The notes beneath the pieces were generated by a model that saw nothing but the letters and a program-made list of their open reading frames with translations, made no database searches and had not been told where the DNA came from. A DNA stretch of 62,827 nucleotides, counting the filler, from Nemertoderma westbladi (Eukaryota; Animalia; Xenacoelomorpha): NCBI GenBank assembly GCA_032718475.1. It is 3 parts of 3 records of this genome, joined end to end, with 100 filler letters (N's around TTAATTAATTAA, not from the genome) between each part and the next. Parts side by side here need not be neighbours in the genome. Positions count along the whole stretch, not along the records: positions 1 to 26,199 come from JAUCBJ010002420.1; 2 more parts are not named here. The stretch is one strand, 5' to 3'. Numbering within the stretch: the stretch's first letter is position 1; each line of letters starts with the position of its first letter. Shown here one piece after another: positions 1 through 62,827 of this stretch. A program made the position numbers and the translations under genes.

Positions 1-20
1 CAGACGATAACCCAGCGGAC

Positions 21-1742
21 TTGTTGTCGAGGGGCGTAGAACGCCACACTTTCCTGAAAAAGGAAGTATTGTGGCAGCATGGGCCACAATTTCTGAGCGA
101 TAAGGAAGCCTGGCCGCCGATGAGGAAGGTGGACCCGGGCTCGGAAGTAGTATCAGAAGGAGAAGAGGGAGATTCAGAGAGAGAAGAGATATACTCCCAG
201 ATGGTGAGGGAGATTAGGGACGTGCAACCAGGACGGGAACTGTGCGATAACCCGACGGATAAACTCCTCAGCTACAGTTCTAGTTGGTATAAGACCAAGA
301 AACTAGTGGCGTACTGGAGAGCCTTCGGGAATTTCCTTGCAGGACTTGGCAAGGACAAGAAGATCAGGACAACCATAGATCTGGAAGGAGCGGCCAAGGC
401 AGTGATCCGCTATGAACAACGGAGGAACTATGGCGACGAGGTGGAACGCGTCGGTAACCAACAGCACCTCCGACGGGACAGCAAGCTGATTACGCTGTCG
501 CCACAACTCAATGACGATGGGATTCTAGTAATGAATTCTAGGGTGGGATACAACAACAGCATAGTCGTACCACCGAAACCCATCATCATTCCTACAGGAT
601 CGCCAATAGTCCACCAGATTATATGGGACTCCCACAAATCGATATTGCATGGGGGCACCAACCGAACCCTCACAGAGATAAGGAGGACCTATTGGGTCAA
701 ACAATTAAGGAAGAAGGTTAAAGCGGTAGTGGGGCAGTGCCAGACCTGCCGACGAGCGAAGAAGGAGCGAGCCGTACAGGAGATGGCGCCACTACCGGCG
801 AGTAGGGTAAGACAGCACGACCCGCCATTTACGCATTGCGGTGTGGACATGTTCGGGCCGATAAAGATCAAAGTGATGCGACACACGGAGAAACGCTACG
901 GCATCATCTTCGTATGCAACAACACACGGGCGGTAGGGATAGAACTCGCCCAAGATGCAACTGCATCAGCATTCATTAATGCCTTAGAAAGGTTTAGGGA
1001 CCGCAAAGGTGGGACGATCGCAGTGATATACAGCGACAACGGCACCAACTTTGTGGGCGCAGAGAGTGAGATGGCAGAGGCCTTGGACATCTTGGAGGGA
1101 GAAGAAGTCAGGGCAGCCATGAGGCGACGACAAGTAAAGTGGGAGAGAAGGACGCCGTATGCACCACATACACTAGGGTGCGTCGAGAGACTGGTGGGCA
1201 GTTCAAAGCGTCTAATGACGAAGCTAATGAACACCCACATGGTCACTGAGGACGTCTTACGGACAGTACTTGCGAAGTGCGAGGGGATCATTAATAGCAG
1301 ACCGCTATATCCGGAGAATGATGACCCTGAGTCGTTAGACGTGCTGACGCCTAGCCATTTCCTGATGGAAAGGCCAGCGACCATCGATATGCGGGGTGTA
1401 GACCCAGATGACATACACTCCCGCCAAAGTTGGAAAGTCGCTAAAGCAATAAGCGCAGAGTATTGGAGGAGGTGTGTCGAGGAATACCTACCCACACTCC
1501 ATAAACGAAGCAAGTGGAGGAAGTCAAACAGGGAGTTAAGAGAGGGAGATCTCGTAATCGTTACGGATGATACTATCATCAACAACCAATGGCGGTTGGC
1601 GAGAGTTGTAGGCACCTACTCCGATGAGGACGGAAGAGTCCGATCGGTAGAAGTGCGGATAGGTGGAAAGATAGGTGCGAAGGACAGAAAAACCTACAGG
1701 AGAGCTGTAGGCAAATGCTGTCTGTTAGAAGGGGCACCTTAG
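21..1742 (+). CDS. BEL/Pao Pol C-terminus: end of RNase H region, H2C2 zinc finger, integrase core, C-terminal domain (5'-partial)
   Basis: Frame opens upstream with NPADLLSRG...LWQHGPQFL. It then has H-x4-H...YW...CQTC, the integrase core VDMFGP / YSDNGTNFVGA / GCVERLV, and LTPSHFL...YWRR...EYLPTL...KW, typical of Pao elements. Confidence 0.93.
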   Translation: MLSRGVERHTFLKKEVLWQHGPQFLSDKEAWPPMRKVDPGSEVVSEGEEGDSEREEIYSQMVREIRDVQPGRELCDNPTDKLLSYSSSWYKTKKLVAYWRAFGNFLAGLGKDKKIRTTIDLEGAAKAVIRYEQRRNYGDEVERVGNQQHLRRDSKLITLSPQLNDDGILVMNSRVGYNNSIVVPPKPIIIPTGSPIVHQIIWDSHKSILHGGTNRTLTEIRRTYWVKQLRKKVKAVVGQCQTCRRAKKERAVQEMAPLPASRVRQHDPPFTHCGVDMFGPIKIKVMRHTEKRYGIIFVCNNTRAVGIELAQDATASAFINALERFRDRKGGTIAVIYSDNGTNFVGAESEMAEALDILEGEEVRAAMRRRQVKWERRTPYAPHTLGCVERLVGSSKRLMTKLMNTHMVTEDVLRTVLAKCEGIINSRPLYPENDDPESLDVLTPSHFLMERPATIDMRGVDPDDIHSRQSWKVAKAISAEYWRRCVEEYLPTLHKRSKWRKSNRELREGDLVIVTDDTIINNQWRLARVVGTYSDEDGRVRSVEVRIGGKIGAKDRKTYRRAVGKCCLLEGAP

Positions 1743-1883
1743 TAGAGTTAAAGAAAAGTTTAGTCGTCCAGTTTTGGACTGAGGGGGGTGGGATTGAAGG
1801 CGAGACGCCCTTCCCACAAACAAAAATAAAAATAATAAAATAAAATAATAGTACATGGTAGGTACGCAGTTAGTAGGCAGAAG

Positions 1884-2243
1884 TTAGTTAGAGGGTACGT
1901 AGTACCGCTAGTTAGTTAGAGTTAGAAGGTACGTAGTACCTAGTTAGTTAGAGAGTTAGAAGGTACGTAGTACCGATAGTTAGTTAGAGAGTTAGAAGGT
2001 ACGTAGTACTGATAGTTAGTTAGAGAGTTAGAAGGTACGTAGTACCGATAGTTAGTCAGAGAGTTAGAGGGTACGTAGTACCGATAGTTAGTTAGAGAGT
2101 TAGAGGGTACGTAAGTACCGCTAGTTAGTTAGAGAGTTAGAGGGTACGTAAGTACCGCTAGTTAGTTAGAGAGTTAGAGGTTACGTAGTACCGTTAGTTA
2201 GAGAGAAAGTAAGAGTTAGAGGGTACGTAGTACCGTTAGTTAG
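1884..2243 (+). repeat. Tandem repeat, about 10 copies of a 33-37 bp unit (GTTAGTTAGAGAGTTAGARGGTACGTAGTACCGMTA) between pol and the extra ORF
   Basis: Direct reading of the periodic sequence. Confidence 0.93.
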
Positions 2244-2727
2244 AAGAGAGAGAGTAAGAGGTAAAAGGGGATATAGATATAGATATTAGTTAGCAGTTAG
2301 TAGAGAGAGGGAGTACAGCTGGGTAAGTCGTGTGGCCACACGATGCATACTGCTGTACTGCATAGGCCAGAATACAGAGTAGGCCAGAATGTGGATTAGA
2401 GAATAGAATAATCCATAGGCAATAGTAAGTAGTAGGACACTAGAATCAAAGTTAAAATAGATAAATAAATAGAATAGGGCTGAAAGTTACAAAATAATGG
2501 CAACACTAGGAAAGTTATTCTAGAACATAATAAAAGTAACGGACAGAAATTGTAAATTACGCTCATTTACTAGCTTCAAAATTAATTAGTGATAATTTAG
2601 GTTAAAAGGCGCAGTTAAGTAGGAAATAGGCCATTATCGAACCGTACAGAACATCTTAGATACATCACTCATCTGTATTGCGCCTTGGTAAGGCACCACC
2701 TTGCAGGTGAGCGAGTGAACGTACGGA

Positions 2728-5277
2728 ATGGCGAGTAAGTTGATCAGAAAGAGAAAGGCGGAGTCAGGAGGAAAGGAGATACAGGTGGATTTCACCGAGA
2801 GGCATCCGGAAGAGAAGACGAGAGGATACTACGAGAGGTTGGAAAGGGGTCACGCGGCGCGAGCGCTGCAGGATCACTTCAGGGAGATGCACGAACAGCG
2901 GCTGGTCGGGACCTACGGGACGCCGTCGCTGGACAACGCGATCTTCCAACACTTCCACTACGTGGTGAAAGGGGACGAGGCGAAGTTCGGGATTCCGAAG
3001 TACCCGAGGGAATCACCGAGGTAGGACTGGAAGAGATTCATAGAGTCCGTCAACAGAGGAGGATATATGATCCTAGACGACGAGGGAACCGTGGAAGACG
3101 AGGCGGGTTCGAGACGAGGAACGGCGGGGTCGGCCAGGACCATACTCCTACATTTGGCCGCGCCAAATGGGGACATCTTCTTATTCGACCTAGGGACGTA
3201 TGGGAAGAAGGACGGGCCGAAATTAAACCGGTTACCGAAAACGGTACAAGTCTTAGTAAGAGAGAAGTCGACGACGAAAGTGGGATCGGCGATTCGCGAG
3301 GATGCGGAGAGAATCATCAGTCCGGACGCCACCAACCTCCTGGATATGCAGAAGGTCTTTATGGCTATGATGGCACCGGATGGGTTCGGGGTAGTCGAAA
3401 ACACAGGCCAATGCGGGGCGGTGGCAATGGGCCAATTATTGGGGCTCGTATGCCACAAACCGATGGACTGGGGGAAGTTTAGGGAAGAATAAGGAGCAGA
3501 ACTAGCGAACTCGCTAAAGTGGGGAGCGAGACCGGGAAAGCAGGAGGTATATCAGTTCCGCAGGGGAGCGATAAAGGTATATCAGAAGCGATATATCCTG
3601 CAGGAGGACTGGATGATGATAAGTTTGCTTAACTTATTCATGACCGTGGTTATCGAGAGGGAACCAGGGGCATTTCTGTTATCGGGATCACCCCTAAGCT
3701 ACAGGAGAGCCTTTAAGACGGCCTTTGACGGTCTGGTAGACCACCCGGGGCTGAAGGGCGAGTCGGTGTACTACAACAGCCGGCATCTGGTAGACGGGGA
3801 GACAGATACACCGTATCAGAGATGGGAGCAGCTAGAGACGGATAGACGAGAAGCAAAGCGACTGGAAGAAGTCGCTAGACGGGAGAGGATAGAAGCAGAG
3901 GAGAGGGAAGAGGAGGCCAGGACACAGAGTTACGGCTTCGAGGAACAGGCAGGCCTAGACAAACTTCATTGGACTTCATCAGGGAGTTCGGGGGAGTCTC
4001 TAGGGCGAGAATTGGGATGGACGGTGGGATCGCCGAAACAGTCGACGTCGGGGTTGCAAACGATGCCCATACCAGCGGGCGCCGAGGGCGACCAACCGCC
4101 AAGGAAGTTAAGGGAGCTAGAGGGATGGAGAGCTACGGGGGAGAGCCAAGGCGGGAAGGGACATAGTGGATCCATCGGGATACTGGGATTGGAGACACTA
4201 CCAGAAGAGGAGGACGACGACGACGAGTTCGGAGAGATGCCGCCCATCGAGAGGATAGGCCACTCGGACACGGACTGGGTTGGCGGAAGGGTGGTGACGG
4301 CCAGTGGGGCGAGGGCCTTCTGGAACAGATCCGGCAAGCGGACCTGGGTGCACGAGGAGCCGGCGATGGATTTCGCGGGGAGCACCATCAGGTTGGGCGA
4401 GCAACCGGGGACGGCACCACGGATAGTATTCGGGGAGACGATGCCCGAGAGGGGCGGAGAGATCGACGTAGATAGAGAGACCAACGTAGAGAAGTTCGCC
4501 TACCAGCGACTCCACAGACCGCGGAGATCGCTTGGGACGAAAGACGAGGTGGGACGGGAGACATTGGTACTCGGCTGCGACTACTGTGGGAGACAGACCC
4601 ATCGGGAAAGCAGCTGCCTATACCGGTTCCAAAAGGGAACCTTTTGTCTCTACTGCAGAGAACCAAGCCACAGGATGAGGGCGTGTCCACGGTTGCATAA
4701 CCGATGTCCAAAGTGCCACTTTCGGGGACACTACGGACGCGAGTGCGACTGGATGAACGACGAGGAGAAGTTCACAAGATTCGAGGAGTGGGCCGACGTC
4801 GGGGCCATGACGCGCCAGCGCATGAAAGCCCAGGAGTTCAAGTGGGGTTTCTTCCTTATCAATCAGGAGACTCACATGGAAATCATAAAGCGGAGGCTAC
4901 CGTTTACCTACCAAGAGGTAGCAACGGCGGCGTCGTACGCTGGAGTGATGAACACGCAAAGGTATTTGGACAGGTGGACGCCAGAGAACCGAAGGGAGTT
5001 TAGGGATTTCTTGGCGGAGCACGTACCAAAGGCAATGAAAATGATCCTATGGGACGCCACCAGAGGGAGACAACCGGGCCACTCTGAGGGGCCACCGGCG
5101 AAGCGATATCGGGCACTAATAACACCAGCGCCCAAGGAGCCAACGACCGGGATCAGCAAGGAAGTGGCGGCGAAGGTCCGAAAGCAGAAAGCGGACGATG
5201 CCAGAGGAACGGTGATAACCAAGAAACGACCCAGGGAAGAGGACGCCAGGGGGAACTATCCCCAGAGGAACACATAG
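2728..5277 (+). pseudogene. Element 1 extra ORF (env position): DEDDy-like 3'-5' exonuclease domain plus three CCHC zinc knuckles, with two in-frame stops
   Basis: ORFs 2728-3024, 3067-3492 and 3613-5277 share one frame, broken only by TAG (3022) and TAA (3490). Motifs: ILDDEG (ExoI, 3076-3084), LPKTVQVLV...KVGSAIRED (ExoII), LLDMQ, QKRYILQED (ExoIII-like, 3592). CX2CX4HX4C occurs three times at 4576-4746. Confidence 0.75.
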
Positions 5278-6007
5278 GTTCCCAGAGCCGAGGGAGAGAG
5301 ACTGAGACTTGGACGTGGTGCGCCTGGAAGGCACCGCGTGGGACGTACGAACTATTAAATACAAATTTAATTAATGCAAATAATCATATAAGTGCAATTT
5401 GTATGTACGTATGTAGTAATTAGTAATCTACGAATATATAAGCTCGAAGTAAGTACTATAGTCATACAACCTTTCTCAATTAGCTACTGGGACTGGGGGA
5501 TAACTGACTATGGCACTATGGACGAGACACCAGACAATTTCACACTTCTTGAGTGCGACGGCACAAGAGGGGGGGGGGGGGGGGGGGGAGATTCGTCAGA
5601 AGGGATGAGGTAGTCAGAGTAGGGTTGAGGGACAGAGTAGTTAGTGCGAAGTGCGGAGAGAGTGCGGGCGCAATTCTAGTGTGGGGGTGGGGGGGGGGAG
5701 AATAAGAGGCTGAGTGAGTGACGAGGAGGTCCGAGTATATGAGAGAGCTAGGGTGAGAGTGAAGAAGAGATAGGGCGGAAGTGTTGGGGAAACAAAGGTT
5801 GCGTGAGAGGTGAGCGCGATCGGCCCGACATGAGACGCCAGGCACACAGGGTAGCGTTATCATACCCATAGGGGGCGGCCTGGAAAGCCGACTCCGAGAG
5901 AAAAGAATTCCACCCCACACCCGATACTAGATCGGGATCCAGCGGGATTGTAGCGCACTTTGAGGTGGATGCTATCTTCTCACCGGGAAGATAGCATGGG
6001 GGGGGAG

Positions 6008-6546
6008 TGTTAGCTTATTCAATCCCGCTAACCCAAACCCTAAAGTAAGCCAATAAGCAATATTGGGGGCCACGAGATTGGGTAACCCAATCTCGCGTCA
6101 CCCCAACAAAGTGGGAAGGAGAAACAGACAATGAGGGTCAGGGGCCAAACCCCTAACAAAGAGAGAATAGGTGGAGTGAACGGGAACACTCCAAAGGGCA
6201 CCAACAAGGGTATCAACCAATCAGAGGGGGGAAAGGCATCAGCTAGGTACAGTAACAAGGCCAACCCGTGCAATATAACCAGTTGGCAGTAATCATCTCA
6301 TTCAGTTATCTCAGTGTTATTGGTGTTACAGTAGCAATAGTTTAGCTAGGGAAGTACCGGGACTTCAATTACCGTCTCCCGCCTTCCATATACAACAATA
6401 TATTACCAGCCATTATCTATATCTATATTATATATCCCGAGTATTATATACGACGAACAACGCAAACTCTTTTATCTTTCACACATGGCGGGGACGCGTG
6501 AACTGACAAACCGGATAAACCGGGATCCTTCCTGGATCCCGTCACA
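6008..6546 (+). repeat. LTR (539 bp, TG...CA) of BEL/Pao element 1
   Basis: Preceded by a PPT, starts TGTTAG, ends GTCACA, and aligns along its whole length with 7289-7833. Confidence 0.92.
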
Positions 6547-6558
6547 TGGTATTTCGAG
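6547..6558 (+). promoter_or_regulatory. Putative primer-binding site (TGGTATTTCGAG)
   Basis: Starts with TGG immediately after the LTR end. 10/12 match to the tRNA-Tyr-type PBS TGGTCCTTCGAG common in BEL/Pao elements. Confidence 0.6.
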
Positions 6559-7288
6559 TAATCTGGGCCATGTGTCCTCCTATACTCCTAATAATGTTCT
6601 CCTGGCTTCCAGTCGAACTTACCATGTCCGGTGCCTGCAATCTGGTTTGCGGGACGGTAAGGAAGTCATCGGTTCTACCGTCGCCACACGCTACGGCTTC
6701 CGGTATTTCCGATCGTGGTACTGGCAACGCATGCAGTGTGACATCGGTAGAATCGCGAGTCCTCCTTCTCGGGTCGTCTACTGTCAATCTGTCTGGGTCA
6801 CACGAATCATAGTCGGTAGGTGGGTATCGAGTCAAATGTGGTGTATCACTCATGTCTGTATTATATACGTCAAATATGGGTAATAAATGTCAAAATGTCA
6901 GAATGTCAAAATGTCAAAATATCAAAATTTACCTCGGTATATATATATACTATATATACCCTAACCGGTACAAATAAAATCAAAAGGTATATAATAAAAT
7001 AATGATAATTCAGCCTACCGGCTAAATCTGTACGAATAAGTGAGATAACGGTATACGTTACCAAAATGTAGATCAACAAGTACAGATAATAGGCAAAACA
7101 GCAACGTCTAATGGGAAAATAAGTACCAACAACACTACTAATTAGACAGTGAAACCCACAAATTTTGAGTACTACTGTGCACTTAAGTTTGAACGACACG
7201 AGTCGTAAAACTCGTCTTCCAGTTGTGCAAATTCCGCACTTTTTTGGTTGATGCTATCTTCTTACCGGGAAGATAGCATGGGGGGGAG

Positions 7289-7833
7289 TGTTAGCTTATT
7301 CAATCCCGCTAACACCCCATAAAGTTATAAGCCGATAAGCAATATTGGGAGCCACGAGATTGGGTAATTAACCAACTCGTGCCATCCCAATAAGAATGGG
7401 AAGGAGAAGCACACAATGAGGGTCAGGGGCCAAACCCCTAACCCAGAGAGAACAGGTGGAGTGAACGGGAAAACTCCAAAGGGCGCCAACAAGGGTATCA
7501 ACCAATCAGAGGGGGGAAAGGCATCGATTAGGTAGAGTAACAAGGCCAACCGTGCAATATAGCCACTTGGCAGTAATCATATCGATTCAGTTATCTCAGT
7601 GCAATACCGGTGCTAGATTAGGTTACATAGTTTTAGCTAGGGAAGGACCGGGACTTTAGTTACCGTATCCCGCCTTCCGTATACGACAATATTATCTCAT
7701 ATCTATATCTATATCTATATCTGCATATCATATTATATACGACAAACAGCACAAACTCATTCACTCCTTATACACGGCGGGGACGCGTGAACTAACAACG
7801 GATAAACCGGGATCCCTCTTGGATCCCGTCACA
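7289..7833 (+). repeat. Second, diverged copy of the element 1 LTR (545 bp), with its own PPT
   Basis: Same TGTTAGCTTATTCAATCCC start and GGATCCCGTCACA end. Preceded by the same GAAGATAGCATGGGGGGGAG PPT. Many substitutions and indels relative to 6008-6546. Confidence 0.92.
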
Positions 7834-10239
7834 CATATTCCATTATAGTTTTTAATTAGTTCAAGAGATTTGCTTTAATAAATGTGTTTTTAATTGTTCT
7901 AAATGTAATTAAGTTACAATGCATTCCATCACTCTATACTTCCAGTCTCATCATTCCTTGGCATTCTTGATATTGCCTATTTGATGGGAAACACGTTCGT
8001 GGGGCCATCGCGCAGGACGAGGCTCAGTTATCAGATACATATTAAAATTGATGCTCGTACAACACATGTAATAAAATTTAAGAAATTCCACCAAAAAATA
8101 ATTTATTTTACTTTAATTGCCTGGAAAAAAGTAAAATCAATGCAATACTATGGGTTACTTTTTTCTCTACAGAAAAAATAGTCATTTTTTCCCGATTTTA
8201 GGGTATATTCGAGCGAAAGAGTAACAATTTAAAAATAAAATTTCATAAAAATTTAAACCGTACTGTGTTTGGTTATCAACCTCGTACAGTTTGTAACTCC
8301 GAGCGCTACCTGCACACCAGCAGCACAGTATTAAAGGCCTGCACCACCACCCAGTTGAGTTACAGAAGTTGTTTGGTGGTCTAAAATTTGGTTGCCTAAA
8401 AACTAGGAGAACTTTAATGAATATTTTGTTTCTGTTTAGTTTCTATTGGAGCTTAGGATCCAGTGGATCTCATCTGGATCGCCCCGACAGACCACATCGA
8501 CATTGTCGGATATACCGTCCGTATTGTCTGACAGTCGGACGGGAGCAGGCTCTACCTGCAGAGTACGGGTTCCAGGTTGCCGTGGTTACTGGGGGTCTTA
8601 CGGTGGATTCGGTACAGTTGTGTCAGTACAACCCGGTTAGTTCGGCTAATTATATTTCAATAAAACGTATTTTATATTTCTTTCATTCTACTAGTAAGGT
8701 TATTGTTCGCGCTTTTAGACCTTTAGCAGTTTAACCCGCCAATTTTAGGTGTCTTCTAGTTTATAAATCGACTTTAGCCTATAAAACTGTTTAGTACACA
8801 TAAAGTAACATTAGCCGAAACCAGTCTATGCGCGACCATTCACCCACTGTTAAGGGAGACTGGATTCGGATGCTTTGATCTTATTGCGGTGCAGACCTAC
8901 CGTATTATTCGATTGATCGTTACTATATAATCTCTGACAAATATTATTTACTTTCGGGAAATATTAACAGTTACTTTAGGACGCGGCGCTCTAAGTATGT
9001 AAACAGAGTTATGACTTACACTAAACACAACGGGATGGCTAATGATTTTCGTTTATAGCGCATTCTTTAGGAAATGCTTTGTTATCTATCACACTCCTGC
9101 ACACTACCACACACTGCTGCACACTGATCTGCCGACCTTCACTAAATTTGATCATATATAAGGAGAATAGCATCTGACACATGTAGAGATTATGAAATAG
9201 CATTCAATTCACTGCAAAACCACTATAATGTAAGTCGCAGTTGCTACAGGTAACTGGTCCCTCTTACCTTCAGTATATCAAGAAGATTGGGGTTTTATGA
9301 TTATTTATCGATAATCTCCAAATATAACAACATATCAATCAACATATATAATAATTAATAACCGACAGTAAACAGAAGTAAAATAATGGTGCAGGTGCAA
9401 AGAACGTGACTGGAGTAGCAATTTGATAACAGTTATACGTTCCTATAATCAAGCCGTCTAATGTTTGGCTAAAGTCTGAAACTCAGAATAATTCCAAAGC
9501 CGATGTTCTGGGCTCAGGAAAAGGTAAACAAAGACCGTAATGCATTGCATGATTTCCCGTAGGCTTCTGTACAAGATAAAATGAAAATCGCTCTGATTGG
9601 TCGAGTGAGCTGAACAAAGAGAGTTAAGAAAGCTCCACATCGACATCAAATCAGCTGATAGATTTCGTCATATGAAACTACACTGTATTAAGAGTATTTT
9701 GGCGCATTGCGGCATAAAATGGCTTGTTATGTCCGCATAGTACACATACAGAAAAAATGGCTTTTTATGTCCGCTAAAACACCTACACAGTACTTTGCGG
9801 GAAAAAATGACTGGTTATATCCGCAAAAGCTTTTACACCGCTCCCAGAAAATGGGATTTAATTCTATAAAATATAAAAAATCACAGTTTCTAAAATATAA
9901 AAATACTCTAAACAGTTAGTCTTTCTTGCGCGGACGGCGTTTACGCAGTTTTTTGAGGCTAGCAAGAGTCCTTTTCTCTTTGGGGCAAGCCACTTTACTA
10001 GGAGGACTATAACTCCTGGGTGAAGGGTGCAATACAATTGCATCGGAAGGTTTAGGATTACGGTCGGTGTATCCACCGGTCGGGGTACCCGGTTGATCGA
10101 TATCAACCTCAGTGGAGCGAGGTCGAACGGCCTTTAGAGCGCGTTTCAGGACAGCAGCTCTTACTGGTCCCTGACGAGTCGTCTGAACAAGAGCGGTAGG
10201 TGGACCATGGGCAGTGAGAAACTTCCTCGGTTTAATGGT

Positions 10240-10540
10240 TATTGGGATCGGAAATAAATGAATACCAGCTGCATCAGTTTATTAATGGTCGACATACAGA
10301 ACAGCATATCAAACAATAATAAGAACCAACAGACCAACGAACACACCCACCACCTTACAGCACATCAGTACAGCAGTACAGTAGGTACCGGTAACGGTTA
10401 CTGTACCTACAGACCTAGAAGATAGGAAAGACTGAATACCGGAATACCAGAAGAGGACCGGTAGCTAAAAGACCAGTAGGTTGGATCTAACCACCACCAA
10501 GCCAGGGTCTACTAGAGCCCTAACAATACATAATCTAACA
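10240..10540 (-). repeat. Gypsy 3' LTR (301 bp)
   Basis: Direct repeat of 14822-15122, adjacent to the PPT. Confidence 0.96.
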
Positions 10541-10610
10541 TCTCCCCCAAGAACAATGTAGGAGACATTTGTAGTGAAAAAAAAAATCCAACCACCACCA
10601 ATAGGTCAGT

Positions 10611-13600
10611 TCATTGAACTCCGAATCTTGCTGGTTGCTTGTGAGTTCTCGAACTGCGCCTGGGAAGATCATCAGCGAACTGTACATGTTTTTGAGGCGT
10701 TATATCACGAAGAGAAGAGTCATCTGGGATGGAACGTAGATAACGACGATTTCTCCAATACACCCGACCATTGTCTAGTTCTATCCAGTAATCTCGTCTA
10801 GTACCACGGGAAAGGACGATACCAGATTTGTTCCATAGTTTGGAATGTGCACTCTGGATGCAAACTCGGGAACCAATAGGAATCGGGGTTAAGTCGTGAG
10901 CATGATCATTATAATATGATTCAGTTGCTGAAGACGTTGAAGGCCAAGGGATAGGGAATGAATCACCTGCCAGTGTGGACGAATGAGCTGGTATAGTGGA
11001 ACGGAGGGATCTACCGAACAACAGTTGAGCTGGAGACATACCATGTTCTTTAGGAGTATTTCTCCATTCCAGCAAACCACGAACAAAGCAAGTAGAGTTT
11101 AGATCTCCTTTGACATCTAACTTTTTTATCAATGATTTCATGGCCTTTACAGCCCCCTCTGCATGGCCATTAGACTGAGGATACTCAGGAGTAGAATACT
11201 CAGGGATGATATTCCATTCGGATAAGAAATCATGATAACGTGCTGAATTAAATTGTGTACCACCATCAGAACGAAGGCGTTTTGGAATACCGAAATCTTT
11301 GAACCATCCTCGAAGAGCTGAAATAACTTGAGAGCTGGAAGGATCGGCACGCCAAGAATGAACGCATGGCCACCCAGAATATCTATCGACATAAACCAGG
11401 TATGACCAGGTGCTGAAGTAGAAAAGATCAGCAGAGCAATCCTCCATTGGAAGACATGGATGAGGGTCGCTTTGGAGAGACTCTTTAGGTAAACTTGGTT
11501 GATAAAGTTGACACTGGGGACAAGAATTGACTATGTTTGTAATATCGCTATTGATACCAGGCCAGAATACAGTTTGCCTAGCTCTCCTCTTAGAACGTTC
11601 AATGCCCTGATGAGCATCATGAAGGTGCTTCAGGACATTCTTGCGGAGGGAAGATGGAATTACAATCCGGGAACCTAATAAAAGAAGATTATCTTCACAA
11701 GATAACTGATGTCGCACATTCCAGAATGGGCGTATGTGCACAGAACATTGTGTGGATGTTGAGGGAAATCCAGAAATAACAGCATCCACCAAAGCCATGT
11801 AAGAAATATCATCCTTTGCAGATGATCGGATAGACTCAATATATGAATCCTTGAGATGACTTGGAGCATCAGAGACAACAATTGAGGTAGACACGTGACG
11901 AATGACTGCGGAAACATGGTCATTGACATCTGTATCACAAAGAATATCCTCTGGAGTAGGATCCGAAACAGGGGCACGGGAAAGTGCGTCTGTAATCGAA
12001 TCGATATCGGAAGTGATATCGGAAGTGATATCGGAAGTGATATCAGAAGTGATATCAGAAGTGATATCGGAAATGATATCGGAAGTGATATCAGAAGTGA
12101 TATCGGAAGTGATATCGGAAATGATATCGGAAGTGATATCAGAAATGATATCGGAAGTGATATCAGAAGTGATATCAGAAGTGATATCGGAAGTGATATC
12201 AGAAGTGATATCGGAAGTGATATCGGAAGTGATATCGGAAATGATATCGGAAGTGATATCAGAAGTGATATCGGAAGTGATATCGGAAGTGATATCGGAA
12301 ATGATATCGGAAGTGATATCAGAAGTGATATCGGAAGTGATATCGGAAGTGATATCAGAAGTGATATCGGAAGTGATATCGGAAGTGATATCGGAAATGA
12401 TATCGGAAGTGATATCGGAAGTGATATCAGAAGTGATATCGGAAGTGATATCGGAAGTGATATCGGAAGGATGGACCCAATTAGTTGGTTCGTTATCCAG
12501 AACTGGACAAATAATACCTTGTTCAACCATTTTCTCTAAGCGAGCTTTAGCCCAGTCTCTAATGGCTAAAGGAAGTTGCCTGGCTGTATGAATAGCATAT
12601 GGTTGGGCATCATCTTTTAATGAAATGGTCATGGGTGGGCCATTCATTGGACGAAGTTTGTCATCTTGGTCAAAAACATCAGAATAAGCCTTTATGAGTT
12701 TCTGCTTAACAATATCCCATTCTGAAGGCGAAGGTTCATCAGAAAGATGGAAGTCAACCTTGAATGATGTTGTTGGAATTGAGTTTTTAATACCAATAGG
12801 TGACATATTAGAAGAATTAGAAGAAGCAACAGACTGAATTTCTGCCACTGGTTCTGGATATGAACTTGAAATAATTCCTAGGTTTTGACAAGTATACCAT
12901 GCCAAAAGAATTCCATTGACTTCTTCACAAATGCAGATAAGCTCATCAGTTGAATATTCACCATAGGAAATTGTAGTGTGGAGGAGACCAATGCATGAAA
13001 GAAGACTACCATTAGCAGCAGAAAGATCATCATGGTCTGGTGGAAGTAAATTTTCTTTGTCAATAGAAAGGGCCTGAAGAAAATCTAAGCCGGCAACAGT
13101 GGCCTCAGCACCAGTATCTGGAGTTGCTTTGAGAGAACCGAATAAATGTCCTGTTGCGATATGACAGAAGTTCAGAAATACTTTCGGAGCTTGTCGATTA
13201 TGGCTTCCAACCAAATTGAGGGTGATGCGGCTAATGGGTTTTGTCTTAGGTTTTGAAGATGAATTCGAATTATTTTGTTTAGACCGACAAACATTGGCAA
13301 AGTGGCCTTCCTTGCCACAATAAGAACAATCTTTGTTCCTTGCTGGACTGTCAGCGCGTTTATGGTCTGTTTTACCACAACCATAACAAACTATAGGGCC
13401 AGTAGTTGAAGAATTGTTTCTGGAATTGGATTTAGAAGAATTGTTGCGCCTGGAATTATAAGGTTTTTTGTTGTGAAAACGAGATTGTCGAGAAGCTTGG
13501 TTGATTGAAGGGTTTTTTAAATCCTGAACTCCAGCTTGCGCTGATTCCTCAGACCTACAAAGATTTACAGCATCTTCAAGCGAAGGAAATGGAGTCAATG

Positions 13601-14291
13601 CAAGAAGTTTAGATCTGGTGTCCTCGCAAGAAATACCAGACATAATTCGAGTAGTCAACCGCCGATCGAAACAATGACGACATAGATCAGCATCTCGAGC
13701 AAGATCTTTAATAGCAACCAGGTAGCTATCAAAATTTTCACTTTGACGTTGTTTCCTATTATCAAACTGAACACAATCAAGGGCTATATTCCGTTTACCA
13801 CGAAAATAACTTTGAATACAATCTATTAACACCTGAACTGTTAAAGGATTATCATGTGTGTCAGGAGGAATGTCAATAACTTGTTCCAGTGTAGAGCGCA
13901 TACCTATAGAAAGGTAACTCCTGAAAATACAGATTTGCCTATCCCTAGCCATTCTATCCATCTGAAATGCAGAATAATAATCCGCCCAAACCGACTTCCA
14001 AGTTTCAAATTTTGCTAAACTGAAATCCGGTTCTAAAGCAATTGGTGCTTTAATTTGAAGATTACGAGGGGTTGAGTCAGCCTGATGAACTACAGGTTGA
14101 TGTGGTTGACCAAGTAATTGTTGAAATTGATGGGCATTTTGGGCTTGGGATTGTGCTAAGGAATCAGCCAAATCGCGTTGTGATTTAACTAAAGCATGTA
14201 GAAGAGCTGAGGTGGGATCAGGATTACCACGACCAGCCAACTGTTCTCTTAAAACCTCCAGTTCGGTTTCGAGTTCAGCTTTAGTAGGCAT
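10611..14291 (-). CDS. Gag-protease-(SDIT)n-integrase polyprotein, 1226 aa, lacking RT and RNase H
   Basis: Gag (FDNRKQRQSENFDSYL), knuckles CYGCGKTDH and CSYCGKEGHFANVC, protease DTGA, pre-RT PTNWVHP. Then the repeat, the post-RNase H motif DALSRAP, HDAHQG...FWPGI...CPQC, and integrase ADLF / LRSDGGTQF / PQSNGHAE. No YxDD motif. Confidence 0.92.
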   Translation of the reverse strand: MPTKAELETELEVLREQLAGRGNPDPTSALLHALVKSQRDLADSLAQSQAQNAHQFQQLLGQPHQPVVHQADSTPRNLQIKAPIALEPDFSLAKFETWKSVWADYYSAFQMDRMARDRQICIFRSYLSIGMRSTLEQVIDIPPDTHDNPLTVQVLIDCIQSYFRGKRNIALDCVQFDNRKQRQSENFDSYLVAIKDLARDADLCRHCFDRRLTTRIMSGISCEDTRSKLLALTPFPSLEDAVNLCRSEESAQAGVQDLKNPSINQASRQSRFHNKKPYNSRRNNSSKSNSRNNSSTTGPIVCYGCGKTDHKRADSPARNKDCSYCGKEGHFANVCRSKQNNSNSSSKPKTKPISRITLNLVGSHNRQAPKVFLNFCHIATGHLFGSLKATPDTGAEATVAGLDFLQALSIDKENLLPPDHDDLSAANGSLLSCIGLLHTTISYGEYSTDELICICEEVNGILLAWYTCQNLGIISSSYPEPVAEIQSVASSNSSNMSPIGIKNSIPTTSFKVDFHLSDEPSPSEWDIVKQKLIKAYSDVFDQDDKLRPMNGPPMTISLKDDAQPYAIHTARQLPLAIRDWAKARLEKMVEQGIICPVLDNEPTNWVHPSDITSDITSDITSDITSDITSDIISDITSDITSDITSDITSDITSDITSDITSDIISDITSDITSDITSDITSDIISDITSDITSDITSDITSDITSDITSDITSDIISDITSDIISDITSDITSDITSDIISDITSDITSDITSDITSDITSDIDSITDALSRAPVSDPTPEDILCDTDVNDHVSAVIRHVSTSIVVSDAPSHLKDSYIESIRSSAKDDISYMALVDAVISGFPSTSTQCSVHIRPFWNVRHQLSCEDNLLLLGSRIVIPSSLRKNVLKHLHDAHQGIERSKRRARQTVFWPGINSDITNIVNSCPQCQLYQPSLPKESLQSDPHPCLPMEDCSADLFYFSTWSYLVYVDRYSGWPCVHSWRADPSSSQVISALRGWFKDFGIPKRLRSDGGTQFNSARYHDFLSEWNIIPEYSTPEYPQSNGHAEGAVKAMKSLIKKLDVKGDLNSTCFVRGLLEWRNTPKEHGMSPAQLLFGRSLRSTIPAHSSTLAGDSFPIPWPSTSSATESYYNDHAHDLTPIPIGSRVCIQSAHSKLWNKSGIVLSRGTRRDYWIELDNGRVYWRNRRYLRSIPDDSSLRDITPQKHVQFADDLPRRSSRTHKQPARFGVQ
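12002..12468 (-). repeat. 12-bp minisatellite, about 39 copies of TCYGATATCAYT, translated as SDIT/SDII
   Basis: Direct reading. Each unit contains the GATATC palindrome, and only two positions vary. Confidence 0.97.
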
Positions 14292-14821
14292 ATCTGACTG
14301 TTGAATAGTAGAGAAATTTCAGGAAATTAAATATCCGAAAAAATTTGCAAAATCCGAAAAGAAAAAATTTTGCAAAAATGTGCAAAACTTTTGCACGCAA
14401 ATCAGCCAAAATCTGTAGTTATTGAATACTGGCAGACTGGAATACCGCCTGACTGCTGAATGTGAATAGGTACCGGTAGTTTCTAATTAGGCTAGCGGGC
14501 GTGGCTGCCTACCCCTCACGGCCCCCGGACAGTGCAAGGTCCTCAGCGCCGATGTACCGTCGTCGCTGTGTTTTTCGCCAACGATGTAGCTACACAACGA
14601 CAACGATAACCGCGAGCCACTCCACTGTCCGTCCCAAGGGCTTAGTTTAGAAGAGTACTGGAGTAGGTACACCACCGGAAGTATAGGTAGGTAGCTAGGC
14701 CTAGATCAGAATCAGTAGAGGCGACCGGTAGAATAATATTGAATTATCTGACCTGCTGAATGCGCTGGAATGTCCACCATTTGAATAGGGTTGTAGGAAC
14801 ATCAAGTACATCACTGCGCCA

Positions 14822-15122
14822 TATTGGGATCGGAAATAAATGAATACCAGCTGCATCAGTTTATTAATGGTCGACATACAGAACAGCATATCAAACAATA
14901 ATAAGAACCAACAGACCAACGAACACACCCACCACCTTACAGCACATCAGTACAGCAGTACAGTAGGTACCGGTAACGGTTACTGTACCTACAGACCTAG
15001 AAGATAGGAAAGACTGAATACCGGAATACCAGAAGAGGACCGGTAGCTAAAAGACCAGTAGGTTGGATCTAACCACCACCAAGCCAGGGTCTACTAGAGC
15101 CCTAACAATACATAATCTAACA
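14822..15122 (-). repeat. Gypsy 5' LTR (301 bp)
   Basis: Direct repeat of 10240-10540, followed by the PBS. Confidence 0.96.
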
Positions 15123-18100
15123 ATGGTTCTTTCCAACTCGCGTTCTCGGCTCGATATTCGTAGGGCCGTCTATGCACTTCCTGTAACTCTGGATAAGAGT
15201 TGATGAACAAGTCGCCATATTCCGGATCTTGACGAATGAAGTTGATCAAGTTATAGGAATTAAGATCGTTAGGATTAATGTTCCTGAGATATTTACGAAC
15301 AAATTTGGTTGAAATACATTCGCCAACACGCTTCATTAGTTCGTAACTCGGTGTGCGTGATTTTTGTTCAACAGACGCGAATAGGTAAGGATGGAATGCA
15401 TAAACTCCTTCGTAGGCGCATCCAGGGTAATAGCGATGGCGTGACTCACAATGTAAATCCGCGTTCGCTTCCCAAGCTCGGATGTAGCGTAGGGTAATCA
15501 TTTCATCTACGCTTTCCAGATCGCGGTTAAAAGGGCAATCAAAACTGGCATGTCCTTTAAGTTGACAATGATGGCATTGAGTCATAAATTGGGGGCAGAC
15601 TGCGAAAATGTGCAAGTTATTGAGTCTGCAATACGCACAATAGATCTCCATCGCCGGTTGTTCATGGAAATAGGAGCAGGGTACGTCTGAGTCCATGGGT
15701 GTAAGATGGTCTCTCGATGCGCATAATCGGCAACGTTTTCGAGAAACATAGTTGGCATGCCGATAATCGTATGCGGTGAGACACTGTGGACCTTGATACC
15801 ATTCCAAGACGTAGTCGTTGTCGCTGCTCCGGGGCGCGGTAGGTTGAATCGCCTCAGATTCTAAGCATATTGGTTCGTCTTCCAATTGCATAGCTGAGGT
15901 AGGTGTGACTGTTTCCTCAAGCGAACCCACTGTCTGAACTTCCACGATAGAATAGCCCGTGGGAATTCGAGGTCTTTGTATAACAGAGGAATGTAAGTTC
16001 TGTATACAAACATCCTTGAAAATGGCGAATCCAGCGCTGTCTAACTTCTCAGTAGCTGAGTCTCTTAGGCTGAGCTTGGTCAGAGCGCGGTCCTTGAACT
16101 GACTATCAACGTTACGGAACGGAGTCAGAAAGCGCCTGAAACATTCGAAGCGGATGAATTTATTGTGTTCATCTAGCTTGGTGAGTTTGGTTCCAAGTAT
16201 TAAGGGATGGGCGCGTATAGTATGACTGCACACATCGGCTAGCCAATACGGCAAGTGCGGCGTTTTCAAAGATCGTGTATATAGCTAAGGAGGGACGAAG
16301 GGGAACACTCATGAAGCTATACACGACACCAGGTGCAGTCAATGGTCCATCGAAGTATAATCGAGAATAATGATCTCCATATACTTGTTGATAGTTGATA
16401 GGATTTCCGACCTTGAAATTCCATCCGTATTCTTGAAAGGCAAGATGTCCGATGGAGGTTCGTTGTACTTTAGTAATGCTGCTGGGTGTATTGGCATACA
16501 TAGTTCGGAAGAAACCTCGGCCTTCTGCCCAGGGAGCAATCAGCTGAGTATCTACGAAAGGATATGGGATATTCTCCATGTTCTGAAAGTCGTTTTGGAG
16601 ATCTCCATAAACAGCTGAGCCGATTTTAAGGATTCTTTCGTTAAACAACATCTCGAGCACGGGCTGGGGTAACATCGATCCATCGATACCCATGGCCGGT
16701 TTCGCTCGGTGTCAGTGACGTAACGCTGCGCGAGTTCGAATTGTCCATGTCGGAGTTTCTTTTGTATCTTAGTGAGAGTCTCAAAGGAATAATCGATCAC
16801 GTCGGAACACACTCGAGTAAACACATGGGTAGAACCAGCTAGTCCTCGTATGTGTATCATGCGCGTAGTTCCCAGTTCTCCGACCGGAACGCTACCTTCG
16901 TTATTGTAAGTGACAACTCCATACATTTCGATAACGTTAAGAGTTTCGTTCCACTCTTTAGTGGCGTTCTCTAGGGTCATCCCCACCGGATGCCACAAGT
17001 TGGCGCATTCGCTAGCGCTAGGGAGATCCCTATACTTCAGATACTGTGTAGTATACGTCTCCACATCTCCATATCTTTGTATTCTCTCTTTTTCGAATAA
17101 TACGCCGAGATTCCAATGGACTAATCGAGTTTTAATAAATCCATCGAGATTATACGGAGGTGTTGTATCCTTCTCTATTCTAGAAACATTGTATAGTTTT
17201 CTGAATGAATTTACTTTCACTAACTGATCCAGATGTTTCTGCAATTGTTCGAGTTCGACAAGGTCGAGAGGATTTATTAGCGGTAGAAACCTTAGATTAT
17301 GCGTCGGGTCTTCAGGTTTTACCATATAATATTGAGTTAGATTGACGTAATAAGGGTGGTCTTTGATCCCATAAAACGAGTTCGGTAAAGGTCTAGCGCG
17401 TATGTTGACCTTGTGTACCATACGACGGACAAGATCCGCTTGATTGTCCGGAGGTTCAACGAGTATACCGTCGACACGAGCGGCCTCGATTGGAGGACGC
17501 TGTAACATAGGAGCGTCAGGGATAAGATCTCGGGATCTTAGGTTGATATCAACCGGTTGGGGTTGTACCGTCGCGAAGAGTTTGTCTCCGAAATGGGGAA
17601 CCATCGAGGGATGAATGATGGTTTTGGAATAGAGATCAGTCATAAGGATTTGAGCTTCGGGTTGGGCTAAAGCTGCTTCTTCTCTCTCATCCATTTCGAT
17701 GTGTTTCTCCTCGAGCTGATTTTCCTCCGCTTGTCGTTGTAAGCGTTCATCTAAAAACTCTTGTAGAGAATAGGTTCATCCAAGTTCGATGTCTTCCTCC
17801 GAGGTTTTGGATTTCTCGATCGAACTGTGGCAAGGCAAACTCCTTCACCGATTGGACTTGTTGCTGCAATTTACGTTTCTCTAAACAATCGTACGTTCCT
17901 TTTCCGATCTTCTGCCGAATAGCATCTAATGCGTTTCTTATAACGCGCTCCTCGACTTCGGTGACGGGTTGTATCGGGGTTAAACCGGGACAATTGTAAG
18001 GGTTGAACGGCGATATTAAATGTCCGCATCCCAATCCGGCTAGGTAGGATGGGCGAATATCTAGAGAGCCCACTACCGGAGTGCCACTGATTAATTGTTT

Positions 18101-18463
18101 GGGTAACACTAAATCTTTGAACAGTGAGTATAGTTCGGGAGGATCCGTGATACTATTAGGATCAAGAGTTTGAGGTCTCACTGGGGAATGAGGAGGTCTG
18201 TCCGAGTATTCCGGAACTCTGATCATGGGTTTATTTAAAGATCGTTTGAGGCGAGCGATCGTAGGTGATACATCAAACAAATTTCGCTCGAAACTCCCGT
18301 AAGTATAGCGAGTAAAACTGTGTTTAGCGCAACGTCTCCGCGGATGTTTATGTCTTTCCGTTTGTTGGTTGGGTCTAGGGCATTCATCACAATAATACCA
18401 AAGACGCACGTCCTGTAGAGGAAACGCGGGTGATCGTTCTCCAGTTTTACAATATTCCTCCAT
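15123..18463 (-). pseudogene. Element 2 extra ORF: N-terminal Cys/His region, DEDDy-like exonuclease domain and three zinc knuckles; frameshifted and cut by the Gypsy insertion (tail resumes at about 10234-9916)
   Basis: Overlapping fragments 18463-17747, 17694-16552, 16693-16169 and 16269-15123. Motifs TYNNEGS, LPQPVLEML...LKIGSAVYGD, FVDTQ, AIYTIFEN, then CRLC..H..C, CAYC..H..C and CHHCQLKGHASFDC. Homologous to 2728-5277. Confidence 0.7.
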
Positions 18464-18469
18464 CTGTTC

Positions 18470-21400
18470 GAAGCCAAAGCGTCGTCTCCAGAAATGTGTA
18501 GTACAGACAGATCTATCACGGGTTTAAATAACTTCGATTTACTCGTCCGGGTTTTAGGTTTGACTTTCTCCGTTCCCTTGGCTTGTCTAATCTCAGCCGT
18601 GGTGAGATGAGGGGGCCATTCATCCTCTTCTTTACTTAGGAAGTCGGGTCCACCTAACCAGTCTGGAGTGTCTACCAGTTCTTGAGGAGTTGCTCCTCTG
18701 GAGGCGATGTCAGCTGGATTAATCGTCCCAGGGCAATGTCTCCATTGATCTATCTTCGTGCGACTAAGTATAATGGCTACTCTGTTGGTAACGAAGACGC
18801 TGAACTGACAGACTTCATTGGCTATATACTCCAACACGAGTAAAGCATCGGTCCAATAGACAGTTTTCTCCAGAGGATAGTCGATCTGTTCTGTTACATT
18901 CCGGCCGATGGCTGTAGCGTATAGAGCCGCTTTTAACTCCGCTCAAGGAACTTTCAGCTTGTTGTTTATCAAGGCCTTAGAGGTAACCAAGGCGACCTTA
19001 ATTCCATCTGGAGTTTCAACCCTCAAGTAGGCTACTATACCTATTCCCATGTTGCTGGCGTCTCCAAACACATGGAGTTGATAGGAATACGTGGGGAGAA
19101 TGTGACCAAAATATGAACGGGAAATAATAAAGTTCTCGATGGAAGGTAGAGAATCTTCCCATTTCATCCACTTCTTTAGCAGTTCTCCCTTAAGTGGATC
19201 GTCCCATGAGTGGTTTTCAAGCCACATTTGTTGTACTAAACTCTGAGCAACCAATATAATGGGGCTAATAAATCCCAATGGATCGAAATAAGTGCTCAGG
19301 ATACTTAGACCAATCCGTTTGGTGCAAACTGGATTATCTCGCTGTTTTAGTTGGAAAAACAGGATATCTCTCTCCGTGTCCCATTTCAAACCAAGCGTCT
19401 TAGTTTCTGGAAGATCGTCCTTGATAAGGTCTAGATCTTTAGTTCCTCGGTCTTCTACCAGGATCGATTCCAGAAATTCCTGGGAGTTACTTGTGAATTT
19501 AGTTAATCTAAATCCACCTCTTTTCAAGCACTCTACCGTTCCCTTGGCGACATCAATGGCTTCTTCCACCGATGGGAGGGACTTTAAATTGTCGTCCATG
19601 TATATATCCCTTTTGATGTTGTCGATAACCGCTTTAGAGAAGGCGTCCCGATTGTCTTCAGCAGTGGTATGCACTACTGAGCAGGCGTTTGAGGGGCTCG
19701 AGATGATCCCAAAAGCCTGTATGGTCATCCAGTACTCCACTGGTTTTTGGTTGAGGTCTCGTTCAGGCCACCACAGAAATCGTAGTCTGTCGCGATCCCT
19801 ATCCAGCGCTTTAACTTGTAAGAACATGCCTTCTATATCCGAAGCAAAAGCAATCGAATATTGTCGTAATCTTAAGAGTATTCCCAACAAGGATTGGAGT
19901 AAGTTGGGTCCCGGCAACAACTCGGAGTTAAGGGATTGGCCCATGTAGAGGGCGGAGCTGTCAAATACTACCCGGACTTCGTTGGGTTTACCGGGTTTGG
20001 GAACGTAATGGTGTGTTAAATAGTATGTTCTCTCGGTTATGGGTGTTTCTTCTGGTACTCGCTCCGCATATCCCTTGTCAATGAATTTCTTCAGCTGGGT
20101 CCTGTACATCTCCTTAGCTGAAGCATTTGCCGTAAGGCGTCGATGTAGTTGCGCGATTCTCTTCTCCGCCAAAGGTCGGTTATTTATAAAATTGGGTTCT
20201 CTCCGTCGGAAAGGCAGACCAATCTCATACCTACCTTGATCTTTAAGAAAACGTGTAGTCGTTTCCTGTATCTGCTTGGCTCTTTCCTCTTCTACCGATA
20301 GGGCCTTATCGTAGGAATTGGGCTCTACAGCCTCTTGAGTGAAGAATCGTACGGCGTGTTCATCGCGAGTCTTCGCGTTTTAACAATCTATCACTTCATT
20401 CAGTTCGTCGTTGTAATCGACTTGTCCCGCTGGATGGATGAGGTGACACAGGTTCACTTGGTTTTGCCAAGTTTCATTTTCCGTAAGGAGGTCGATGGTA
20501 TTCTCCTCGTCGAATGGTTGATGAATATCGTCATTATCTGAGGAGTATGGCGTTCCCTCAGGTGTGTCGTCTCCCTTACTGATTTCCTCTTCCCATTCAC
20601 TCACCTGGTGGACTTGATCTTTAGGTAGCCTTTCCATGAGTGTCCTACGGGAAGGTCCAGTAAAGTACCAACCTACTCTAGTTCTTCCCGCATAGGTTTG
20701 CAGTGGTTGCGGTTGAGCAGGCCGTTTCTCTAATGTCTCAAGCGCCTCATGCACATTTTGGCCGATGAGTATTTGTACCCCTGGATAGTCGGTGTTGAAT
20801 CTAGGTATCTCATGCTGCTGGGTGAAATTGTCTTCATCCCAGTTATAAGGTTCCACTTGGCTGGTAGCGAAGTTCTTTATCACTACCATCTTCACTGACC
20901 TTATACTGTGTTCTCCTAGTTCATCCTGGGGGGTGGATAACGCGCCTACATAGTAGTCTGTAGCTACTGTAGATTTCCAAACCTGCATAATTCCTGAAAG
21001 GTTCAACTTAGTTCGGAACTTGGGTTGTCCAGCAAAGATATCTTCGGCTAGTTCTTTGTCGATGAATGTTCCTGTGCTGCCGGAGTCAAGGAGGGCGTTC
21101 ACTATATAGCTCCTTTTTAACCCGTGGACTCTCAACTGCACTACGGGAAATTCTCGGATTCCTACGTTGGAAGTTGGCGCTTTCCAAGATGGTTGTCGGT
21201 CAGGAATAGTTAAGGGGAGCTCACTATCAGTTTCAGTCTCATACGTAAGTGCTCGATACAGTGCAGTGTTTATTAGATAACAGGATTCGTTTTCGTCGGA
21301 GAATTCATCTGTGTAGAATCCTTCCATCTCCGAACTGTGGTCAGTGTCGTTCACATCACTGAATTGGACATGTAGTTTGGACTCACTTACCTGACTCGGG

Positions 21401-24400
21401 TTGTTTCTTTCGAATTCGGTGTGCAACAAGATATGATGTTTCGCGCCGCACTTCGCACACCTTGCGTCGGAGTAACAGGTTCGCCATTGGTGTCCTTGTC
21501 TGAGACAATTATAACACAATTGCTTATCCCACATGACTACGCGTCTATCTTTTAGGGATTTCTTTAAGAATTCATCACACACACTTAAACGGTGGGGCCC
21601 GTCACACAACGCACATTTTGGTTTGATGTTACTTACTTTACCTTGGGTAGTGTTGTGCACACTTGTTCTCTCCTCGGGCTTTCTTCCCTGAATTCTCTTA
21701 GGAGACGTGGGAGGAGTTTTTGTTGTCTGTTCTCTCCTGTCACTGGTTCGAGACTTAAATTTACTTACATCCTTTGGTGTTTTGTTGACATAATAAGATC
21801 TTTCGGTGTCTTTTCCGTTGCTCTCCTCTTGAGAGGTTTGGCTTTCGCCGTCGTCTGTATAACACACTGGTGTTACCTTTCTCCTAGAAACGGGTTTTTC
21901 ACTTACCTTATTTTCCGGTGTCTTCTCTCGGGACTGCTTTAGGAGCTGTAATCTTACCTATCCATTTAAGAATGACATGAGATCAGCCATGGTAGGTTCT
22001 CTTTGTTGCTGGTCCATCATATAGAGCACTTTCTTGTCCCAGCGAGTACCTACTCCACCCTTGGGCAAAGTAGAGGCTACGGCTCCAATAACCTTGGAAC
22101 TCTGATATTCATGAGACTTACCTAACCAATCTAGTTGTCTACAGATCTCCTGAATCTCATCGGAAAACTCTATAATCCCGATGCTAAGGAAATTTCGGGG
22201 TGCTACCAATTTTGCATACAAATACCTAGCTATGTTTGTCCTATTACCATACCTGATGTTTAGTGTTTCCCAAACTTGTCTTAATCCATCTGGATGTCCA
22301 ATAAACTTTAACGCCATTAACTTGGGAGGTCCTTCCAAACACTCGATGAGGAATCTAAGTTTCTCTCTGTTCGATAGTACAGAGTTCTGTATGTTATCTT
22401 TGTAATATTCATTAAAAGGTAACCATTTCATCTCATCTCCATTGAACTTGACGATCTCTCCCACTTTTACCGCTTGACGGGCTTCAGTTCTGGCCATTTG
22501 ACGCATAAAACTTTTTTGGGCCATCGTGTTATTTAATATCGAGTTATCGGTATATAAATTTCTCGGATCATGATCAGGTGTATATGGAATATCATTGTCA
22601 ACAGGTTTATAATTACCCTTAATAGGGTTTACTATAGGAGTTTCTACTTCACTAGCAGTATAGATGTGTGTAGGCTCCACACCTTGCGCATGAAATACTT
22701 CAGACCTAACAGGTTGACACATTGTTACATGGGGTGGTGGTATACCCCTTTGTGTATTTACCAATTTATCGCGTTCTAACGTGATACTCTGCTGCACTTC
22801 TTGCAACTCTAACCTACTTTCCCTTACTGTTCCCTTGAACTGTTGAACAGTCTCCTGCATCTGCCCGAGCAGGAGATCCATCCCCCGCCATCCCTCATCC
22901 ACCCACTCGACCGCCGAAGCAGGAGCCGCCAACATAGTAGCGGGTAGACGAGGGACGACGGGCGATAAATCTTTAATGTCTCGCTCGGCGTCCAGGACAT
23001 GAATTGTCTCAGGGACTGTTTTACTGGGCACAGGTAATTTAGTACTGTGCAAAGGGAATTTAGAGGTAGGTTCTGGGAGTACAGGTGTCTCTATCACCGA
23101 AGGGGTGGCTTCGAGAACAGGCCTAATTATTTCAGGCTCATCTACTATAGTAGGGAGTCTTTCTACTACAATAATTTGATCTGTGGGTTCTGTACCACCT
23201 AAGTCTGTGCTAGCTAGTTGCCTTCTCACAGCTGGGGGCAAATTAGGCAATTTCTGACGGTGGGGCGTTCTTCTACGCCTGCTGGAACGAGATCTATTTC
23301 CTCCGCCTTCGGGATCTGTTGTATCGCCTTCATCAGATGATGTAAACCCCTGTCTTTTTTATCTATGTAGTCTTGCTTCTCTTGAAGATTTTCCAACTCT
23401 CGTTGGGTGGTCTCTTCAGACGCCCTCCGTTCTATTTCAGCCACTGATACCTTTCTTTCCGCTTCTGCTGCTGCCACTGCCGCCTTTCTTTCCACTTCGG
23501 CCGCTTTTATTTCCGCTTCGGCCGCTTTTCTTTCCGCTTCTGCCTCTGCCGCTGCCGCTTTTCTTTCCACTTCGGCCGCTTTCCTTCCCGCTTCTGCCGC
23601 TGCCACTGCCGCTTTTCTTTCCACTTCGGCCGCTTTTCTTTCCGCTTCTGCCGCTGCCGCTGCTGCTGTCTTTCTGTCTTCTATATGTTTTTTCTTCACT
23701 TGTTCTTCCTGAACTCTAGCGATGCGGATTCTTTCATCAAATTTAGCTCGATCCGCTTCTAACCTTTCCGCATCTAACAAGTCTAGCACAAACTTGGCTC
23801 CCTCACTCTTAGGGTGAAGTCCAGCTACCTTCTCCTTAACTCTTTGTCACCTATAAATCGTTGATAGTCCAACAGATAGATGTCAATGGCGTCCTTCTTT
23901 GGAGGTTTCTCTGATGTCGCTTCGCTTTCAACTTGAGAAAAGGTAGCATCTGTTGATTCTCCGTGGGTTGAGCGTTCAGTTAGCTGAATTTTCCATTGGG
24001 TTGTTCCTTGGACTTTAAGACTCACCCGTTGGAACCAAGTCTTTACGGCAACTTGCAACGACGTGTCTTGGCTTCTCTTCGAGGCTTCCTCAAAGGCCGA
24101 TAGGATTAGTCTGATTCTTAGGATACGTTCTCGAACTTGATAAAGCAGCTCTCCCTGCTCTTGAGGTCCTTGGGGTTGTTGAAACAGTTGTTCCTCTAAT
24201 CGCTCCAAAGAGCTGAAGAATCTCTGTACATATCCTGCTGCCGACCTCTTCCACACAGCTGGATCTCTAGTGTCCCTTTCCACTCCCATCCTATATAAGT
24301 CCTCCCAGGTAGCTTCCGATAAATTAAACGGGAGTCCGGGTCCGGGGAAGTTCCATTGCGTCTCGACAATAGACTTCATTTCCTCCATTGTGTATCCCGC

Positions 24401-24853
24401 ATAACTATCCTTGGTCGATTGCTTACTTCTCGCCCAATCGATTTGTTGTTCTTCAACAGCAATCAATACTCTAGTGAGAACAGCTTCAGGAAGAACAAGA
24501 AGTGGATCCGAATAAACCGCCTTTGCCATCTCTGCTCCGATCTCGGGCAGCAACTCTACAGTATCTGTACTACTGGAGCTATCGGACCGCGGAGAAATAA
24601 GTTCTCGGCTCGGGTGTTGGTGGTGCTGCTGTTTAACAGCTGCCTCCTGGTCCCGCTTGACTTGAGCCCGCGTGCCTATAATAGACCTACGGTGCTTGAC
24701 TAGCCTAGGGTCTGATACTACAACTGGGAGAATAACCTTTCTTACAGTAGGAGGGGATTTGAACTTTGGTCTCAAACGTTCCGCACTCCTATCTAAATCA
24801 CAGACTGTTGTTTCTAAGAGACTATCTGACAGATTTTGCTTTGTGTCAGCCAT
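18470..24853 (-). pseudogene. Element 2 gag-pol (Gag, three Cys/His knuckles, aspartic protease, RT, RNase H); stops and frameshifts; no integrase
   Basis: KFNGDEMKWLPF...EKLRFL (Pao Gag), CALC/CYNC/CAKC knuckles, ALLDSGS, RVVFDSSA...SLNSELLPGPNL, DIEGMFLQV, YMDD, LHVFGDAS, WRHCPGTINPADIASRG. In-frame stops at 21958, 20380 and 18943; frameshifts near 23810 and 23240. Confidence 0.9.
23440..23670 (-). repeat. Imperfect in-frame repeat encoding AAE(A/V)ERK coiled-coil/charged helix in the element 2 Gag N-terminal region
   Basis: Repeated GCCGCTTTTCTTTCC[AG]CTTC units on the + strand, translated in ORF 23226-23789. Confidence 0.85.
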
Positions 24854-24988
24854 GTTTGTTTGTACAGTTGAATGCCTACTACTATAACTATAGTTAAAGC
24901 AAGTCTAGTAATTCAGTATCAACTATAAGCCTAGTAAGTAATTACCGATACCGTCACTCAGTGCAGCGTGATATATATACAATATATT

Positions 24989-25241
24989 AGAATACCGGTA
25001 TACACTTATAGTATATAAGTATTATTACGGACTTGGGTTCGTCACAGAATACCGGTATATAATTCCAGCATAAGTATATATAAATATATAATAAGCCTAC
25101 CGTGAATACCGGTATACAGCTTACACTTATAGTATATATAAGTATAATTATAGACTAGAATTAATTACAGAATACCGGTATATAATGTCAGCTTAAATTT
25201 ATATAAATAAATATAATAAGCCTATCGTAAATACCGGTATG
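24989..25241. repeat. About two copies of an imperfect ~120-bp repeat with AATACCGGTAT cores in the element 2 5' leader
   Basis: AATACCGGTAT recurs five times, alternating between two flanking contexts. Confidence 0.65.
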
Positions 25242-26199
25242 TCAATTATTTTATAATAACTGAATTTCTGAATTTTAGGGTTACTTTACGTTACTTTATT
25301 ACCGTTATTTAAGCAGTAGTCCAACTGATATTAAGACCTAATTGATGGATGACAGGCCTACTATTTTATAAATCGGTTTAAGTTGATTTATAATATATAT
25401 ACCCGTATAATGGGTTTTTGTCAATATTTGAAATAAATGTTATTATTTCTGGTAAGGAGTCACTACACAGAAGCTGTACGCTCTCAGTGGAGTGCTACTT
25501 ATTGGACACTAAAACAAATAATTCTAATTTACTAATTTACTTATTACTACAAATTACATACAATTACAGGGTGAGGTTACAATCTCTAAATAAACACAAA
25601 AATTACACGTACAAATTTTAGGGTAATTTTACAGGAAATCTACAAACCAGTCTAACAAGGAGTTAGAATTTCTGGTTATTACAAAGTGACAGGATACTAC
25701 GGTATTTGAAGATAATAAATCAGTAGTAAATATATTGCGTTGTCTAGGTAAGAAAATACCACCGTCTGACGACTTATAGTCTCTAGCTTTACAGCTCTAT
25801 AAGTACTACGTTATGTACCCGGAGTGTCCCACCTAGAAGTTAATTACCGCAGCCAACCATAGCTAACGTGCCTATTAACCACTTTACAACACAAATATAC
25901 TGCCTACAAACTAATTACCTTCGGAAAGCACTGTACACTAAACCCTAAATTAGGTACAAGTACTTATATAAAAAATAACCAGCAGTTAAATATACTTGTA
26001 CAGCCAAAAGAACCACGGTATCTGCTGGAGTGACTAGCGCATAAAATCACCAGTCTTTACCTACGCCTAACAGCCCTGATGTAGTACCGGGGTTAATTTA
26101 ACTATAACGGTATGTATAACAAGCACAATTACTGTAGGAATAAACTTGGGGTTGTGTATGTTGCAAATAATCGCATAAACTCTGAATAATAAATATTAC

Positions 26200-26299
26200 N
26201 NNNNNNNNNNNNNNNNNNNNNNNNNNNNNNNNNNNNNNNNNNNTTAATTAATTAANNNNNNNNNNNNNNNNNNNNNNNNNNNNNNNNNNNNNNNNNNNN
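26200..26299. other. Artificial contig-joining spacer (N44-TTAATTAATTAA-N44)
   Basis: N runs around a six-frame stop linker; same layout as 48378-48477. Confidence 0.97.
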
Positions 26300-26450
26300 A
26301 AATATGTAAAAAATTAGTGTACGAAAAGAGCGCCATTTCAAAAACACTTCGATAAATCGAGATATGATATCAAACTTCAAGTTGGTGAAGAAAGTACTGT
26401 ATAGTACAGTACTTCAGTCTACACTAAATATTACTTAAGATTGGATTGAC

Positions 26451-26743
26451 CAAGGCGTACTACAAGGCCATGACATCGGAGTCTACTAATAACATTTATT
26501 GTACACATACAATGACCAGGGCATAGCGATGTCCAGAATTTGAAATTATTTATCATAATTTAAATAATAAACATAAGATACAACATTACTTAGAATTACT
26601 TATACAGTCAAACCAAAGCCGAGTTAATGCATAAAATGTAATTAACGTCTAAATAAATCGCTTGTATAAAAATCTTTCCCCACTCACCGCCCTTGTTGAC
26701 TATTTGGCATGGCCTTGTATATGTATATAGTACGTACGCCTTG
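26451..26743. mobile_element. Small TIR element (MITE) with CAAGGCGTACTA...CAAGGCCATG ends
   Basis: Imperfect inverted termini belonging to the same family as 26783-28739. Confidence 0.6.
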
Positions 26744-26870
26744 AATGTAACAGACAGACATACAGAATGGCCTACCTACAATCAAGGCGTACTATATACA
26801 AGGCCATGCCATCGAGTTAACTGTGGGTGGTGACTGGAGGCCAGATTTTTTTACAACAATTTGATATTTT

Positions 26871-27135
26871 AATAATAATAATAATAATAATAATATTGGT
26901 TTATTTATATAGCGCTTTTCTACGCTCAGCATACTCAAAGCGCTTTTATTATCATTACCCCAGCAAAGCCAGGTTCCCATTATACCGCTGGGTTGACGTA
27001 GGCACTAATGTCTAAAGTGTCTTGCCTAGGGACACAACAGTGCGAAATTTCTACAGCCTTTAGTCGGATTCGAACCTGCGCCACCAAACACTATTGTGTA
27101 AGCAGTTCAGGCGCCGTATCCACTCGGACACTGCG
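26871..27135 (-). mobile_element. tRNA-derived SINE with L2-like 3' tail and (TAT)n end
   Basis: On the - strand: A box TGTCCGAGTGG, B box GGTTCGAATCC, tail AAAGCGCTTTGAG...GAAAAGCGCTATATAAAT, then (TAT)n. TSD ATTTT at 26866-26870 and 27136-27140. It interrupts the host element's TIR. Confidence 0.85.
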
Positions 27136-27576
27136 ATTTTGATATGGGGAGAGTTCTATAAATTTTCATTTGCGGCAATTTGCTCAATGGACGTAATTGA
27201 AGCATCCTCGTAAAGTATGATACAAAATTTTATGGTAGCTAGTGTTTTAGGTAGGTTTAGTTAGTAATTTCAACACTGGTTCCGACATCCTACTTCCATC
27301 TATAAGTATTTTGTAGTAGCTATATTTCTTATTACTATGTGTACAGTATTGAAAATGTTCCCGAACATCTTAGATATTCATTTAAAAAAAAAATATGTTC
27401 TATGTTGCTGTCAGTTCATGAACAGGTAATGGACGCCGATGTAAGTTCCCGGGGTTGCGCTAGATCCCGAAATACTATTCACCGGAATTATTGGTGTTGG
27501 GGAAACTTAGGATTTGTAATGCAGGTCGTGAAAAAAGAATCGTTTGGTTTGAATGTTAATTTATTCGCTGCTAACT

Positions 27577-28592
27577 TAACTGATTCCTTAGACGAACTGA
27601 TTCTAAATAATTTTGGGCTTCCATACACCAAATAATTAGAATAAACACATACATCAGTAATAAACCTACAGTACAAACAATTTATTTAGTATTTACTTTA
27701 TAGGACGACAGACTTACTTTATATGATTTTAACCACCCCAACTACGTTTGATACCCATGTCTAGTCGGTGTCTGTCATGTCTGGCGAGGGGCTACAGCTT
27801 CCGTTACGTTCCGAGTCCTTTTCAGGCTCGTAATAGCTCCATAGACCATAATCCTCTCTATAAGTCGCAGAATGTTGTGGCGAGCAGAGAGAGGAGAGCA
27901 ATTTCCGTTGCGTTCCGAGTCCCTTTCAGGCTCGTAAATACTCCATAGATCACAAACCCCGCTCCGTCAGTGTCGGTCCTTTGCGGAGCGCTATGCCGAT
28001 TGGTTCCGAGTCCTTTTCAGGCTCGTACTACGCACAGCGAACTAGCGCACCGCGCAGGTGGTCCAAAGTCCGGTTCCCTTCCCCTGTCCGGTGGCCTCTT
28101 GGTCTGTTTGTTTCTGAGTCCTTTTCAGGCTCGTACTACGCACAGTAAAAGAACCCACTGGGGAAATCCGAGACGTTCAAACCAAATTCCCGCTCCGTGG
28201 CCTCCTGGTCTGCTTGTTTCCGAGTCCTTTTCAGGCTTGTACTACTCACAGTAAAAGAACCCACTGGGGAATAGGTTCTCCCTTCGCTCTAGGCTCGGGC
28301 GCACGGCCTAGGCTTGGCTGTCAGGATCTCTACCTGAAGCCAAGTACTTGATTCCTTGAACATCAGGGCCACCTTTTAACTTTGGAAAGCCGACAATTTA
28401 ATAGTCAGCCTTCCTGGAAAACAGCCCGTAATCGAATAATTTTGGGTTTTATGATTTCTAGTTTGCTAACTGATTCCTTATAGACGAGCTGATTCTAAAT
28501 AATTTTGGGCTCCCATACACCAAATAATTAGAATAAACACATACATCAGTAATAAACCTACAGTACAAACAATTTATTTAGTATTTACTTTA
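27577..28592. repeat. ~125-bp direct repeats (27577-27700, 28467-28592) enclosing five 24-bp conserved cores spaced about 100 bp apart
   Basis: Core TTCCGAGTCCTTTTCAGGCTCGTA at 27809, 27913, 28004, 28112 and 28218. Confidence 0.85.
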
Positions 28593-29374
28593 CTTTATAT
28601 TATTATTATTATTATATATTTTATATAGAACTCTCCCCATATCAAAATGTCAAATTGTTGTAAAAAAAAAATCTTGCCCCCAGTCACCGCCCCCAGTTAA
28701 CTCGATGGCATGGCCTTGTACTGTATATAGTACGCCTTGCCTACAGTACTAAAAGTCAACGGCGTTCCAGCCATATACACAATATTTCAATTCAATGACA
28801 TTTCACGCAATAAGTACGATTTTCTCCAAATAATAGATTTAGATTAGGCCTATAGTACCATACATTATTTCCCTGCTTCGGAGTCTGCTGGTTGCAGCAC
28901 TTACAAGTCAGCAAGTTGTTTCAGTTTTCTTTACTGACCTTTGTGTTCAGGTGTGACAGAATGAGTGAGTATCCTCTTGATATTGCTGTATTGTCTATCA
29001 GTTTATATCTGTCTGTCTGTGTACTGCAGTAGCAGTAGGCCTAATAGGCCTTCAAATAGCCGCCTGCATCAGACACATTTCAATATAAGAAATATCCCGG
29101 TGTGGAATTCGCTTCCATCAGCCTGTCAGCACTCAGCAGTGATGCAGCACCCTCTTTGTGCTGCTTCCGTTCCCGCCTCAATGATGTCAGTTTGCTTATT
29201 CCAGGATTCACTATAAAGGATCCTGGAAAGATTCAATGAATACAACCCACTTTGACTATCGTGGGAATCCGTTATGGCAGTATGGTTATCACTTATCACT
29301 GTATCATGATAAGAATAATTACTAATTACAAATTAGGCCTATATTATAATATTATATTATTATTATTATTATTA

Positions 29375-29971
29375 TTTTTTTTTTATTCAATTGTTCATTT
29401 ACAATAGGAAAATATAATCAATACGATATACAATGAATACACGAACTCCAAAATATATATAGAGTATATAAAGTGATATTAATGTAGCACAGGGTATCAG
29501 TCTCTATGGCTACGCGGTATCTTCAGCGCTCTGTGGGGTCTCCCCGAGTTTGTTGTTAGCAGCGAGATTTGGTTGACCACTGTTACAGTTGTCCCATTGG
29601 TTCCTCCATTGGTTACCATTTCGTCTGTTCGTTGATTTCGATTGGTTTCGCCCCTTTCCACATCTAACTAACGATGTGGGTCTGGGTACTCAAAGAGGCC
29701 GCCTGGAGAAGGTCCCGCTGTCGCTAGGATGGAAGCAGCATTACCCACAAGAATGGCTATACCGATTCGTTGTAGAAGGAACCGGTGAGAGCGGGGTTCA
29801 TGGCTGCATGGGTAACTATCTGCAGACGGGAACCAATTTCATGGAGGAAGTTGGAGGTCTCCGGGCCGGGGCGACCCAAGGTTTCAAAGGCCACGGGATG
29901 GAAGATGTGGCCTCGCTCCATCACTTCGTTGTAGGTGGCATTTTTGCCACGTTCTGCTCCCTCCACGGTGC
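29375..29971 (-). mobile_element. 5'-truncated non-LTR retrotransposon with restriction-like endonuclease (CRE-like) C-terminus and poly(A) tail
   Basis: FHPVAFETLGRPGPETSNFLHEIGSRL, then after a frameshift LQRIGIAILVGNAASILAT. An A-tail (T run at about 29375-29384) is embedded in (ATT)n. Confidence 0.75.
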
Positions 29972-30803
29972 ATTATTATTATGATCTTTACATATATATT
30001 TTAAAACCTATACATTACAGCATTATGTATAAATAGTATTTTATCTTATTTTATATGTAGAGTCCTTTATTAAACCTTTTTACTTACAGTGGTGCCTTGA
30101 ACTGTTGAATGTGCACGGCTGAGTGTTCATATAACATATAATATCATGTCTTCTATGTTTTACTTATCTTGATTGTGCATTTTAATGCTGTAATGATAGG
30201 CCTATTTAAATTTTAATCTTGTTTCGCCATTATATAATTATTTCATAACAAAATACCGGTACTTTCATTTCATGTGTATTAATAATTTGTACCGTAATTA
30301 AAAGTTATGTACAGTGTCAGAGTGTACAAATGTATGCTGTCCATCTTCATTTATCATTTCAAATAGGCCTAATGAGCTAAGAAATTATTAATAGAAAAAT
30401 CTGTAAATGTAAACTTAGTTCAGCTGATTATTACCGTACAGCCGTATGCGTACTCACTGGCGTATGCGAATCCTTTCATATCTTTCAGTCTTTAGCACTA
30501 AGTCCAGAAGTCAGCGCTTGCACCTGCGCTTGCACCTGCGCCTGCGCTTAACCCCAAAATTTCTGCGCCTGACCAACATTTTCTGCGCCTGATACGGTAC
30601 AGTGATATATCCATGAGATTTATACATACTTTGAAACCGGGCTGCTGCTCCTGTATTGTACGCACGTACTGACGTATCAGCGTATGGCAGTATGGTATCA
30701 TATCACATATGTCATTTCAGCATTTAGGCCTACCTCTGTCTGTCTGTATGCTGTACCTTACCTACCTACCTACCGGTAAGTGCATCAACGTCAGAACGTG
30801 ATC

Positions 30804-32985
30804 ATGAAGTGTCTTGTTCTCATTTTATATCTATGGATCAACTTCCGAGTCAACGGACAAGATATCCCGACTGTTTGTGGGGGTTTCATTAAAACCGAAC
30901 ACAAACTCGACTTCGGTCTAGTGGAAGTCGGCGCCTACAGCGATGCGGGTTCGTTACGCTACAAAGCGACATGCGCTCCGAACACTGGCTACTTTATGAT
31001 CCCTTTATACGAGCGCGGCCCCTACACCCTCAGGGTGGAGCCCCCTAAGGGATGGCAGTTCGAACCCACCCAACTAGACCTCGCAATCGACGGGGTCAAC
31101 GACCCCTGCTCCCTCGGCAACGATCTTAACTTTAACTTCATCGGTTTCACTATCAGCGGTCGTGTGGTCACCCAGGGGTTCACTGATGTTGGACCCCGCG
31201 GGCTCACTATCCTCCTCAAAGATAAACACAGCGGCTCTGAAGTTCAGAACACGGTGACAAAACACGACGGCGCGTACACGTTTGCCGGAGTAACTCCGGG
31301 TTCATTCCTCGTCGAAGCTCGCCATCCATCGTGGACTATCGATAACCCGACAGTCGAGACCACCATACACGCTGACTCCCTGGACATCGGCGAAGCAATC
31401 CGAATTCTCGCCTTCGACGTTTCCGGGAGAGTTACAAGCAACGGCGTAGGTATGGCTTCTGTTGTTTTCCTCCTATATTCCGAGTTGATAACGCCGGATA
31501 AAATCGCGGATTGTCGGAAAGACCCGATTCCGGATTATAAAGGCCGATCGGCCCCGTTGTGCCACGCAGTCTCCGATAAATCAGGCCGATTTACATTCCC
31601 TTCTCTACCGAGCGGCGAATTCACAATAATTCCGCATCTTAAGATAAAAGAAACAAATTTCGAAATAATTCCCTCCCAAGTGGCTCTTAAAGTTTCCCAC
31701 GATTCTGTAGTTCTCTCGGAGACGTTCATCGTTTCCGGGTTCGCTGTATTCGGTAAGATTTCGTCGACGCCCGGTAGAGGCGTACCGGACGCCAAGATAT
31801 CGATATCCGGGCGACACGTCGCCACTACCGACAAGGACGGGGTGTTTCAACTGGACAACGTAAAGATCGGCAACTACTCGCTCACCATCGAGTCCCAACA
31901 CCTCGGGTTCGACCCGCAGCGGATCCAACTGTCCCCCACTAGTCCGCAACTCCGGGAAATCGTAGCGGGAAGTTTCAGTGTCTGTGGTCGCGTCGCTATG
32001 GATACGGGGTGGTCGCAGGAGCGAGTCGTCGATATCTCCGCGTCCAAAGGGACGACGAAAGTTCGAGTTTCAACCAACGGTAAAGCCGAGTTCTGTTCCA
32101 AGTTGCCCCCGGGGGCCTACAAGGTGACCGCGGTTGTTTCCGCCGCCGAGACCGAACAAGGATTACTCGTGAATCCATCGAACATACAGGTGGATTCCTC
32201 GCCTCTCCTCGATGTAATTCTCCTGCAGTTTAAAGCGAAAATCTCGGGGACTTTGAACTGTATCGCGGAGTGCGCGGGAGTTACGATAACGTTGACGGAT
32301 TCGAGACGTCCGGAAACCGACACGAAGCGCGTCATCGACGAGAAAGGCCCCAAAGTTAACTTCCAATTCGCGAAGGTTCTCCCCGGGAACTACAAAGTGT
32401 CCGTCGTTAAACCGGAGTGGTGCTGGAAGCCGCCGAACCGCGCGTCGACGGAGGTCCGTCTCGCGGACGGCGACGTCCACGGCCTCGAGTTCAACCAGGA
32501 CGGGTTCAACCTCGTGGTCGAGGTCTCCCACCCGATCGGGTTGACCTTCGAGAAGGCGGGGACCCCGGACTCCTCCCACCGGCTGGACGGGATCCCGCGG
32601 GACAACCAGTTCTGTCTGCACGAGGCCGGCGTCTACAGTCTGGTCCCGCGGTCATGCCACAAGTTCGACGCCCCGTCGTACACCTACTCCACCGACTCTC
32701 CAACGCGTATCAACCTAATAGCCGTCGGACATACAGTCCAGGGGCTTATAGTCTCGGAGGAGTTGGTCCCCGACATACACGTCGTCGTGGAGACGGGCAG
32801 TAAGGACCGGGTCTCTAAGATCGGACCCCTGGCCACCAACTCCTCCTCCCATAAGGGCCCCTTCTCCTATCCCTACTCCTTTACCGGCTCCCAGAACGAG
32901 CGCTATCGAGTCGTTCCTCACTCATCCGAGTTCCTATTCTATCCTCCTTCAGCTGACGTCACTGTCTCCCTAGCAACAACAACAG
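30804..32985 (+). CDS. NOMO1: Nodal modulator (BOS complex subunit NOMO), exon 1
   Basis: Signal peptide followed by CGGFIK...CAPNTGYFMIPLY..G.Y.LRVEPPKGWQFEP...DPCS..NDLNFNFIGF. Donor AG/GTAAAT at 32985/32986, phase 1. Confidence 0.93.
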
Positions 32986-33078
32986 GTAAATAATTAACAT
33001 CAGATACCCCAGTCATAAAGTCCTAAAGTCATTTTTTACACTAAATTTAATGCAATAATCACTATTTTAAATCATTTT

Positions 33079-33890
33079 AACTAAAATTAATCACTTTTGA
33101 CTAAAATTAATCACTTATAACTAAAATTAATCACTTATAACTAAAATTAATCACTTATAACTAAAATTAATCACTTATAACTAAAATTAATCACTTATAA
33201 CTAAAATTAATCACTTATAACTAAAATTAATCACTTATAACTAAAATTAATCACTTATAACTAAAATTATTCACTTATAACTAAAATTATTCACTTATAA
33301 CTAAAATTAATCACTTATAAATAAAATTAATCACTTATAATAAAATTATTCACTTATAACTAAAATTAATCACTTATAACTAAAATTAATCACTTATAAC
33401 TAAAATTAATCACTTATAACTAAAATTAATCACTTATAACTAAAATTAATCACTTATATCTAAAATTAATCACTTATAACTAAACTTAATCACTTATAAC
33501 TAAAATTAATCACTTATAACTAAAATTAATCACTTATAACTAAAATTATTCACTTATAACTAAAATTAATCACTTATAAATAAAATTAATCACTTATAAT
33601 AAAATTATTCACTTATAACTAAAATTAATCACTTATAACTAAAATTAATCACTTATAACTAAAATTAATCACTTATAACTAAAATTAATCACTTATAACT
33701 AAAATTAATCACTTATATCTAAAATTAATCACTTATAACTAAACTTAATCACTTATAACTAAAATTAATCACTTATAACTAAAATTAATCACTTATAACT
33801 AAAATTAATCACTTATAACTAAAATTAATCACATATAACTAAAATTAATCACTTATAACTAAAATTAATCACTTATAACTATAATTAATT
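33079..33890. repeat. 20-bp AT-rich minisatellite (ACTAAAATTAATCACTTATA), about 40 copies, in the NOMO intron
   Basis: Direct reading. Confidence 0.97.
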
Positions 33891-34841
33891 CATTTTCCAC
33901 CAAAGTAAATAAATTCGTAACTACATTTATATATTTGTTTTCCTCCTATCTGACTGTTTGTTTACTGTACTTGTTTAGTGTACCGTACTAACTCCAGTAC
34001 CCCTATTAGTATTACAGTTACAGTACTTGTACAAGTGTGCTAAAACTAAAAAAAATATTTGTGTTTTTAAATGATCCCAGCAAATTTAGATATTTATACA
34101 CCATGTCCTGGAATATAGTGTCGTTATTCAAGTACCTCAGTACCAAATTTTTTTACAAATCGTAATGAGATTGCATGAAATATGAAACAGAGATAGTTTC
34201 ACCTCCCTCCTCCTTGCTGGGTGAGCCAGAATTTTTATTTTCGCTTTCATTATTTAGCTACAAGCGTTTGAAAAAGGTGTCTCCGTCGATATTGCACCAG
34301 TTACACTGCAGTTATTCTTCAAACATTTAGTGATTTGTTGGTACTAGTAGAAAGCTGACCGCGTGCAAGGATTCCAAATATGTAAAAATATTTGAATTTG
34401 GTTGGGAAATAGCTGAGTTATTGGCATTCGAATTTTGCATGTATTAGCTTCCACTGAGGGTCATTTATTCTATTAATAAATATACAATGTTCTAGAACAT
34501 TTTGTTTATCTCATAAATAGCTTGGCAGCAATGCAATGCCTACATGATAATACTAGTATATGGATATTCATACATAATCAAAATGTTCTAGAACATTGTG
34601 TGTATATTGGTAGGAAATAGAGCGAATAAGGTGAGTAGATTTTTAAAATTAGGTGGGTGGGTGGAGGGATTATTACCCATCCCCACATCGACACAATGTT
34701 ACGTCGCATTCTCAGAGGCGGGGTGACTTTCGACGCAATAAAAGTTATCGGCTGTTATTTGCGTTGATTTCCCCTAGAGAGGGATAAATTTTGATCAAGA
34801 GTCTCCCCATCTGTACAACAAACAAGACTTAGAATGGAGTG

Positions 34842-36414
34842 AACTTAGAAAGGCTGCTGCAAAGAGCATTAAGACCAATCGTGCCAGTGGAGTAGGTGGT
34901 GTTCCCCCTGAGGTCTTTAAAATACCTGAGAGTTTAAAGCTCATTTATCCCATCATGGTAGACATGTACCGAACAACAAGAGTCCCACAAGAAATGAAAA
35001 CAAATAAGTTGGTGCCAGTTCCCAAGAAGGGCAACGTAACACTCTATGGTTCTTTTCGGGGAATCTCATTGATCTCGATTGCTGCAAAGCTATACAATAG
35101 AATTCTATTAAATCGCATCATGGATCCCATTGAGAGACTGCTCCGTGTAAATCAGAATGGGTTCCGTAAAGGTCGTGGGACCATGGAGCCCATTTTGGCA
35201 CTTAGAAGGATAATTGAAGAGTTATAAAAAAAGAAAGACAGGTATCTGGCTGTTATCTTTGTTGACTTCTTCAAGGCATTTGATTCAGTCTCTCGCTCAC
35301 GTATGTTCAGCATACTTTCATTATATGGGATTCCTGATGAAATTATTGCAGCAATCAGATCAGTATACGATGGTTCGACAACATTTGTCTCTACTGTTGA
35401 CGGCGACACAGAACCATTTGAAGTGTTATGGGGCGTCCTCCAGGGAGACACACTTGCACCATTCTTGTTCATAATTGTGTTGACTATGTTCTACGCATGT
35501 CCTTAGATCATCATAATGATGATGGGGTGATGATAACTCCACCTACTGGCTCCAGAAGTCGATGAAATCCTGCCAAGTACCTAACTGATCTATACTTTGC
35601 TGATGACTTAGGAATCACTAGAGGGAGCCCAACGGCTCCTCAGCTCATTAGAACATGCTGCTTCTAGTGTTGGTCTTTTTATTAACTCCAGAAAGACCAA
35701 AATTTTGACAGTTAACTTTGAATGTCCTCAGCAAGTCTCTGATCGGATGAGCATAAGCTCAAAAGATGGTATGCTTGAGAGCATGTGGACGACTTCTGTT
35801 ACCTGGGATCATGGATCCGGAAGTCAGATGAGGACCTTCGAATACGTAAGGGAAAGGCATGGGCAGCCTTGAATAGGCTTTCCAGGATTTGGATGTCACC
35901 GAGAATTAATCAGAAACTTAAGGTCCGATTATTTAGAGCAGCAGTAGTTCCCGTACTCCTCTATGGGAGTCCATGCTGGTCTCTAACTGCTGATGACACC
36001 AAATCTCTGGATGACACATTCACAAGAATGCTACGCCGGGTTCATTGTGTCAAGTACAATGCACACATCTCCAACCAGACACTATATAACATTGGAGGTG
36101 TCTCATTGGTTCCCCCAAGCTTGAGACTAGAACAAAATCGCCTCCGCTTTGCAGGACATTGCTTTCGCCGTGAGGACCAGCCAGTGCATAATCTTGTACT
36201 TTGGCAGCCTCATGGAGTGAATAAGCATGGTGGACAGCCCATGACTTTCTTGAGACGCATCTTAAAGGACACTGGCCTTGAAGATACGGATGATCTAGCA
36301 AATGTCATGGATGATAGGGAGTTGTGGCGGCACAATTTTGTCGACAAGCCGGCACAGCATTCTTAATAATGCAGCTGCAATGCAGCATGCCGATCCTAGT
36401 AGTAGTAGTAGTAG
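34842..36414 (+). mobile_element. RTE-clade LINE, 5'-truncated and decayed (RT plus C-terminus, (TAG)n tail)
   Basis: VPVPKKG..FRGISL..QNGFR, FVDFFKAFDS, GVLQGDTLAPFLF, YFADD, FCYLGS, LLYGS, RLRFAGHCFR. Stops and frameshifts present. TSD TAGAATG[G/A]AGTG at 34830-34841 and 36415-36426. Confidence 0.9.
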
Positions 36415-37260
36415 TAGAATGAAGTGTCTCACTCAATTAAATTACCGTTAACAATATTACGCCTAATAGTAATCAGGTTGCACCGCAGATATTTTTCATC
36501 TTTTTTATGAGCTGTTGAGGCTACCAATGGAAAGGGAAAGGGACACTAAAATGGTTACCAAAATGCGCTACCATTTTGACATGCTAATAAGTTTGTCGGA
36601 TTTAAAGCTGTCAAGTTTAAAATTTGTAGGCATCAATTAGGATTTTTTAATTATTTTTTAAAGACTTACAGACACCATCAGTTCAACAGTCTCCCGCTAG
36701 AGGGTTACTTCTTCAAACAATATAACATATCATCCTATTTCTTTGCTTTTAATCCATTCAAGCTTTAACATGGCACATTTTTATTAGACCATTAACTATG
36801 TCATTCAAAGGACGCTCAGACGTCTCCAGTTCTCTAGTCTGCCACTAGAGGGCGAAATGTCTGACGGTTAGATCCTTGAACCATTGCGTTATGTATGATC
36901 CGTTCAATCTGAAACTTGTTAGATATGGGTTAGAACACATCCTGTATCTTATTTCGAGGAAGGTGATTCATCTTCAGTTCTTCAGTCTGCCGCTAGAGGG
37001 CGAAAAGTTTGCAAGTGAAAACCTTCCACCGCTTCCGTGATTTGCTGAAAATTTATCTTATGTAGGCCAACTGAAAACTGGCTGTTACTTTGTGGGACGG
37101 TACTCTACTCCATCTAAAAGTGAAAACCTTCTCATTTCGTTATTTGTGTATTCGTTCAAGCTGAAACTTGGCAACTATACATGCTAGACCATACATAGAT
37201 TATTGATAGTAACAATGTGTTGGCAAGCTGTATTTTTCGAGGTGTTTGTTATTATGCATT

Positions 37261-37524
37261 TATTATAGGAAGGGATCTAGGGGTCTTAACCTCGAATGAT
37301 AAGTTTATTTTACCGAAAATAACTTATATTTTATTGGCGCAATTGTAGGACTAATCCCATCACATGCGTACTTTTCGTACGATTCCTAAATTTGTACACT
37401 ACCCGGTTAAAAAGTACGCATGTGATGGGATTAGTCCTACAATTGCGCCAATAAAAGATAAGTTATTTTCGGTAAAATAAACTTATCATTCGAGGTTAAG
37501 ACCCCTAGATCCCTTCCTATAATA
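37261..37524. mobile_element. Fold-back MITE: 115-bp near-perfect inverted arms around a 34-bp spacer
   Basis: 37261-37375 is the reverse complement of 37410-37524, with one mismatch. A related half copy lies at about 50700-50793. Confidence 0.88.
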
Positions 37525-38535
37525 GACCATACATAGGCATTGGCTGTGTCATGCTGGAACTGTAATCCTTTAGTAGTTCTCCAGTTTACCGCTAGTGGGC
37601 TGAAATTAAAACAATTTAGAAATGTTTGAAAGAAAACACCCACAGCCATTTCGTATTATTGTTTATAATCCTTTCTTCCTGATTATTACCTATAATACCT
37701 GGCACATATATTCTAGACCTCAGACTGAGTTTTTTTGAGGTCTTAAACCGACTGCAGTTTACCCAGTCTGCCTCAGGTGGTAAAGTGATTATGGAACATC
37801 TGCTTAGATTTTGCTTACAATTCTTCCGAGTAGACACTTAACGTAAGTTTATGTCACGTGCTGCACAAAGTCCCACTTCGTGTACTGTATAAGACCGTTG
37901 ACAGAAGCTAAAACAGTCATTGCGTTCACACCCTATGTTAAAAAGAGTTAATTTCGCAAAAAATGACCACAATCACCAACTATATGTGTTTAGAGGTTTT
38001 AAAAATTTATTAATACCAAAACAAAAATAGAAACTTTAATATTTAACTTTTAAGGTTAATTCCGAAGGACAATTTTCATGAACGAATCTCCACATTATTT
38101 CAACTTAGGAAATAGGGAGTCATATTAACTGTGGCACAACTTAGGCTCGTTATGACCACCCTAAACGCAACGATGACATGGTTAAGGGACACATAAGTTC
38201 AAATAATTCCTGCGAATTCATTGATTGTCTGAGCTCAGCCGAAACAAGTACACATAATTTTTTTGAACTAGCTGGAATACACGCCTTCGCGGGCGGGTAA
38301 CTGTAATCAGCATAATGTATCTTAGCGGTTTATAAAAGAGTTTGTAGCTGAGTCTCACTGTTTAATTATGATGTACTGGAACATAGTGGAGCTTTATTGG
38401 CTTTCAAACCAACTTTATATATTTTTATTACACTGAAAAGAGAAAACCTGGTATTCTTCACATGGGCAATTTGCGCCATTAATTGGTTCAAAAAGAAACA
38501 TAATTTGTATAAATAAAAATGCGTTTCTTTTACAG

Positions 38536-40064
38536 GTTGCCCAGATAACGTGCGAAAATTATTCGCAATGAAGGGAAAATTCATCGAGGGTAGTGTGGTT
38601 CCCCCATTGGGTGGCGTTGTGGTCACTGTGACTCCTTCCCGATTGGACGCGGGCGACTCGGTTGCTATGGTGACCACGGGTCCCGACGGGGTCTTCCGGG
38701 TGGGCCCCTTCTACGGCAACACCAAGTACAACGTGACCGCGACCAAAGATAACTACGTGATAACGTCTGTTCTAGAAGGTTCGGGAGCGGAGAACACAAC
38801 CTGGAGGTTCGAGGCGGTTAAAATGTCGTCGATACGGGTGAGAGTGGTGGAGCAGGGAGTGAAGGGGAGTGATGGAGTGAAGGGGAGTGATGGAGTGAAG
38901 GGGAGTGATGGAGTGGAGGGGAGTGATGGAGTGAAGGGGGGTGATGGAGTGAAGGGGAGTGATGGAGTAAACGAGACTGGGGTGATTGACAGCATTCCGG
39001 GTAGTTTAATATCGCTTAGCGGCCGCGGGGGTTACCGTAGTAACAGTTTCGTCGGCACCGACGGCGTCGTGGTCTTCCCGTCTCTGGTCCCCGGTACCTA
39101 CTTCCTCATGGCGCTACTCAAGGAGTTCGCCTTCGAGCCCTCCAGTTTGACCATCGAACTGCTCCAGGGAGAGACCCGCACGGTGACGGTTACCGGGCAA
39201 CGGGTCGCCTACAGCTGCTACGGGAACACGGTGTCGCTGAACGGGCAGCCGGAGGGGGGCGTGGTGGTCGGGGCCGAGGGTTTGGGGGTGGTTGGAGGGG
39301 GCCAAGGGGGCCCCGACGGGGGGCAGGGGGGCCCCGACGGGGGGCGCTGCACCGAACAAGAACAGGCGCCTAGCGACCCCGTCACCGGGGAGTTCCGCAT
39401 CCGAGGTCTGCGACCCGGTTGTATCTACAGGGTGGGACTCGCCAACCAGTCCAACCCCACCGTGGAGCGCTCCCTCACCAATCCGGTAGACGTTCCCATG
39501 ACCACCGAGGATGCGCTTGGGTTGCGTTTCGTCGTGATGCGACGGATTCCAACAACCAGCGTCACCGTCTACATCGACACCAAGCAGGAATTCCTATCGA
39601 GTCTGAAACTCGTTATTTACCGAAGCGACAACGATTTAGAGGCTATTCACTCGGTCTCCGTTAAAGTCCCATTCGTTCATCTCCCTCCGCTTAGCAATTC
39701 CCAGTCGCATTCCTATATAGTCCGAATGGATTCGAGTCTATCCAAACAGCAGTACTCCTACCGTACCGGGAGTCGGGAGTTCTCCGCCGAGGGCGGACAC
39801 CGACATCTGACGATGGAGTTCTCGCCGAGCCCGAGGGAGTCCGGCGTCGTTACCGAACTGTCGCAGGCGCCGTCGTTGCTCGTGTCCGCGTTGTTCGCGG
39901 GGATTGTAGGCGCGTTGTATCTGCTGCGATATCAACCCAACGCGGTGGGCAGGGCGCGGGAACTCTTGGTGGGTTACTACGGGCGGGTCACGGTGCCCCA
40001 CCCCGGGGCCAAGCCGGAGGATAGCGCCCAGTCGAGGGCTCGGGTTAGGACTAGGAAGGTTTAA
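38536..40064 (+). CDS. NOMO1: NOMO exon 2 (Ig-like repeats, TM helix, basic cytosolic tail); spliced product about 1236 aa
   Basis: Acceptor TTTCTTTTACAG at 38535 joins in frame (G|GT TGC CCA = GCP). Motifs FIEGSVVPPLGGV, SLSG..GYRSN, L.PG.YF...LKEFAFEPS, RVAYSCYG..VSLNGQPE, GEFRIRGLRPGC. Confidence 0.93.
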
Positions 40065-41108
40065 TTAGTTGGGTAATTGTAGTGGTTCCCTCAGTTTAGT
40101 AGATATGTCAGTCCGGAGGCGTCCAATAGGCCCGGCACAGAAAGGCTGATTGAAAAAGTTCAATGTTGTTACATTACGTCAACTTAACCAGCTCCTAGTG
40201 ATATACTTATATATACTAGTCACGCTAAAAAGTGCCACTGATAATTTTCATTCAATCTTAATTTGAGTTGCCGGTGTGATAAATATTTGGTCTTGTGATC
40301 CGGACTATCAGACTGCGACCCTTTAAAGCAAAGTCTATCAGTTGCTGTGCAATCAAATCAAACTCTAACATTAATCGCATTATGTTTAATTTCCAATCAT
40401 TTCAGTTCACTGGTCTGTGTTGAACTTTTGCTTGATTCGTGTGAACTTTTCATAAATTATATATTTATATTAACTATATTATTATAATCGCAATATTATA
40501 ATAATTTTAATATAAATGTATCATTATAAATTATGCAAAAAATAATTAGTTTACAAACATTTTGTAATGATATGGTTGTTGGTTGCAATTCGTAATATGT
40601 GTTACTAATAATTTATTTACAGTATTTTTCCGGTGGTTATTGTTTTTCTTAACAGTTTGTAAGTAAGTAGCTGTCTAGCTTTCAAATTTTGCCATATTTT
40701 AGATGATTTTTTTATTGCATTAATTTCAGTAAGTTATTCCTTTTATTGTTGTCATTAAATTGATACCCGATATTTATATGACTAGTAATGACAAAGCAAT
40801 TGTTGATTGTTCCTCAGTTTTTATTTCTAGAATAAATTACGGCATTTATTACCTAAGGTTAAGACGCTTCAACTTTAATAATGATAAATACACTAATAAA
40901 GGTGATCCCCAGCTACCAACAGCGGCAGTTCACTCTAAGAAACCTCCTTTTACACGAGTTTCCCTCGCTCTGTAACGTAACATAAATTCATCCACTCGTC
41001 CACTGCACTATTGCCATCTCTGGCATTATGTAGACTCTGTCCATGTGTTTATGATAAAGTTAAGTGTTAGTTTGTGGTTTGGACATAGTTTTCTAACTAG
41101 GACTGACT

Positions 41109-41421
41109 CATTGAGGTGTCTCATTGGTTCCCCCAAGCTTGACACTAGAACAAAATCGCCTCCGCTTTGTAGGACATTGCTTTCGCCGTGAGGACCAGCC
41201 AGTGTATAATCTTGTACTTTGGCAGCCTCATGGAGTGAATAAGCATGGTGGACAGCCCATGACTTTCTTGAGACGCATCTTAAAGGACACTGGCCTTGAA
41301 GATGCGGATGATCTAGCAAATGTCATGGGTGATAGGGAGTTGTGGCGGTGCAATTTTGTTGACAAGCCGGCACAGCATTCTTAATAATGCAGCTGCAATG
41401 CAGCATGCCGATACTAGTAGT
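41109..41421 (+). mobile_element. 3' fragment of the same RTE LINE family
   Basis: Near-identical to about 36092-36402. TSD TAGGACTGACT at 41098-41108 and 41422-41432. Confidence 0.92.
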
Positions 41422-41588
41422 TAGGACTGACTGCTTTAGCAATTATACAAGACGAATTAGAATTAAAACTAATTAGAATTCCGTACTGTGTTTGTTTGTT
41501 TCAATACTGCTTTGTTGGCTTTGGCTACCTGCTACCAGCTGCTGTAAAGTGGAAATGCACCAATTATACGCTATCTGCGTAATAATAA

Positions 41589-43076
41589 TTAGTCTGTGAA
41601 ATGAAAAATCAGCATAGTGAAATCCATAACGTTAGTACCGGTGAGTCCAGTAGAAACCAGTTCCCTCCCGCCCCGAAAACTCGAGTAAAATCCATAGCTA
41701 TCGTTGTTCCTTATATACTCGTCGACTTTATATCCCGCTCGCATCGCCTCCCCGTACATCACGGAGTCCGCGAAGGCACCGGCGGCTGGGGTAGGCCCGT
41801 CCTGCCCGTCTGTACCCACAGCGGTAACCAACGCGTATACCGGTAGTCGGTGCCGGTAAGTCGTGAACATAAGTTTGGATGTTATGAGCGCCAACTCTTG
41901 GTTTCTCCCGCCTACTCCGTCGCCTTTAATATTGGCCGTAGTTTCCCCCCCAAATAAAAGAATAAACGAAGAATGTTTTTGGCTGAAGTCCACAACTCGC
42001 TTTGTAATTATTTCAACGTTTTCTCTAGTCGTAAATGATGAAAGAATTGCTTTTATACTATTTATGGTTGAAGAATAGAACGGATTAGCTATTAATTCGT
42101 ATACCATGTTAATAATATTAATTAATCTTTCAGCAACCGCATGCGTATCGCCTTCTAATGTACGTGTCACAATTATTGATTGATAGCCAAGTTTCTCTGA
42201 ACTTTCAGCAGCTGCATTAAGGGCTGTTTCATTAGAACCAATGATTACGTTTTTAACGTGTTCAAAACCTTTATTATTGGTGTCTCCAGTGTTATTATTA
42301 TAGATATGTAATCGAACACTCTCCGGTATTGTGTCTCGAGCGTTGAATTTTTCGATAACTTTCTGGCCGTCTGAATGAGTCGGCGAGTTGGAGCTCGTCG
42401 GCCCGCTAGCGATGGTAGCTAAATCGTTGCCGATCACATCCGAAATTATGAGAGTCAAACATTCACAGGGATAGGCCAATTGGGCAAGTTTCCCGCCTTT
42501 AACTTTTGATAGATTCGAACGAACTATATTTAAATCGTGAATATCGCAACCGCTTCTGGTAAGAACTCGGATCGTTTTGATTTTATCCTCCAAACTAATT
42601 CCGTCGACCGGTAACGATAGAAGAGCCGAACCTCCCCCAGATACGAGTACTATAAGAAGGTCGTTGTAGGTTAAACCTGAAACCATATTGTAAATAATAG
42701 TTGCGGCTTCCACAGACTCATCATCCGGCTGATTATTAAAAGCTCCTCGTAAAATCTGGATGCGTTTCGGGTTGTAATTTTCAGTGTTTGACGAGGATAA
42801 AGTTTTTGGCACTATAGCGTATCCCTTCACGATGTTTGGCCCCAATTTACTTTCAATAGCTGCGCACATGCCATACACGGCCTTACCGAAAGCCGCTACA
42901 TATATATCGCGATTTCTAGAATAAACCAGATTGTTTACGGTGAACCTATCATTTTCCACACGTATGGCGTTGTTAACTAATGTTTCGGGGTTTACAGAAT
43001 TACAAGCTGCTTTGAATATTTGGAGTGCAGCTTTTCGAGTTGTACCGAACACAGCGGCATGAGCTACGCTGGCCAT
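41589..43076 (-). CDS. GLYCTK: Glycerate kinase (MOFRL family), intronless CDS, 495 aa
   Basis: AFGKAVYGM, LVSGGGSALL, LSKVKGGKLA, IISDVIGNDLATIASGPT, GGETT...GVGGRNQEL, GTDGQDGPT.AAGA, TGLTGTNVMD. Confidence 0.95.
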   Translation of the reverse strand: MASVAHAAVFGTTRKAALQIFKAACNSVNPETLVNNAIRVENDRFTVNNLVYSRNRDIYVAAFGKAVYGMCAAIESKLGPNIVKGYAIVPKTLSSSNTENYNPKRIQILRGAFNNQPDDESVEAATIIYNMVSGLTYNDLLIVLVSGGGSALLSLPVDGISLEDKIKTIRVLTRSGCDIHDLNIVRSNLSKVKGGKLAQLAYPCECLTLIISDVIGNDLATIASGPTSSNSPTHSDGQKVIEKFNARDTIPESVRLHIYNNNTGDTNNKGFEHVKNVIIGSNETALNAAAESSEKLGYQSIIVTRTLEGDTHAVAERLINIINMVYELIANPFYSSTINSIKAILSSFTTRENVEIITKRVVDFSQKHSSFILLFGGETTANIKGDGVGGRNQELALITSKLMFTTYRHRLPVYALVTAVGTDGQDGPTPAAGAFADSVMYGEAMRAGYKVDEYIRNNDSYGFYSSFRGGRELVSTGLTGTNVMDFTMLIFHFTD

Positions 43077-43795
43077 CTCAGAGTGTTAATAATAAATAAA
43101 GTTTCGACATAATTATTGGAGATTATTGCCAGTCATATTCCAATAATATCCGAGATTACTTTCTTAGATTATTAGATAGTTAATAGTTTTAATTAGGACT
43201 GAGGCGAGGGTTGACCACTAAACTAAAACTTAGCCAACTAAAAAATCAATTAAATTAAAATATATTAAATTAAAACAACACCATTCTGCCAATCTGACTT
43301 CAAGATAGATAGAAAACTGAGGACAAGACTAGGAACAGAGCAACCAGCAGCAAATTTCAGGGGAAAAAATAGTATTTTAATACAGTAATAGCAATATGCC
43401 TTTATTACAGCAGCTATATCAGTATTATTGTTAATGTTGTATTGCTGTATTGTTGCCGCTTGCAGGCTAATAATTTACTGCAACTGCAGTGCAGCCTGCA
43501 GGACTGATTTGATGTACTTAGTACTGGCATATGGCGATAGCAGAGGAGGCTGCCAACAGCTACAATCCAGCAATCTATACAGAGTAGACTGACTTTGAAT
43601 AACTCTGTCGTAACTAACCCAGTAACTGCTGAACTGGGTAACATTACCAGATCACCGACCAGCTAAATTCAACATAGAGCCTTGCAGCCAGGCCAGAGGT
43701 TTATAAAATAGATACCGGTAGACTGGTAGATATCATATCATATAGAGGGGTTGATAAATTGAGTCGTTGAGTTGAGAGTAGAGCTGTAGAGCGTC

Positions 43796-44709
43796 ATGGA
43801 GAGTTTATTAGAGCAGCAACGGAGATGCCATGAGGAGAGAGAACGATATATGGAGGCGATGGTCAAAGAGTTCATGACTAAAAAAACTACGCATTCCGAG
43901 CAGATTAACTCGGACCATCGGATCCGATACCTTCGGGACTGCTACTCCGACACATCGGCGAAACTCGCACAGATATATCTGGACCAAGACGGCTCGAGAC
44001 GCGAGGAATTCCGAGCGATCGGTGGCCCAAACGAGTCGGCGGAATTCCAACGCCGGCTGCGGGACATTCGAGAGTTCCACAGACGCCATCCGGGAGAGAT
44101 CCAAGTCCCGCTGTCCGTGGAGTTTGATCGGTTGAACGTGGCGGGCGCGGGGGAAGCGAACGAAGAGGCTGTTAGTCTCGTTCAGTTTACCGACGAGGAA
44201 GGCTACGGGAAGTATCTGGACCTCACGGAATGCCATACAAACTATATGAACATCAAGGGTTTACCCCGGATTGATTACATAACGTATCTTACAGTGTTTG
44301 ACAGGTTATTCGAAGTTTCTAAGAGTGATAAAGGTGCGGAATACAGGAAGTATTTGGAAGGTTTACAGGAGTATTTAGAGGGTTTTATCGATCGTGTGAC
44401 GCCTTTGTTGGACTTAGAGGAGGTTTACCGGGGTATAGAGGCGGGTTTCAATGAGTCCTGGGCGACGGGTACCTTTCCCGGGTGGGCGGACACCGCCGGT
44501 ACCGAGACCGCCAACCGTGTCGATTTGTCCACTTATCGGTCCCCCGAGGAACTCGCCTCGTTAGGTTTGGATCAACTGAAGGCGCATCTCAGCAACCTCG
44601 GTATGAAGTGCGGTGGAACGTTAGAGGAACGCGCCCAACGGTTGTTCCTCACTCCTTGAATTCCTTAGATCCGTCGTTGTTTACTAGAAGGAGGGTCGCT
44701 GGCTCCCAA
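43796..44709 (+). CDS. SF3A3: Splicing factor 3A subunit 3 (Prp9/SF3a60), exon 1, with a frameshift near 44652
   Basis: MESLLEQQRRCHEERER, FTDEEGYGKYLDL, GTFPGW, LGMKCGGTLEERAQRLF. The homologous SLNSLDPSLF continues in a shifted frame to the donor CAA/GTGAGT at 44709/44710. Confidence 0.88.
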
Positions 44710-44824
44710 GTGAGTTACTTTACTAGAATATTAATAAAATCAAATATTACGCGAAACCCCGAAATATAATTAATGTTGGGTTCAGTCGATTACTCCCAAA
44801 AATACTTAAAGTGTAACCTGGGCC

Positions 44825-46045
44825 TAGGGCTGGCAATCCCGGAGGGTTATTGAAATCCCGGGATTCCGGGATCAGAAATGGTCCAATCCCGGGATCCCGG
44901 GATTAATCCCGGGATTTAGAATTTCAGGAATAATGTAGGTGAAAAAATACTTGTGTCAATTAATAGCAATGAATTTCCTTTTTTTAATATTAATATTAGG
45001 TATCTATTACTGATACTGATACTGTTAAAGTAGTTAACTAAAGTTAACTAATATACAGTAGTTAACCTATAGTTAACTATTATACTGTAGTTAACAAACA
45101 GTTAATAAACAGTAGTTAATCGTTAACAATTGTTCGACATTCTTCAGCGAATTTCTTAATATGCGAACTGACTGAATTATGTGAAATTGGCAAGGTGTAT
45201 CCAGACCTTTGAAAAAGACAACGTAAATCACACGATGTCTCAAACACAGAAAATGGAAGGCCATCCACTGCCTGACTGCTATTAATCTAGGTAGTACTGC
45301 ATTGAGTGAATATTCCTTGGACCCAAAGTAGTTGTCGATTGTTAAAGTTTTTTGAATAGGCCTTGCTTTATTAGTAGATTTAACCTGAGCTTCAGTAATA
45401 TCAGCGGTGTCGTTTTCATTGGAATTGGTGGTAATCTTCTTTTTAAGAAGGTTGGTATTATGCACGGATTTTAGGTGCGTGTGTAGACCTTTTGTAGATC
45501 CGCCACCACACTTTATTAACTTGTTACACGGTGAATCACATACTTGAAATATACACTTAGCTACATCCCCGTGTCTAAGGAAGTTCTGCCATACTCCTTC
45601 AGATTTGAAATGTGTAAACTGTCCATCTGCCATTGTTATTATTTATAGAGGCCAACTCAAATTACCGGTAAAGGACCGGTACAACTAAACTACTGTAAGT
45701 ATCAGTATCAGAAGCCTATGTCATTGCAAAGACAGGTGCGTCCTACTACCACTCAGCCAGTACTGGCCGGTACCGGTATGCATGCACAGTCCATCACATC
45801 CGGTATAGTTTCAGTTTGGCCCTATTGTAACAGTGTTACTGGTTTAGGCCTAGCCCTACCTACATGGACATTAATAATGACATTATTGTCACGATATACT
45901 GTATTAAATTGTTACTGTCAACCTGTGGAAATGCTTTAACCAAAATCCCGGGATTTTTGTTCTTGAATCCCGGGATTTCGGGATTGCATTTTATTCCGGG
46001 ATCCCGGGATCCCGGAATCCCGGGATCCCGGGATTGCCAGCCCTA
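44825..46045 (-). mobile_element. Internally deleted hAT DNA transposon in the SF3A3 intron
   Basis: TIRs TAGGGCTGGCAATCCCGG. Perfect 8-bp TSD CCTGGGCC (44817-44824, 46046-46053). Clustered ATCCCGGGA subterminal repeats at both ends. Confidence 0.93.
45091..45633 (-). pseudogene. Truncated hAT transposase N-terminus (BED zinc finger)
   Basis: VWQNF....AKC....C...C.K.IK..GGSTKGLHTHLKSVH. The frame breaks down afterwards and there is no DDE domain. Confidence 0.85.
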
Positions 46046-46998
46046 CCTGGGCCCGGTTGCATTTGCATATAAGTATGTTTTCATTATAAAGGCTTTTGAG
46101 CAGTAAAGTTCTAGGCCTACCAATTTAATACTGTAGAATTTGTTGAAGTTCATAGGATGCGAATCAGCCAAAGTAAAAAAACTCCATCTCAATCATGGCT
46201 TTATTAAAAGCATTTATTTTTATATACGGTATTAATAAATTTTTTTCGTTAGCGTTTTCGTAGTTTTCCAGCAGAAAACAACTATCATCTTTGGTCCAGT
46301 CGGCAGCCCGGTCTTTTCTTTGGCTTAAAACATTATCATTTAGAATAATTATAATAATTTATTGTATCGTGTGGACTTAAATGCCATACAGTAGTTATAA
46401 ACTGAAATTAGTAAACGAAACGTATACTGTATGAATTGAAGGAATACCACAAACTGAAACTAAATTGCTGAGATGCAAGACGCACTTTTATGGTAAATTA
46501 TTAGATAAGTTGAACTTAGCTAAGGTGGGACCTTAAATATTTTATGCAACCGCACTTTATGAGGCACTTAGTAAAGTATCACCCACCCGAATCTATTTAA
46601 GGTGAATTGTCAGCATTGATTACATTCAATATTTAAGGTGAAGCTTAAAGATAAGGCCGACCTAAAGTATTTAAGGTGCACTTAGTTAAGTAGCGCCTTA
46701 AAACTATAAGGTGGCACTTAAAATTGTGGACCAACTTAAGTTTAAAGGTGGCACTTACTTAAGGACGGATGTTGATATTTAAGGCAACACTTAGAAAAAA
46801 AATAATATGTAATTCTAATAATAAATTATTTATTATTTGAAAGTTATTTTATTTTGGATAAAAAAATCGAAAAATTAAATTGAAATTTTATGCCCTTCTG
46901 TTTCTTTACCCATACAGTAGCCACTTTTACTTATTTTCACATTAATAATTAATAATAATAAGACGTCAGGCCCCAATTCATTTATTTCGGGTATTTAG

Positions 46999-47574
46999 GT
47001 CGACGAATCCGACAAACAACGTCAAATCGCGGCGATGGAAGCGAGAATCTACAAACTGGTGGAGTTGGTTGGAGAACAGCGGAAAGCGACGCGAGAGAAC
47101 GTCCAACGCAAACAGGCGAGAACCGGCCAGGAGCGCGACACCGAGGACGACGCCGATATGATAGAGGAGGAGGATGAGGACGACGAAGAGGAAGTCCCCT
47201 ACAACCCGAAGAACCTGCCACTCGGGTGGGACGGTAAACCCATCCCCTACTGGCTCTACAAACTCCACGGCTTGAATCTCAACTTCTCGTGCGAGATCTG
47301 CGGCAACCAGACCTACCGCGGTCCCAAGGCCTTCCAACGGCACTTCGCCGAGTGGCGTCACGCCCACGGGATGCGCTGTCTCGGGATCCCCAACACCGCC
47401 CATTTCGCGAGCGTCACGCAGATAGAAGACGCTTTGGCGCTGTGGGAGAAACTTAAGAGTCAGAAAACCGTGGAGAGATGGGATCCCGACCAAGAGGAAG
47501 AGTTCGAGGACTCCAGAGGGAATATAATGAACAAGAAGATGTACAAGGATATGGTTAAAGAGGGAATTCTATGA
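46999..47574 (+). CDS. SF3A3: SF3A3 exon 2 (C2H2 matrin-type zinc finger)
   Basis: Acceptor TTTAG at 46998, phase 0. ENVQRKQART, YNPKNLPLGWDGKPIPYWLYKLHGL, CEICGN..YRGPKAFQRHFAEWRHAHGMRCLGIPNT. Confidence 0.95.
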   Translation, partial: VDESDKQRQIAAMEARIYKLVELVGEQRKATRENVQRKQARTGQERDTEDDADMIEEEDEDDEEEVPYNPKNLPLGWDGKPIPYWLYKLHGLNLNFSCEICGNQTYRGPKAFQRHFAEWRHAHGMRCLGIPNTAHFASVTQIEDALALWEKLKSQKTVERWDPDQEEEFEDSRGNIMNKKMYKDMVKEGIL

Positions 47575-48377
47575 GACTCTAAGATATTGCAGAGCATCTG
47601 CAAACATTAGTTACTGCGGTGCAATAAAGTCTATTTATATGATATATTTCCCGTGTGTAAAACTATGTTTTTATTATTTTATTATTACATAAAATGGCTT
47701 CTAGTGTGTAGAGTAGCACTTTGCGGTTTGCTAATCCGATTGGTAGGTCATACGAACGCAACGAGTGCAACGAGTGCGTGGGCGGGGAAACAGGATTCAG
47801 GTTGAGGTGAGCTCTGTCTAACCCATTTAAAGCCTTTGGGTCAAACTGAAAATTTCCCTGGCAAGTGAGGCAGATAGTCCTTAGTAGTCCCCCTACTAAG
47901 GTGATCTTATCTTATGTATACGGGAGAATATTTGTAAAATCCAAATCTTTCGTGACGTGAACTAGTCTTATAGTAAGTTTTGGATCTTCTGTTAACATGT
48001 TTATCAGATGCACACCTGCACGAGTCTTTAAACTACTAATAATATTGTTCTTGAATAACATTATTGCCTTGTTGACATTAAAATGTACAAAATTAATTTA
48101 AGAGAATTCATTTAAATAGTCCCAAGTGAATTAAATAACAACAGTAATTCAGAAATTATTCAAACATTTAACTTAATGTAGAGTTCAGAAGAGACCAACA
48201 TTGTGGAAAATATGAGATGTGAACAATCAAGTTGTAAATATTGATGATCATAATAATAATCAATAATTAAATTAGTAGACAATTTAAATTTAAATAAAAA
48301 CAATAAACCTAAAAGCAATGTGATTAGTTATGTGCCTTATTTCGTATTGGTGCACTATATAGTCCCCCACCACACTA

Positions 48378-48477
48378 NNNNNNNNNNNNNNNNNNNNNNN
48401 NNNNNNNNNNNNNNNNNNNNNTTAATTAATTAANNNNNNNNNNNNNNNNNNNNNNNNNNNNNNNNNNNNNNNNNNNN
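48378..48477. other. Artificial contig-joining spacer (N44-TTAATTAATTAA-N44)
   Basis: Same as 26200-26299. Confidence 0.97.
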
Positions 48478-49064
48478 GATTCTTCGATTTTTCTTAACCC
48501 TTGTAAATTGACACGATATATCGTAAACTATTGTGGTTTTTAAATTAAGTTACTGTAACTGCACAAAATCAATACAGCATGGCCAATTTCATTCTGCAAA
48601 AACCTTTCACTAAAATTTAGAGGGAAATTAATAAGATTTCACCAGCCATAGTATAATTACTGTATAACATTTCGCTGATGGCTCGCAGTTTTGACCCCCC
48701 CCCCCCCCCCCCCATCGTAACAATTAACCACCATCTACAATACTGAAGGATAGCTGTTCACAATACTTGACATTACATATACTGTATATACAAACTTCTG
48801 TACATAAAAACTAAATAATAGAGCTAACACAGTACATATAGGTTTCCCGCCAATGTTTATTTCAAACCCTCCAACCGTTTTGTATCTACCCCCCCCCCCC
48901 CCCCCCCCTCCCCCCATACAAAACATTATTGTTCCAATTCCGAACCGAGTTTGTTTCATCCGCCATACATAGAGAGTATCCTTGTTTCATGGTACTGGGT
49001 ACTGACGCTTTCCAAGTAATCATGGGAAGCGTTTCATAAACAGAGGATGTCAGAAACCAACGGT

Positions 49065-49469
49065 CTACTTTATTTCATTACTTATTCGCGTAACCAACGT
49101 TTGTATCTCTTTAGTTAACGGCCCAACTACCCCGATGTATTTCTCAATTTCTTCCGTTTTTTTGGCTCCTTTTATTATCTCGTCAACTTCCCATATATTA
49201 ATATGATTTATCTGATCGCTTTGGTTTAAATTAATTTTAAGAATCGTGCCCTTTAGATAACCAACCAGTAAATAACTTGAGTCAGGCTGGAAGGCAATCG
49301 ACCAAAACCAGTTCCATTCCCCGCTCGGCCGACCCCTAAACTCCTTTATCTCTCTTCCACCGTCGTCCCCATCGAGCACCCTTATATAAGATACCCCGTC
49401 CAGATACCACCCTCGCACAGCAACCCTCCCACCCTGGGGTTCCCATTTAACCTGCATCCCCCATTTATG
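49065..49469 (-). CDS. Possible terminal exon with a WD40/beta-propeller-like blade
   Basis: WSIAFQPDSSYLLVGYLKGTILKINL. A candidate acceptor TTCTACAG sits just upstream. The rest of the gene is not resolved. Confidence 0.35.
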   Translation of the reverse strand, partial: HKWGMQVKWEPQGGRVAVRGWYLDGVSYIRVLDGDDGGREIKEFRGRPSGEWNWFWSIAFQPDSSYLLVGYLKGTILKINLNQSDQINHINIWEVDEIIKGAKKTEEIEKYIGVVGPLTKEIQTLVTRISNEIK

Positions 49470-50432
49470 CTGTAGAAGACATCTTAATTTGGTGGGTTAA
49501 ACTGCCAAAGGTCTGAAAGCGCGAACAATCAGGGAGACTTCAATTACGTCCATTGACCAAATTGCAGCAAATGAAAATTTATAGAACTCCCCCCATATCA
49601 AAATATCATAATATTGTAAAATAAACTGGCCTCTTTTTTTCAGCCTCTTTAGGTGACCTAGCAGGCCGTACTATATAGAAGGCCATGGTCAGGCAAATAA
49701 TAATAAATACCAATTATTATTTATTTGGTAACCATGACGGCGTGACTTTACAGTCACGCCGTCGGGACATTACATGAATCATAATACACCAATACAATAC
49801 TAAATGTACTGGCCAATACAATACTGTAATTTCTTCTAAAGTGTAAAGTGCTAAATAACTACTCGCTGTTTAATACTAACGGCGTTGAGTAATGTTACAA
49901 TTTTGGAATAAATTAAATTTAACGAAAACCACTTTAAAACATAAATTACATTACTATGAAATGTAAATAAACTCACCTATTTCTCAGCTCCTCAATGTTT
50001 GTAACTTCAGTTACATCGGGGATATAGAAATGAACGTCTCTCTTCCGGTGCATCCTGAATTTCTTTGCGTTCGCGTATATCATTTGCCTGAGTAAGTAGA
50101 GGCATCGTCATGACGACAGTGATTGTTGAAGATATGATAAGAGATTAATTCAGAATAAATTTGGGAAACGGGTCATAGGAATGCCCAATATTCAGTGGTC
50201 AACTGAATATTGGGCAACCTCTTATAGCTGGTCTATTGTAATATATCAAGTAATTACTTTTATGGGCGGAAAGTTGACTGTTTATTGTTTCTACGTGTGT
50301 ACCGGAAGTAGTTATTTAAAGTGAATGTTGAATGTTAGGTACCATCGGGCCATGTCAACACCAATTGTTTTCCATAAGATAATGTTAAATGGCAACTGGC
50401 TTTGAAATTAATACTCCATATCTCAAGAACTT

Positions 50433-50542
50433 GAGGCCTAGTGGTTGTTGTCTCGGCTTCCACCTCGAGGTCCCAGGTTCGAATCCGCCGCCACGCTAAT
50501 GAGACCCAAGTAAGGTCGAAACGCGTACATTGTTTGGAGAGG
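50433..50542 (+). mobile_element. Short tRNA-derived SINE-like element followed by a degenerate minimal-hammerhead-like motif
   Basis: A box GGCCTAGTGG, anticodon-like loop CTTCCAC, B box GGTTCGAATCC and CCA. Then CTAATGA-GACC-CAAGTAA-GGTC-GAAA-CGCG-TA. Confidence 0.6.
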
Positions 50543-50697
50543 TACTACTACTACTACTACTACTAGGTCGAGCGAACTCGGACAGTGGAAATGAGATCTT
50601 TCCAGGCTTCCCGATTCTCCGTAGTTGTCGCAATTTCGTTTCTCCCAAGTTCAGTACCCCTTTCAAGTTGGTCTAAAAATATATGTTATAGCTGGTC
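50543..50697 (-). mobile_element. 3' end fragment of a second RTE-type LINE family
   Basis: The - strand reads FLDQLERGTELGRNEIATTTENREAWKDLISTVRVRST*, followed by a (TAG)n tail. Confidence 0.65.
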
Positions 50698-52811
50698 GTA
50701 AAAAGTACGCATGTGATGTGATTAGTCCTACAATTGCGCTCATGCGATTCGGAATTCGAGGTCAAGACCCCTAGAACAGTTCCTGCCTATAATAAAATGT
50801 ATAAAATTTATTAGTTTATACAAATGGAACGGTCAAATTGTGCATATTGACTAAATTACAGTAGGCCTAAATGAGGGCCCTGCACTCTATTAACATCTAC
50901 ATCGTTTCTAAATCATCAGCCTTCAGTCCTGGACGACTTCGAGGCCTTGCTCGATATACTGTAGCTATAGATCGTCTGTAACATATTATATATATATTAC
51001 GATGGCCTTGATTAAACTAAGATCATTACTAGCCAGAACTTCCACTTCAAAAATTATCCAAGAATACATGTAAAAAAATTGGTGAGGAGTGTCGACATTG
51101 CGAACTACTGTAATACCGAATGTTGTAAGTTGAAAGCTCATGTGTGATCCGTGCTTTATGGATAACCGCTTTTAACCAACCAATCTACTGCACTTACAGT
51201 CTGCTTGTCTTACACTTTGCAACATTGTTTAGCATAAAAAGCCACAAAAATGTTGCTCTTGAAAGGACGCCTCACGCCTGCAACATGTTTGCTGCAATAA
51301 TGTTACATCGTTTGATGTGGACCTTGATGAAGGAATATTTTGTTAACCAGAAATAAGTCTTTCTGAAGTGTTTAAGAACCATTTTCGTTGTTTTTTCATT
51401 ACTATGTGGCGCTCAATTAAACATTTTAATCAATATATTTTCAGAAATGTAAACAGTAGGCCTACCGGTAAACAGTTTGAAATTATGAAGTACGTTTCCT
51501 CCTGTGTAATATAAACCTAATGGCTAGTAACATTACCGCAAACATTTCTCTGAGGTTCGGATGGTTCTGTCCATAGTATTTGGAACGCCTTCTAGTAATA
51601 AATCGTTGCCGTCGCCTTTATCGTAGTCTATTGATAGACCACCGTTGCATTGCTTCAATTGACTGAAATGCTGAGAAATTTAAGTTAAAAACATTGTTAA
51701 AATTCCGGCCCCTGAACTGCTAGAAAAAGTGAAACAAATTGCTGTAGAGTAGGCCTACTGTACGCCCTATATACAGTATATACAGTATATCTCTCTATTT
51801 TACATCTCACTACGATATATAATACCAGTGAAAACACAGTTCTACTTTTTTTCACATGAAATACAAAATACAAAGAACAGTACTTAAAAGTTATAATATA
51901 GAAGGTTACCAGGTCCGGTATGGGGAAGCAACTAACCTGATTCATTGTGGTTCTCCAAATATCCAGTTCGCCTGTTAGAAGAGTAAATTATAAATAAAAT
52001 TAAAAGAAACATAAATATTATAAACTTTATATTATTATATATATATTATTATTAGTTATAATTATCATATATAAAAATAATTAAAGTGTTATAAACAAGG
52101 GAGGGGGGGGGGGGGGGGTAGTGCTTCTAAATCTGATAACGGCTTAGCGAAATCAATTTAGTTATCAAGTTATCATGGAATCATGTTTGCCAATTTGTCC
52201 GCCAAAATGTAAAACAGACAGAACCGAGAAACTAGATTCCACCAAATATTACAACTGAAATCAGGAATGAAACTAGCGATTCAGAAAACCCCCGTAATGA
52301 AAATGTTAGCTTGGTGGTGTGCTTCCTTCGTGCCAGACATAATTAAACAATCGCACCCCAGACAGGCTGTTTTACGTGGGAATGTTTGAACTTTGAACAC
52401 AATTATTTCGGAATGACATTTTTTCACCCGAAAAACACTACTCATCGATCATTAACTGAGTTTTGATATATTTCCTATATGACATGGTGGTTCCAAAAAA
52501 TGTAGTATCCAAATTGAAAATAAATGGAAAATCATGTGATATAGGAGGAACGTTTTTAGTGAAATTTTTAAAATCTCATGCAGGCCGCTGCGATAAAATG
52601 TTTTTCTATGCATTTTTCAACCACATTGTACGGTACCGTAGATGTATACAAATTTAAGAGAGCCACAACAGACATTACATTTTTAGGGCCAGTTTTATGG
52701 TAAAAGCTAATATTTAAATAATTAACTTTCATAAATTATAATTGCCTAGGATAACAACAATGGGTGTTTAAAAGATAAGATAAGAATAATCGAATGTTCA
52801 CAGCCCGTTAA

Positions 52812-53174
52812 CGCCTGTTTACACGTGGCAACTTTTAGAGCAACTTTCTCGGCAACTAGCAACTTTTTTGGAGCAACTTAATTTAATCGCTGTTTACACG
52901 TGGCAACTTTACCAGCAACTTGGCCGGCAACTTTTAGAGCAACTTGGATAGTTTGACTGAAAAATAGTGGGTCATTTGATCTACTAGCTAGTTTTTTATA
53001 ATTTAATTTGATTATCCCGCTTTAATTCGCCAACGCAAATTCCTTTAAGTTGCCGTAAAAGTTGAGCAACTTTTACGGCAACTTTTTTACGTGTTTACAC
53101 GGAGCAACTTGATCGGCAACCTGGGTTGCTCTACACTACAAGTTGCTCTAAAAGTTGCCACGTGTAAACAGGCC
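52812..53174. mobile_element. MITE with ~35-bp TIRs (GCCTGTTTACACGTGGCAACTTTTAGAGCAACTT), TTAA on both flanks, many internal GCAACTT motifs
   Basis: Inverted termini read directly. The TIR resembles PIF/Harbinger types, but the flanks also fit a TTAA TSD, so the superfamily is uncertain. Confidence 0.85.
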
Positions 53175-54764
53175 TTAAAGGTTGAAATTATGAACTCATT
53201 ATTCACTATTAGTTAAATAATTTAGCTGACTTGCTTGATAGCCACACCTACTGCCAGTAATAGACCACAACAAAACATAATGTTTAAATGGAAATAAAGT
53301 AAAACGTGAACGAAGCGAGCAAAATCGTTGTTTAGTATTGCAAATATGAAATGACTTGGTGTTTCTCTGTTAAGGGCTAGTCTTATAGGGACCCTCTGGC
53401 CCGTAGGCCCTTACACAGGCCCTGTAAATTTTAATTGTACGCGTGCGATGAGAAATTTCTGAAAATTTATTATAATAATATTGACATAATAATTTAAATA
53501 TTATATTAATATAATAATATTTGAAAAACTATTTATAAAAAAAATGTCTGGAATAGTAGGGCCTATTTTTGTGGGAGGCCCCCTTGTTGTGGGAGGCCCT
53601 AGGCCGCGGCCTTCTCGGCCTATGCCTAAATCCGGCCCTGACTATAATGTGTGTATAATTAGTACCTGTTTAGTCAGGGTAATTAAAATCCTTTTTCTTA
53701 TAAATTATAGCTATTATGACGATTTGTTCAATATTTTAGATCTTTTATAATTAGTAGTTGTATTCAAAGTGAAATTCTAGATTATCGTAACCATAGTTGG
53801 TCATTAATCATGGAATCATTTGTTTCGGAAAGGGGTAATCTTTAATTCTAAGATCATTGGGAAGTGTCATTCGTTCGACTCTCCACTCCATCCCAGTTGT
53901 AAAAATGTAATTCTCAATTTTATAAAAATTGCAATCAATATCACTATTTTGTGTCTCATATTCACTTTCTATTTAAACGCAATTAATATTTTATTGATAT
54001 TTAATTGTTCTAGTGTAGTTGTTTATTAATTAGTTAATTAGTTTACATAAACTTTATATATTAAATTCGAGCTTTACTTCACGTCGTGGGTTTTTCGTAG
54101 TAAAGTAAAGTGACTAAGACTACTTACTAAGACTTAACTTTCTTGAACGCCTAACTTAATTCAATTAGTAAGGGGAGTGGGGGTTGCCGGGGGTAACCAC
54201 CTCCAATGTACTGTACACTTTACACTTATTACACTGTACACTTATTTGTAGTTTTTAAATTATTTCTCGGACAATTTGATTGAAATGAGCAGAACTTTGG
54301 GGAATAGGTACAGATACAGAATATTGTTGCTTCCAATCCTAACGAGCAATTTCGGTAAAAATTGAACTAGGGCCATACTTTAATTCTAAAAAGGGTCTTA
54401 TAAAGTGCCATTTTAGGGTTTTGGGTCCTTTTTGGTCTATAATGGCCGAAGATAATATTTAGCCCAAGCTGCTCTCTCTCTCTCTCTAGCATTAGAGGCA
54501 ACCACTTCTACTTTCTGTATTAACTTTCTGGTATTTCATATAATATATTCGCCACTAATTGAATGCCACCCCAAATTAGATGATTTAACACCAAAATAAA
54601 TTATTTTCCACAAAATATATTTCTTTGTAGCACCAATTCACATCCCCCAATATTAAATATCCCTCTCACCAAAAACAATTATTCATCCCCCAAAAACAAT
54701 TATTCATCCCACAAAAACAATTATTCGTCCTCCAAAAACAATTATTGATTCCCCAAAAACAATT

Positions 54765-56615
54765 ACGAGAAAAGCATTTCCTAAAGGAAATGCAACCACG
54801 AAGCTAAGGAAAATTAAACAAAGGGCCACAATTTGGTTTGTTGCTTAGCCTAGTTTAGTAGCATTTGCCAATAAATAACTTATATTCCCATGGAAACTAG
54901 AATTCTCTGGAACTGTTGGTTTTACCTTTGAAAAAAGATTCAGTCCAGATTGTGGTTCAACACATACCAAGTTTTGAAAATATTGAGTTTATGTCCAAAT
55001 TACCGATTTTCTATCAAAATGCATCTGTTTGCAGTGGTTGTCATGGAAACTGAAAAATAGAACAATGTAATTCGGATGCAGAATAAGTCATATAGTGGGG
55101 GTAGGTCTTGGTCCCAAGTCATAATACTATTAACTTGTGTTTCAAATTATCATTTTAGAAATTTTAACATCTGTTTAGTCTTGTTGCTATGGTAATTGGA
55201 TTGTGTAATTAACCTCGAATGGATTGTATATGGACCTTACAGATGAGTTGCAAAACCCCAAATTTATATTTATTACATTATTTTGCTACAAATAGAGTTT
55301 TTATTGAATTTAGACTTGAATGATATAGACTTTAATAAACTCCAGTTACCATGGTAACAAGATATTTCTGGAATGTTTTCAGTTTCACTAAAAGTTCCAA
55401 CTAATGGTCCAGATAACACATTCCCAGTTTCGTAAAATTTTATCGCGAAGTCTATGTCCAAATGAATTATTTTAGTATAAAAACATCTGTTTTCAGCGGT
55501 TGTCATGGTAACTGCAAAATTAAACAATGAAATTCGGACGCAGAATAAGTCATATAGTGGGGGATGGGGTTGGTCCCAAGACATAACACCTTAACCTTAG
55601 GCTTCAAATTTTCATGTTTTCAGCGGTTGCCATGGAAAGTGAGAAATAGAACAACGTAATTCGGATGCAGAATAAGTTATATAGAGGGGGTAGGGCTTGG
55701 TCCCATGTCATAATAGCTTTAACTTTTGCTTAAAATTATCATTTTATAAATTTTAACGTCTGTTTAGCCTGGTTGTCATGGTAACAGGATTTTTTAATTT
55801 ACCTCAATCTGCTCGACTATGGCCCTTGTAGTTGAGTTGAGAAACCCCAAGTTTATATCTATTGCGGTTTTTCTACAAATAGAGTTATGAATATAGACCT
55901 GAATGATATAATCTGTAATAAACTCCAGTTACCACGGTAACTAGATATTTCTGGAATGTTTTGAGTTTCACTAAAAGTGCGAACTAGTGGTCCAGATAAC
56001 ACATATCCAGTTTCGTAAAATTTTATCGTGAAGTCTATGTCCAAATGAGTTATTTTCGTATAAAAACATCTGTTTTCAGCGGTTGTCATGGTAACTGCAA
56101 AATTAAACAATGAAATTCGGACGCAGAATAAGTCATATAGTGGGGGTAGGGGTTGGTCCCAAGACATAACACATAAACCTTAGGCTTCAAATTAACATTT
56201 TATAAATTTTAACATCTGTTTAGCCCGGTTGCCAAGGTAACTGGAATTTCTATTTAACCTCAATCGGCTCTGCTATGGACCTTATAGTTGAGTTGAGAAA
56301 TCCCAAGTTTATATGTATTATAGTTTTCCTACAAATAGAGTTATAAATATTGACTTGAAATACATAGACTTTTTTCTAAGTCCGTTGCCATGGAAACCAG
56401 ATTTTTCCTGAATATGAGACCCATCCCACACGACGCGCCTCGATGAGTAGTACATACATGCAAAATTTCAGGGTACTTTTAAAGGCTAGTTTTTTCCCCG
56501 ACCAAAAAACACTAAATCTGCCCCACACAAGTAAAATAGCCCACTATGAATAGACCATCTCAGCTAAGGAAAATCTTTCTTAGCGAAAGTAGTTGATTTT
56601 CCTTAGCTTCGTGGA
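54765..56615 (-). mobile_element. Helentron-associated (HINE/DINE-1-like) non-autonomous element, copy 1
   Basis: On the - strand: 5' subTIR CCACGAAGCTAAGGAAAAT with a nearby partial inverted copy, internal diverged tandem repeats, 3' subTIR, hairpin GCATTTCC-TTTA-GGAAATGC, and end CTCGT. Confidence 0.72.
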
Positions 56616-56789
56616 TTCATCCCCCATAAACAATTATTATTCCCCCAAAAAATAATTATTCATCCCCCAAAAACAATTATTCATCCCCCAAAAACAATTA
56701 TTCTACCCCCAAAAACAATTATTGATTCCCCAAAAATAATTACTTGTCAACCAAAAAATATTATTCCAGCACCAAATATTTTATATTAT

Positions 56790-58645
56790 ACGAGAAAAGC
56801 ATTTCCTAAAGGAAATGCAACCACGAAGCTAAGGAAAATTAAACAAAGGGCCACAATTTGGTTTGTTGCTTAGCCTAGTTTAGTAGCATTTGCCAATAAA
56901 TAACTTATATTCCCATGGAAACTAGAATTCTCTGGAACTGTTGGTTTTACCTTTGAAAAAAGATTCAGTCCAGATTGTGGTTCAACACATACCAAGTTTT
57001 GAAAATATTGAGTTTATGTCCAAATTACCGATTTTCTATCAAAATGCATCTGTTTGCAGTGGTTGTCATGGAAACTGAAAAATAGAACAATGTAATTCGG
57101 ATGCAGAATAAGTCATATAGTGGGGGTAGGTCTTGGTCCCAAGTCATAATACTATTAACTTGTGTTTCAAATTATCATTTTAGAAATTTTAACATCTGTT
57201 TAGTCTTGTTGCTATGGTAATTGGATTGTGTAATTAACCTCGAATGGATTGTATATGGACCTTACAGATGAGTTGCAAAACCCCAAATTTATATTTATTA
57301 CATTATTTTGCTACAAATAGAGTTTTTATTGAATTTAGACTTGAATGATATAGACTTTAATAAACTCCAGTTACCATGGTAACAAGATATTTCTGGAATG
57401 TTTTCAGTTTCACTAAAAGTTCCAACTAATGGTCCAGATAACACATTCCCAGTTTCGTAAAATTTTATCGCGAAGTCTATGTCCAAATGAATTATTTTAG
57501 TATAAAAACATCTGTTTTCAGCGGTTGTCATGGTAACTGCAAAATTAAACAATGAAATTCGGACGCAGAATAAGTCATATAGTGGGGGTAGGGGTTGGTC
57601 CCAAGACATAACACCTTAACCTTAGGCTTCAAATTTTCATGTTTTCAGCGGTTGCCATGGAAAGTGAGAAATACAGTAGAACAACGTAATTCGGATGCAG
57701 AATAAGTTATATAGAGGGGGTAGGGCTTGGTCCCATGTCATAATAGCTTTAACTTTTGCTTAAAATTATCATTTTATAAATTTTAACGTCTGTTTAGCCT
57801 GGTTGTCATGGTAACAGGATTTTTTAATTTACCTCAATCTGCTCGACTATGGCCCTTGTAGTTGAGTTGAGAAACCCCAAGTTTATATCTATTGCGGTTT
57901 TTCTACAAATAGAGTTATGAATATAGACCTGAATGATATAATCTGTAATAAACTCCAGTTACCACGGTAACTAGATATTTCTGGAATGTTTTGAGTTTCA
58001 CTAAAAGTTCGAACTAGTGGTCCAGATAACACATATCCAGTTTCGTAAAATTTTATCGTGAAGTCTATGTCCAAATGAGTTATTTTCGTATAAAAACATC
58101 TGTTTTCAGCGGTTGTCATGGTAACTGCAAAATTAAACAATGAAATTCGGACGCAGAATAAGTCATATAGTGGGGGTAGGGGTTGGTCCCAAGACATAAC
58201 ACATAAACCTTAGGCTTCAAATTAACATTTTTTAAATTTTAACATCTGTTTAGCCCGGTTGCCAAGGTAACTGGAATTTCTATTTAACCTCAATCGGCTC
58301 TGCTATGGACCTTATAGTTGAGTTGAGAAATCCCAAGTTTATATGTATTATAGTTTTCCTACAAATAGAGTTATAAATATTGACTTGAAATACATAGACT
58401 TTTTTCTAAGTCCGTTGCCATGGAAACCAGATTTTTCCTGAATATGAGACCCATCCCACACGACGCGCCTCGATGAGTAGTACATACATGCAAAATTTCA
58501 GGGTACTTTTAAAGGCTAGTTTTTTCCCCGACCAAAAAACACTAAATCTGCCCCACACAAGTAAAATAGCCCACTATGAATAGACCATCTCAGCTAAGGA
58601 AAATCTTTCTTAGCGAAAGTAGTTGATTTTCCTTAGCTTCGTGGA
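56790..58645 (-). mobile_element. HINE/DINE-1-like element, copy 2 (near-identical to copy 1)
   Basis: Differs from copy 1 by a few substitutions and one 5-bp insertion. Confidence 0.72.
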
Positions 58646-58672
58646 TCCTGGTATTCTTCACATGGGCGCATG

Positions 58673-58867
58673 CAGTATTCGTACCGATGTACCTAGTATT
58701 AGGCCTACTTCAGTTTCAGTATCCGTACCGATGTACCTACAGTATTAGGCCTACTTCAGTTTCAGTATCCGTACCGATGTACCTACAGTATTAGGCCTAC
58801 TTCAGTTTCAGTATCCGTACCGATGTACCTACAGTATTATGCCTACTTCAGTTTCAGTATTCGTACC
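58673..58867. repeat. 46-bp tandem repeat, about 4.3 copies (CAGTATCCGTACCGATGTACCTACAGTATTAGGCCTACTTCAGTTT)
   Basis: Direct reading; period 46 (58717, 58763, 58809). Confidence 0.92.
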
Positions 58868-59476
58868 AATAGGCCTAATTGCCTAACTATTATTGCCTAT
58901 GTCCTACTGTATTACTGTACTTATTCTGTTATTAGGTTTCAGTATTACGGCAGTACTGAAGTTTTTGTCTAACATCCAGGAAGTGCAAGGCCTATTGCTG
59001 CAGTAGTATAGTATTTATTTTGAGGGATTATGTATTTGTTTTGGGGGAAAATGTATTTATTTTGGGCGAAAATGTATTTGTTTTGGGGGAAAATGTATGT
59101 GTTTTGGGGGAAAATGTATTTATTTTGGGCTAAAATTTAATGTTTTGGGGGAAAATGTATTTGTTTTAGGAAGATTTGTAATTATTTTGGGGGTTTTGTC
59201 ATTTATTTTGGTGCTAATAATTGGTTTTGGGGAGCATTTATTTATTTTGGTATTGAATAATTGGTTTTGGTGTTGAATATTTTATATTTATTTAATTTAA
59301 TTATTTTGGTGTTTGGATAATTTTATTTGGGGTGACTTTAATTGGTAGCCTAATATAATTTATTATATAAAATAGGAAGTTATTCGTATAACTTCCTTTG
59401 TTGAGGGTTCAGGATGTATCCCTCCTGCCCAATCTGCCATCCGGTTGGGGTTTGATTGTCAGTTACACGGCCCAAC

Positions 59477-59842
59477 AACGGGGTGGATACAAAATAAAGA
59501 CGCAAAGAATGAAGACCTGTACAAAACACATGTGTTAACTTTCGTTTATTGTTTTGGTTCCCCCAACACGCCTCTGTAATCTGCAATTTAAATGGTAATG
59601 AGACCTAACTCTCTTTGGAACCTAACGCGACTTTACCTCTTTGTTTTGTACAACAGGTCACAAAGAGCGTTAGGTCCCATTTCCATTTAAAGGAGCAGGT
59701 TAGTAAAGTAACAGGTTACCGAGTCGTGTTGGGGGGAACCAAAACAATAAACGAAAGTTAACACATGTTACAAGATCTTTAATTAGACAGAGGTCTTTAT
59801 AATTCGGTCTTTGGTCTTTGTTTTGTACTCACCACCCCCCAA
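59477..59842. mobile_element. Diverged fold-back MITE downstream of NAGLU
   Basis: ACATGTGTTAACTTTCGTTTATTGTTTTGGTTCCCCC (about 59528-59564) is inverted at about 59732-59768. Weaker pairing extends inside and outside these arms. Confidence 0.75.
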
Positions 59843-59999
59843 CAACGATTAGTAGATAATTATGCACCAATGATATTAACTGTGGTTAAACTTTCCATAG
59901 GAAACAGTTTCCAATAAGCCAATATTCCGAGTTCGTTTTTTATTGATTGGATGTCGGCTGTGCCGGCAGCGTTATGATGGATAATATTAGTTTGTGAGA

Positions 60000-62045
60000 T
60001 TAAATAATAATAACAACATCATTGTCTTCACTCAACACATCTTCAAGTATTTTATTAAGATTATTGTGTATTATAATAGACCACTTCTTATATAACAGCT
60101 GTACAACCTTAATTGTGTCTTCCACAGGCGTTATCGGGTAGGTTTGGTTACTGTAACACCAATACCGTCCCATAAACAGATCCTCTTGACCGAAACTAGC
60201 TGCGTTTACAGGAATACCCGTCAGCTTGGATAGTTGGAGATGCTTTATAAAGAGTTGCCATCGCGGGTGGTAGTAATCACTGACTAACCCGTGCCACTGT
60301 TTACCTGCGTAGTCCCGTCTATTAGGAGTCCACAATGTTATCTGGATACGAGCGTTAAACTCCATAGACTTTTTATCTTCTTCAGTCACCCCTTTTTTCC
60401 TAGCTTCTGCTATCCATTTCCCCAACATGTACCGACTGTCTGTCCCCAGAACTCGATTCGCATCCATTAGGGACTCGAGCAGTAGGTCACCCATAGTCGT
60501 CATATCGTCGAACGTTCCAGAATGATACGCCGTCATCATATTTCTGTATGTCACAGCGGAAACCTCTTGCATTATCTGTCGAGTGATGTCAACCAAATCG
60601 TATCGAAATGTTTCCTTACTTCCCAGTGCTGATATCGCCTCTGTCATGTTCCCCCACGCGTAATAAACGTCGCTTCTATTGTAATTAGCGGTGACTTTAA
60701 TGAACTCGTTAGGACGAACTATCTGCATACCGAAGTGTGTGTTACCGTAGGATTTAGTGTTGTAGAGAGATCTAAGAAGCAGCTGCCAAGCATTCGCTGT
60801 CGACTTGAGGTCTGCCCCGTATCTCCGTTTTGCGTAGGTTGTTATCCATTGAGGAAGTTCGTCCCCAAACGATTTATTACTCAAGTGCATTTCGCTCATA
60901 ATTTCGTACATGACTTCATTCTGAAAGATTCCTTCTGGAGTGATACCTGTTCCTACTACTGTATTGTTAACCCGATTCATAGCCTCGATAACACCGTTGG
61001 TGACTCTATCTAGCGCCCCAAACATCCCCAATCTACCGCCAAAGTTATGTTCCATGCACCAAATATAAGGCAATCCATAGAAACTATCTGTTTTAATATT
61101 GATTGGTTCGTACTCCGCATAAAGATCCAACATCATTAATCTACCCAATGGGACACCATATAGATAAGCCTTTATTCTTTCTGGCGTCCAATAGCCTTCT
61201 AGAAACAACCACCCTTGCATTAACCAAACTGCTTGAGGGTCTACTCTTTTCAGAGCGGTGAAGGTCATATTGCTATTTTGTTTGAGATACGATAGACTGG
61301 TTTCAGTTGGAGGCATTTCGTTAAAAGTATCCATGTTATATATATGATTAGTGCCGTATAACTTGATCAGGAGTTTATAGTATGCTTCTCCGAATTTCTG
61401 GAACAGTGGGTCGTCCGCGTCTAAGAGAGTGGTGCAACAGTAAGTTGCATTCATTCTCCCCCAGTCGCCGAGGTGAGTGACAGTCGCATTTGGATAAACC
61501 CGAGAGATTGCTTTTGGTACGTGTCCACTGAATCCAGGAAGAACGGGAATTATTCCGAATTCCCTCATCCTCTTTAGTATCCGTAGTTGCAACTCGTATT
61601 GTCCCGATATCCAGGATTGAGGCAGTGGCCCACCCCAACCGTCCATGTTCCCCATTCGCTGCCAGGCGAGGAACGCTGGTCCTGAGAAAAATCCATCGAT
61701 GTCCTGAGTGGTGAATCCCAAAGACAGCCAGACTTTCTGCCAGACGTACTCCTGTCCGGTGAATGCGAGAGGTAGGTTATACCCGTTCATAACCATCCAA
61801 TCGATTTCACGCTCCCATCTCGTCCAGTCCCACCAGACCATGGAGTAACTCACGGTGCAGACGTTCTGGTAGTAACGGAACTGGTGCGGACTAGTTACTA
61901 TCAGTTTGTTTCCAGGTACCGATGGGAGGGTGGACGGGAGATGAAGCTGATCTGCTGACCAGTTGATCTGGCAACCGCACGAGGTCTTTAAGTAGTAGTT
62001 AAATCCCCAGGCCGCCGCTACTCCAGTTGTACCTGTAATTTGCAC
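60000..62045 (-). CDS. NAGLU: Alpha-N-acetylglucosaminidase (GH89), exon 2
   Basis: RYYQNVCTVSYSMVWWDWTRWEREIDWM, PLAFTGQE, GPAFLAWQRMGN, DTFNEM, WLMQGWLF, HNFGG, GITPEG, DYAGKQW.GL..DYY.PRW. Acceptor TTTTAG at 62046. Confidence 0.96.
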   Translation of the reverse strand: MQITGTTGVAAAWGFNYYLKTSCGCQINWSADQLHLPSTLPSVPGNKLIVTSPHQFRYYQNVCTVSYSMVWWDWTRWEREIDWMVMNGYNLPLAFTGQEYVWQKVWLSLGFTTQDIDGFFSGPAFLAWQRMGNMDGWGGPLPQSWISGQYELQLRILKRMREFGIIPVLPGFSGHVPKAISRVYPNATVTHLGDWGRMNATYCCTTLLDADDPLFQKFGEAYYKLLIKLYGTNHIYNMDTFNEMPPTETSLSYLKQNSNMTFTALKRVDPQAVWLMQGWLFLEGYWTPERIKAYLYGVPLGRLMMLDLYAEYEPINIKTDSFYGLPYIWCMEHNFGGRLGMFGALDRVTNGVIEAMNRVNNTVVGTGITPEGIFQNEVMYEIMSEMHLSNKSFGDELPQWITTYAKRRYGADLKSTANAWQLLLRSLYNTKSYGNTHFGMQIVRPNEFIKVTANYNRSDVYYAWGNMTEAISALGSKETFRYDLVDITRQIMQEVSAVTYRNMMTAYHSGTFDDMTTMGDLLLESLMDANRVLGTDSRYMLGKWIAEARKKGVTEEDKKSMEFNARIQITLWTPNRRDYAGKQWHGLVSDYYHPRWQLFIKHLQLSKLTGIPVNAASFGQEDLFMGRYWCYSNQTYPITPVEDTIKVVQLLYKKWSIIIHNNLNKILEDVLSEDNDVVIII

Positions 62046-62205
62046 CTAAAATTTTATTAAATTAATTAAAAAAGGTTATCATAACCTATACTATTATTAA
62101 AAAACGTGAGGAAATGTAAATTAAGATAAATAATATTTATAATGTAACAACGGCTTTTTAAATACCCAGCTGTAAAAATTATTATAAGTATAACTAACAA
62201 CTTAC

Positions 62206-62457
62206 CTTTCCCGCGGCAGTAGTTATCATAAAAGTATCGAGCGGAGGCTTCTCAGCGATACTGGGGTCGACTTTTACTTTGAACTCATTAGCTCGTAGCG
62301 GAATCAATCGCTTTATTAGTTGAGTTACTGCATCAGCAGATGCATCGCGATGCGGTTGGTAGTGAAGGTTGTCTAGAGCAGCGAAGGAAGGGGCGCTATT
62401 TGATAAAGGGAACACTAGCGTTGCTATTACAGCTAGCAAACAACTGCTCTGAATCAT
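62206..62457 (-). CDS. NAGLU: NAGLU exon 1 (signal peptide and N-terminal domain); spliced product about 765 aa
   Basis: Hydrophobic signal peptide, AV..LIKRLIP....F.V.VD motif. Donor AAG/GTAAGT at 62206/62205, phase 0, 160-bp intron. Confidence 0.9.
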
Positions 62458-62827
62458 ATTGTTGTAATCTTCTAGAAATATAACTATTTACTGTTTTCTA
62501 ATTTATAACCTTCCCAATGAATGGCTTGTTTATGTGACTTTATCTATCCAATATATTATTATTAGGAATCTGATATGATTTTAATGTATAAATATGATTG
62601 ATTCCGATTAATTACACCACTGTTTTCTATCACAAACACACCCTTATCTTTTATATTGTATGCTACATACGTTCCACGTACTTTGGTCTACTGATATATG
62701 CGTTTCCATGATGCTGCAAAATGTGTTCCGATAACTTAATTTGACTTTAAACAAATAAAATGTATTCGCATTGTAATAACTATTTACATACTAGTATGTA
62801 AAGTAGCACTTTACACACTAGTATGTA

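Follow-up and report, generated by a model that had tools for sequence, protein, structure and literature searches.

Which protein does an LTR retrotransposon of Nemertoderma westbladi (Xenacoelomorpha) encode in the slot otherwise taken by env, and is it of use to the element? The window, i.e. the whole stretch of 62,827 nt from assembly GCA_032718475.1 that was analysed here, contains two elements relevant to this question, referred to as element 1 (plus strand) and element 2 (minus strand). The initial annotation had described a frame of about 850 codons in element 1 that follows pol after a spacer of about 1 kb, contains two in-frame stops and encodes a DEDDy exonuclease with three zinc knuckles. 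The frame, termed ORF3 in the following, indeed comprises 849 codons plus stop (2728-5277, +), is interrupted at codons 99 (3022-3024) and 255 (3490-3492) and lies 985 bp behind pol.

A third gene between pol and the LTR

Element 1 enters the window within pol. The remaining 3' part (3-1742, +) consists of an RNase H tail, an integrase zinc finger and core, and DUF5641 (Pfam PF17921, PF00665 and PF18701), the last of which we take to be a BEL/Pao marker. Element 2 is a broken gag-pol (18640-24904, -) with DUF1759, an aspartic protease, RT and PF05380; Pfam thus finds the Bel/Pao markers DUF1759 and PF05380 in this element. The first pol residues of element 1 match its PF05380-bearing RNase H tail (E 1e-05), PF05380 being the Bel/Pao RNase H (PMC3985635). 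The pol order protease-RT-RNase H-integrase is seen in parts, with the RNase H tail preceding the integrase in element 1, and protease, RT and PF05380 in element 2. No integrase is found between RNase H and the ORF3 region of element 2. As the window starts inside pol of element 1, the assignment rests on domain content and not on an RT tree, and by its domain content element 1 is a BEL/Pao-type LTR retrotransposon.

Downstream of ORF3, a polypurine tract of 10 nt (5998-6007, +) precedes an LTR of 478 bp (TG...CA; 6008-6485, +), which closes element 1 and is directly followed by a primer-binding-site-like motif starting with TGG at 6486; primer sites of BEL/Pao are complementary to tRNA-Arg or tRNA-Gly. 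Tract and LTR fit the expectation for BEL/Pao (LTR of 0.2-1.2 kb, polypurine tract of ~10 nt before the LTR). Together with the integrase/DUF5641 end of pol and the RNase H match to the PF05380-bearing element they bear out the BEL/Pao host proposed initially. Since the end of pol is located upstream, and the purine tract and the TG...CA repeat downstream, ORF3 occupies the env slot.

A second unit of tract, LTR and primer site of the same family is located at 7235-7833 (+; self-BLAST 84% over 612 bp), and its LTR copy (7289-7775) is identical to the LTR at 6008-6485 in 414 of 468 aligned bases. Within 5954-7833 the two units are thus arranged in tandem, ~88% alike across the LTR and ~0.8 kb apart, and contigs of the family also join across both of them. 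This suggests that the family has short derivatives, either in tandem or with internal deletions.

The spacer between pol and ORF3 (1743-2727, +) is non-coding and holds a purine-rich tandem array of ten 36-bp units (1886-2250) as well as a candidate splice site. The length of the array varies among family copies, and it may have a role in regulating ORF3 expression. The candidate splice acceptor at 2706 (2701-2711) is present, with a weak polypyrimidine tract below the cut-off of 9 of 15, and the same site reads donor-like too (CAG/GTGAG). ORF3 would be expressed from a subgenomic or spliced RNA of its own. Third ORFs of this kind are typically separate, spliced units according to PMC5408684.

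BEL/Pao elements with env-like third genes carry these in the same slot, from pol to the 3' LTR (PMC8742986, PMC3118150). In contrast to them, ORF3 has neither a signal peptide nor a membrane helix and is predicted to be an intracellular nucleic-acid enzyme. The highest Kyte-Doolittle mean over 19 residues is only 1.3, hence no membrane helix is expected, and the N-terminus is basic and not a signal peptide. An env identity was ruled out for these two reasons, as had been argued before.

The predicted exonuclease domain and the zinc knuckles

ORF3 begins with a predicted DnaQ-like exonuclease domain of the WRN/EXD/RNase D type (3028-3660, +). It is followed by a Glu/Arg-rich helical stretch and a low-complexity acidic linker (3790-4260, +), both derived from sequence and charge profile and matching no family. 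Three CX2CX4HX4C zinc knuckles (4576-4746, +; starts at 4576, 4645 and 4705) and a basic tail (5080-5274, +; charge profile) complete the frame, just as initially described. The basic patches of the tail resemble what we take to be a nuclear-localisation pattern.

All four nuclease motifs of the initial annotation are present and in order, namely ILDDEG (starting at 3070), KVGSAIRED (3277), LLDMQ (3337) and YILQED (3592). The putative catalytic residues are D117 and E119 in ExoI (3076, 3082), D192 in ExoII (3301), and Y289 and E293 in ExoIII (3592, 3604). D117, E119, D192 and Y289 align on invariant columns of the nuclease family. ORF3 thereby shows the D-x-E of ExoI and the D of ExoII that mark DEDDy exonucleases, the ExoII segment being significant. 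The acid of ExoIII, however, had to be reassigned: Y289 of the Y-x3-D motif aligns, but the acid position is taken by E293 (Y-x3-E), and D294 is located one residue further.

At E 0.1 and 10 Pfam gave no match for the nuclease of element 1, only the knuckles appearing below the cut-off, and NCBIfam gave none either. Word-index homologue searches with nuclease and ORF3 returned 7,987 and 964 candidates and 0 matches. No real relative of the nuclease was found by phmmer among 1.84 billion representatives; the sole match, to a 2,805-aa protein in which one stretch of 18 residues is hit 14 times, was treated as a repeat artefact. PDB sequence searches and exact look-ups with nuclease and ORF3 were blank, phages and plasmids contained no match to either, and viral and metagenome contigs gave none to the nuclease or to pol. 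Rfam found nothing on 1-26000. Such blank searches fit an animal whose annotated relatives are all distant, as seen from the splicing factor SF3A3 (from 43790), which is 51-58% identical to its homologues in many animal phyla, none exceeding 58% among the 120 matches listed.

SF3A3 belongs to a region of host genes with very long exons (30780-62045, Pfam). Further members are a NOMO1-like gene (30780-32993, 38517-40064), a glycerate-kinase-like gene with DUF4147/MOFRL (41589-43085, -) and NAGLU (60000-62045, -). An AT-rich array of 20-bp units lies between the NOMO1 frames (32905-33900), and a near-identical tandem duplication of 2,025 bp plus arrays of 46 bp and 21 bp is found at 54600-59200. 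Moreover, there are four runs of 44 N at 26200-26299 and 48378-48477.

Profiles were built from 24 bacterial proteins without any window sequence, 14 of them stand-alone (WRN/EXD-type) and 10 RNase D-like. The PDB entries best matched by a profile of the first 10 stand-alone proteins are WRN, mut-7 and EXD2. When the 660 stop-to-stop segments of the window are ranked by the WRN/EXD profile, a piece of element 2 comes first (16172-16711, E 0.014) and the element 1 piece 3025-3489 second (E 0.015), and the score of either piece was reached by 0 of 1000 shuffles. A profile of RNase D-like proteins only does not fit (63 of 1000 shuffles as high). Using hhalign, a probability of 59.8% (E 8.8e-05) was obtained for an alignment of 125 columns that starts before ExoII and reaches ExoIII, and in a comparable run the score was reached by 0 of 150 shuffles; the significance of the profiles rests mainly on the ExoII segment. 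The ESM Atlas places 3025-3489 beside PF01612 clusters (0.94, 185 of 256 features, recognition 2964), in which just 11-36% of the members carry PF01612.

Single-sequence folding of the nuclease using AlphaFold was unusable (pLDDT 31.9). An alignment-guided model of the domain reached pLDDT 68.7 and pTM 0.70; it used the 24 bacterial family rows, and its fold matches are thus partly circular. Foldseek returned 29 matches at E <= 0.001, including EXD2, Egalitarian, T. brucei RNase D (TbRND), RICE1 and Nibbler. In a comparison with 48,161 chains, DnaQ-like structures were found at Z 11-12 (rmsd 3.3-4.5, 151-188 aligned), with Nibbler, Exd1 and Egalitarian among the tied top neighbours. DnaQ-like domains of the A-/B-family polymerase proofreading type also occur among the neighbours, and in a viral library giant-virus 3'-5' exonucleases match as well. 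With family members making up the alignment, such matches of structure indicate no more than compatibility. Taken together, the Atlas and the independent profile test, with the guided model under its caveat of circularity, make it very probable that the nuclease region adopts the predicted DnaQ-like fold, in line with the initial proposal. With WRN, EXD2, Mut-7 (Nibbler), EXD1 and Egalitarian (PF01612) ORF3 shares the motif order, the ExoII signature and the best-fitting profile, but it differs from this group by lying below Pfam detection, by Glu at ExoIII, by its fusion to knuckles and by being element-borne.

When all six frames of the window were scanned, 8 knuckle-type matches appeared, each of them within a retrotransposon frame. 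In the PDB, the three ORF3 knuckles best match by sequence a gag nucleocapsid (E 0.006), followed by the TbRND knuckle domain (E 0.009). A duplicate of the gag knuckles was rejected as their source, for they matched the knuckles of the element 2 ORF3 (E 2e-05) and not the gag knuckles of the window. Concerning an HRDC domain behind the nuclease as in Rrp6, Pfam gives nothing on ORF3, the nuclease itself likewise lying below Pfam detection.

TbRND, which is matched by ORF3 in both knuckle sequence and guided model, has an exonuclease domain followed by CCHC knuckles too (PDB 7c42/7c45, PMC7797062), a likeness of architecture only. TbRND is a cellular enzyme that trims guide RNAs, and its four knuckles follow the nuclease after a short linker of ~30 residues, whereas ORF3 belongs to a mobile element and has three knuckles ~300 residues downstream of the nuclease.

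ORF3 across the family and in a second element

The ORF3 of element 2 is present as frameshifted pieces (15122-18523, -), cut at 15122 by a gypsy-like element. Its ExoII piece (16172-16711, -) matches the RNase D model at E 0.0012 and PF01612 in the Atlas at 0.90, and its knuckle triad (near 15732, 15639 and 15576, -) matches element 1 by tBLASTn (E 2e-05). The triads of both elements align with a score reached by 0 of 500 shuffles, while in pairwise alignments of the nuclease regions 18 and 42 of 500 shuffles score as high, which is not significant. Hence the two elements are very distant, and common descent of both ORF3s rests on the knuckle triad and the architecture. One old capture or two separate captures are possible. 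The ExoI piece of element 2 matches no nuclease profile and apparently has Asn at ExoI, as judged by eye on an alignment that is not significant. A comparison of the element 2 piece with 151 Bacteroidota genomes gave noise only.

Unlike element 1, element 2 has a long N-terminal extension of ORF3 with a Cys/His-rich patch (17750-18523, -). The gypsy-like element inserted in its ORF3 (10240-15122, -) is flanked by two identical LTRs of 301 bp and a target duplication of 5 bp. A frame of 1,235 codons keeps gag, protease and integrase, and RT and RNase H are seemingly replaced by an in-frame array of 39 12-bp units (12003-12469). It would seem to be either young and non-autonomous or an artefact of assembly.

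Six public runs of four studies, none recorded as RNA, contain the stretch or part of it. A run under another organism label, presumed to be RNA, yielded 3 contigs of low depth, to which no weight is given. In four of these runs (three studies), 24,701, 10,967, 12,193 and 346 contigs were aligned to 1-7900, covering all 30 bins of this region in each run; no single contig spans pol and ORF3. Contigs running on into unlike sequence amount to 0-1% in the three large runs and 13% in the small one, so ORF3 rarely occurs in another context. At both ORF3 stop codons 99.8-100% of the aligned depth reads otherwise, and the stops are therefore private to the window copy. A minor copy class (less than ~1% of depth, three runs) skips 4741-5299 and thereby loses the basic tail along with the last part of the third knuckle.

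The selection analysis covers 2650-3750, for which 40 of 164 difference rows were listed; 2 of these precede the ATG, 2 fall on the stops and 36 were scored. Within codons 1-341, 30 of the 36 listed differences are synonymous and 27 are found at third positions. Compared to a neutral synonymous expectation of 0.29 this corresponds to p 3e-11 and a rough omega of 0.08 for these codons, the p-value being optimistic since support decided which rows were listed and few contigs link them. If the same rows are read in the other five frames, 10, 1, 8, 3 and 25 are synonymous, the 25 belonging to the in-register antisense frame. Pol, taken as a control, shows 12 of 16 listed differences to be synonymous. 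The listed indels within 2728-3750 comprise one compensating pair only. ORF3 is a family-wide gene kept under purifying selection, as shown for its 5' third. A dN/dS near 1 and a one-off capture, both raised as possibilities at the outset, can thus be dismissed: the former is refuted by the synonymous majority, the latter by thousands of family contigs covering the ORF and by a second BEL/Pao element with like architecture.

These data also bear on the view that ORF3 has no nuclease fold at all or is a functionless passenger, captured or nested in the element. The blank standard HMM and sequence searches and the unsuccessful single-sequence folding would agree with it. Yet two independent pieces of the window rank highest with a profile that contains neither of them, the Atlas agrees for both elements, purifying selection is strong and contigs rarely enter other sequence. 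We hence deem this view very unlikely.

The family is very diverse, most contigs being less than 99% alike. This speaks against ORF3 as a proofreading partner of the reverse transcriptase, a role suggested by DnaQ-like domains that proofread for A- and B-family polymerases and appear among the structural neighbours. A separate ORF, knuckles of the RNA-binding type and a best profile match to the stand-alone WRN/EXD type argue in the same direction. Proofreading is the weakest functional option and highly improbable.

Known third genes and the possible role of ORF3

DEDDy exonucleases in the env slot of LTR elements, cited in the initial annotation for bdelloid rotifers, are indeed published: according to Rodriguez et al. 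2017 (PMC5408684), such an ORF3 occurs in rotifer Juno1/2 and Vesta2/5 and is common to Athena/Terminon elements. As here, the Juno/Vesta ORF3 is described there as a DnaQ-like exonuclease after pol without a membrane helix. However, its hosts are gypsy-like and its acids are DEED, whereas the present ORF3 has a BEL/Pao-type host and the acids D-E-D-E; it is thus not a member of the Juno/Vesta group. A fusion to a triple CCHC is not described in the part of that report covered here, a Cys-His-Cys motif being noted in Vesta2/5, and the likeness is drawn from description. The reviews PMC6431247, PMC5718144 and PMC6338049 cite the rotifer case alone in the passages covered. The word exonuclease is absent from the main text of the BEL/Pao survey PMC3118150 and likewise from PMC13524379 and PMC12477816. 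In the literature partly covered here, neither a BEL/Pao exonuclease ORF nor its fusion to knuckles was found in print, which agrees with the earlier statement that the fusion is unfamiliar in BEL/Pao; it may already be annotated in Repbase, Dfam or GyDB. New are the BEL/Pao host, the WRN/EXD-type domain and the triple knuckle, while a DEDDy ORF3 in LTR elements as such is already published.

Our leading, though tentative, reading is that ORF3 is the third gene of the family and encodes an RNA-binding 3'-5' exoribonuclease, with the blunting of small-RNA (piRNA) silencing as its most likely effect. The protein would be translated from a message of its own; single-stranded RNA would be gripped by the three knuckles and trimmed from its 3' end by the WRN/EXD-type nuclease domain, which in turn would blunt silencing of the element by host small RNAs (piRNAs). 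The idea of an RNA-gripping exoribonuclease comes from the knuckle match to TbRND, together with the strong increase in RNA binding and cleavage by the TbRND knuckles reported in PMC7797062. The substrate would be RNA rather than DNA. The nuclease is probably active, although the last catalytic acid aligns as Glu and not as Asp.

This Glu is also the first point in favour of a pseudo-nuclease with weak or no catalysis, which together with the knuckles would form an RNA-binding scaffold, decoy or transport adaptor resembling EXD1 or Egalitarian. The apparent Asn at ExoI of element 2 would fit as well, and so would the structural comparison, in which Exd1 and Egalitarian share the top rank with other neighbours. 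PMC5408684 describes EXD1 and Maelstrom as RNA-binding DEDD derivatives without activity. On the other hand, each of the four catalytic positions in element 1 still holds an acid and the Tyr is present, the Asn may be private to element 2, this being a decayed copy, and the ranking by structure consists of ties obtained with a guided model. Altogether we regard a pseudo-nuclease as unlikely.

If active, the exonuclease may serve the element's own replication by trimming, ahead of integration, the 3' end of its genomic RNA, remnants of primers or the ends of the cDNA. The same evidence from fold and selection applies, WRN-type domains cut DNA too, and the basic patches would presumably suit a nuclear role. 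Processing of the 3' end of element RNA is moreover proposed in PMC5408684. In opposition to this, BEL/Pao elements are described with gag, pol and optional env only (PMC8742986), and from this general content BEL/Pao replication does not normally need ORF3; besides, a separate ORF has no evident route into particles. Such a role is about as improbable as the scaffold, and both are close rivals of the small-RNA reading.

Small RNAs are preferred as the target of the exoribonuclease since ORF3 is dispensable for BEL/Pao generally yet selected in this abundant family, and since the nearest nuclease group includes proteins of the piRNA pathway. Nibbler and Egalitarian have roles in piRNA and RNA handling. 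For EXD1, such a role is stated in PMC5408684. Nothing in our data favours small RNAs over the element's own RNA or cDNA. Overall, the small-RNA pathway is a possible but rather doubtful target.

What exonuclease third genes do in LTR elements has been a question since the rotifer report, which could not show a benefit to the element. The present data place such a gene in another superfamily, where it occurs in two strongly diverged elements as well as in an abundant family under clear purifying selection. Its presence across elements and the purifying selection imply that the element needs ORF3, and the three-knuckle fusion offers a concrete, TbRND-like biochemical model. More speculative and quite unlikely is a scenario in which BEL/Pao captured a Nibbler/EXD-like nuclease and, after fusion to knuckles, employed it as a suppressor that destroys or mis-trims piRNAs, i.e. 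a convergent anti-silencing module acquired separately in gypsy and BEL/Pao. If true, this would help to explain the very high copy number of the family. Should the piRNA pathway be the target, ORF3 would represent a rare case in which a retrotransposon of an animal itself encodes a nuclease for counter-defence.

Follow-up and report, generated by a model that had tools for sequence, protein, structure and literature searches.

The window analysed here is a stretch of 62,827 nt from the Nemertoderma westbladi assembly GCA_032718475.1. Within the part of it that derives from JAUCBJ010002420.1 lies a Ty3/Gypsy element of 4,883 bp on the minus strand (10240-15122), with no N inside it. The element is bounded by paired LTRs and a short TSD, with a primer-binding site (PBS) after the 5' LTR and a polypurine tract (PPT) before the 3' LTR (Table 1). 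All of these signals had been named in an earlier, sequence-only reading, and all are borne out: the LTRs agree at 301/301 positions, the TSD is ATGGT, the PBS is of the TGG type and the PPT is a run of eight purines. One detail needed correction, which is that the LTRs have the termini TG...TA instead of TG...CA. Zero differences put the upper bound on LTR divergence at <1% (95%), and the arrival of the element is likely to have been recent.

The PBS is presumably of the tRNA-Ser or tRNA-Leu type, and there is no tRNA gene within the window. The element likely belongs to the Mag lineage, to judge in part from the names of relatives, some of which, on the integrase side, are called K02A2.6-like. 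A PBS matching tRNA-Leu or tRNA-Ser is given as a feature of that lineage (PMC3286476). The ORF that the insertion interrupts belongs to a high-copy repeat at the host site and had no match in an Atlas search. A segment of the element's own leader (14472-14743) is also common to a very high-copy repeat.

Table 1. Features of the element and its insertion site (positions along the window)
Feature	Position	Strand	Remarks
TSD, left copy	10235..10239	.	5 bp, ATGGT
3' LTR	10240..10540	-	301 bp; same sequence as 5' LTR; ends TG...TA
Polypurine tract	10541..10548	-	8 purines, adjoining 3' LTR
Gag-PR-(RT stub)-repeat-IN single frame	10611..14291	-	1,226 aa, stop-free
Integrase HHCC + catalytic core	11178..11660	-	aa 878-1038; D-D-35-E spacing kept
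RNase H end retained (SIT-DALSRAP)	11970..11999	-	native origin of SIT tail inferred
Array, 39 x 12 bp (SDIT/SDII)	12000..12467	-	palindromic 6-bp core; 2/3 frames open per strand
RT N-terminal stub, ending WVHP	12468..12690	-	start approximate, from Ty3/Gypsy RT layout
Protease active-site motif DTG	13110..13118	-	aa 392-394
Two Gag zinc knuckles	13287..13388	-	aa 302-335; first without last zinc ligand
5' leader	14292..14811	-	
Primer-binding site	14812..14821	-	TGG-type, adjoining 5' LTR
5' LTR	14822..15122	-	301 bp
TSD, right copy	15123..15127	.	
Host-site high-copy repeat's ORF, interrupted	15123..16284	-	element sits ~25 codons before ORF end

The long open frame runs without a stop through its 1,226 residues, just as first described, and its remnants keep the order Gag-PR-RT-RH-IN with a Gypsy-type integrase last. 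What has gone is the middle. WVHP (aa 605-608) leads into 39 units of 12 bp, which give way through a 9-nt tail to DALSR at aa 768. Pfam finds no RT or RNase H family in the frame (E<=0.1), the YxDD motif is absent from it, and the intact RT and RNase H expected of an autonomous Ty3/Gypsy element are missing. The identical LTRs, the TSD, the PBS, the PPT and the lack of any Pfam RT match support the idea that the element is young, has lost its RT and keeps its cis signals intact.

The protease DTG is preserved, as are HHCC and D-D-35-E in the integrase, and Pfam recognizes both the HHCC and the core domain of the latter. However, Gag is not fully intact. Its first zinc knuckle lacks the last ligand at residue 315, a site where the deep contigs of three public runs (X1-X3, introduced below) differ from the window, and the Pfam match to a CCHC knuckle is weak (E 0.002, under its cut-off). 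Two or more knuckles are present in 69 of the 81 long relatives. The damaged knuckle argues against strong selection on the protein of this copy.

The count of about 39 SDIT/SDII units in frame has been confirmed. Twenty-one are the main unit, 11 carry a synonymous change, six encode SDII and one is a terminal variant, and 39/39 keep the frame. Tandem Repeats Finder (TRF) returns 38.9 copies with 93% matches, and 39 of the 40 matches to the unit pattern in the window fall inside the array (1.5 expected). The change in the 11-unit variant is synonymous in the element's frame and creates a stop in another; it sits at a CpG and is compatible with plain mutation bias. Tests for higher-order structure among the units gave no significant result (P 0.08-0.37). 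The predicted RNA fold of the array consists of unit-to-unit hairpins (z -14.5), which follow from the palindromic 6-bp core and are not read as function.

Where might such a repeat come from? Allowing one mismatch, the unit is found nowhere else in the element and at three chance-level sites in the window. Viral contigs yielded 0 matches to a repeat donor. In a HMMER search with the stub plus the array, the only retroelement among the best 150 matches was P0249, which matched the stub, not the repeat. An adapter origin, considered against adapter motifs, was rejected in view of the periodicity of the units and the variants among them. The unit may have had its seed in the native RNase H end, where S-D precedes the SIT tail; the tail itself is similar to the H-x-I-P found ahead of DALSR in 54 of the 120 relatives listed. 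The sequence-only reading regarded the repeat polypeptide as de novo, and this is doubtful as to origin. The array holds three unit variants and the LTRs no difference, so the insertion was probably preceded by the repeat DNA. Growth from a single unit after insertion is unlikely, and the repeat would instead have been inherited or captured.

Comparison with relatives defines what was replaced. An integrase-side search gave 786 matches among 7,990 scored candidates, of which 120 are listed (41-52% identity). These 120 are Gag-Pol proteins or pieces of them, most with RT and RNase H before the integrase. The gap could be measured in 106 of them (14 were left out for missing one breakpoint side). 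From the residue after WxHP to DALSR it has a median of 374 residues (339-384), where the element has 159 repeat residues. In the intact relative P0002, Pfam finds every expected domain including RT and RNase H. RVT_1 begins just after WxHP, and the span between the breakpoints covers RVT_1 and both RNase H models. Therefore, all catalytic RT motifs are gone from the element. The proposed description of the swap as nearly domain-precise is too loose. Some 70 N-terminal residues of RT are retained ahead of the array, and DALSR, the last motif of RNase H, is retained behind it (limits approximate), so the swap lies inside the domains and not at their borders.

In-frame loss of RT is apparently not confined to this element. 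Three of the 120 listed relatives, the candidate proteins P0052, P0114 and P0119 from public assemblies, likewise have one frame from Gag(-PR) to integrase without RT. P0119 also lacks RNase H, as the element does, and has a Pfam Asp_protease_2 match under the cut-off. Unlike the element, none of the three has a tandem repeat.

A further question is whether an intact sibling exists. Six public runs were available, all as contigs, and three contain half or more of the sequence words. Four runs (X1-X4) were compared over 12432-16500. X1 and X2 represent one sample, possibly the source sample, whereas X3 is a second sample from a second study; in X4 nothing covers 12432-14471, a range that includes the array bin, and this gap is not counted as evidence. 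One X3 contig (record 13, 1,879 nt) matches 12468-12787 with two differences and then continues for 1,559 nt unlike the window. The divergence starts exactly at the array junction base, 12468. These 1,559 nt would accommodate the roughly 1,125 nt of RT-RNase H with 434 nt to spare, and the contig therefore probably comes from an RT-bearing intact sibling, its RT being deduced from length and point of divergence. An X2 contig (record 7) ends at exactly the same base. Logan contigs derive from a 31-mer graph simplified with Minia3, according to the Logan preprint (10.1101/2024.07.30.605881), so this end suggests a fork between two continuations. The Gag-side junction is bridged by no contig among those listed, beyond which there are 10,457 further pieces.

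The sequence-only reading had put forward the search for an RT-containing partner as a check. X3 record 13 is a probable partner; none appeared among the database proteins searched. The best integrase-side match there is 52% identical, a query with the RT stub matched 0 of 55 candidates, and a metagenome search for the sibling gave eight loci that match around the zinc knuckle only.

Depth in the same contigs bears on copy number. X1, X2 and X3 all show array-like depth. Relative to one diverged copy, Gag is 16 times as deep in X1, 38 times in X2 and 12 times in X3 (X1 and X2 disagree, though they are one sample), so a single array locus would give <=0.08 array equivalents per Gag copy. The values obtained, with unitig stacking modelled on the first bin, are 0.26 in X1, 0.25 in X2 and 0.07 in X3. 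Such a depth figure is not a copy number, and free minisatellite loci would inflate it. Still, these values and the contig end in X2 hint that the array form is real and perhaps present in several copies in the X1/X2 sample. At a leader site (14677) the window allele accounts for a depth of 337/650 in X1, 1,200/2,605 in X2 and 0/779 in X3. No second insertion was seen in the contigs compared (X1-X4, 12432-16500).

The copy also differs from the bulk of its family. It departs from deep contigs at 5/1,629, 6/1,499 and 8/1,657 nt (0.3-0.5%), whereas its LTRs differ from each other at 0/301. Had the differences arisen by drift in place, their occurrence beside 0/301 would have P 0.06-0.16. Moreover, at 14904 and 15047 both LTRs carry the same two alleles, and these are not the ones seen in the deepest contigs of X1-X4. 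The shared alleles and the distance from the deep contigs suggest that the RNA template of this copy was probably already on a side branch, distinct from the family majority.

The reading we prefer, with a probability of about 0.5, is that the element belongs to a non-autonomous sub-lineage copied by the RT of near-identical intact siblings, that the swap took place in a parent copy, and that the repeat is filler. About 375 codons of RT-RNase H would have been replaced in frame by the 39 x 12-bp repeat, likely in that parent. The initial event might have been a template switch by RT or the repair of a break, which exchanged the RT-RNase H core for repeat DNA already carrying unit variants. Deletions with insertions are reported as known RT products (PMC3187697). 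The RNA of the element could then be packaged and reverse-transcribed in sibling particles, since its LTRs, PBS and PPT are kept. For Ty1, defective elements are described as moving as efficiently as competent ones (PMC3945221). Mobility in the array-bearing form would thus be plausible. If the frame is translated, the protease may free Gag, PR, a stub-plus-repeat peptide and integrase, because the sequences round both processing sites, placed by the Ty3 layout, remain. Presumably, as in Ty3 processing, integrase would be freed whatever the spacer. The repeat itself would be filler from which whole units are gained or lost at each copying round without shifting the frame. Several points count against this preferred reading. 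No second insertion was seen, no listed contig bridges the Gag-side junction, array-like depth might stem from free minisatellite loci, X1 and X2 may be the source sample, and the first zinc knuckle is damaged. In addition, direct repeats are said to be deleted often during retroviral reverse transcription (PMC3187697), and an array of 39 units should therefore shrink. Erosion of the array would go in whole units, keeping the frame.

What if the swap happened only after insertion? In this scenario, a double-strand break or gene conversion in an intact young copy removed about 1.1 kb, an existing minisatellite patched the gap, the open frame is luck and the element is a dead end. Since the array is open in two of three phases and must meet the downstream frame (one in three), the chance of an open frame through it is 2/9, and the case was drawn from a very large scan. 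The 2-bp microhomology at the Gag-side junction and the short duplicated word at the other resemble repair junctions. Two of the four classified coding differences are non-synonymous, and in X3 the 0.07 array equivalents multiplied by about 12 copies amount to about one locus, which fits a single donor array. However, simplification of the X2 graph apparently left a fork standing at precisely this junction, while many single-base variants of the copy were removed, and array depth in X1/X2 is 3-4 times the expectation for one copy among at least 12; both points are indirect. A one-off accident is a real possibility, although we consider it somewhat improbable.

A bolder version of the preferred reading is rather unlikely. 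It would have a multi-copy sub-lineage now actively spreading, in which the minisatellite stands in for the RT-RNase H core as an elastic spacer and selection maintains the open frame, read-through to integrase being of benefit to the element's own RNA. This would be an invertebrate, repeat-built counterpart of mouse IAP 1delta1, would have grown to between a quarter and half of the family in one sample but be rare in another, and would carry the minisatellite to new sites.

The role for selection can also be taken separately, building on the preferred reading: an open frame might be maintained because read-through to integrase aids the RNA in cis, as in IAP 1delta1, or because it shields the RNA from decay. 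The 1,226 stop-free residues, the intact PR, HHCC and D-D-35-E motifs, the 39/39 units in frame and the 11-unit variant that is silent here and a stop in another frame are all compatible with this, and the IAP 1delta1 fusion is reported to act in cis (PMC6466679). Against it, decay would not be expected in so young an element, the first zinc knuckle is damaged, Ty1 is described as having no cis preference (PMC3945221), and the synonymous variant, at a CpG, is compatible with mutation bias. We regard selection on the frame as quite improbable. Least likely of all is an assembly artefact that put satellite sequence inside an otherwise intact element. In its favour, neither junction is bridged by a listed contig and the X3 sibling contig crosses the junction without the array. 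Against it, X2 record 7 stops precisely at the point of divergence of X3 record 13, X1-X3 all show array-like depth, both junctions are clean and in frame, and the element contains no N.

The significance of the element depends on its copy number. As a single locus it would be a neat yet ordinary broken transposon. If there are several copies, nature would have set up an experiment on whether an open frame benefits defective LTR elements, a gain reported for IAP (PMC6466679) and not for Ty1 (PMC3945221). The copies would also show directly how many repeats are gained or lost in each round of reverse transcription, each insertion fixing one array length, and would offer a route for the spread of minisatellites and low-complexity peptides.

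Among known systems, the element would work most like mouse IAP 1delta1, though it is no member of that family. In the published description, IAP 1delta1 has a 1.9-kb deletion that fuses gag to pol; it depends on proteins from its siblings, and the fusion gives help in cis (PMC6466679). The two share an internal gag-pol loss, one open fusion frame and, for IAP 1delta1 as reported, a non-autonomous life. They differ in that IAP 1delta1 is a class II ERV with a plain deletion that also takes part of gag (PMC6466679), whereas the element keeps Gag and PR and has its gap filled by a 12-bp repeat. Tandem repeats between Gypsy-type LTRs, as here, are described in non-autonomous LTR elements of Culex quinquefasciatus and in Mag-lineage elements. 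However, the Culex elements are non-coding and have no known master, and the Mag-lineage repeats are in the 5' UTR (PMC3286476), whereas here the repeat lies within an open Gag-Pol frame and a near-identical sibling is probable. Plant TR-GAG and similar non-autonomous LTR elements keep Gag/PR without RT, and mobilisation in trans has been proposed for them, but they lack integrase or have only decayed pol pieces, and the account available describes no in-frame repeat filler for them (PMC13570524). Searches of the open PMC and bioRxiv literature turned up no description of an in-frame minisatellite replacing RT-RNase H. The anatomy is real and unusual.

The long terminal repeats (LTRs) of the Ty3/Gypsy element, which carries a 12-bp repeat array in place of RT-RNase H, have TG...TA ends (see table). 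Record 6 of sequencing run X1 spans a TA-type LTR end with 0 differences between contig and window, and record 18 of run X4 contains the whole LTR (14822-15122) with 3 differences, none of which falls at the TG...TA end. Because the two contigs agree there, the termini look like a trait of the element's family.

The X4 contig (2,281 nt) has another aspect. Its LTR is complete and both flanks are unlike the window stretch with which it was compared (12432-16500). It may represent a solo LTR, or else an element copy of which it holds the 3' end.

Within the element, segment 14472-14743 of the 5' leader also occurs in a very high-copy repeat, with a summed depth of ~1e5 in runs X1-X3 (contig depth, not copy number). 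This suggests that the element's family captured repeat DNA earlier. The repeat into which the element inserted (15123-18523) gave a weak zinc-knuckle as its sole domain match and 0 matches in Atlas. It weakly resembles an ORF at 3493-5277 (E 4e-4).

Features of the window
Feature	Position	Remarks
LTR termini of Ty3/Gypsy element	10240-10243 and 14822-14825	TG...TA instead of TG...CA
Very high-copy repeat, several ORFs	15123-18523	insertion target of Ty3/Gypsy element; ORFs on minus strand
Bel/Pao-type element, stops present	18235-24904	Pfam Peptidase_A17, DUF1759, weak Asp protease
21-bp coding repeat	23452-23674	inside ORF 23226-23846, Bel/Pao-type region
20-bp x 41 array	33070-33889	between two long plus-strand ORFs
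18-bp x 6 repeat	38856-38968	in frame, second of two ORFs flanking 20-bp array
Tandem duplication, near-perfect	54764-58432	2,025-bp period
Long, intron-poor host ORFs	41589-43085, 43790-47574, 60000-62045	

The ORF in the Bel/Pao-type region is the window's second example of a tandem repeat within a retroelement-region ORF. The two ORFs around the 20-bp array appear to be pieces of a single NOMO-like gene. The 2,025-bp-period duplication includes 21-bp and ~130-bp repeats. The three long host ORFs, which we take to resemble glycerate kinase, splicing factor SF3A3 and alpha-N-acetylglucosaminidase, are intron-poor, pointing to an intron-poor animal genome.

Loss of RT has parallels among the 120 listed integrase-side relatives of the element. 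Three database proteins (P0052, P0114 and P0119) lack RT and, in frames free of repeats, fuse Gag(-PR) to integrase as a single reading frame.

Follow-up and report, generated by a model that had tools for sequence, protein, structure and literature searches.

Profile evidence for a homologous accessory ORF with a predicted exonuclease and zinc module in two divergent BEL/Pao retrotransposons of Nemertoderma westbladi

Background

Retroelements carrying an extra ORF for a DEDDy-type exonuclease are known from bdelloid rotifers, where such ORF3s occur in Juno, Vesta and Athena elements (PMC5408684, PMC6431247, PMC5718144, PMC6338049). According to the sections of these papers covered here, the ORF3 of the Juno and Vesta LTR retrotransposons and of Athena/Terminon lies behind pol, at the position of an env, and encodes an RNase D-like DEDDy exonuclease with no transmembrane segment and a predicted function. 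The ORFs reported below are alike in all these respects, whereas the rotifer hosts are described as Juno/Vesta and Penelope-like elements, not BEL/Pao. The same sections report a change of DEDD to DEED in the rotifer proteins (PMC5408684), whereas the fourth acid varies between D and E in the BEL/Pao family, and they describe no multi-Cys zinc module with FExxADxG..WG; this comparison of the two groups is one of published descriptions.

Dada DNA transposons are likewise mobile elements carrying a DEDDy exonuclease, but theirs lies within the DDE transposase, has the four canonical acids and is proposed to process cleaved DNA ends (PMC3706591, in the part covered). Arenaviruses and nidoviruses, which are RNA-based parasites, are also described as having captured exonucleases that serve immune suppression or proofreading, the arenavirus ExoN being presented as an immune suppressor, but these are of the DEDDh type and represent separate captures (10.1101/2021.02.01.429129, in the part covered). 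Among cellular proteins, Trypanosoma brucei RNase D (PDB 7c42) combines a DEDDy exonuclease with a following CCHC zinc finger, but it is compact, has no long disordered linker, and its finger is simpler than the module of the BEL/Pao family; among the Atlas look-alikes, all scoring below 0.9, it came first at 0.86, which counts as no more than a lead. Nibbler/Mut-7, EXD1, EXD2, the WRN exonuclease and Egalitarian share the fold, and several of them act in small-RNA or RNA-localisation pathways, but they are host genes at 10-22% identity and the fold singles out no donor. No published exonuclease ORF of a BEL/Pao element was found in the titles, abstracts and text sections of the openly accessible literature covered; figures and supplements may list such elements.

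Here, we analysed a stretch of 62,827 nucleotides (hereafter, the window) from Nemertoderma westbladi (GCA_032718475.1), whose sequence is of animal type and includes host genes and numerous repeats. An original prediction, made from this sequence, had proposed that a second, highly divergent BEL/Pao element carries the same exonuclease-knuckle ORF as a first one, and that this ORF is an old, selected component of a BEL/Pao sub-lineage, possibly with a variant catalytic site.

Results

Two BEL/Pao elements with an extra ORF behind pol

Element 1, on the plus strand, enters the window at the end of its RNase H, which is followed by a whole BEL/Pao integrase (H2C2, rve and DUF5641; 3-1742), the RT lying outside the window. 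Its extra ORF of 849 codons (2728-5277), with in-frame stops at 3022 and 3490, encodes in order a predicted exonuclease (about 3028-3650), a linker, a Cys/His module (4576-4746), a FEEWAD domain and a basic tail. Further along the same strand, a TGT...ACA segment (5949-6546) is a candidate 3' LTR; a second copy with 84% identity occupies 7235-7833, and the 5' LTR falls beyond the window.

Element 2, on the minus strand, comprises gag (DUF1759), protease, RT, Pao-type RNase H and then the extra ORF in four frame pieces. Gag and aspartic protease (20380-24904), recognised by Pfam and translation, bear stops and frameshifts; gag matches DUF1759 (Pfam E 2.4e-11) and has three Cys/His knuckles within 20380-21957. 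The RT (YMDD at 19591-19602) and the RNase H occupy 18505-20379 with one in-frame stop. Asp_protease_2 (E 0.0019) and RVT_1 (E 0.017) were both matched below the Pfam cut-off, PF05380 was matched at E 4.7e-28 and taken as RNase H following the covered part of PMC3985635, and this pol matched that of a metagenomic relative (L003, see below) in blastp (E 3e-46), with protease, RT and PF05380 RNase H standing in BEL/Pao order. Likeness to other BEL/Pao pol stops just past NPADIASRG, and tblastn with two BEL/Pao integrases as queries (E 1) found no integrase in 15123-25300; the copy is classed as an integrase-less BEL/Pao derivative.

The extra ORF of element 2 starts at ATG 18463, directly after the RNase H, and its pieces all lie on the minus strand. 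Piece A (17800-18463) overlaps the open frame ending pol and had no database match; its coding status is the least certain of the four. Piece B (16705-17772) contains a long N-terminal region and the ExoI motif (16888-16920), piece C (16250-16699) runs from ExoII (KIGSAVYGD) to ExoIII (YTIFEN), and piece D (15151-16242) holds a linker, a predicted zinc Cys/His module (15535-15732) and a downstream region with WEANAD. The four frameshifts of the original prediction were borne out, sited near 17800, 16700, 16250 and 15150 rather than at the positions first quoted. The range it gave, ending at 15123, has to be revised: a Gypsy-type element nested inside the ORF (10240-15122, minus strand) is inserted there, with identical 301-bp LTRs (10240-10540 and 14822-15122), a primer site TGGCGCAG and a 5-bp target duplication, and the ORF tail lies beyond it at 9916-10234 (stop 9916-9918), outside the range first considered. 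This tail is basic, of low complexity and resembles that of element 1. A purine-rich tract followed by TGT (9837-9851, minus strand) is a candidate polypurine tract and 3' LTR start, and other element 2 copies depart from the window sequence at 9823; in the window, where an assembly gap lies at about 26200, we found neither a 5' LTR matching this candidate end nor a repeat pair flanking the element. Four breaks, the nested insertion, an ExoI lesion and the lack of an integrase show this copy of element 2 to be dead. The first account of the locus included neither the Gypsy insertion nor the absence of integrase, nor the high copy number described below.

Neither ORF has a transmembrane-like segment (maximum 19-residue hydropathy 1.3 in element 1 and 0.7-1.2 in pieces A-D of element 2), so the extra ORF is not an env.

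Homology visible through profiles

All the motifs quoted in the original prediction were found where it placed them, and in the same order in both elements. On the minus strand of element 2, they are W-x9-GVVTYNNEGSV (16888-16953), MIHI..GSTHVF (16819-16860), LPQPV..KIGSAVYGD (16601-16672), VDTQ (16544-16555), VYSF..YTIFEN (16262-16324), the Cys/His clusters (15535-15732) and WEANAD (15457-15474). The reported lack of DNA-level similarity also held (best blastn match 11 bp, E 3.8). At the protein level, tblastn between the elements retrieved the knuckle region only (E 2e-5), and the score of the pairwise knuckle alignment was reached by none of 500 shuffles; Smith-Waterman scores were at chance before the knuckles (reached by 63/500 and 43/500 shuffles) and after them (37/500 and 33/500). 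As pairwise alignment outside the knuckles was at chance, the match made by eye needed an outside test.

Searching 1.84 billion protein cluster representatives with the element 1 ORF (E 0.001) yielded 81 matches, every one with its best stretch in the Cys/His region; two of them (P0003 and P0046) were ordinary knuckle proteins. Most matches have the common motif C-x2-C..H..CP-x-LH-x2-C-x2-C-x2-RGH, then FE-x2-AD-x-G..WG(F/Y), and identity between relatives is low, about 16-27% for most pairs. Twelve hand-delimited N-terminal domains made up a seed profile, which matched 32/81 proteins, seeds included, corresponding to 32 of the 43 proteins of at least 440 residues; in the other 11 of these 43 long relatives no exonuclease stretch was seen. 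The final exonuclease profile was built from 26 relatives with a span of at least 150 residues, window sequence excluded, and a knuckle-plus-downstream profile from 65 segments. General resources returned little: none of 20 relatives looked up had an informative name, the Pfam 3'-5' exonuclease model matched 2/47 scanned relatives (both just below cut-off) and, at E 10, none of the window exonuclease pieces, and a single-sequence PDB search gave no match. A word-indexed protein search retrieved nothing for element 1 residues 60-340, nothing among longer proteins for piece B, and the query itself only with alignment A1.

Run against the 1,435 six-frame fragments of the window, the exonuclease family profile had three matches only, two in element 1 (3025-3489, E 1.8e-22; 3493-5274, E 0.0025) and one in element 2 (16711-16172, E 1.4e-19), which includes piece C and covers the middle and C-terminal part of the exonuclease. 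This part of the element 2 exonuclease reached 65 bits, whereas the 273/500 shuffles with a reported score had 3.5 at most. Since element 2 was absent from the discovery of the family, this match is an independent test. The ExoI-bearing part of element 2 is weak alone (E 0.026 as single target). The knuckle-plus-downstream profile matched element 2 in piece D at E 5.6e-9, versus 0.019 for the Gypsy gag knuckle, and the region after the knuckles, taken alone, gave no element 2 match among the 1,435 fragments (0.031 as single target). The pairing of FEEWAD with WEANAD therefore lacks independent support, the motif being present as predicted and its likeness not significant by itself.

Outside the knuckles, where the original prediction had staked its claim on a significant alignment, similarity was thus not significant in the pairwise test and was significant for both ORFs in the family profile. 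Judged by this profile of database proteins, the two ORFs are homologous, a relationship visible only through profiles, and, with the knuckle spacing and domain order of the family in common, they are members of a single family of a single architecture. The exonuclease tree, which has no cellular outgroup, is star-like and leaves element 1 and element 2 unjoined; of the proposed old, selected component of a BEL/Pao sub-lineage, homology and signs of selection found support, and a single sub-lineage for the two ORFs is not resolved by this tree.

Predicted fold and active site

The AlphaFold model of the element 1 exonuclease domain (pLDDT 79, pTM 0.82) retrieved Egalitarian (top), EXD2, trypanosome RNase D, EXD1 and Nibbler in Foldseek. 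In the model of an intact relative (P0017), an exonuclease is followed by a linker modelled at low confidence and then by a C-terminal module modelled confidently (pLDDT about 90), which is predicted to fold as a separate domain. The structural matches of P0017 were led by Nibbler (Z 16.3, rmsd 3.0, 199 aligned), with WRN tied within 1 and RRP6 next, and by giant-virus exonucleases in a viral structure library; the family profile itself matched EXD2 (E 1e-11) and WRN (2e-8). An RNase H-like exonuclease fold is predicted from these models for element 1 and P0017, element 2 being linked to it via the profile.

The catalytic set reads D, E, D, Y, E in element 1 and N, E, D, Y, E in the element 2 copy, so that the ExoI D-x-E and ExoII D are complete in the former and reduced to E and D in the latter. 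As noted originally, both elements have YxxxE rather than the canonical YxxxD; the last ExoIII acid of the 26 relatives is D in 15, E in 7 and another residue in 4, which makes YxxxE a family variant, and intact relatives exist with either form (YxxxE in P0007, YxxxD in P0017). On the exonuclease tree, in which the ExoIII column was included, YxxxE is clustered (2 changes, with 0/500 shuffles as low). Among 23 complete domains, the whole set of D, E, D, Y and D/E is kept in 15; one more has E at ExoII, and at least one residue is missing from the other 7. The enzyme may be active with Glu at ExoIII. The acidic motifs, kept despite low identity, argue for catalysis in most lineages, and the loss of the domain in others argues that the exonuclease role is accessory. 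The suggestion that the ExoI Asn of element 2 is a product of decay fits the data, essentially all depth at this codon differing from the window in three studies; as this Asn is private to the window copy, there is no variant ExoI site of the kind first envisaged.

Context in other genomes

Five metagenome loci of relatives were recovered, and a pol context was seen at one of them. At this locus (L003), RT, RNase H and integrase of BEL/Pao type form one complete frame, with about 28% identity to either window element, and 1.7 kb past pol comes a zinc-module ORF with no detectable exonuclease. Another (L005) encodes an exonuclease and a doubled module, as in P0001, with only 78 bases upstream; no pol was found at the remaining three, which have little or no upstream DNA. 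In three BEL/Pao elements, with pol sequences about 28% identical, an extra ORF hence lies at the same place; because the L003 module lacks an exonuclease, three elements link the zinc module to BEL/Pao and two link the exonuclease to it. Scanning metagenomes with piece C retained none of 52 candidates. Among 66 viral contigs, one (L001) was retained and rejected as a phage false positive; a further viral contig scan (0/44) and a prokaryote genome scan (0/59) were negative.

Copies of element 2 and signs of selection

The family of element 2 is large: 70,682 contigs of run X1 map to 15.6 kb of sequence. In X1 the summed depth, which is not equal to copy number, ranged from about 120,000 to 210,000 across most of the extra ORF and from 150,000 to 510,000 across pol, and was about 1,000 in the inner Gypsy. 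Close to 15150, 16250, 16700 and 17800, copies elsewhere differ in length by a single base, in a share of the depth that varies between a few percent and the whole; this suggests that the breaks are lesions, least surely near 17800.

Silent changes were counted in 45 listed variants of pieces A, B and D (none is listed in piece C), two having been dropped, one with a share below 1% in X1 and the other lying in a break zone. Of the differences that part of the family shares, 17/20 were silent, against 8/25 of those private to the window copy (Fisher p 0.0007). Because these variants are the best-supported subset and not a random sample, the excess is an indication, not a dN/dS; it points to purifying selection on the extra ORF in the element 2 family, in line with the selection originally proposed.

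Discussion

The identity of the ORF is the firmest part of our interpretation: it is very probably a homologous BEL/Pao accessory ORF with a predicted DEDDy-type exonuclease and a predicted zinc-binding module. On sequence evidence, it is real, probably selected and homologous between the two elements, and belongs to a widespread, unnamed protein family of predicted function. It places BEL/Pao elements alongside those of rotifers as carriers of DEDDy accessory ORFs, and it contributes a conserved zinc-module domain without its own Pfam model. With intact natural members, YxxxD and YxxxE forms and natural loss variants, the family is suited to direct assay.

Our preferred reading, for which, taken as a whole, we see a chance just short of even, is that this ORF encodes an RNA-tethered exoribonuclease acting on host silencing RNAs. 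The protein behind pol would consist of a DEDDy-type 3'-5' exonuclease, a long linker and the zinc-binding module; the module would hold the exonuclease on RNA, and the exonuclease may then shorten or degrade the silencing RNAs that the host directs against the element. The counter-silencing step, argued by analogy, is more tentative and somewhat less probable than its opposite. RNA would be the preferred substrate, and the target would be small RNA of the host, not RNA or cDNA of the element itself; the preference for RNA is itself a conjecture, since the nearest folds of P0017 include DNA exonucleases (WRN, Klenow). A host-facing role is favoured because DEDDy ORFs recur in mechanistically unlike retroelements, as far as the covered sections of PMC5408684 describe them, although the explanation these put first is that the ORF processes RNA of its own element. 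Counting against an exonuclease reading are the best Foldseek match, Egalitarian, which is an RNA adaptor, the catalytic residue missing in 7/23 domains and the L003 module without exonuclease. Methylation at the 3' end, common in mature piRNAs, also protects RNA from enzymes of this kind. To our knowledge, retrotransposon-encoded suppressors of small-RNA silencing have been sought and are poorly documented in animals.

The same fold and catalytic evidence would equally serve a replication helper, in which the exonuclease acts on the element's own nucleic acids (RNA 3' ends, primers, mismatched cDNA ends) in or beside the particle, before strand transfer or integration. Such a role was the first suggested for the rotifer ORF3s (PMC5408684, in the part covered), a comparable one at cleaved DNA ends was suggested for the Dada transposase exonucleases (PMC3706591, in the part covered), and the zinc knuckles could dock the protein on element RNA. 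We consider this somewhat unlikely, the ORF being separate from gag-pol, with no real fusion to pol or gag pieces among 92 proteins, and the exonuclease domain being lost or degenerate in many relatives. Most described BEL/Pao elements, as far as we know, do without such a domain, which also speaks against a helper of replication.

The loss of the exonuclease bears on a second alternative, in which the core role would be RNA binding for export, germ-cell localisation or shielding, as in Egalitarian or EXD1, with catalysis optional. Egalitarian is the top Foldseek match, the zinc module is kept where the exonuclease is degenerate or absent (L003) or where the module is duplicated (P0001/L005), and ExoIII departs from YxxxD in both window elements. 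We nevertheless judge this role decidedly unlikely, as 16/23 complete relatives keep an acid at all four positions together with the Tyr, and the universality of the zinc module is partly built in, since every relative was found through it.

Finally, separate host exonuclease origins, or a host gene family picked up by accident, are highly improbable: chance-level pairwise similarity outside the knuckles (38/242 aligned exonuclease positions identical), the unjoined tree and a context seen at only one of five outside loci would agree with independent captures, but the family profile fits far better than the Pfam general 3'-5' exonuclease model, knuckle spacing, domain order and position in three BEL/Pao elements are common, and the element 2 family shows an excess of silent changes.

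Returning to the preferred reading of a nuclease directed at silencing RNAs, its boldest extension would be an old and widespread BEL/Pao lineage encoding a trimmer of small RNAs akin to Nibbler/Mut-7, whose zinc RNA-binding domain would be undescribed, as an anti-piRNA/siRNA counter-defence, together with an abundant element 2 family spreading without integrase, borrowed in trans, and with its nuclease gene under selection; we regard this combination as unlikely. Its component of an integrase-less derivative mobilised in trans is plausible, given how frequent copies with internal deletions are in the element 2 family (joints 18752-20524 and 15149-17696). At the join between RNase H and the extra ORF, none of the contigs listed bridges 18475-18495 and none of the 18 loose ends listed (best 18 of 294) falls there. 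Summed depth in X1 at 18460-18523 is 118,000, versus 432,000 and 411,000 on either side, with similar dips elsewhere, and one X3 contig, of depth 39, departs from the window sequence at 18498 for 182 letters.

Relatives of the extra-ORF family at outside loci

The extra-ORF protein has relatives in metagenome loci outside the window, where the predicted Cys/His zinc module occurs in more than one arrangement. In P0001, a database relative encoded at 79-2022 of locus L005, the module is doubled and the exonuclease degenerate. Loci L002, L003, L004 and L006 form a group of long zinc-module ORFs in which no exonuclease was detectable. The ORF of L003 lies downstream of a complete BEL/Pao pol.

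Possible terminal region of element 1

Directly after the integrase stop of element 1, a G-rich tract followed by 36-bp tandem repeats (1780-2230) was identified; this tract resembles a polypurine tract and is positioned well upstream of the extra ORF, which might be located inside an unusually long terminal region. The candidate 3' LTR of this element is a segment of ~600 bp ending in ACA (5949-6546), and a related segment of the same approximate length and ending (7235-7833), with 84% identity to the former, represents a candidate solo copy.

Element 2, its deleted derivatives and the nested Gypsy element

Contig comparison revealed further copies in the element 2 family with joints that include, among those listed, 18752-20524, 15149-17696 and 10078-17694. 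These joints entail the loss of most of the RT or of most of the extra ORF, certain of them being observed at high depth, and the copies carrying them are deleted derivatives of the family. Contigs diverged by ~10-14% from the extra ORF (15536-17673) were also recovered, at low depth, from run X5, which is labelled as another organism and whose RNA nature is only a guess. Piece A of this ORF (18463-17800) has a Cys/His-rich start and matched neither integrase nor the profile of the extra-ORF family.

Within the Gypsy element nested in this ORF, the place expected for RT and RNase H is taken by an in-frame 12-bp tandem array (11890-12590). An assembly artefact or private replacement could account for this array, since one contig of run X3 replaces 466 window letters there with 1,114 different ones.

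Assembly gaps and host genes

Assembly gaps occur at ~26200 and ~48380, with N runs on either side of a TTAATTAATTAA spacer, and the former may conceal the 5' end of element 2. The host genes at 30780-47574 and 60000-62045, comprising a NOMO1-like gene in two parts, a glycerate-kinase-like gene, an SF3A3-like gene in two parts and NAGLU, display very long frames without interruption.
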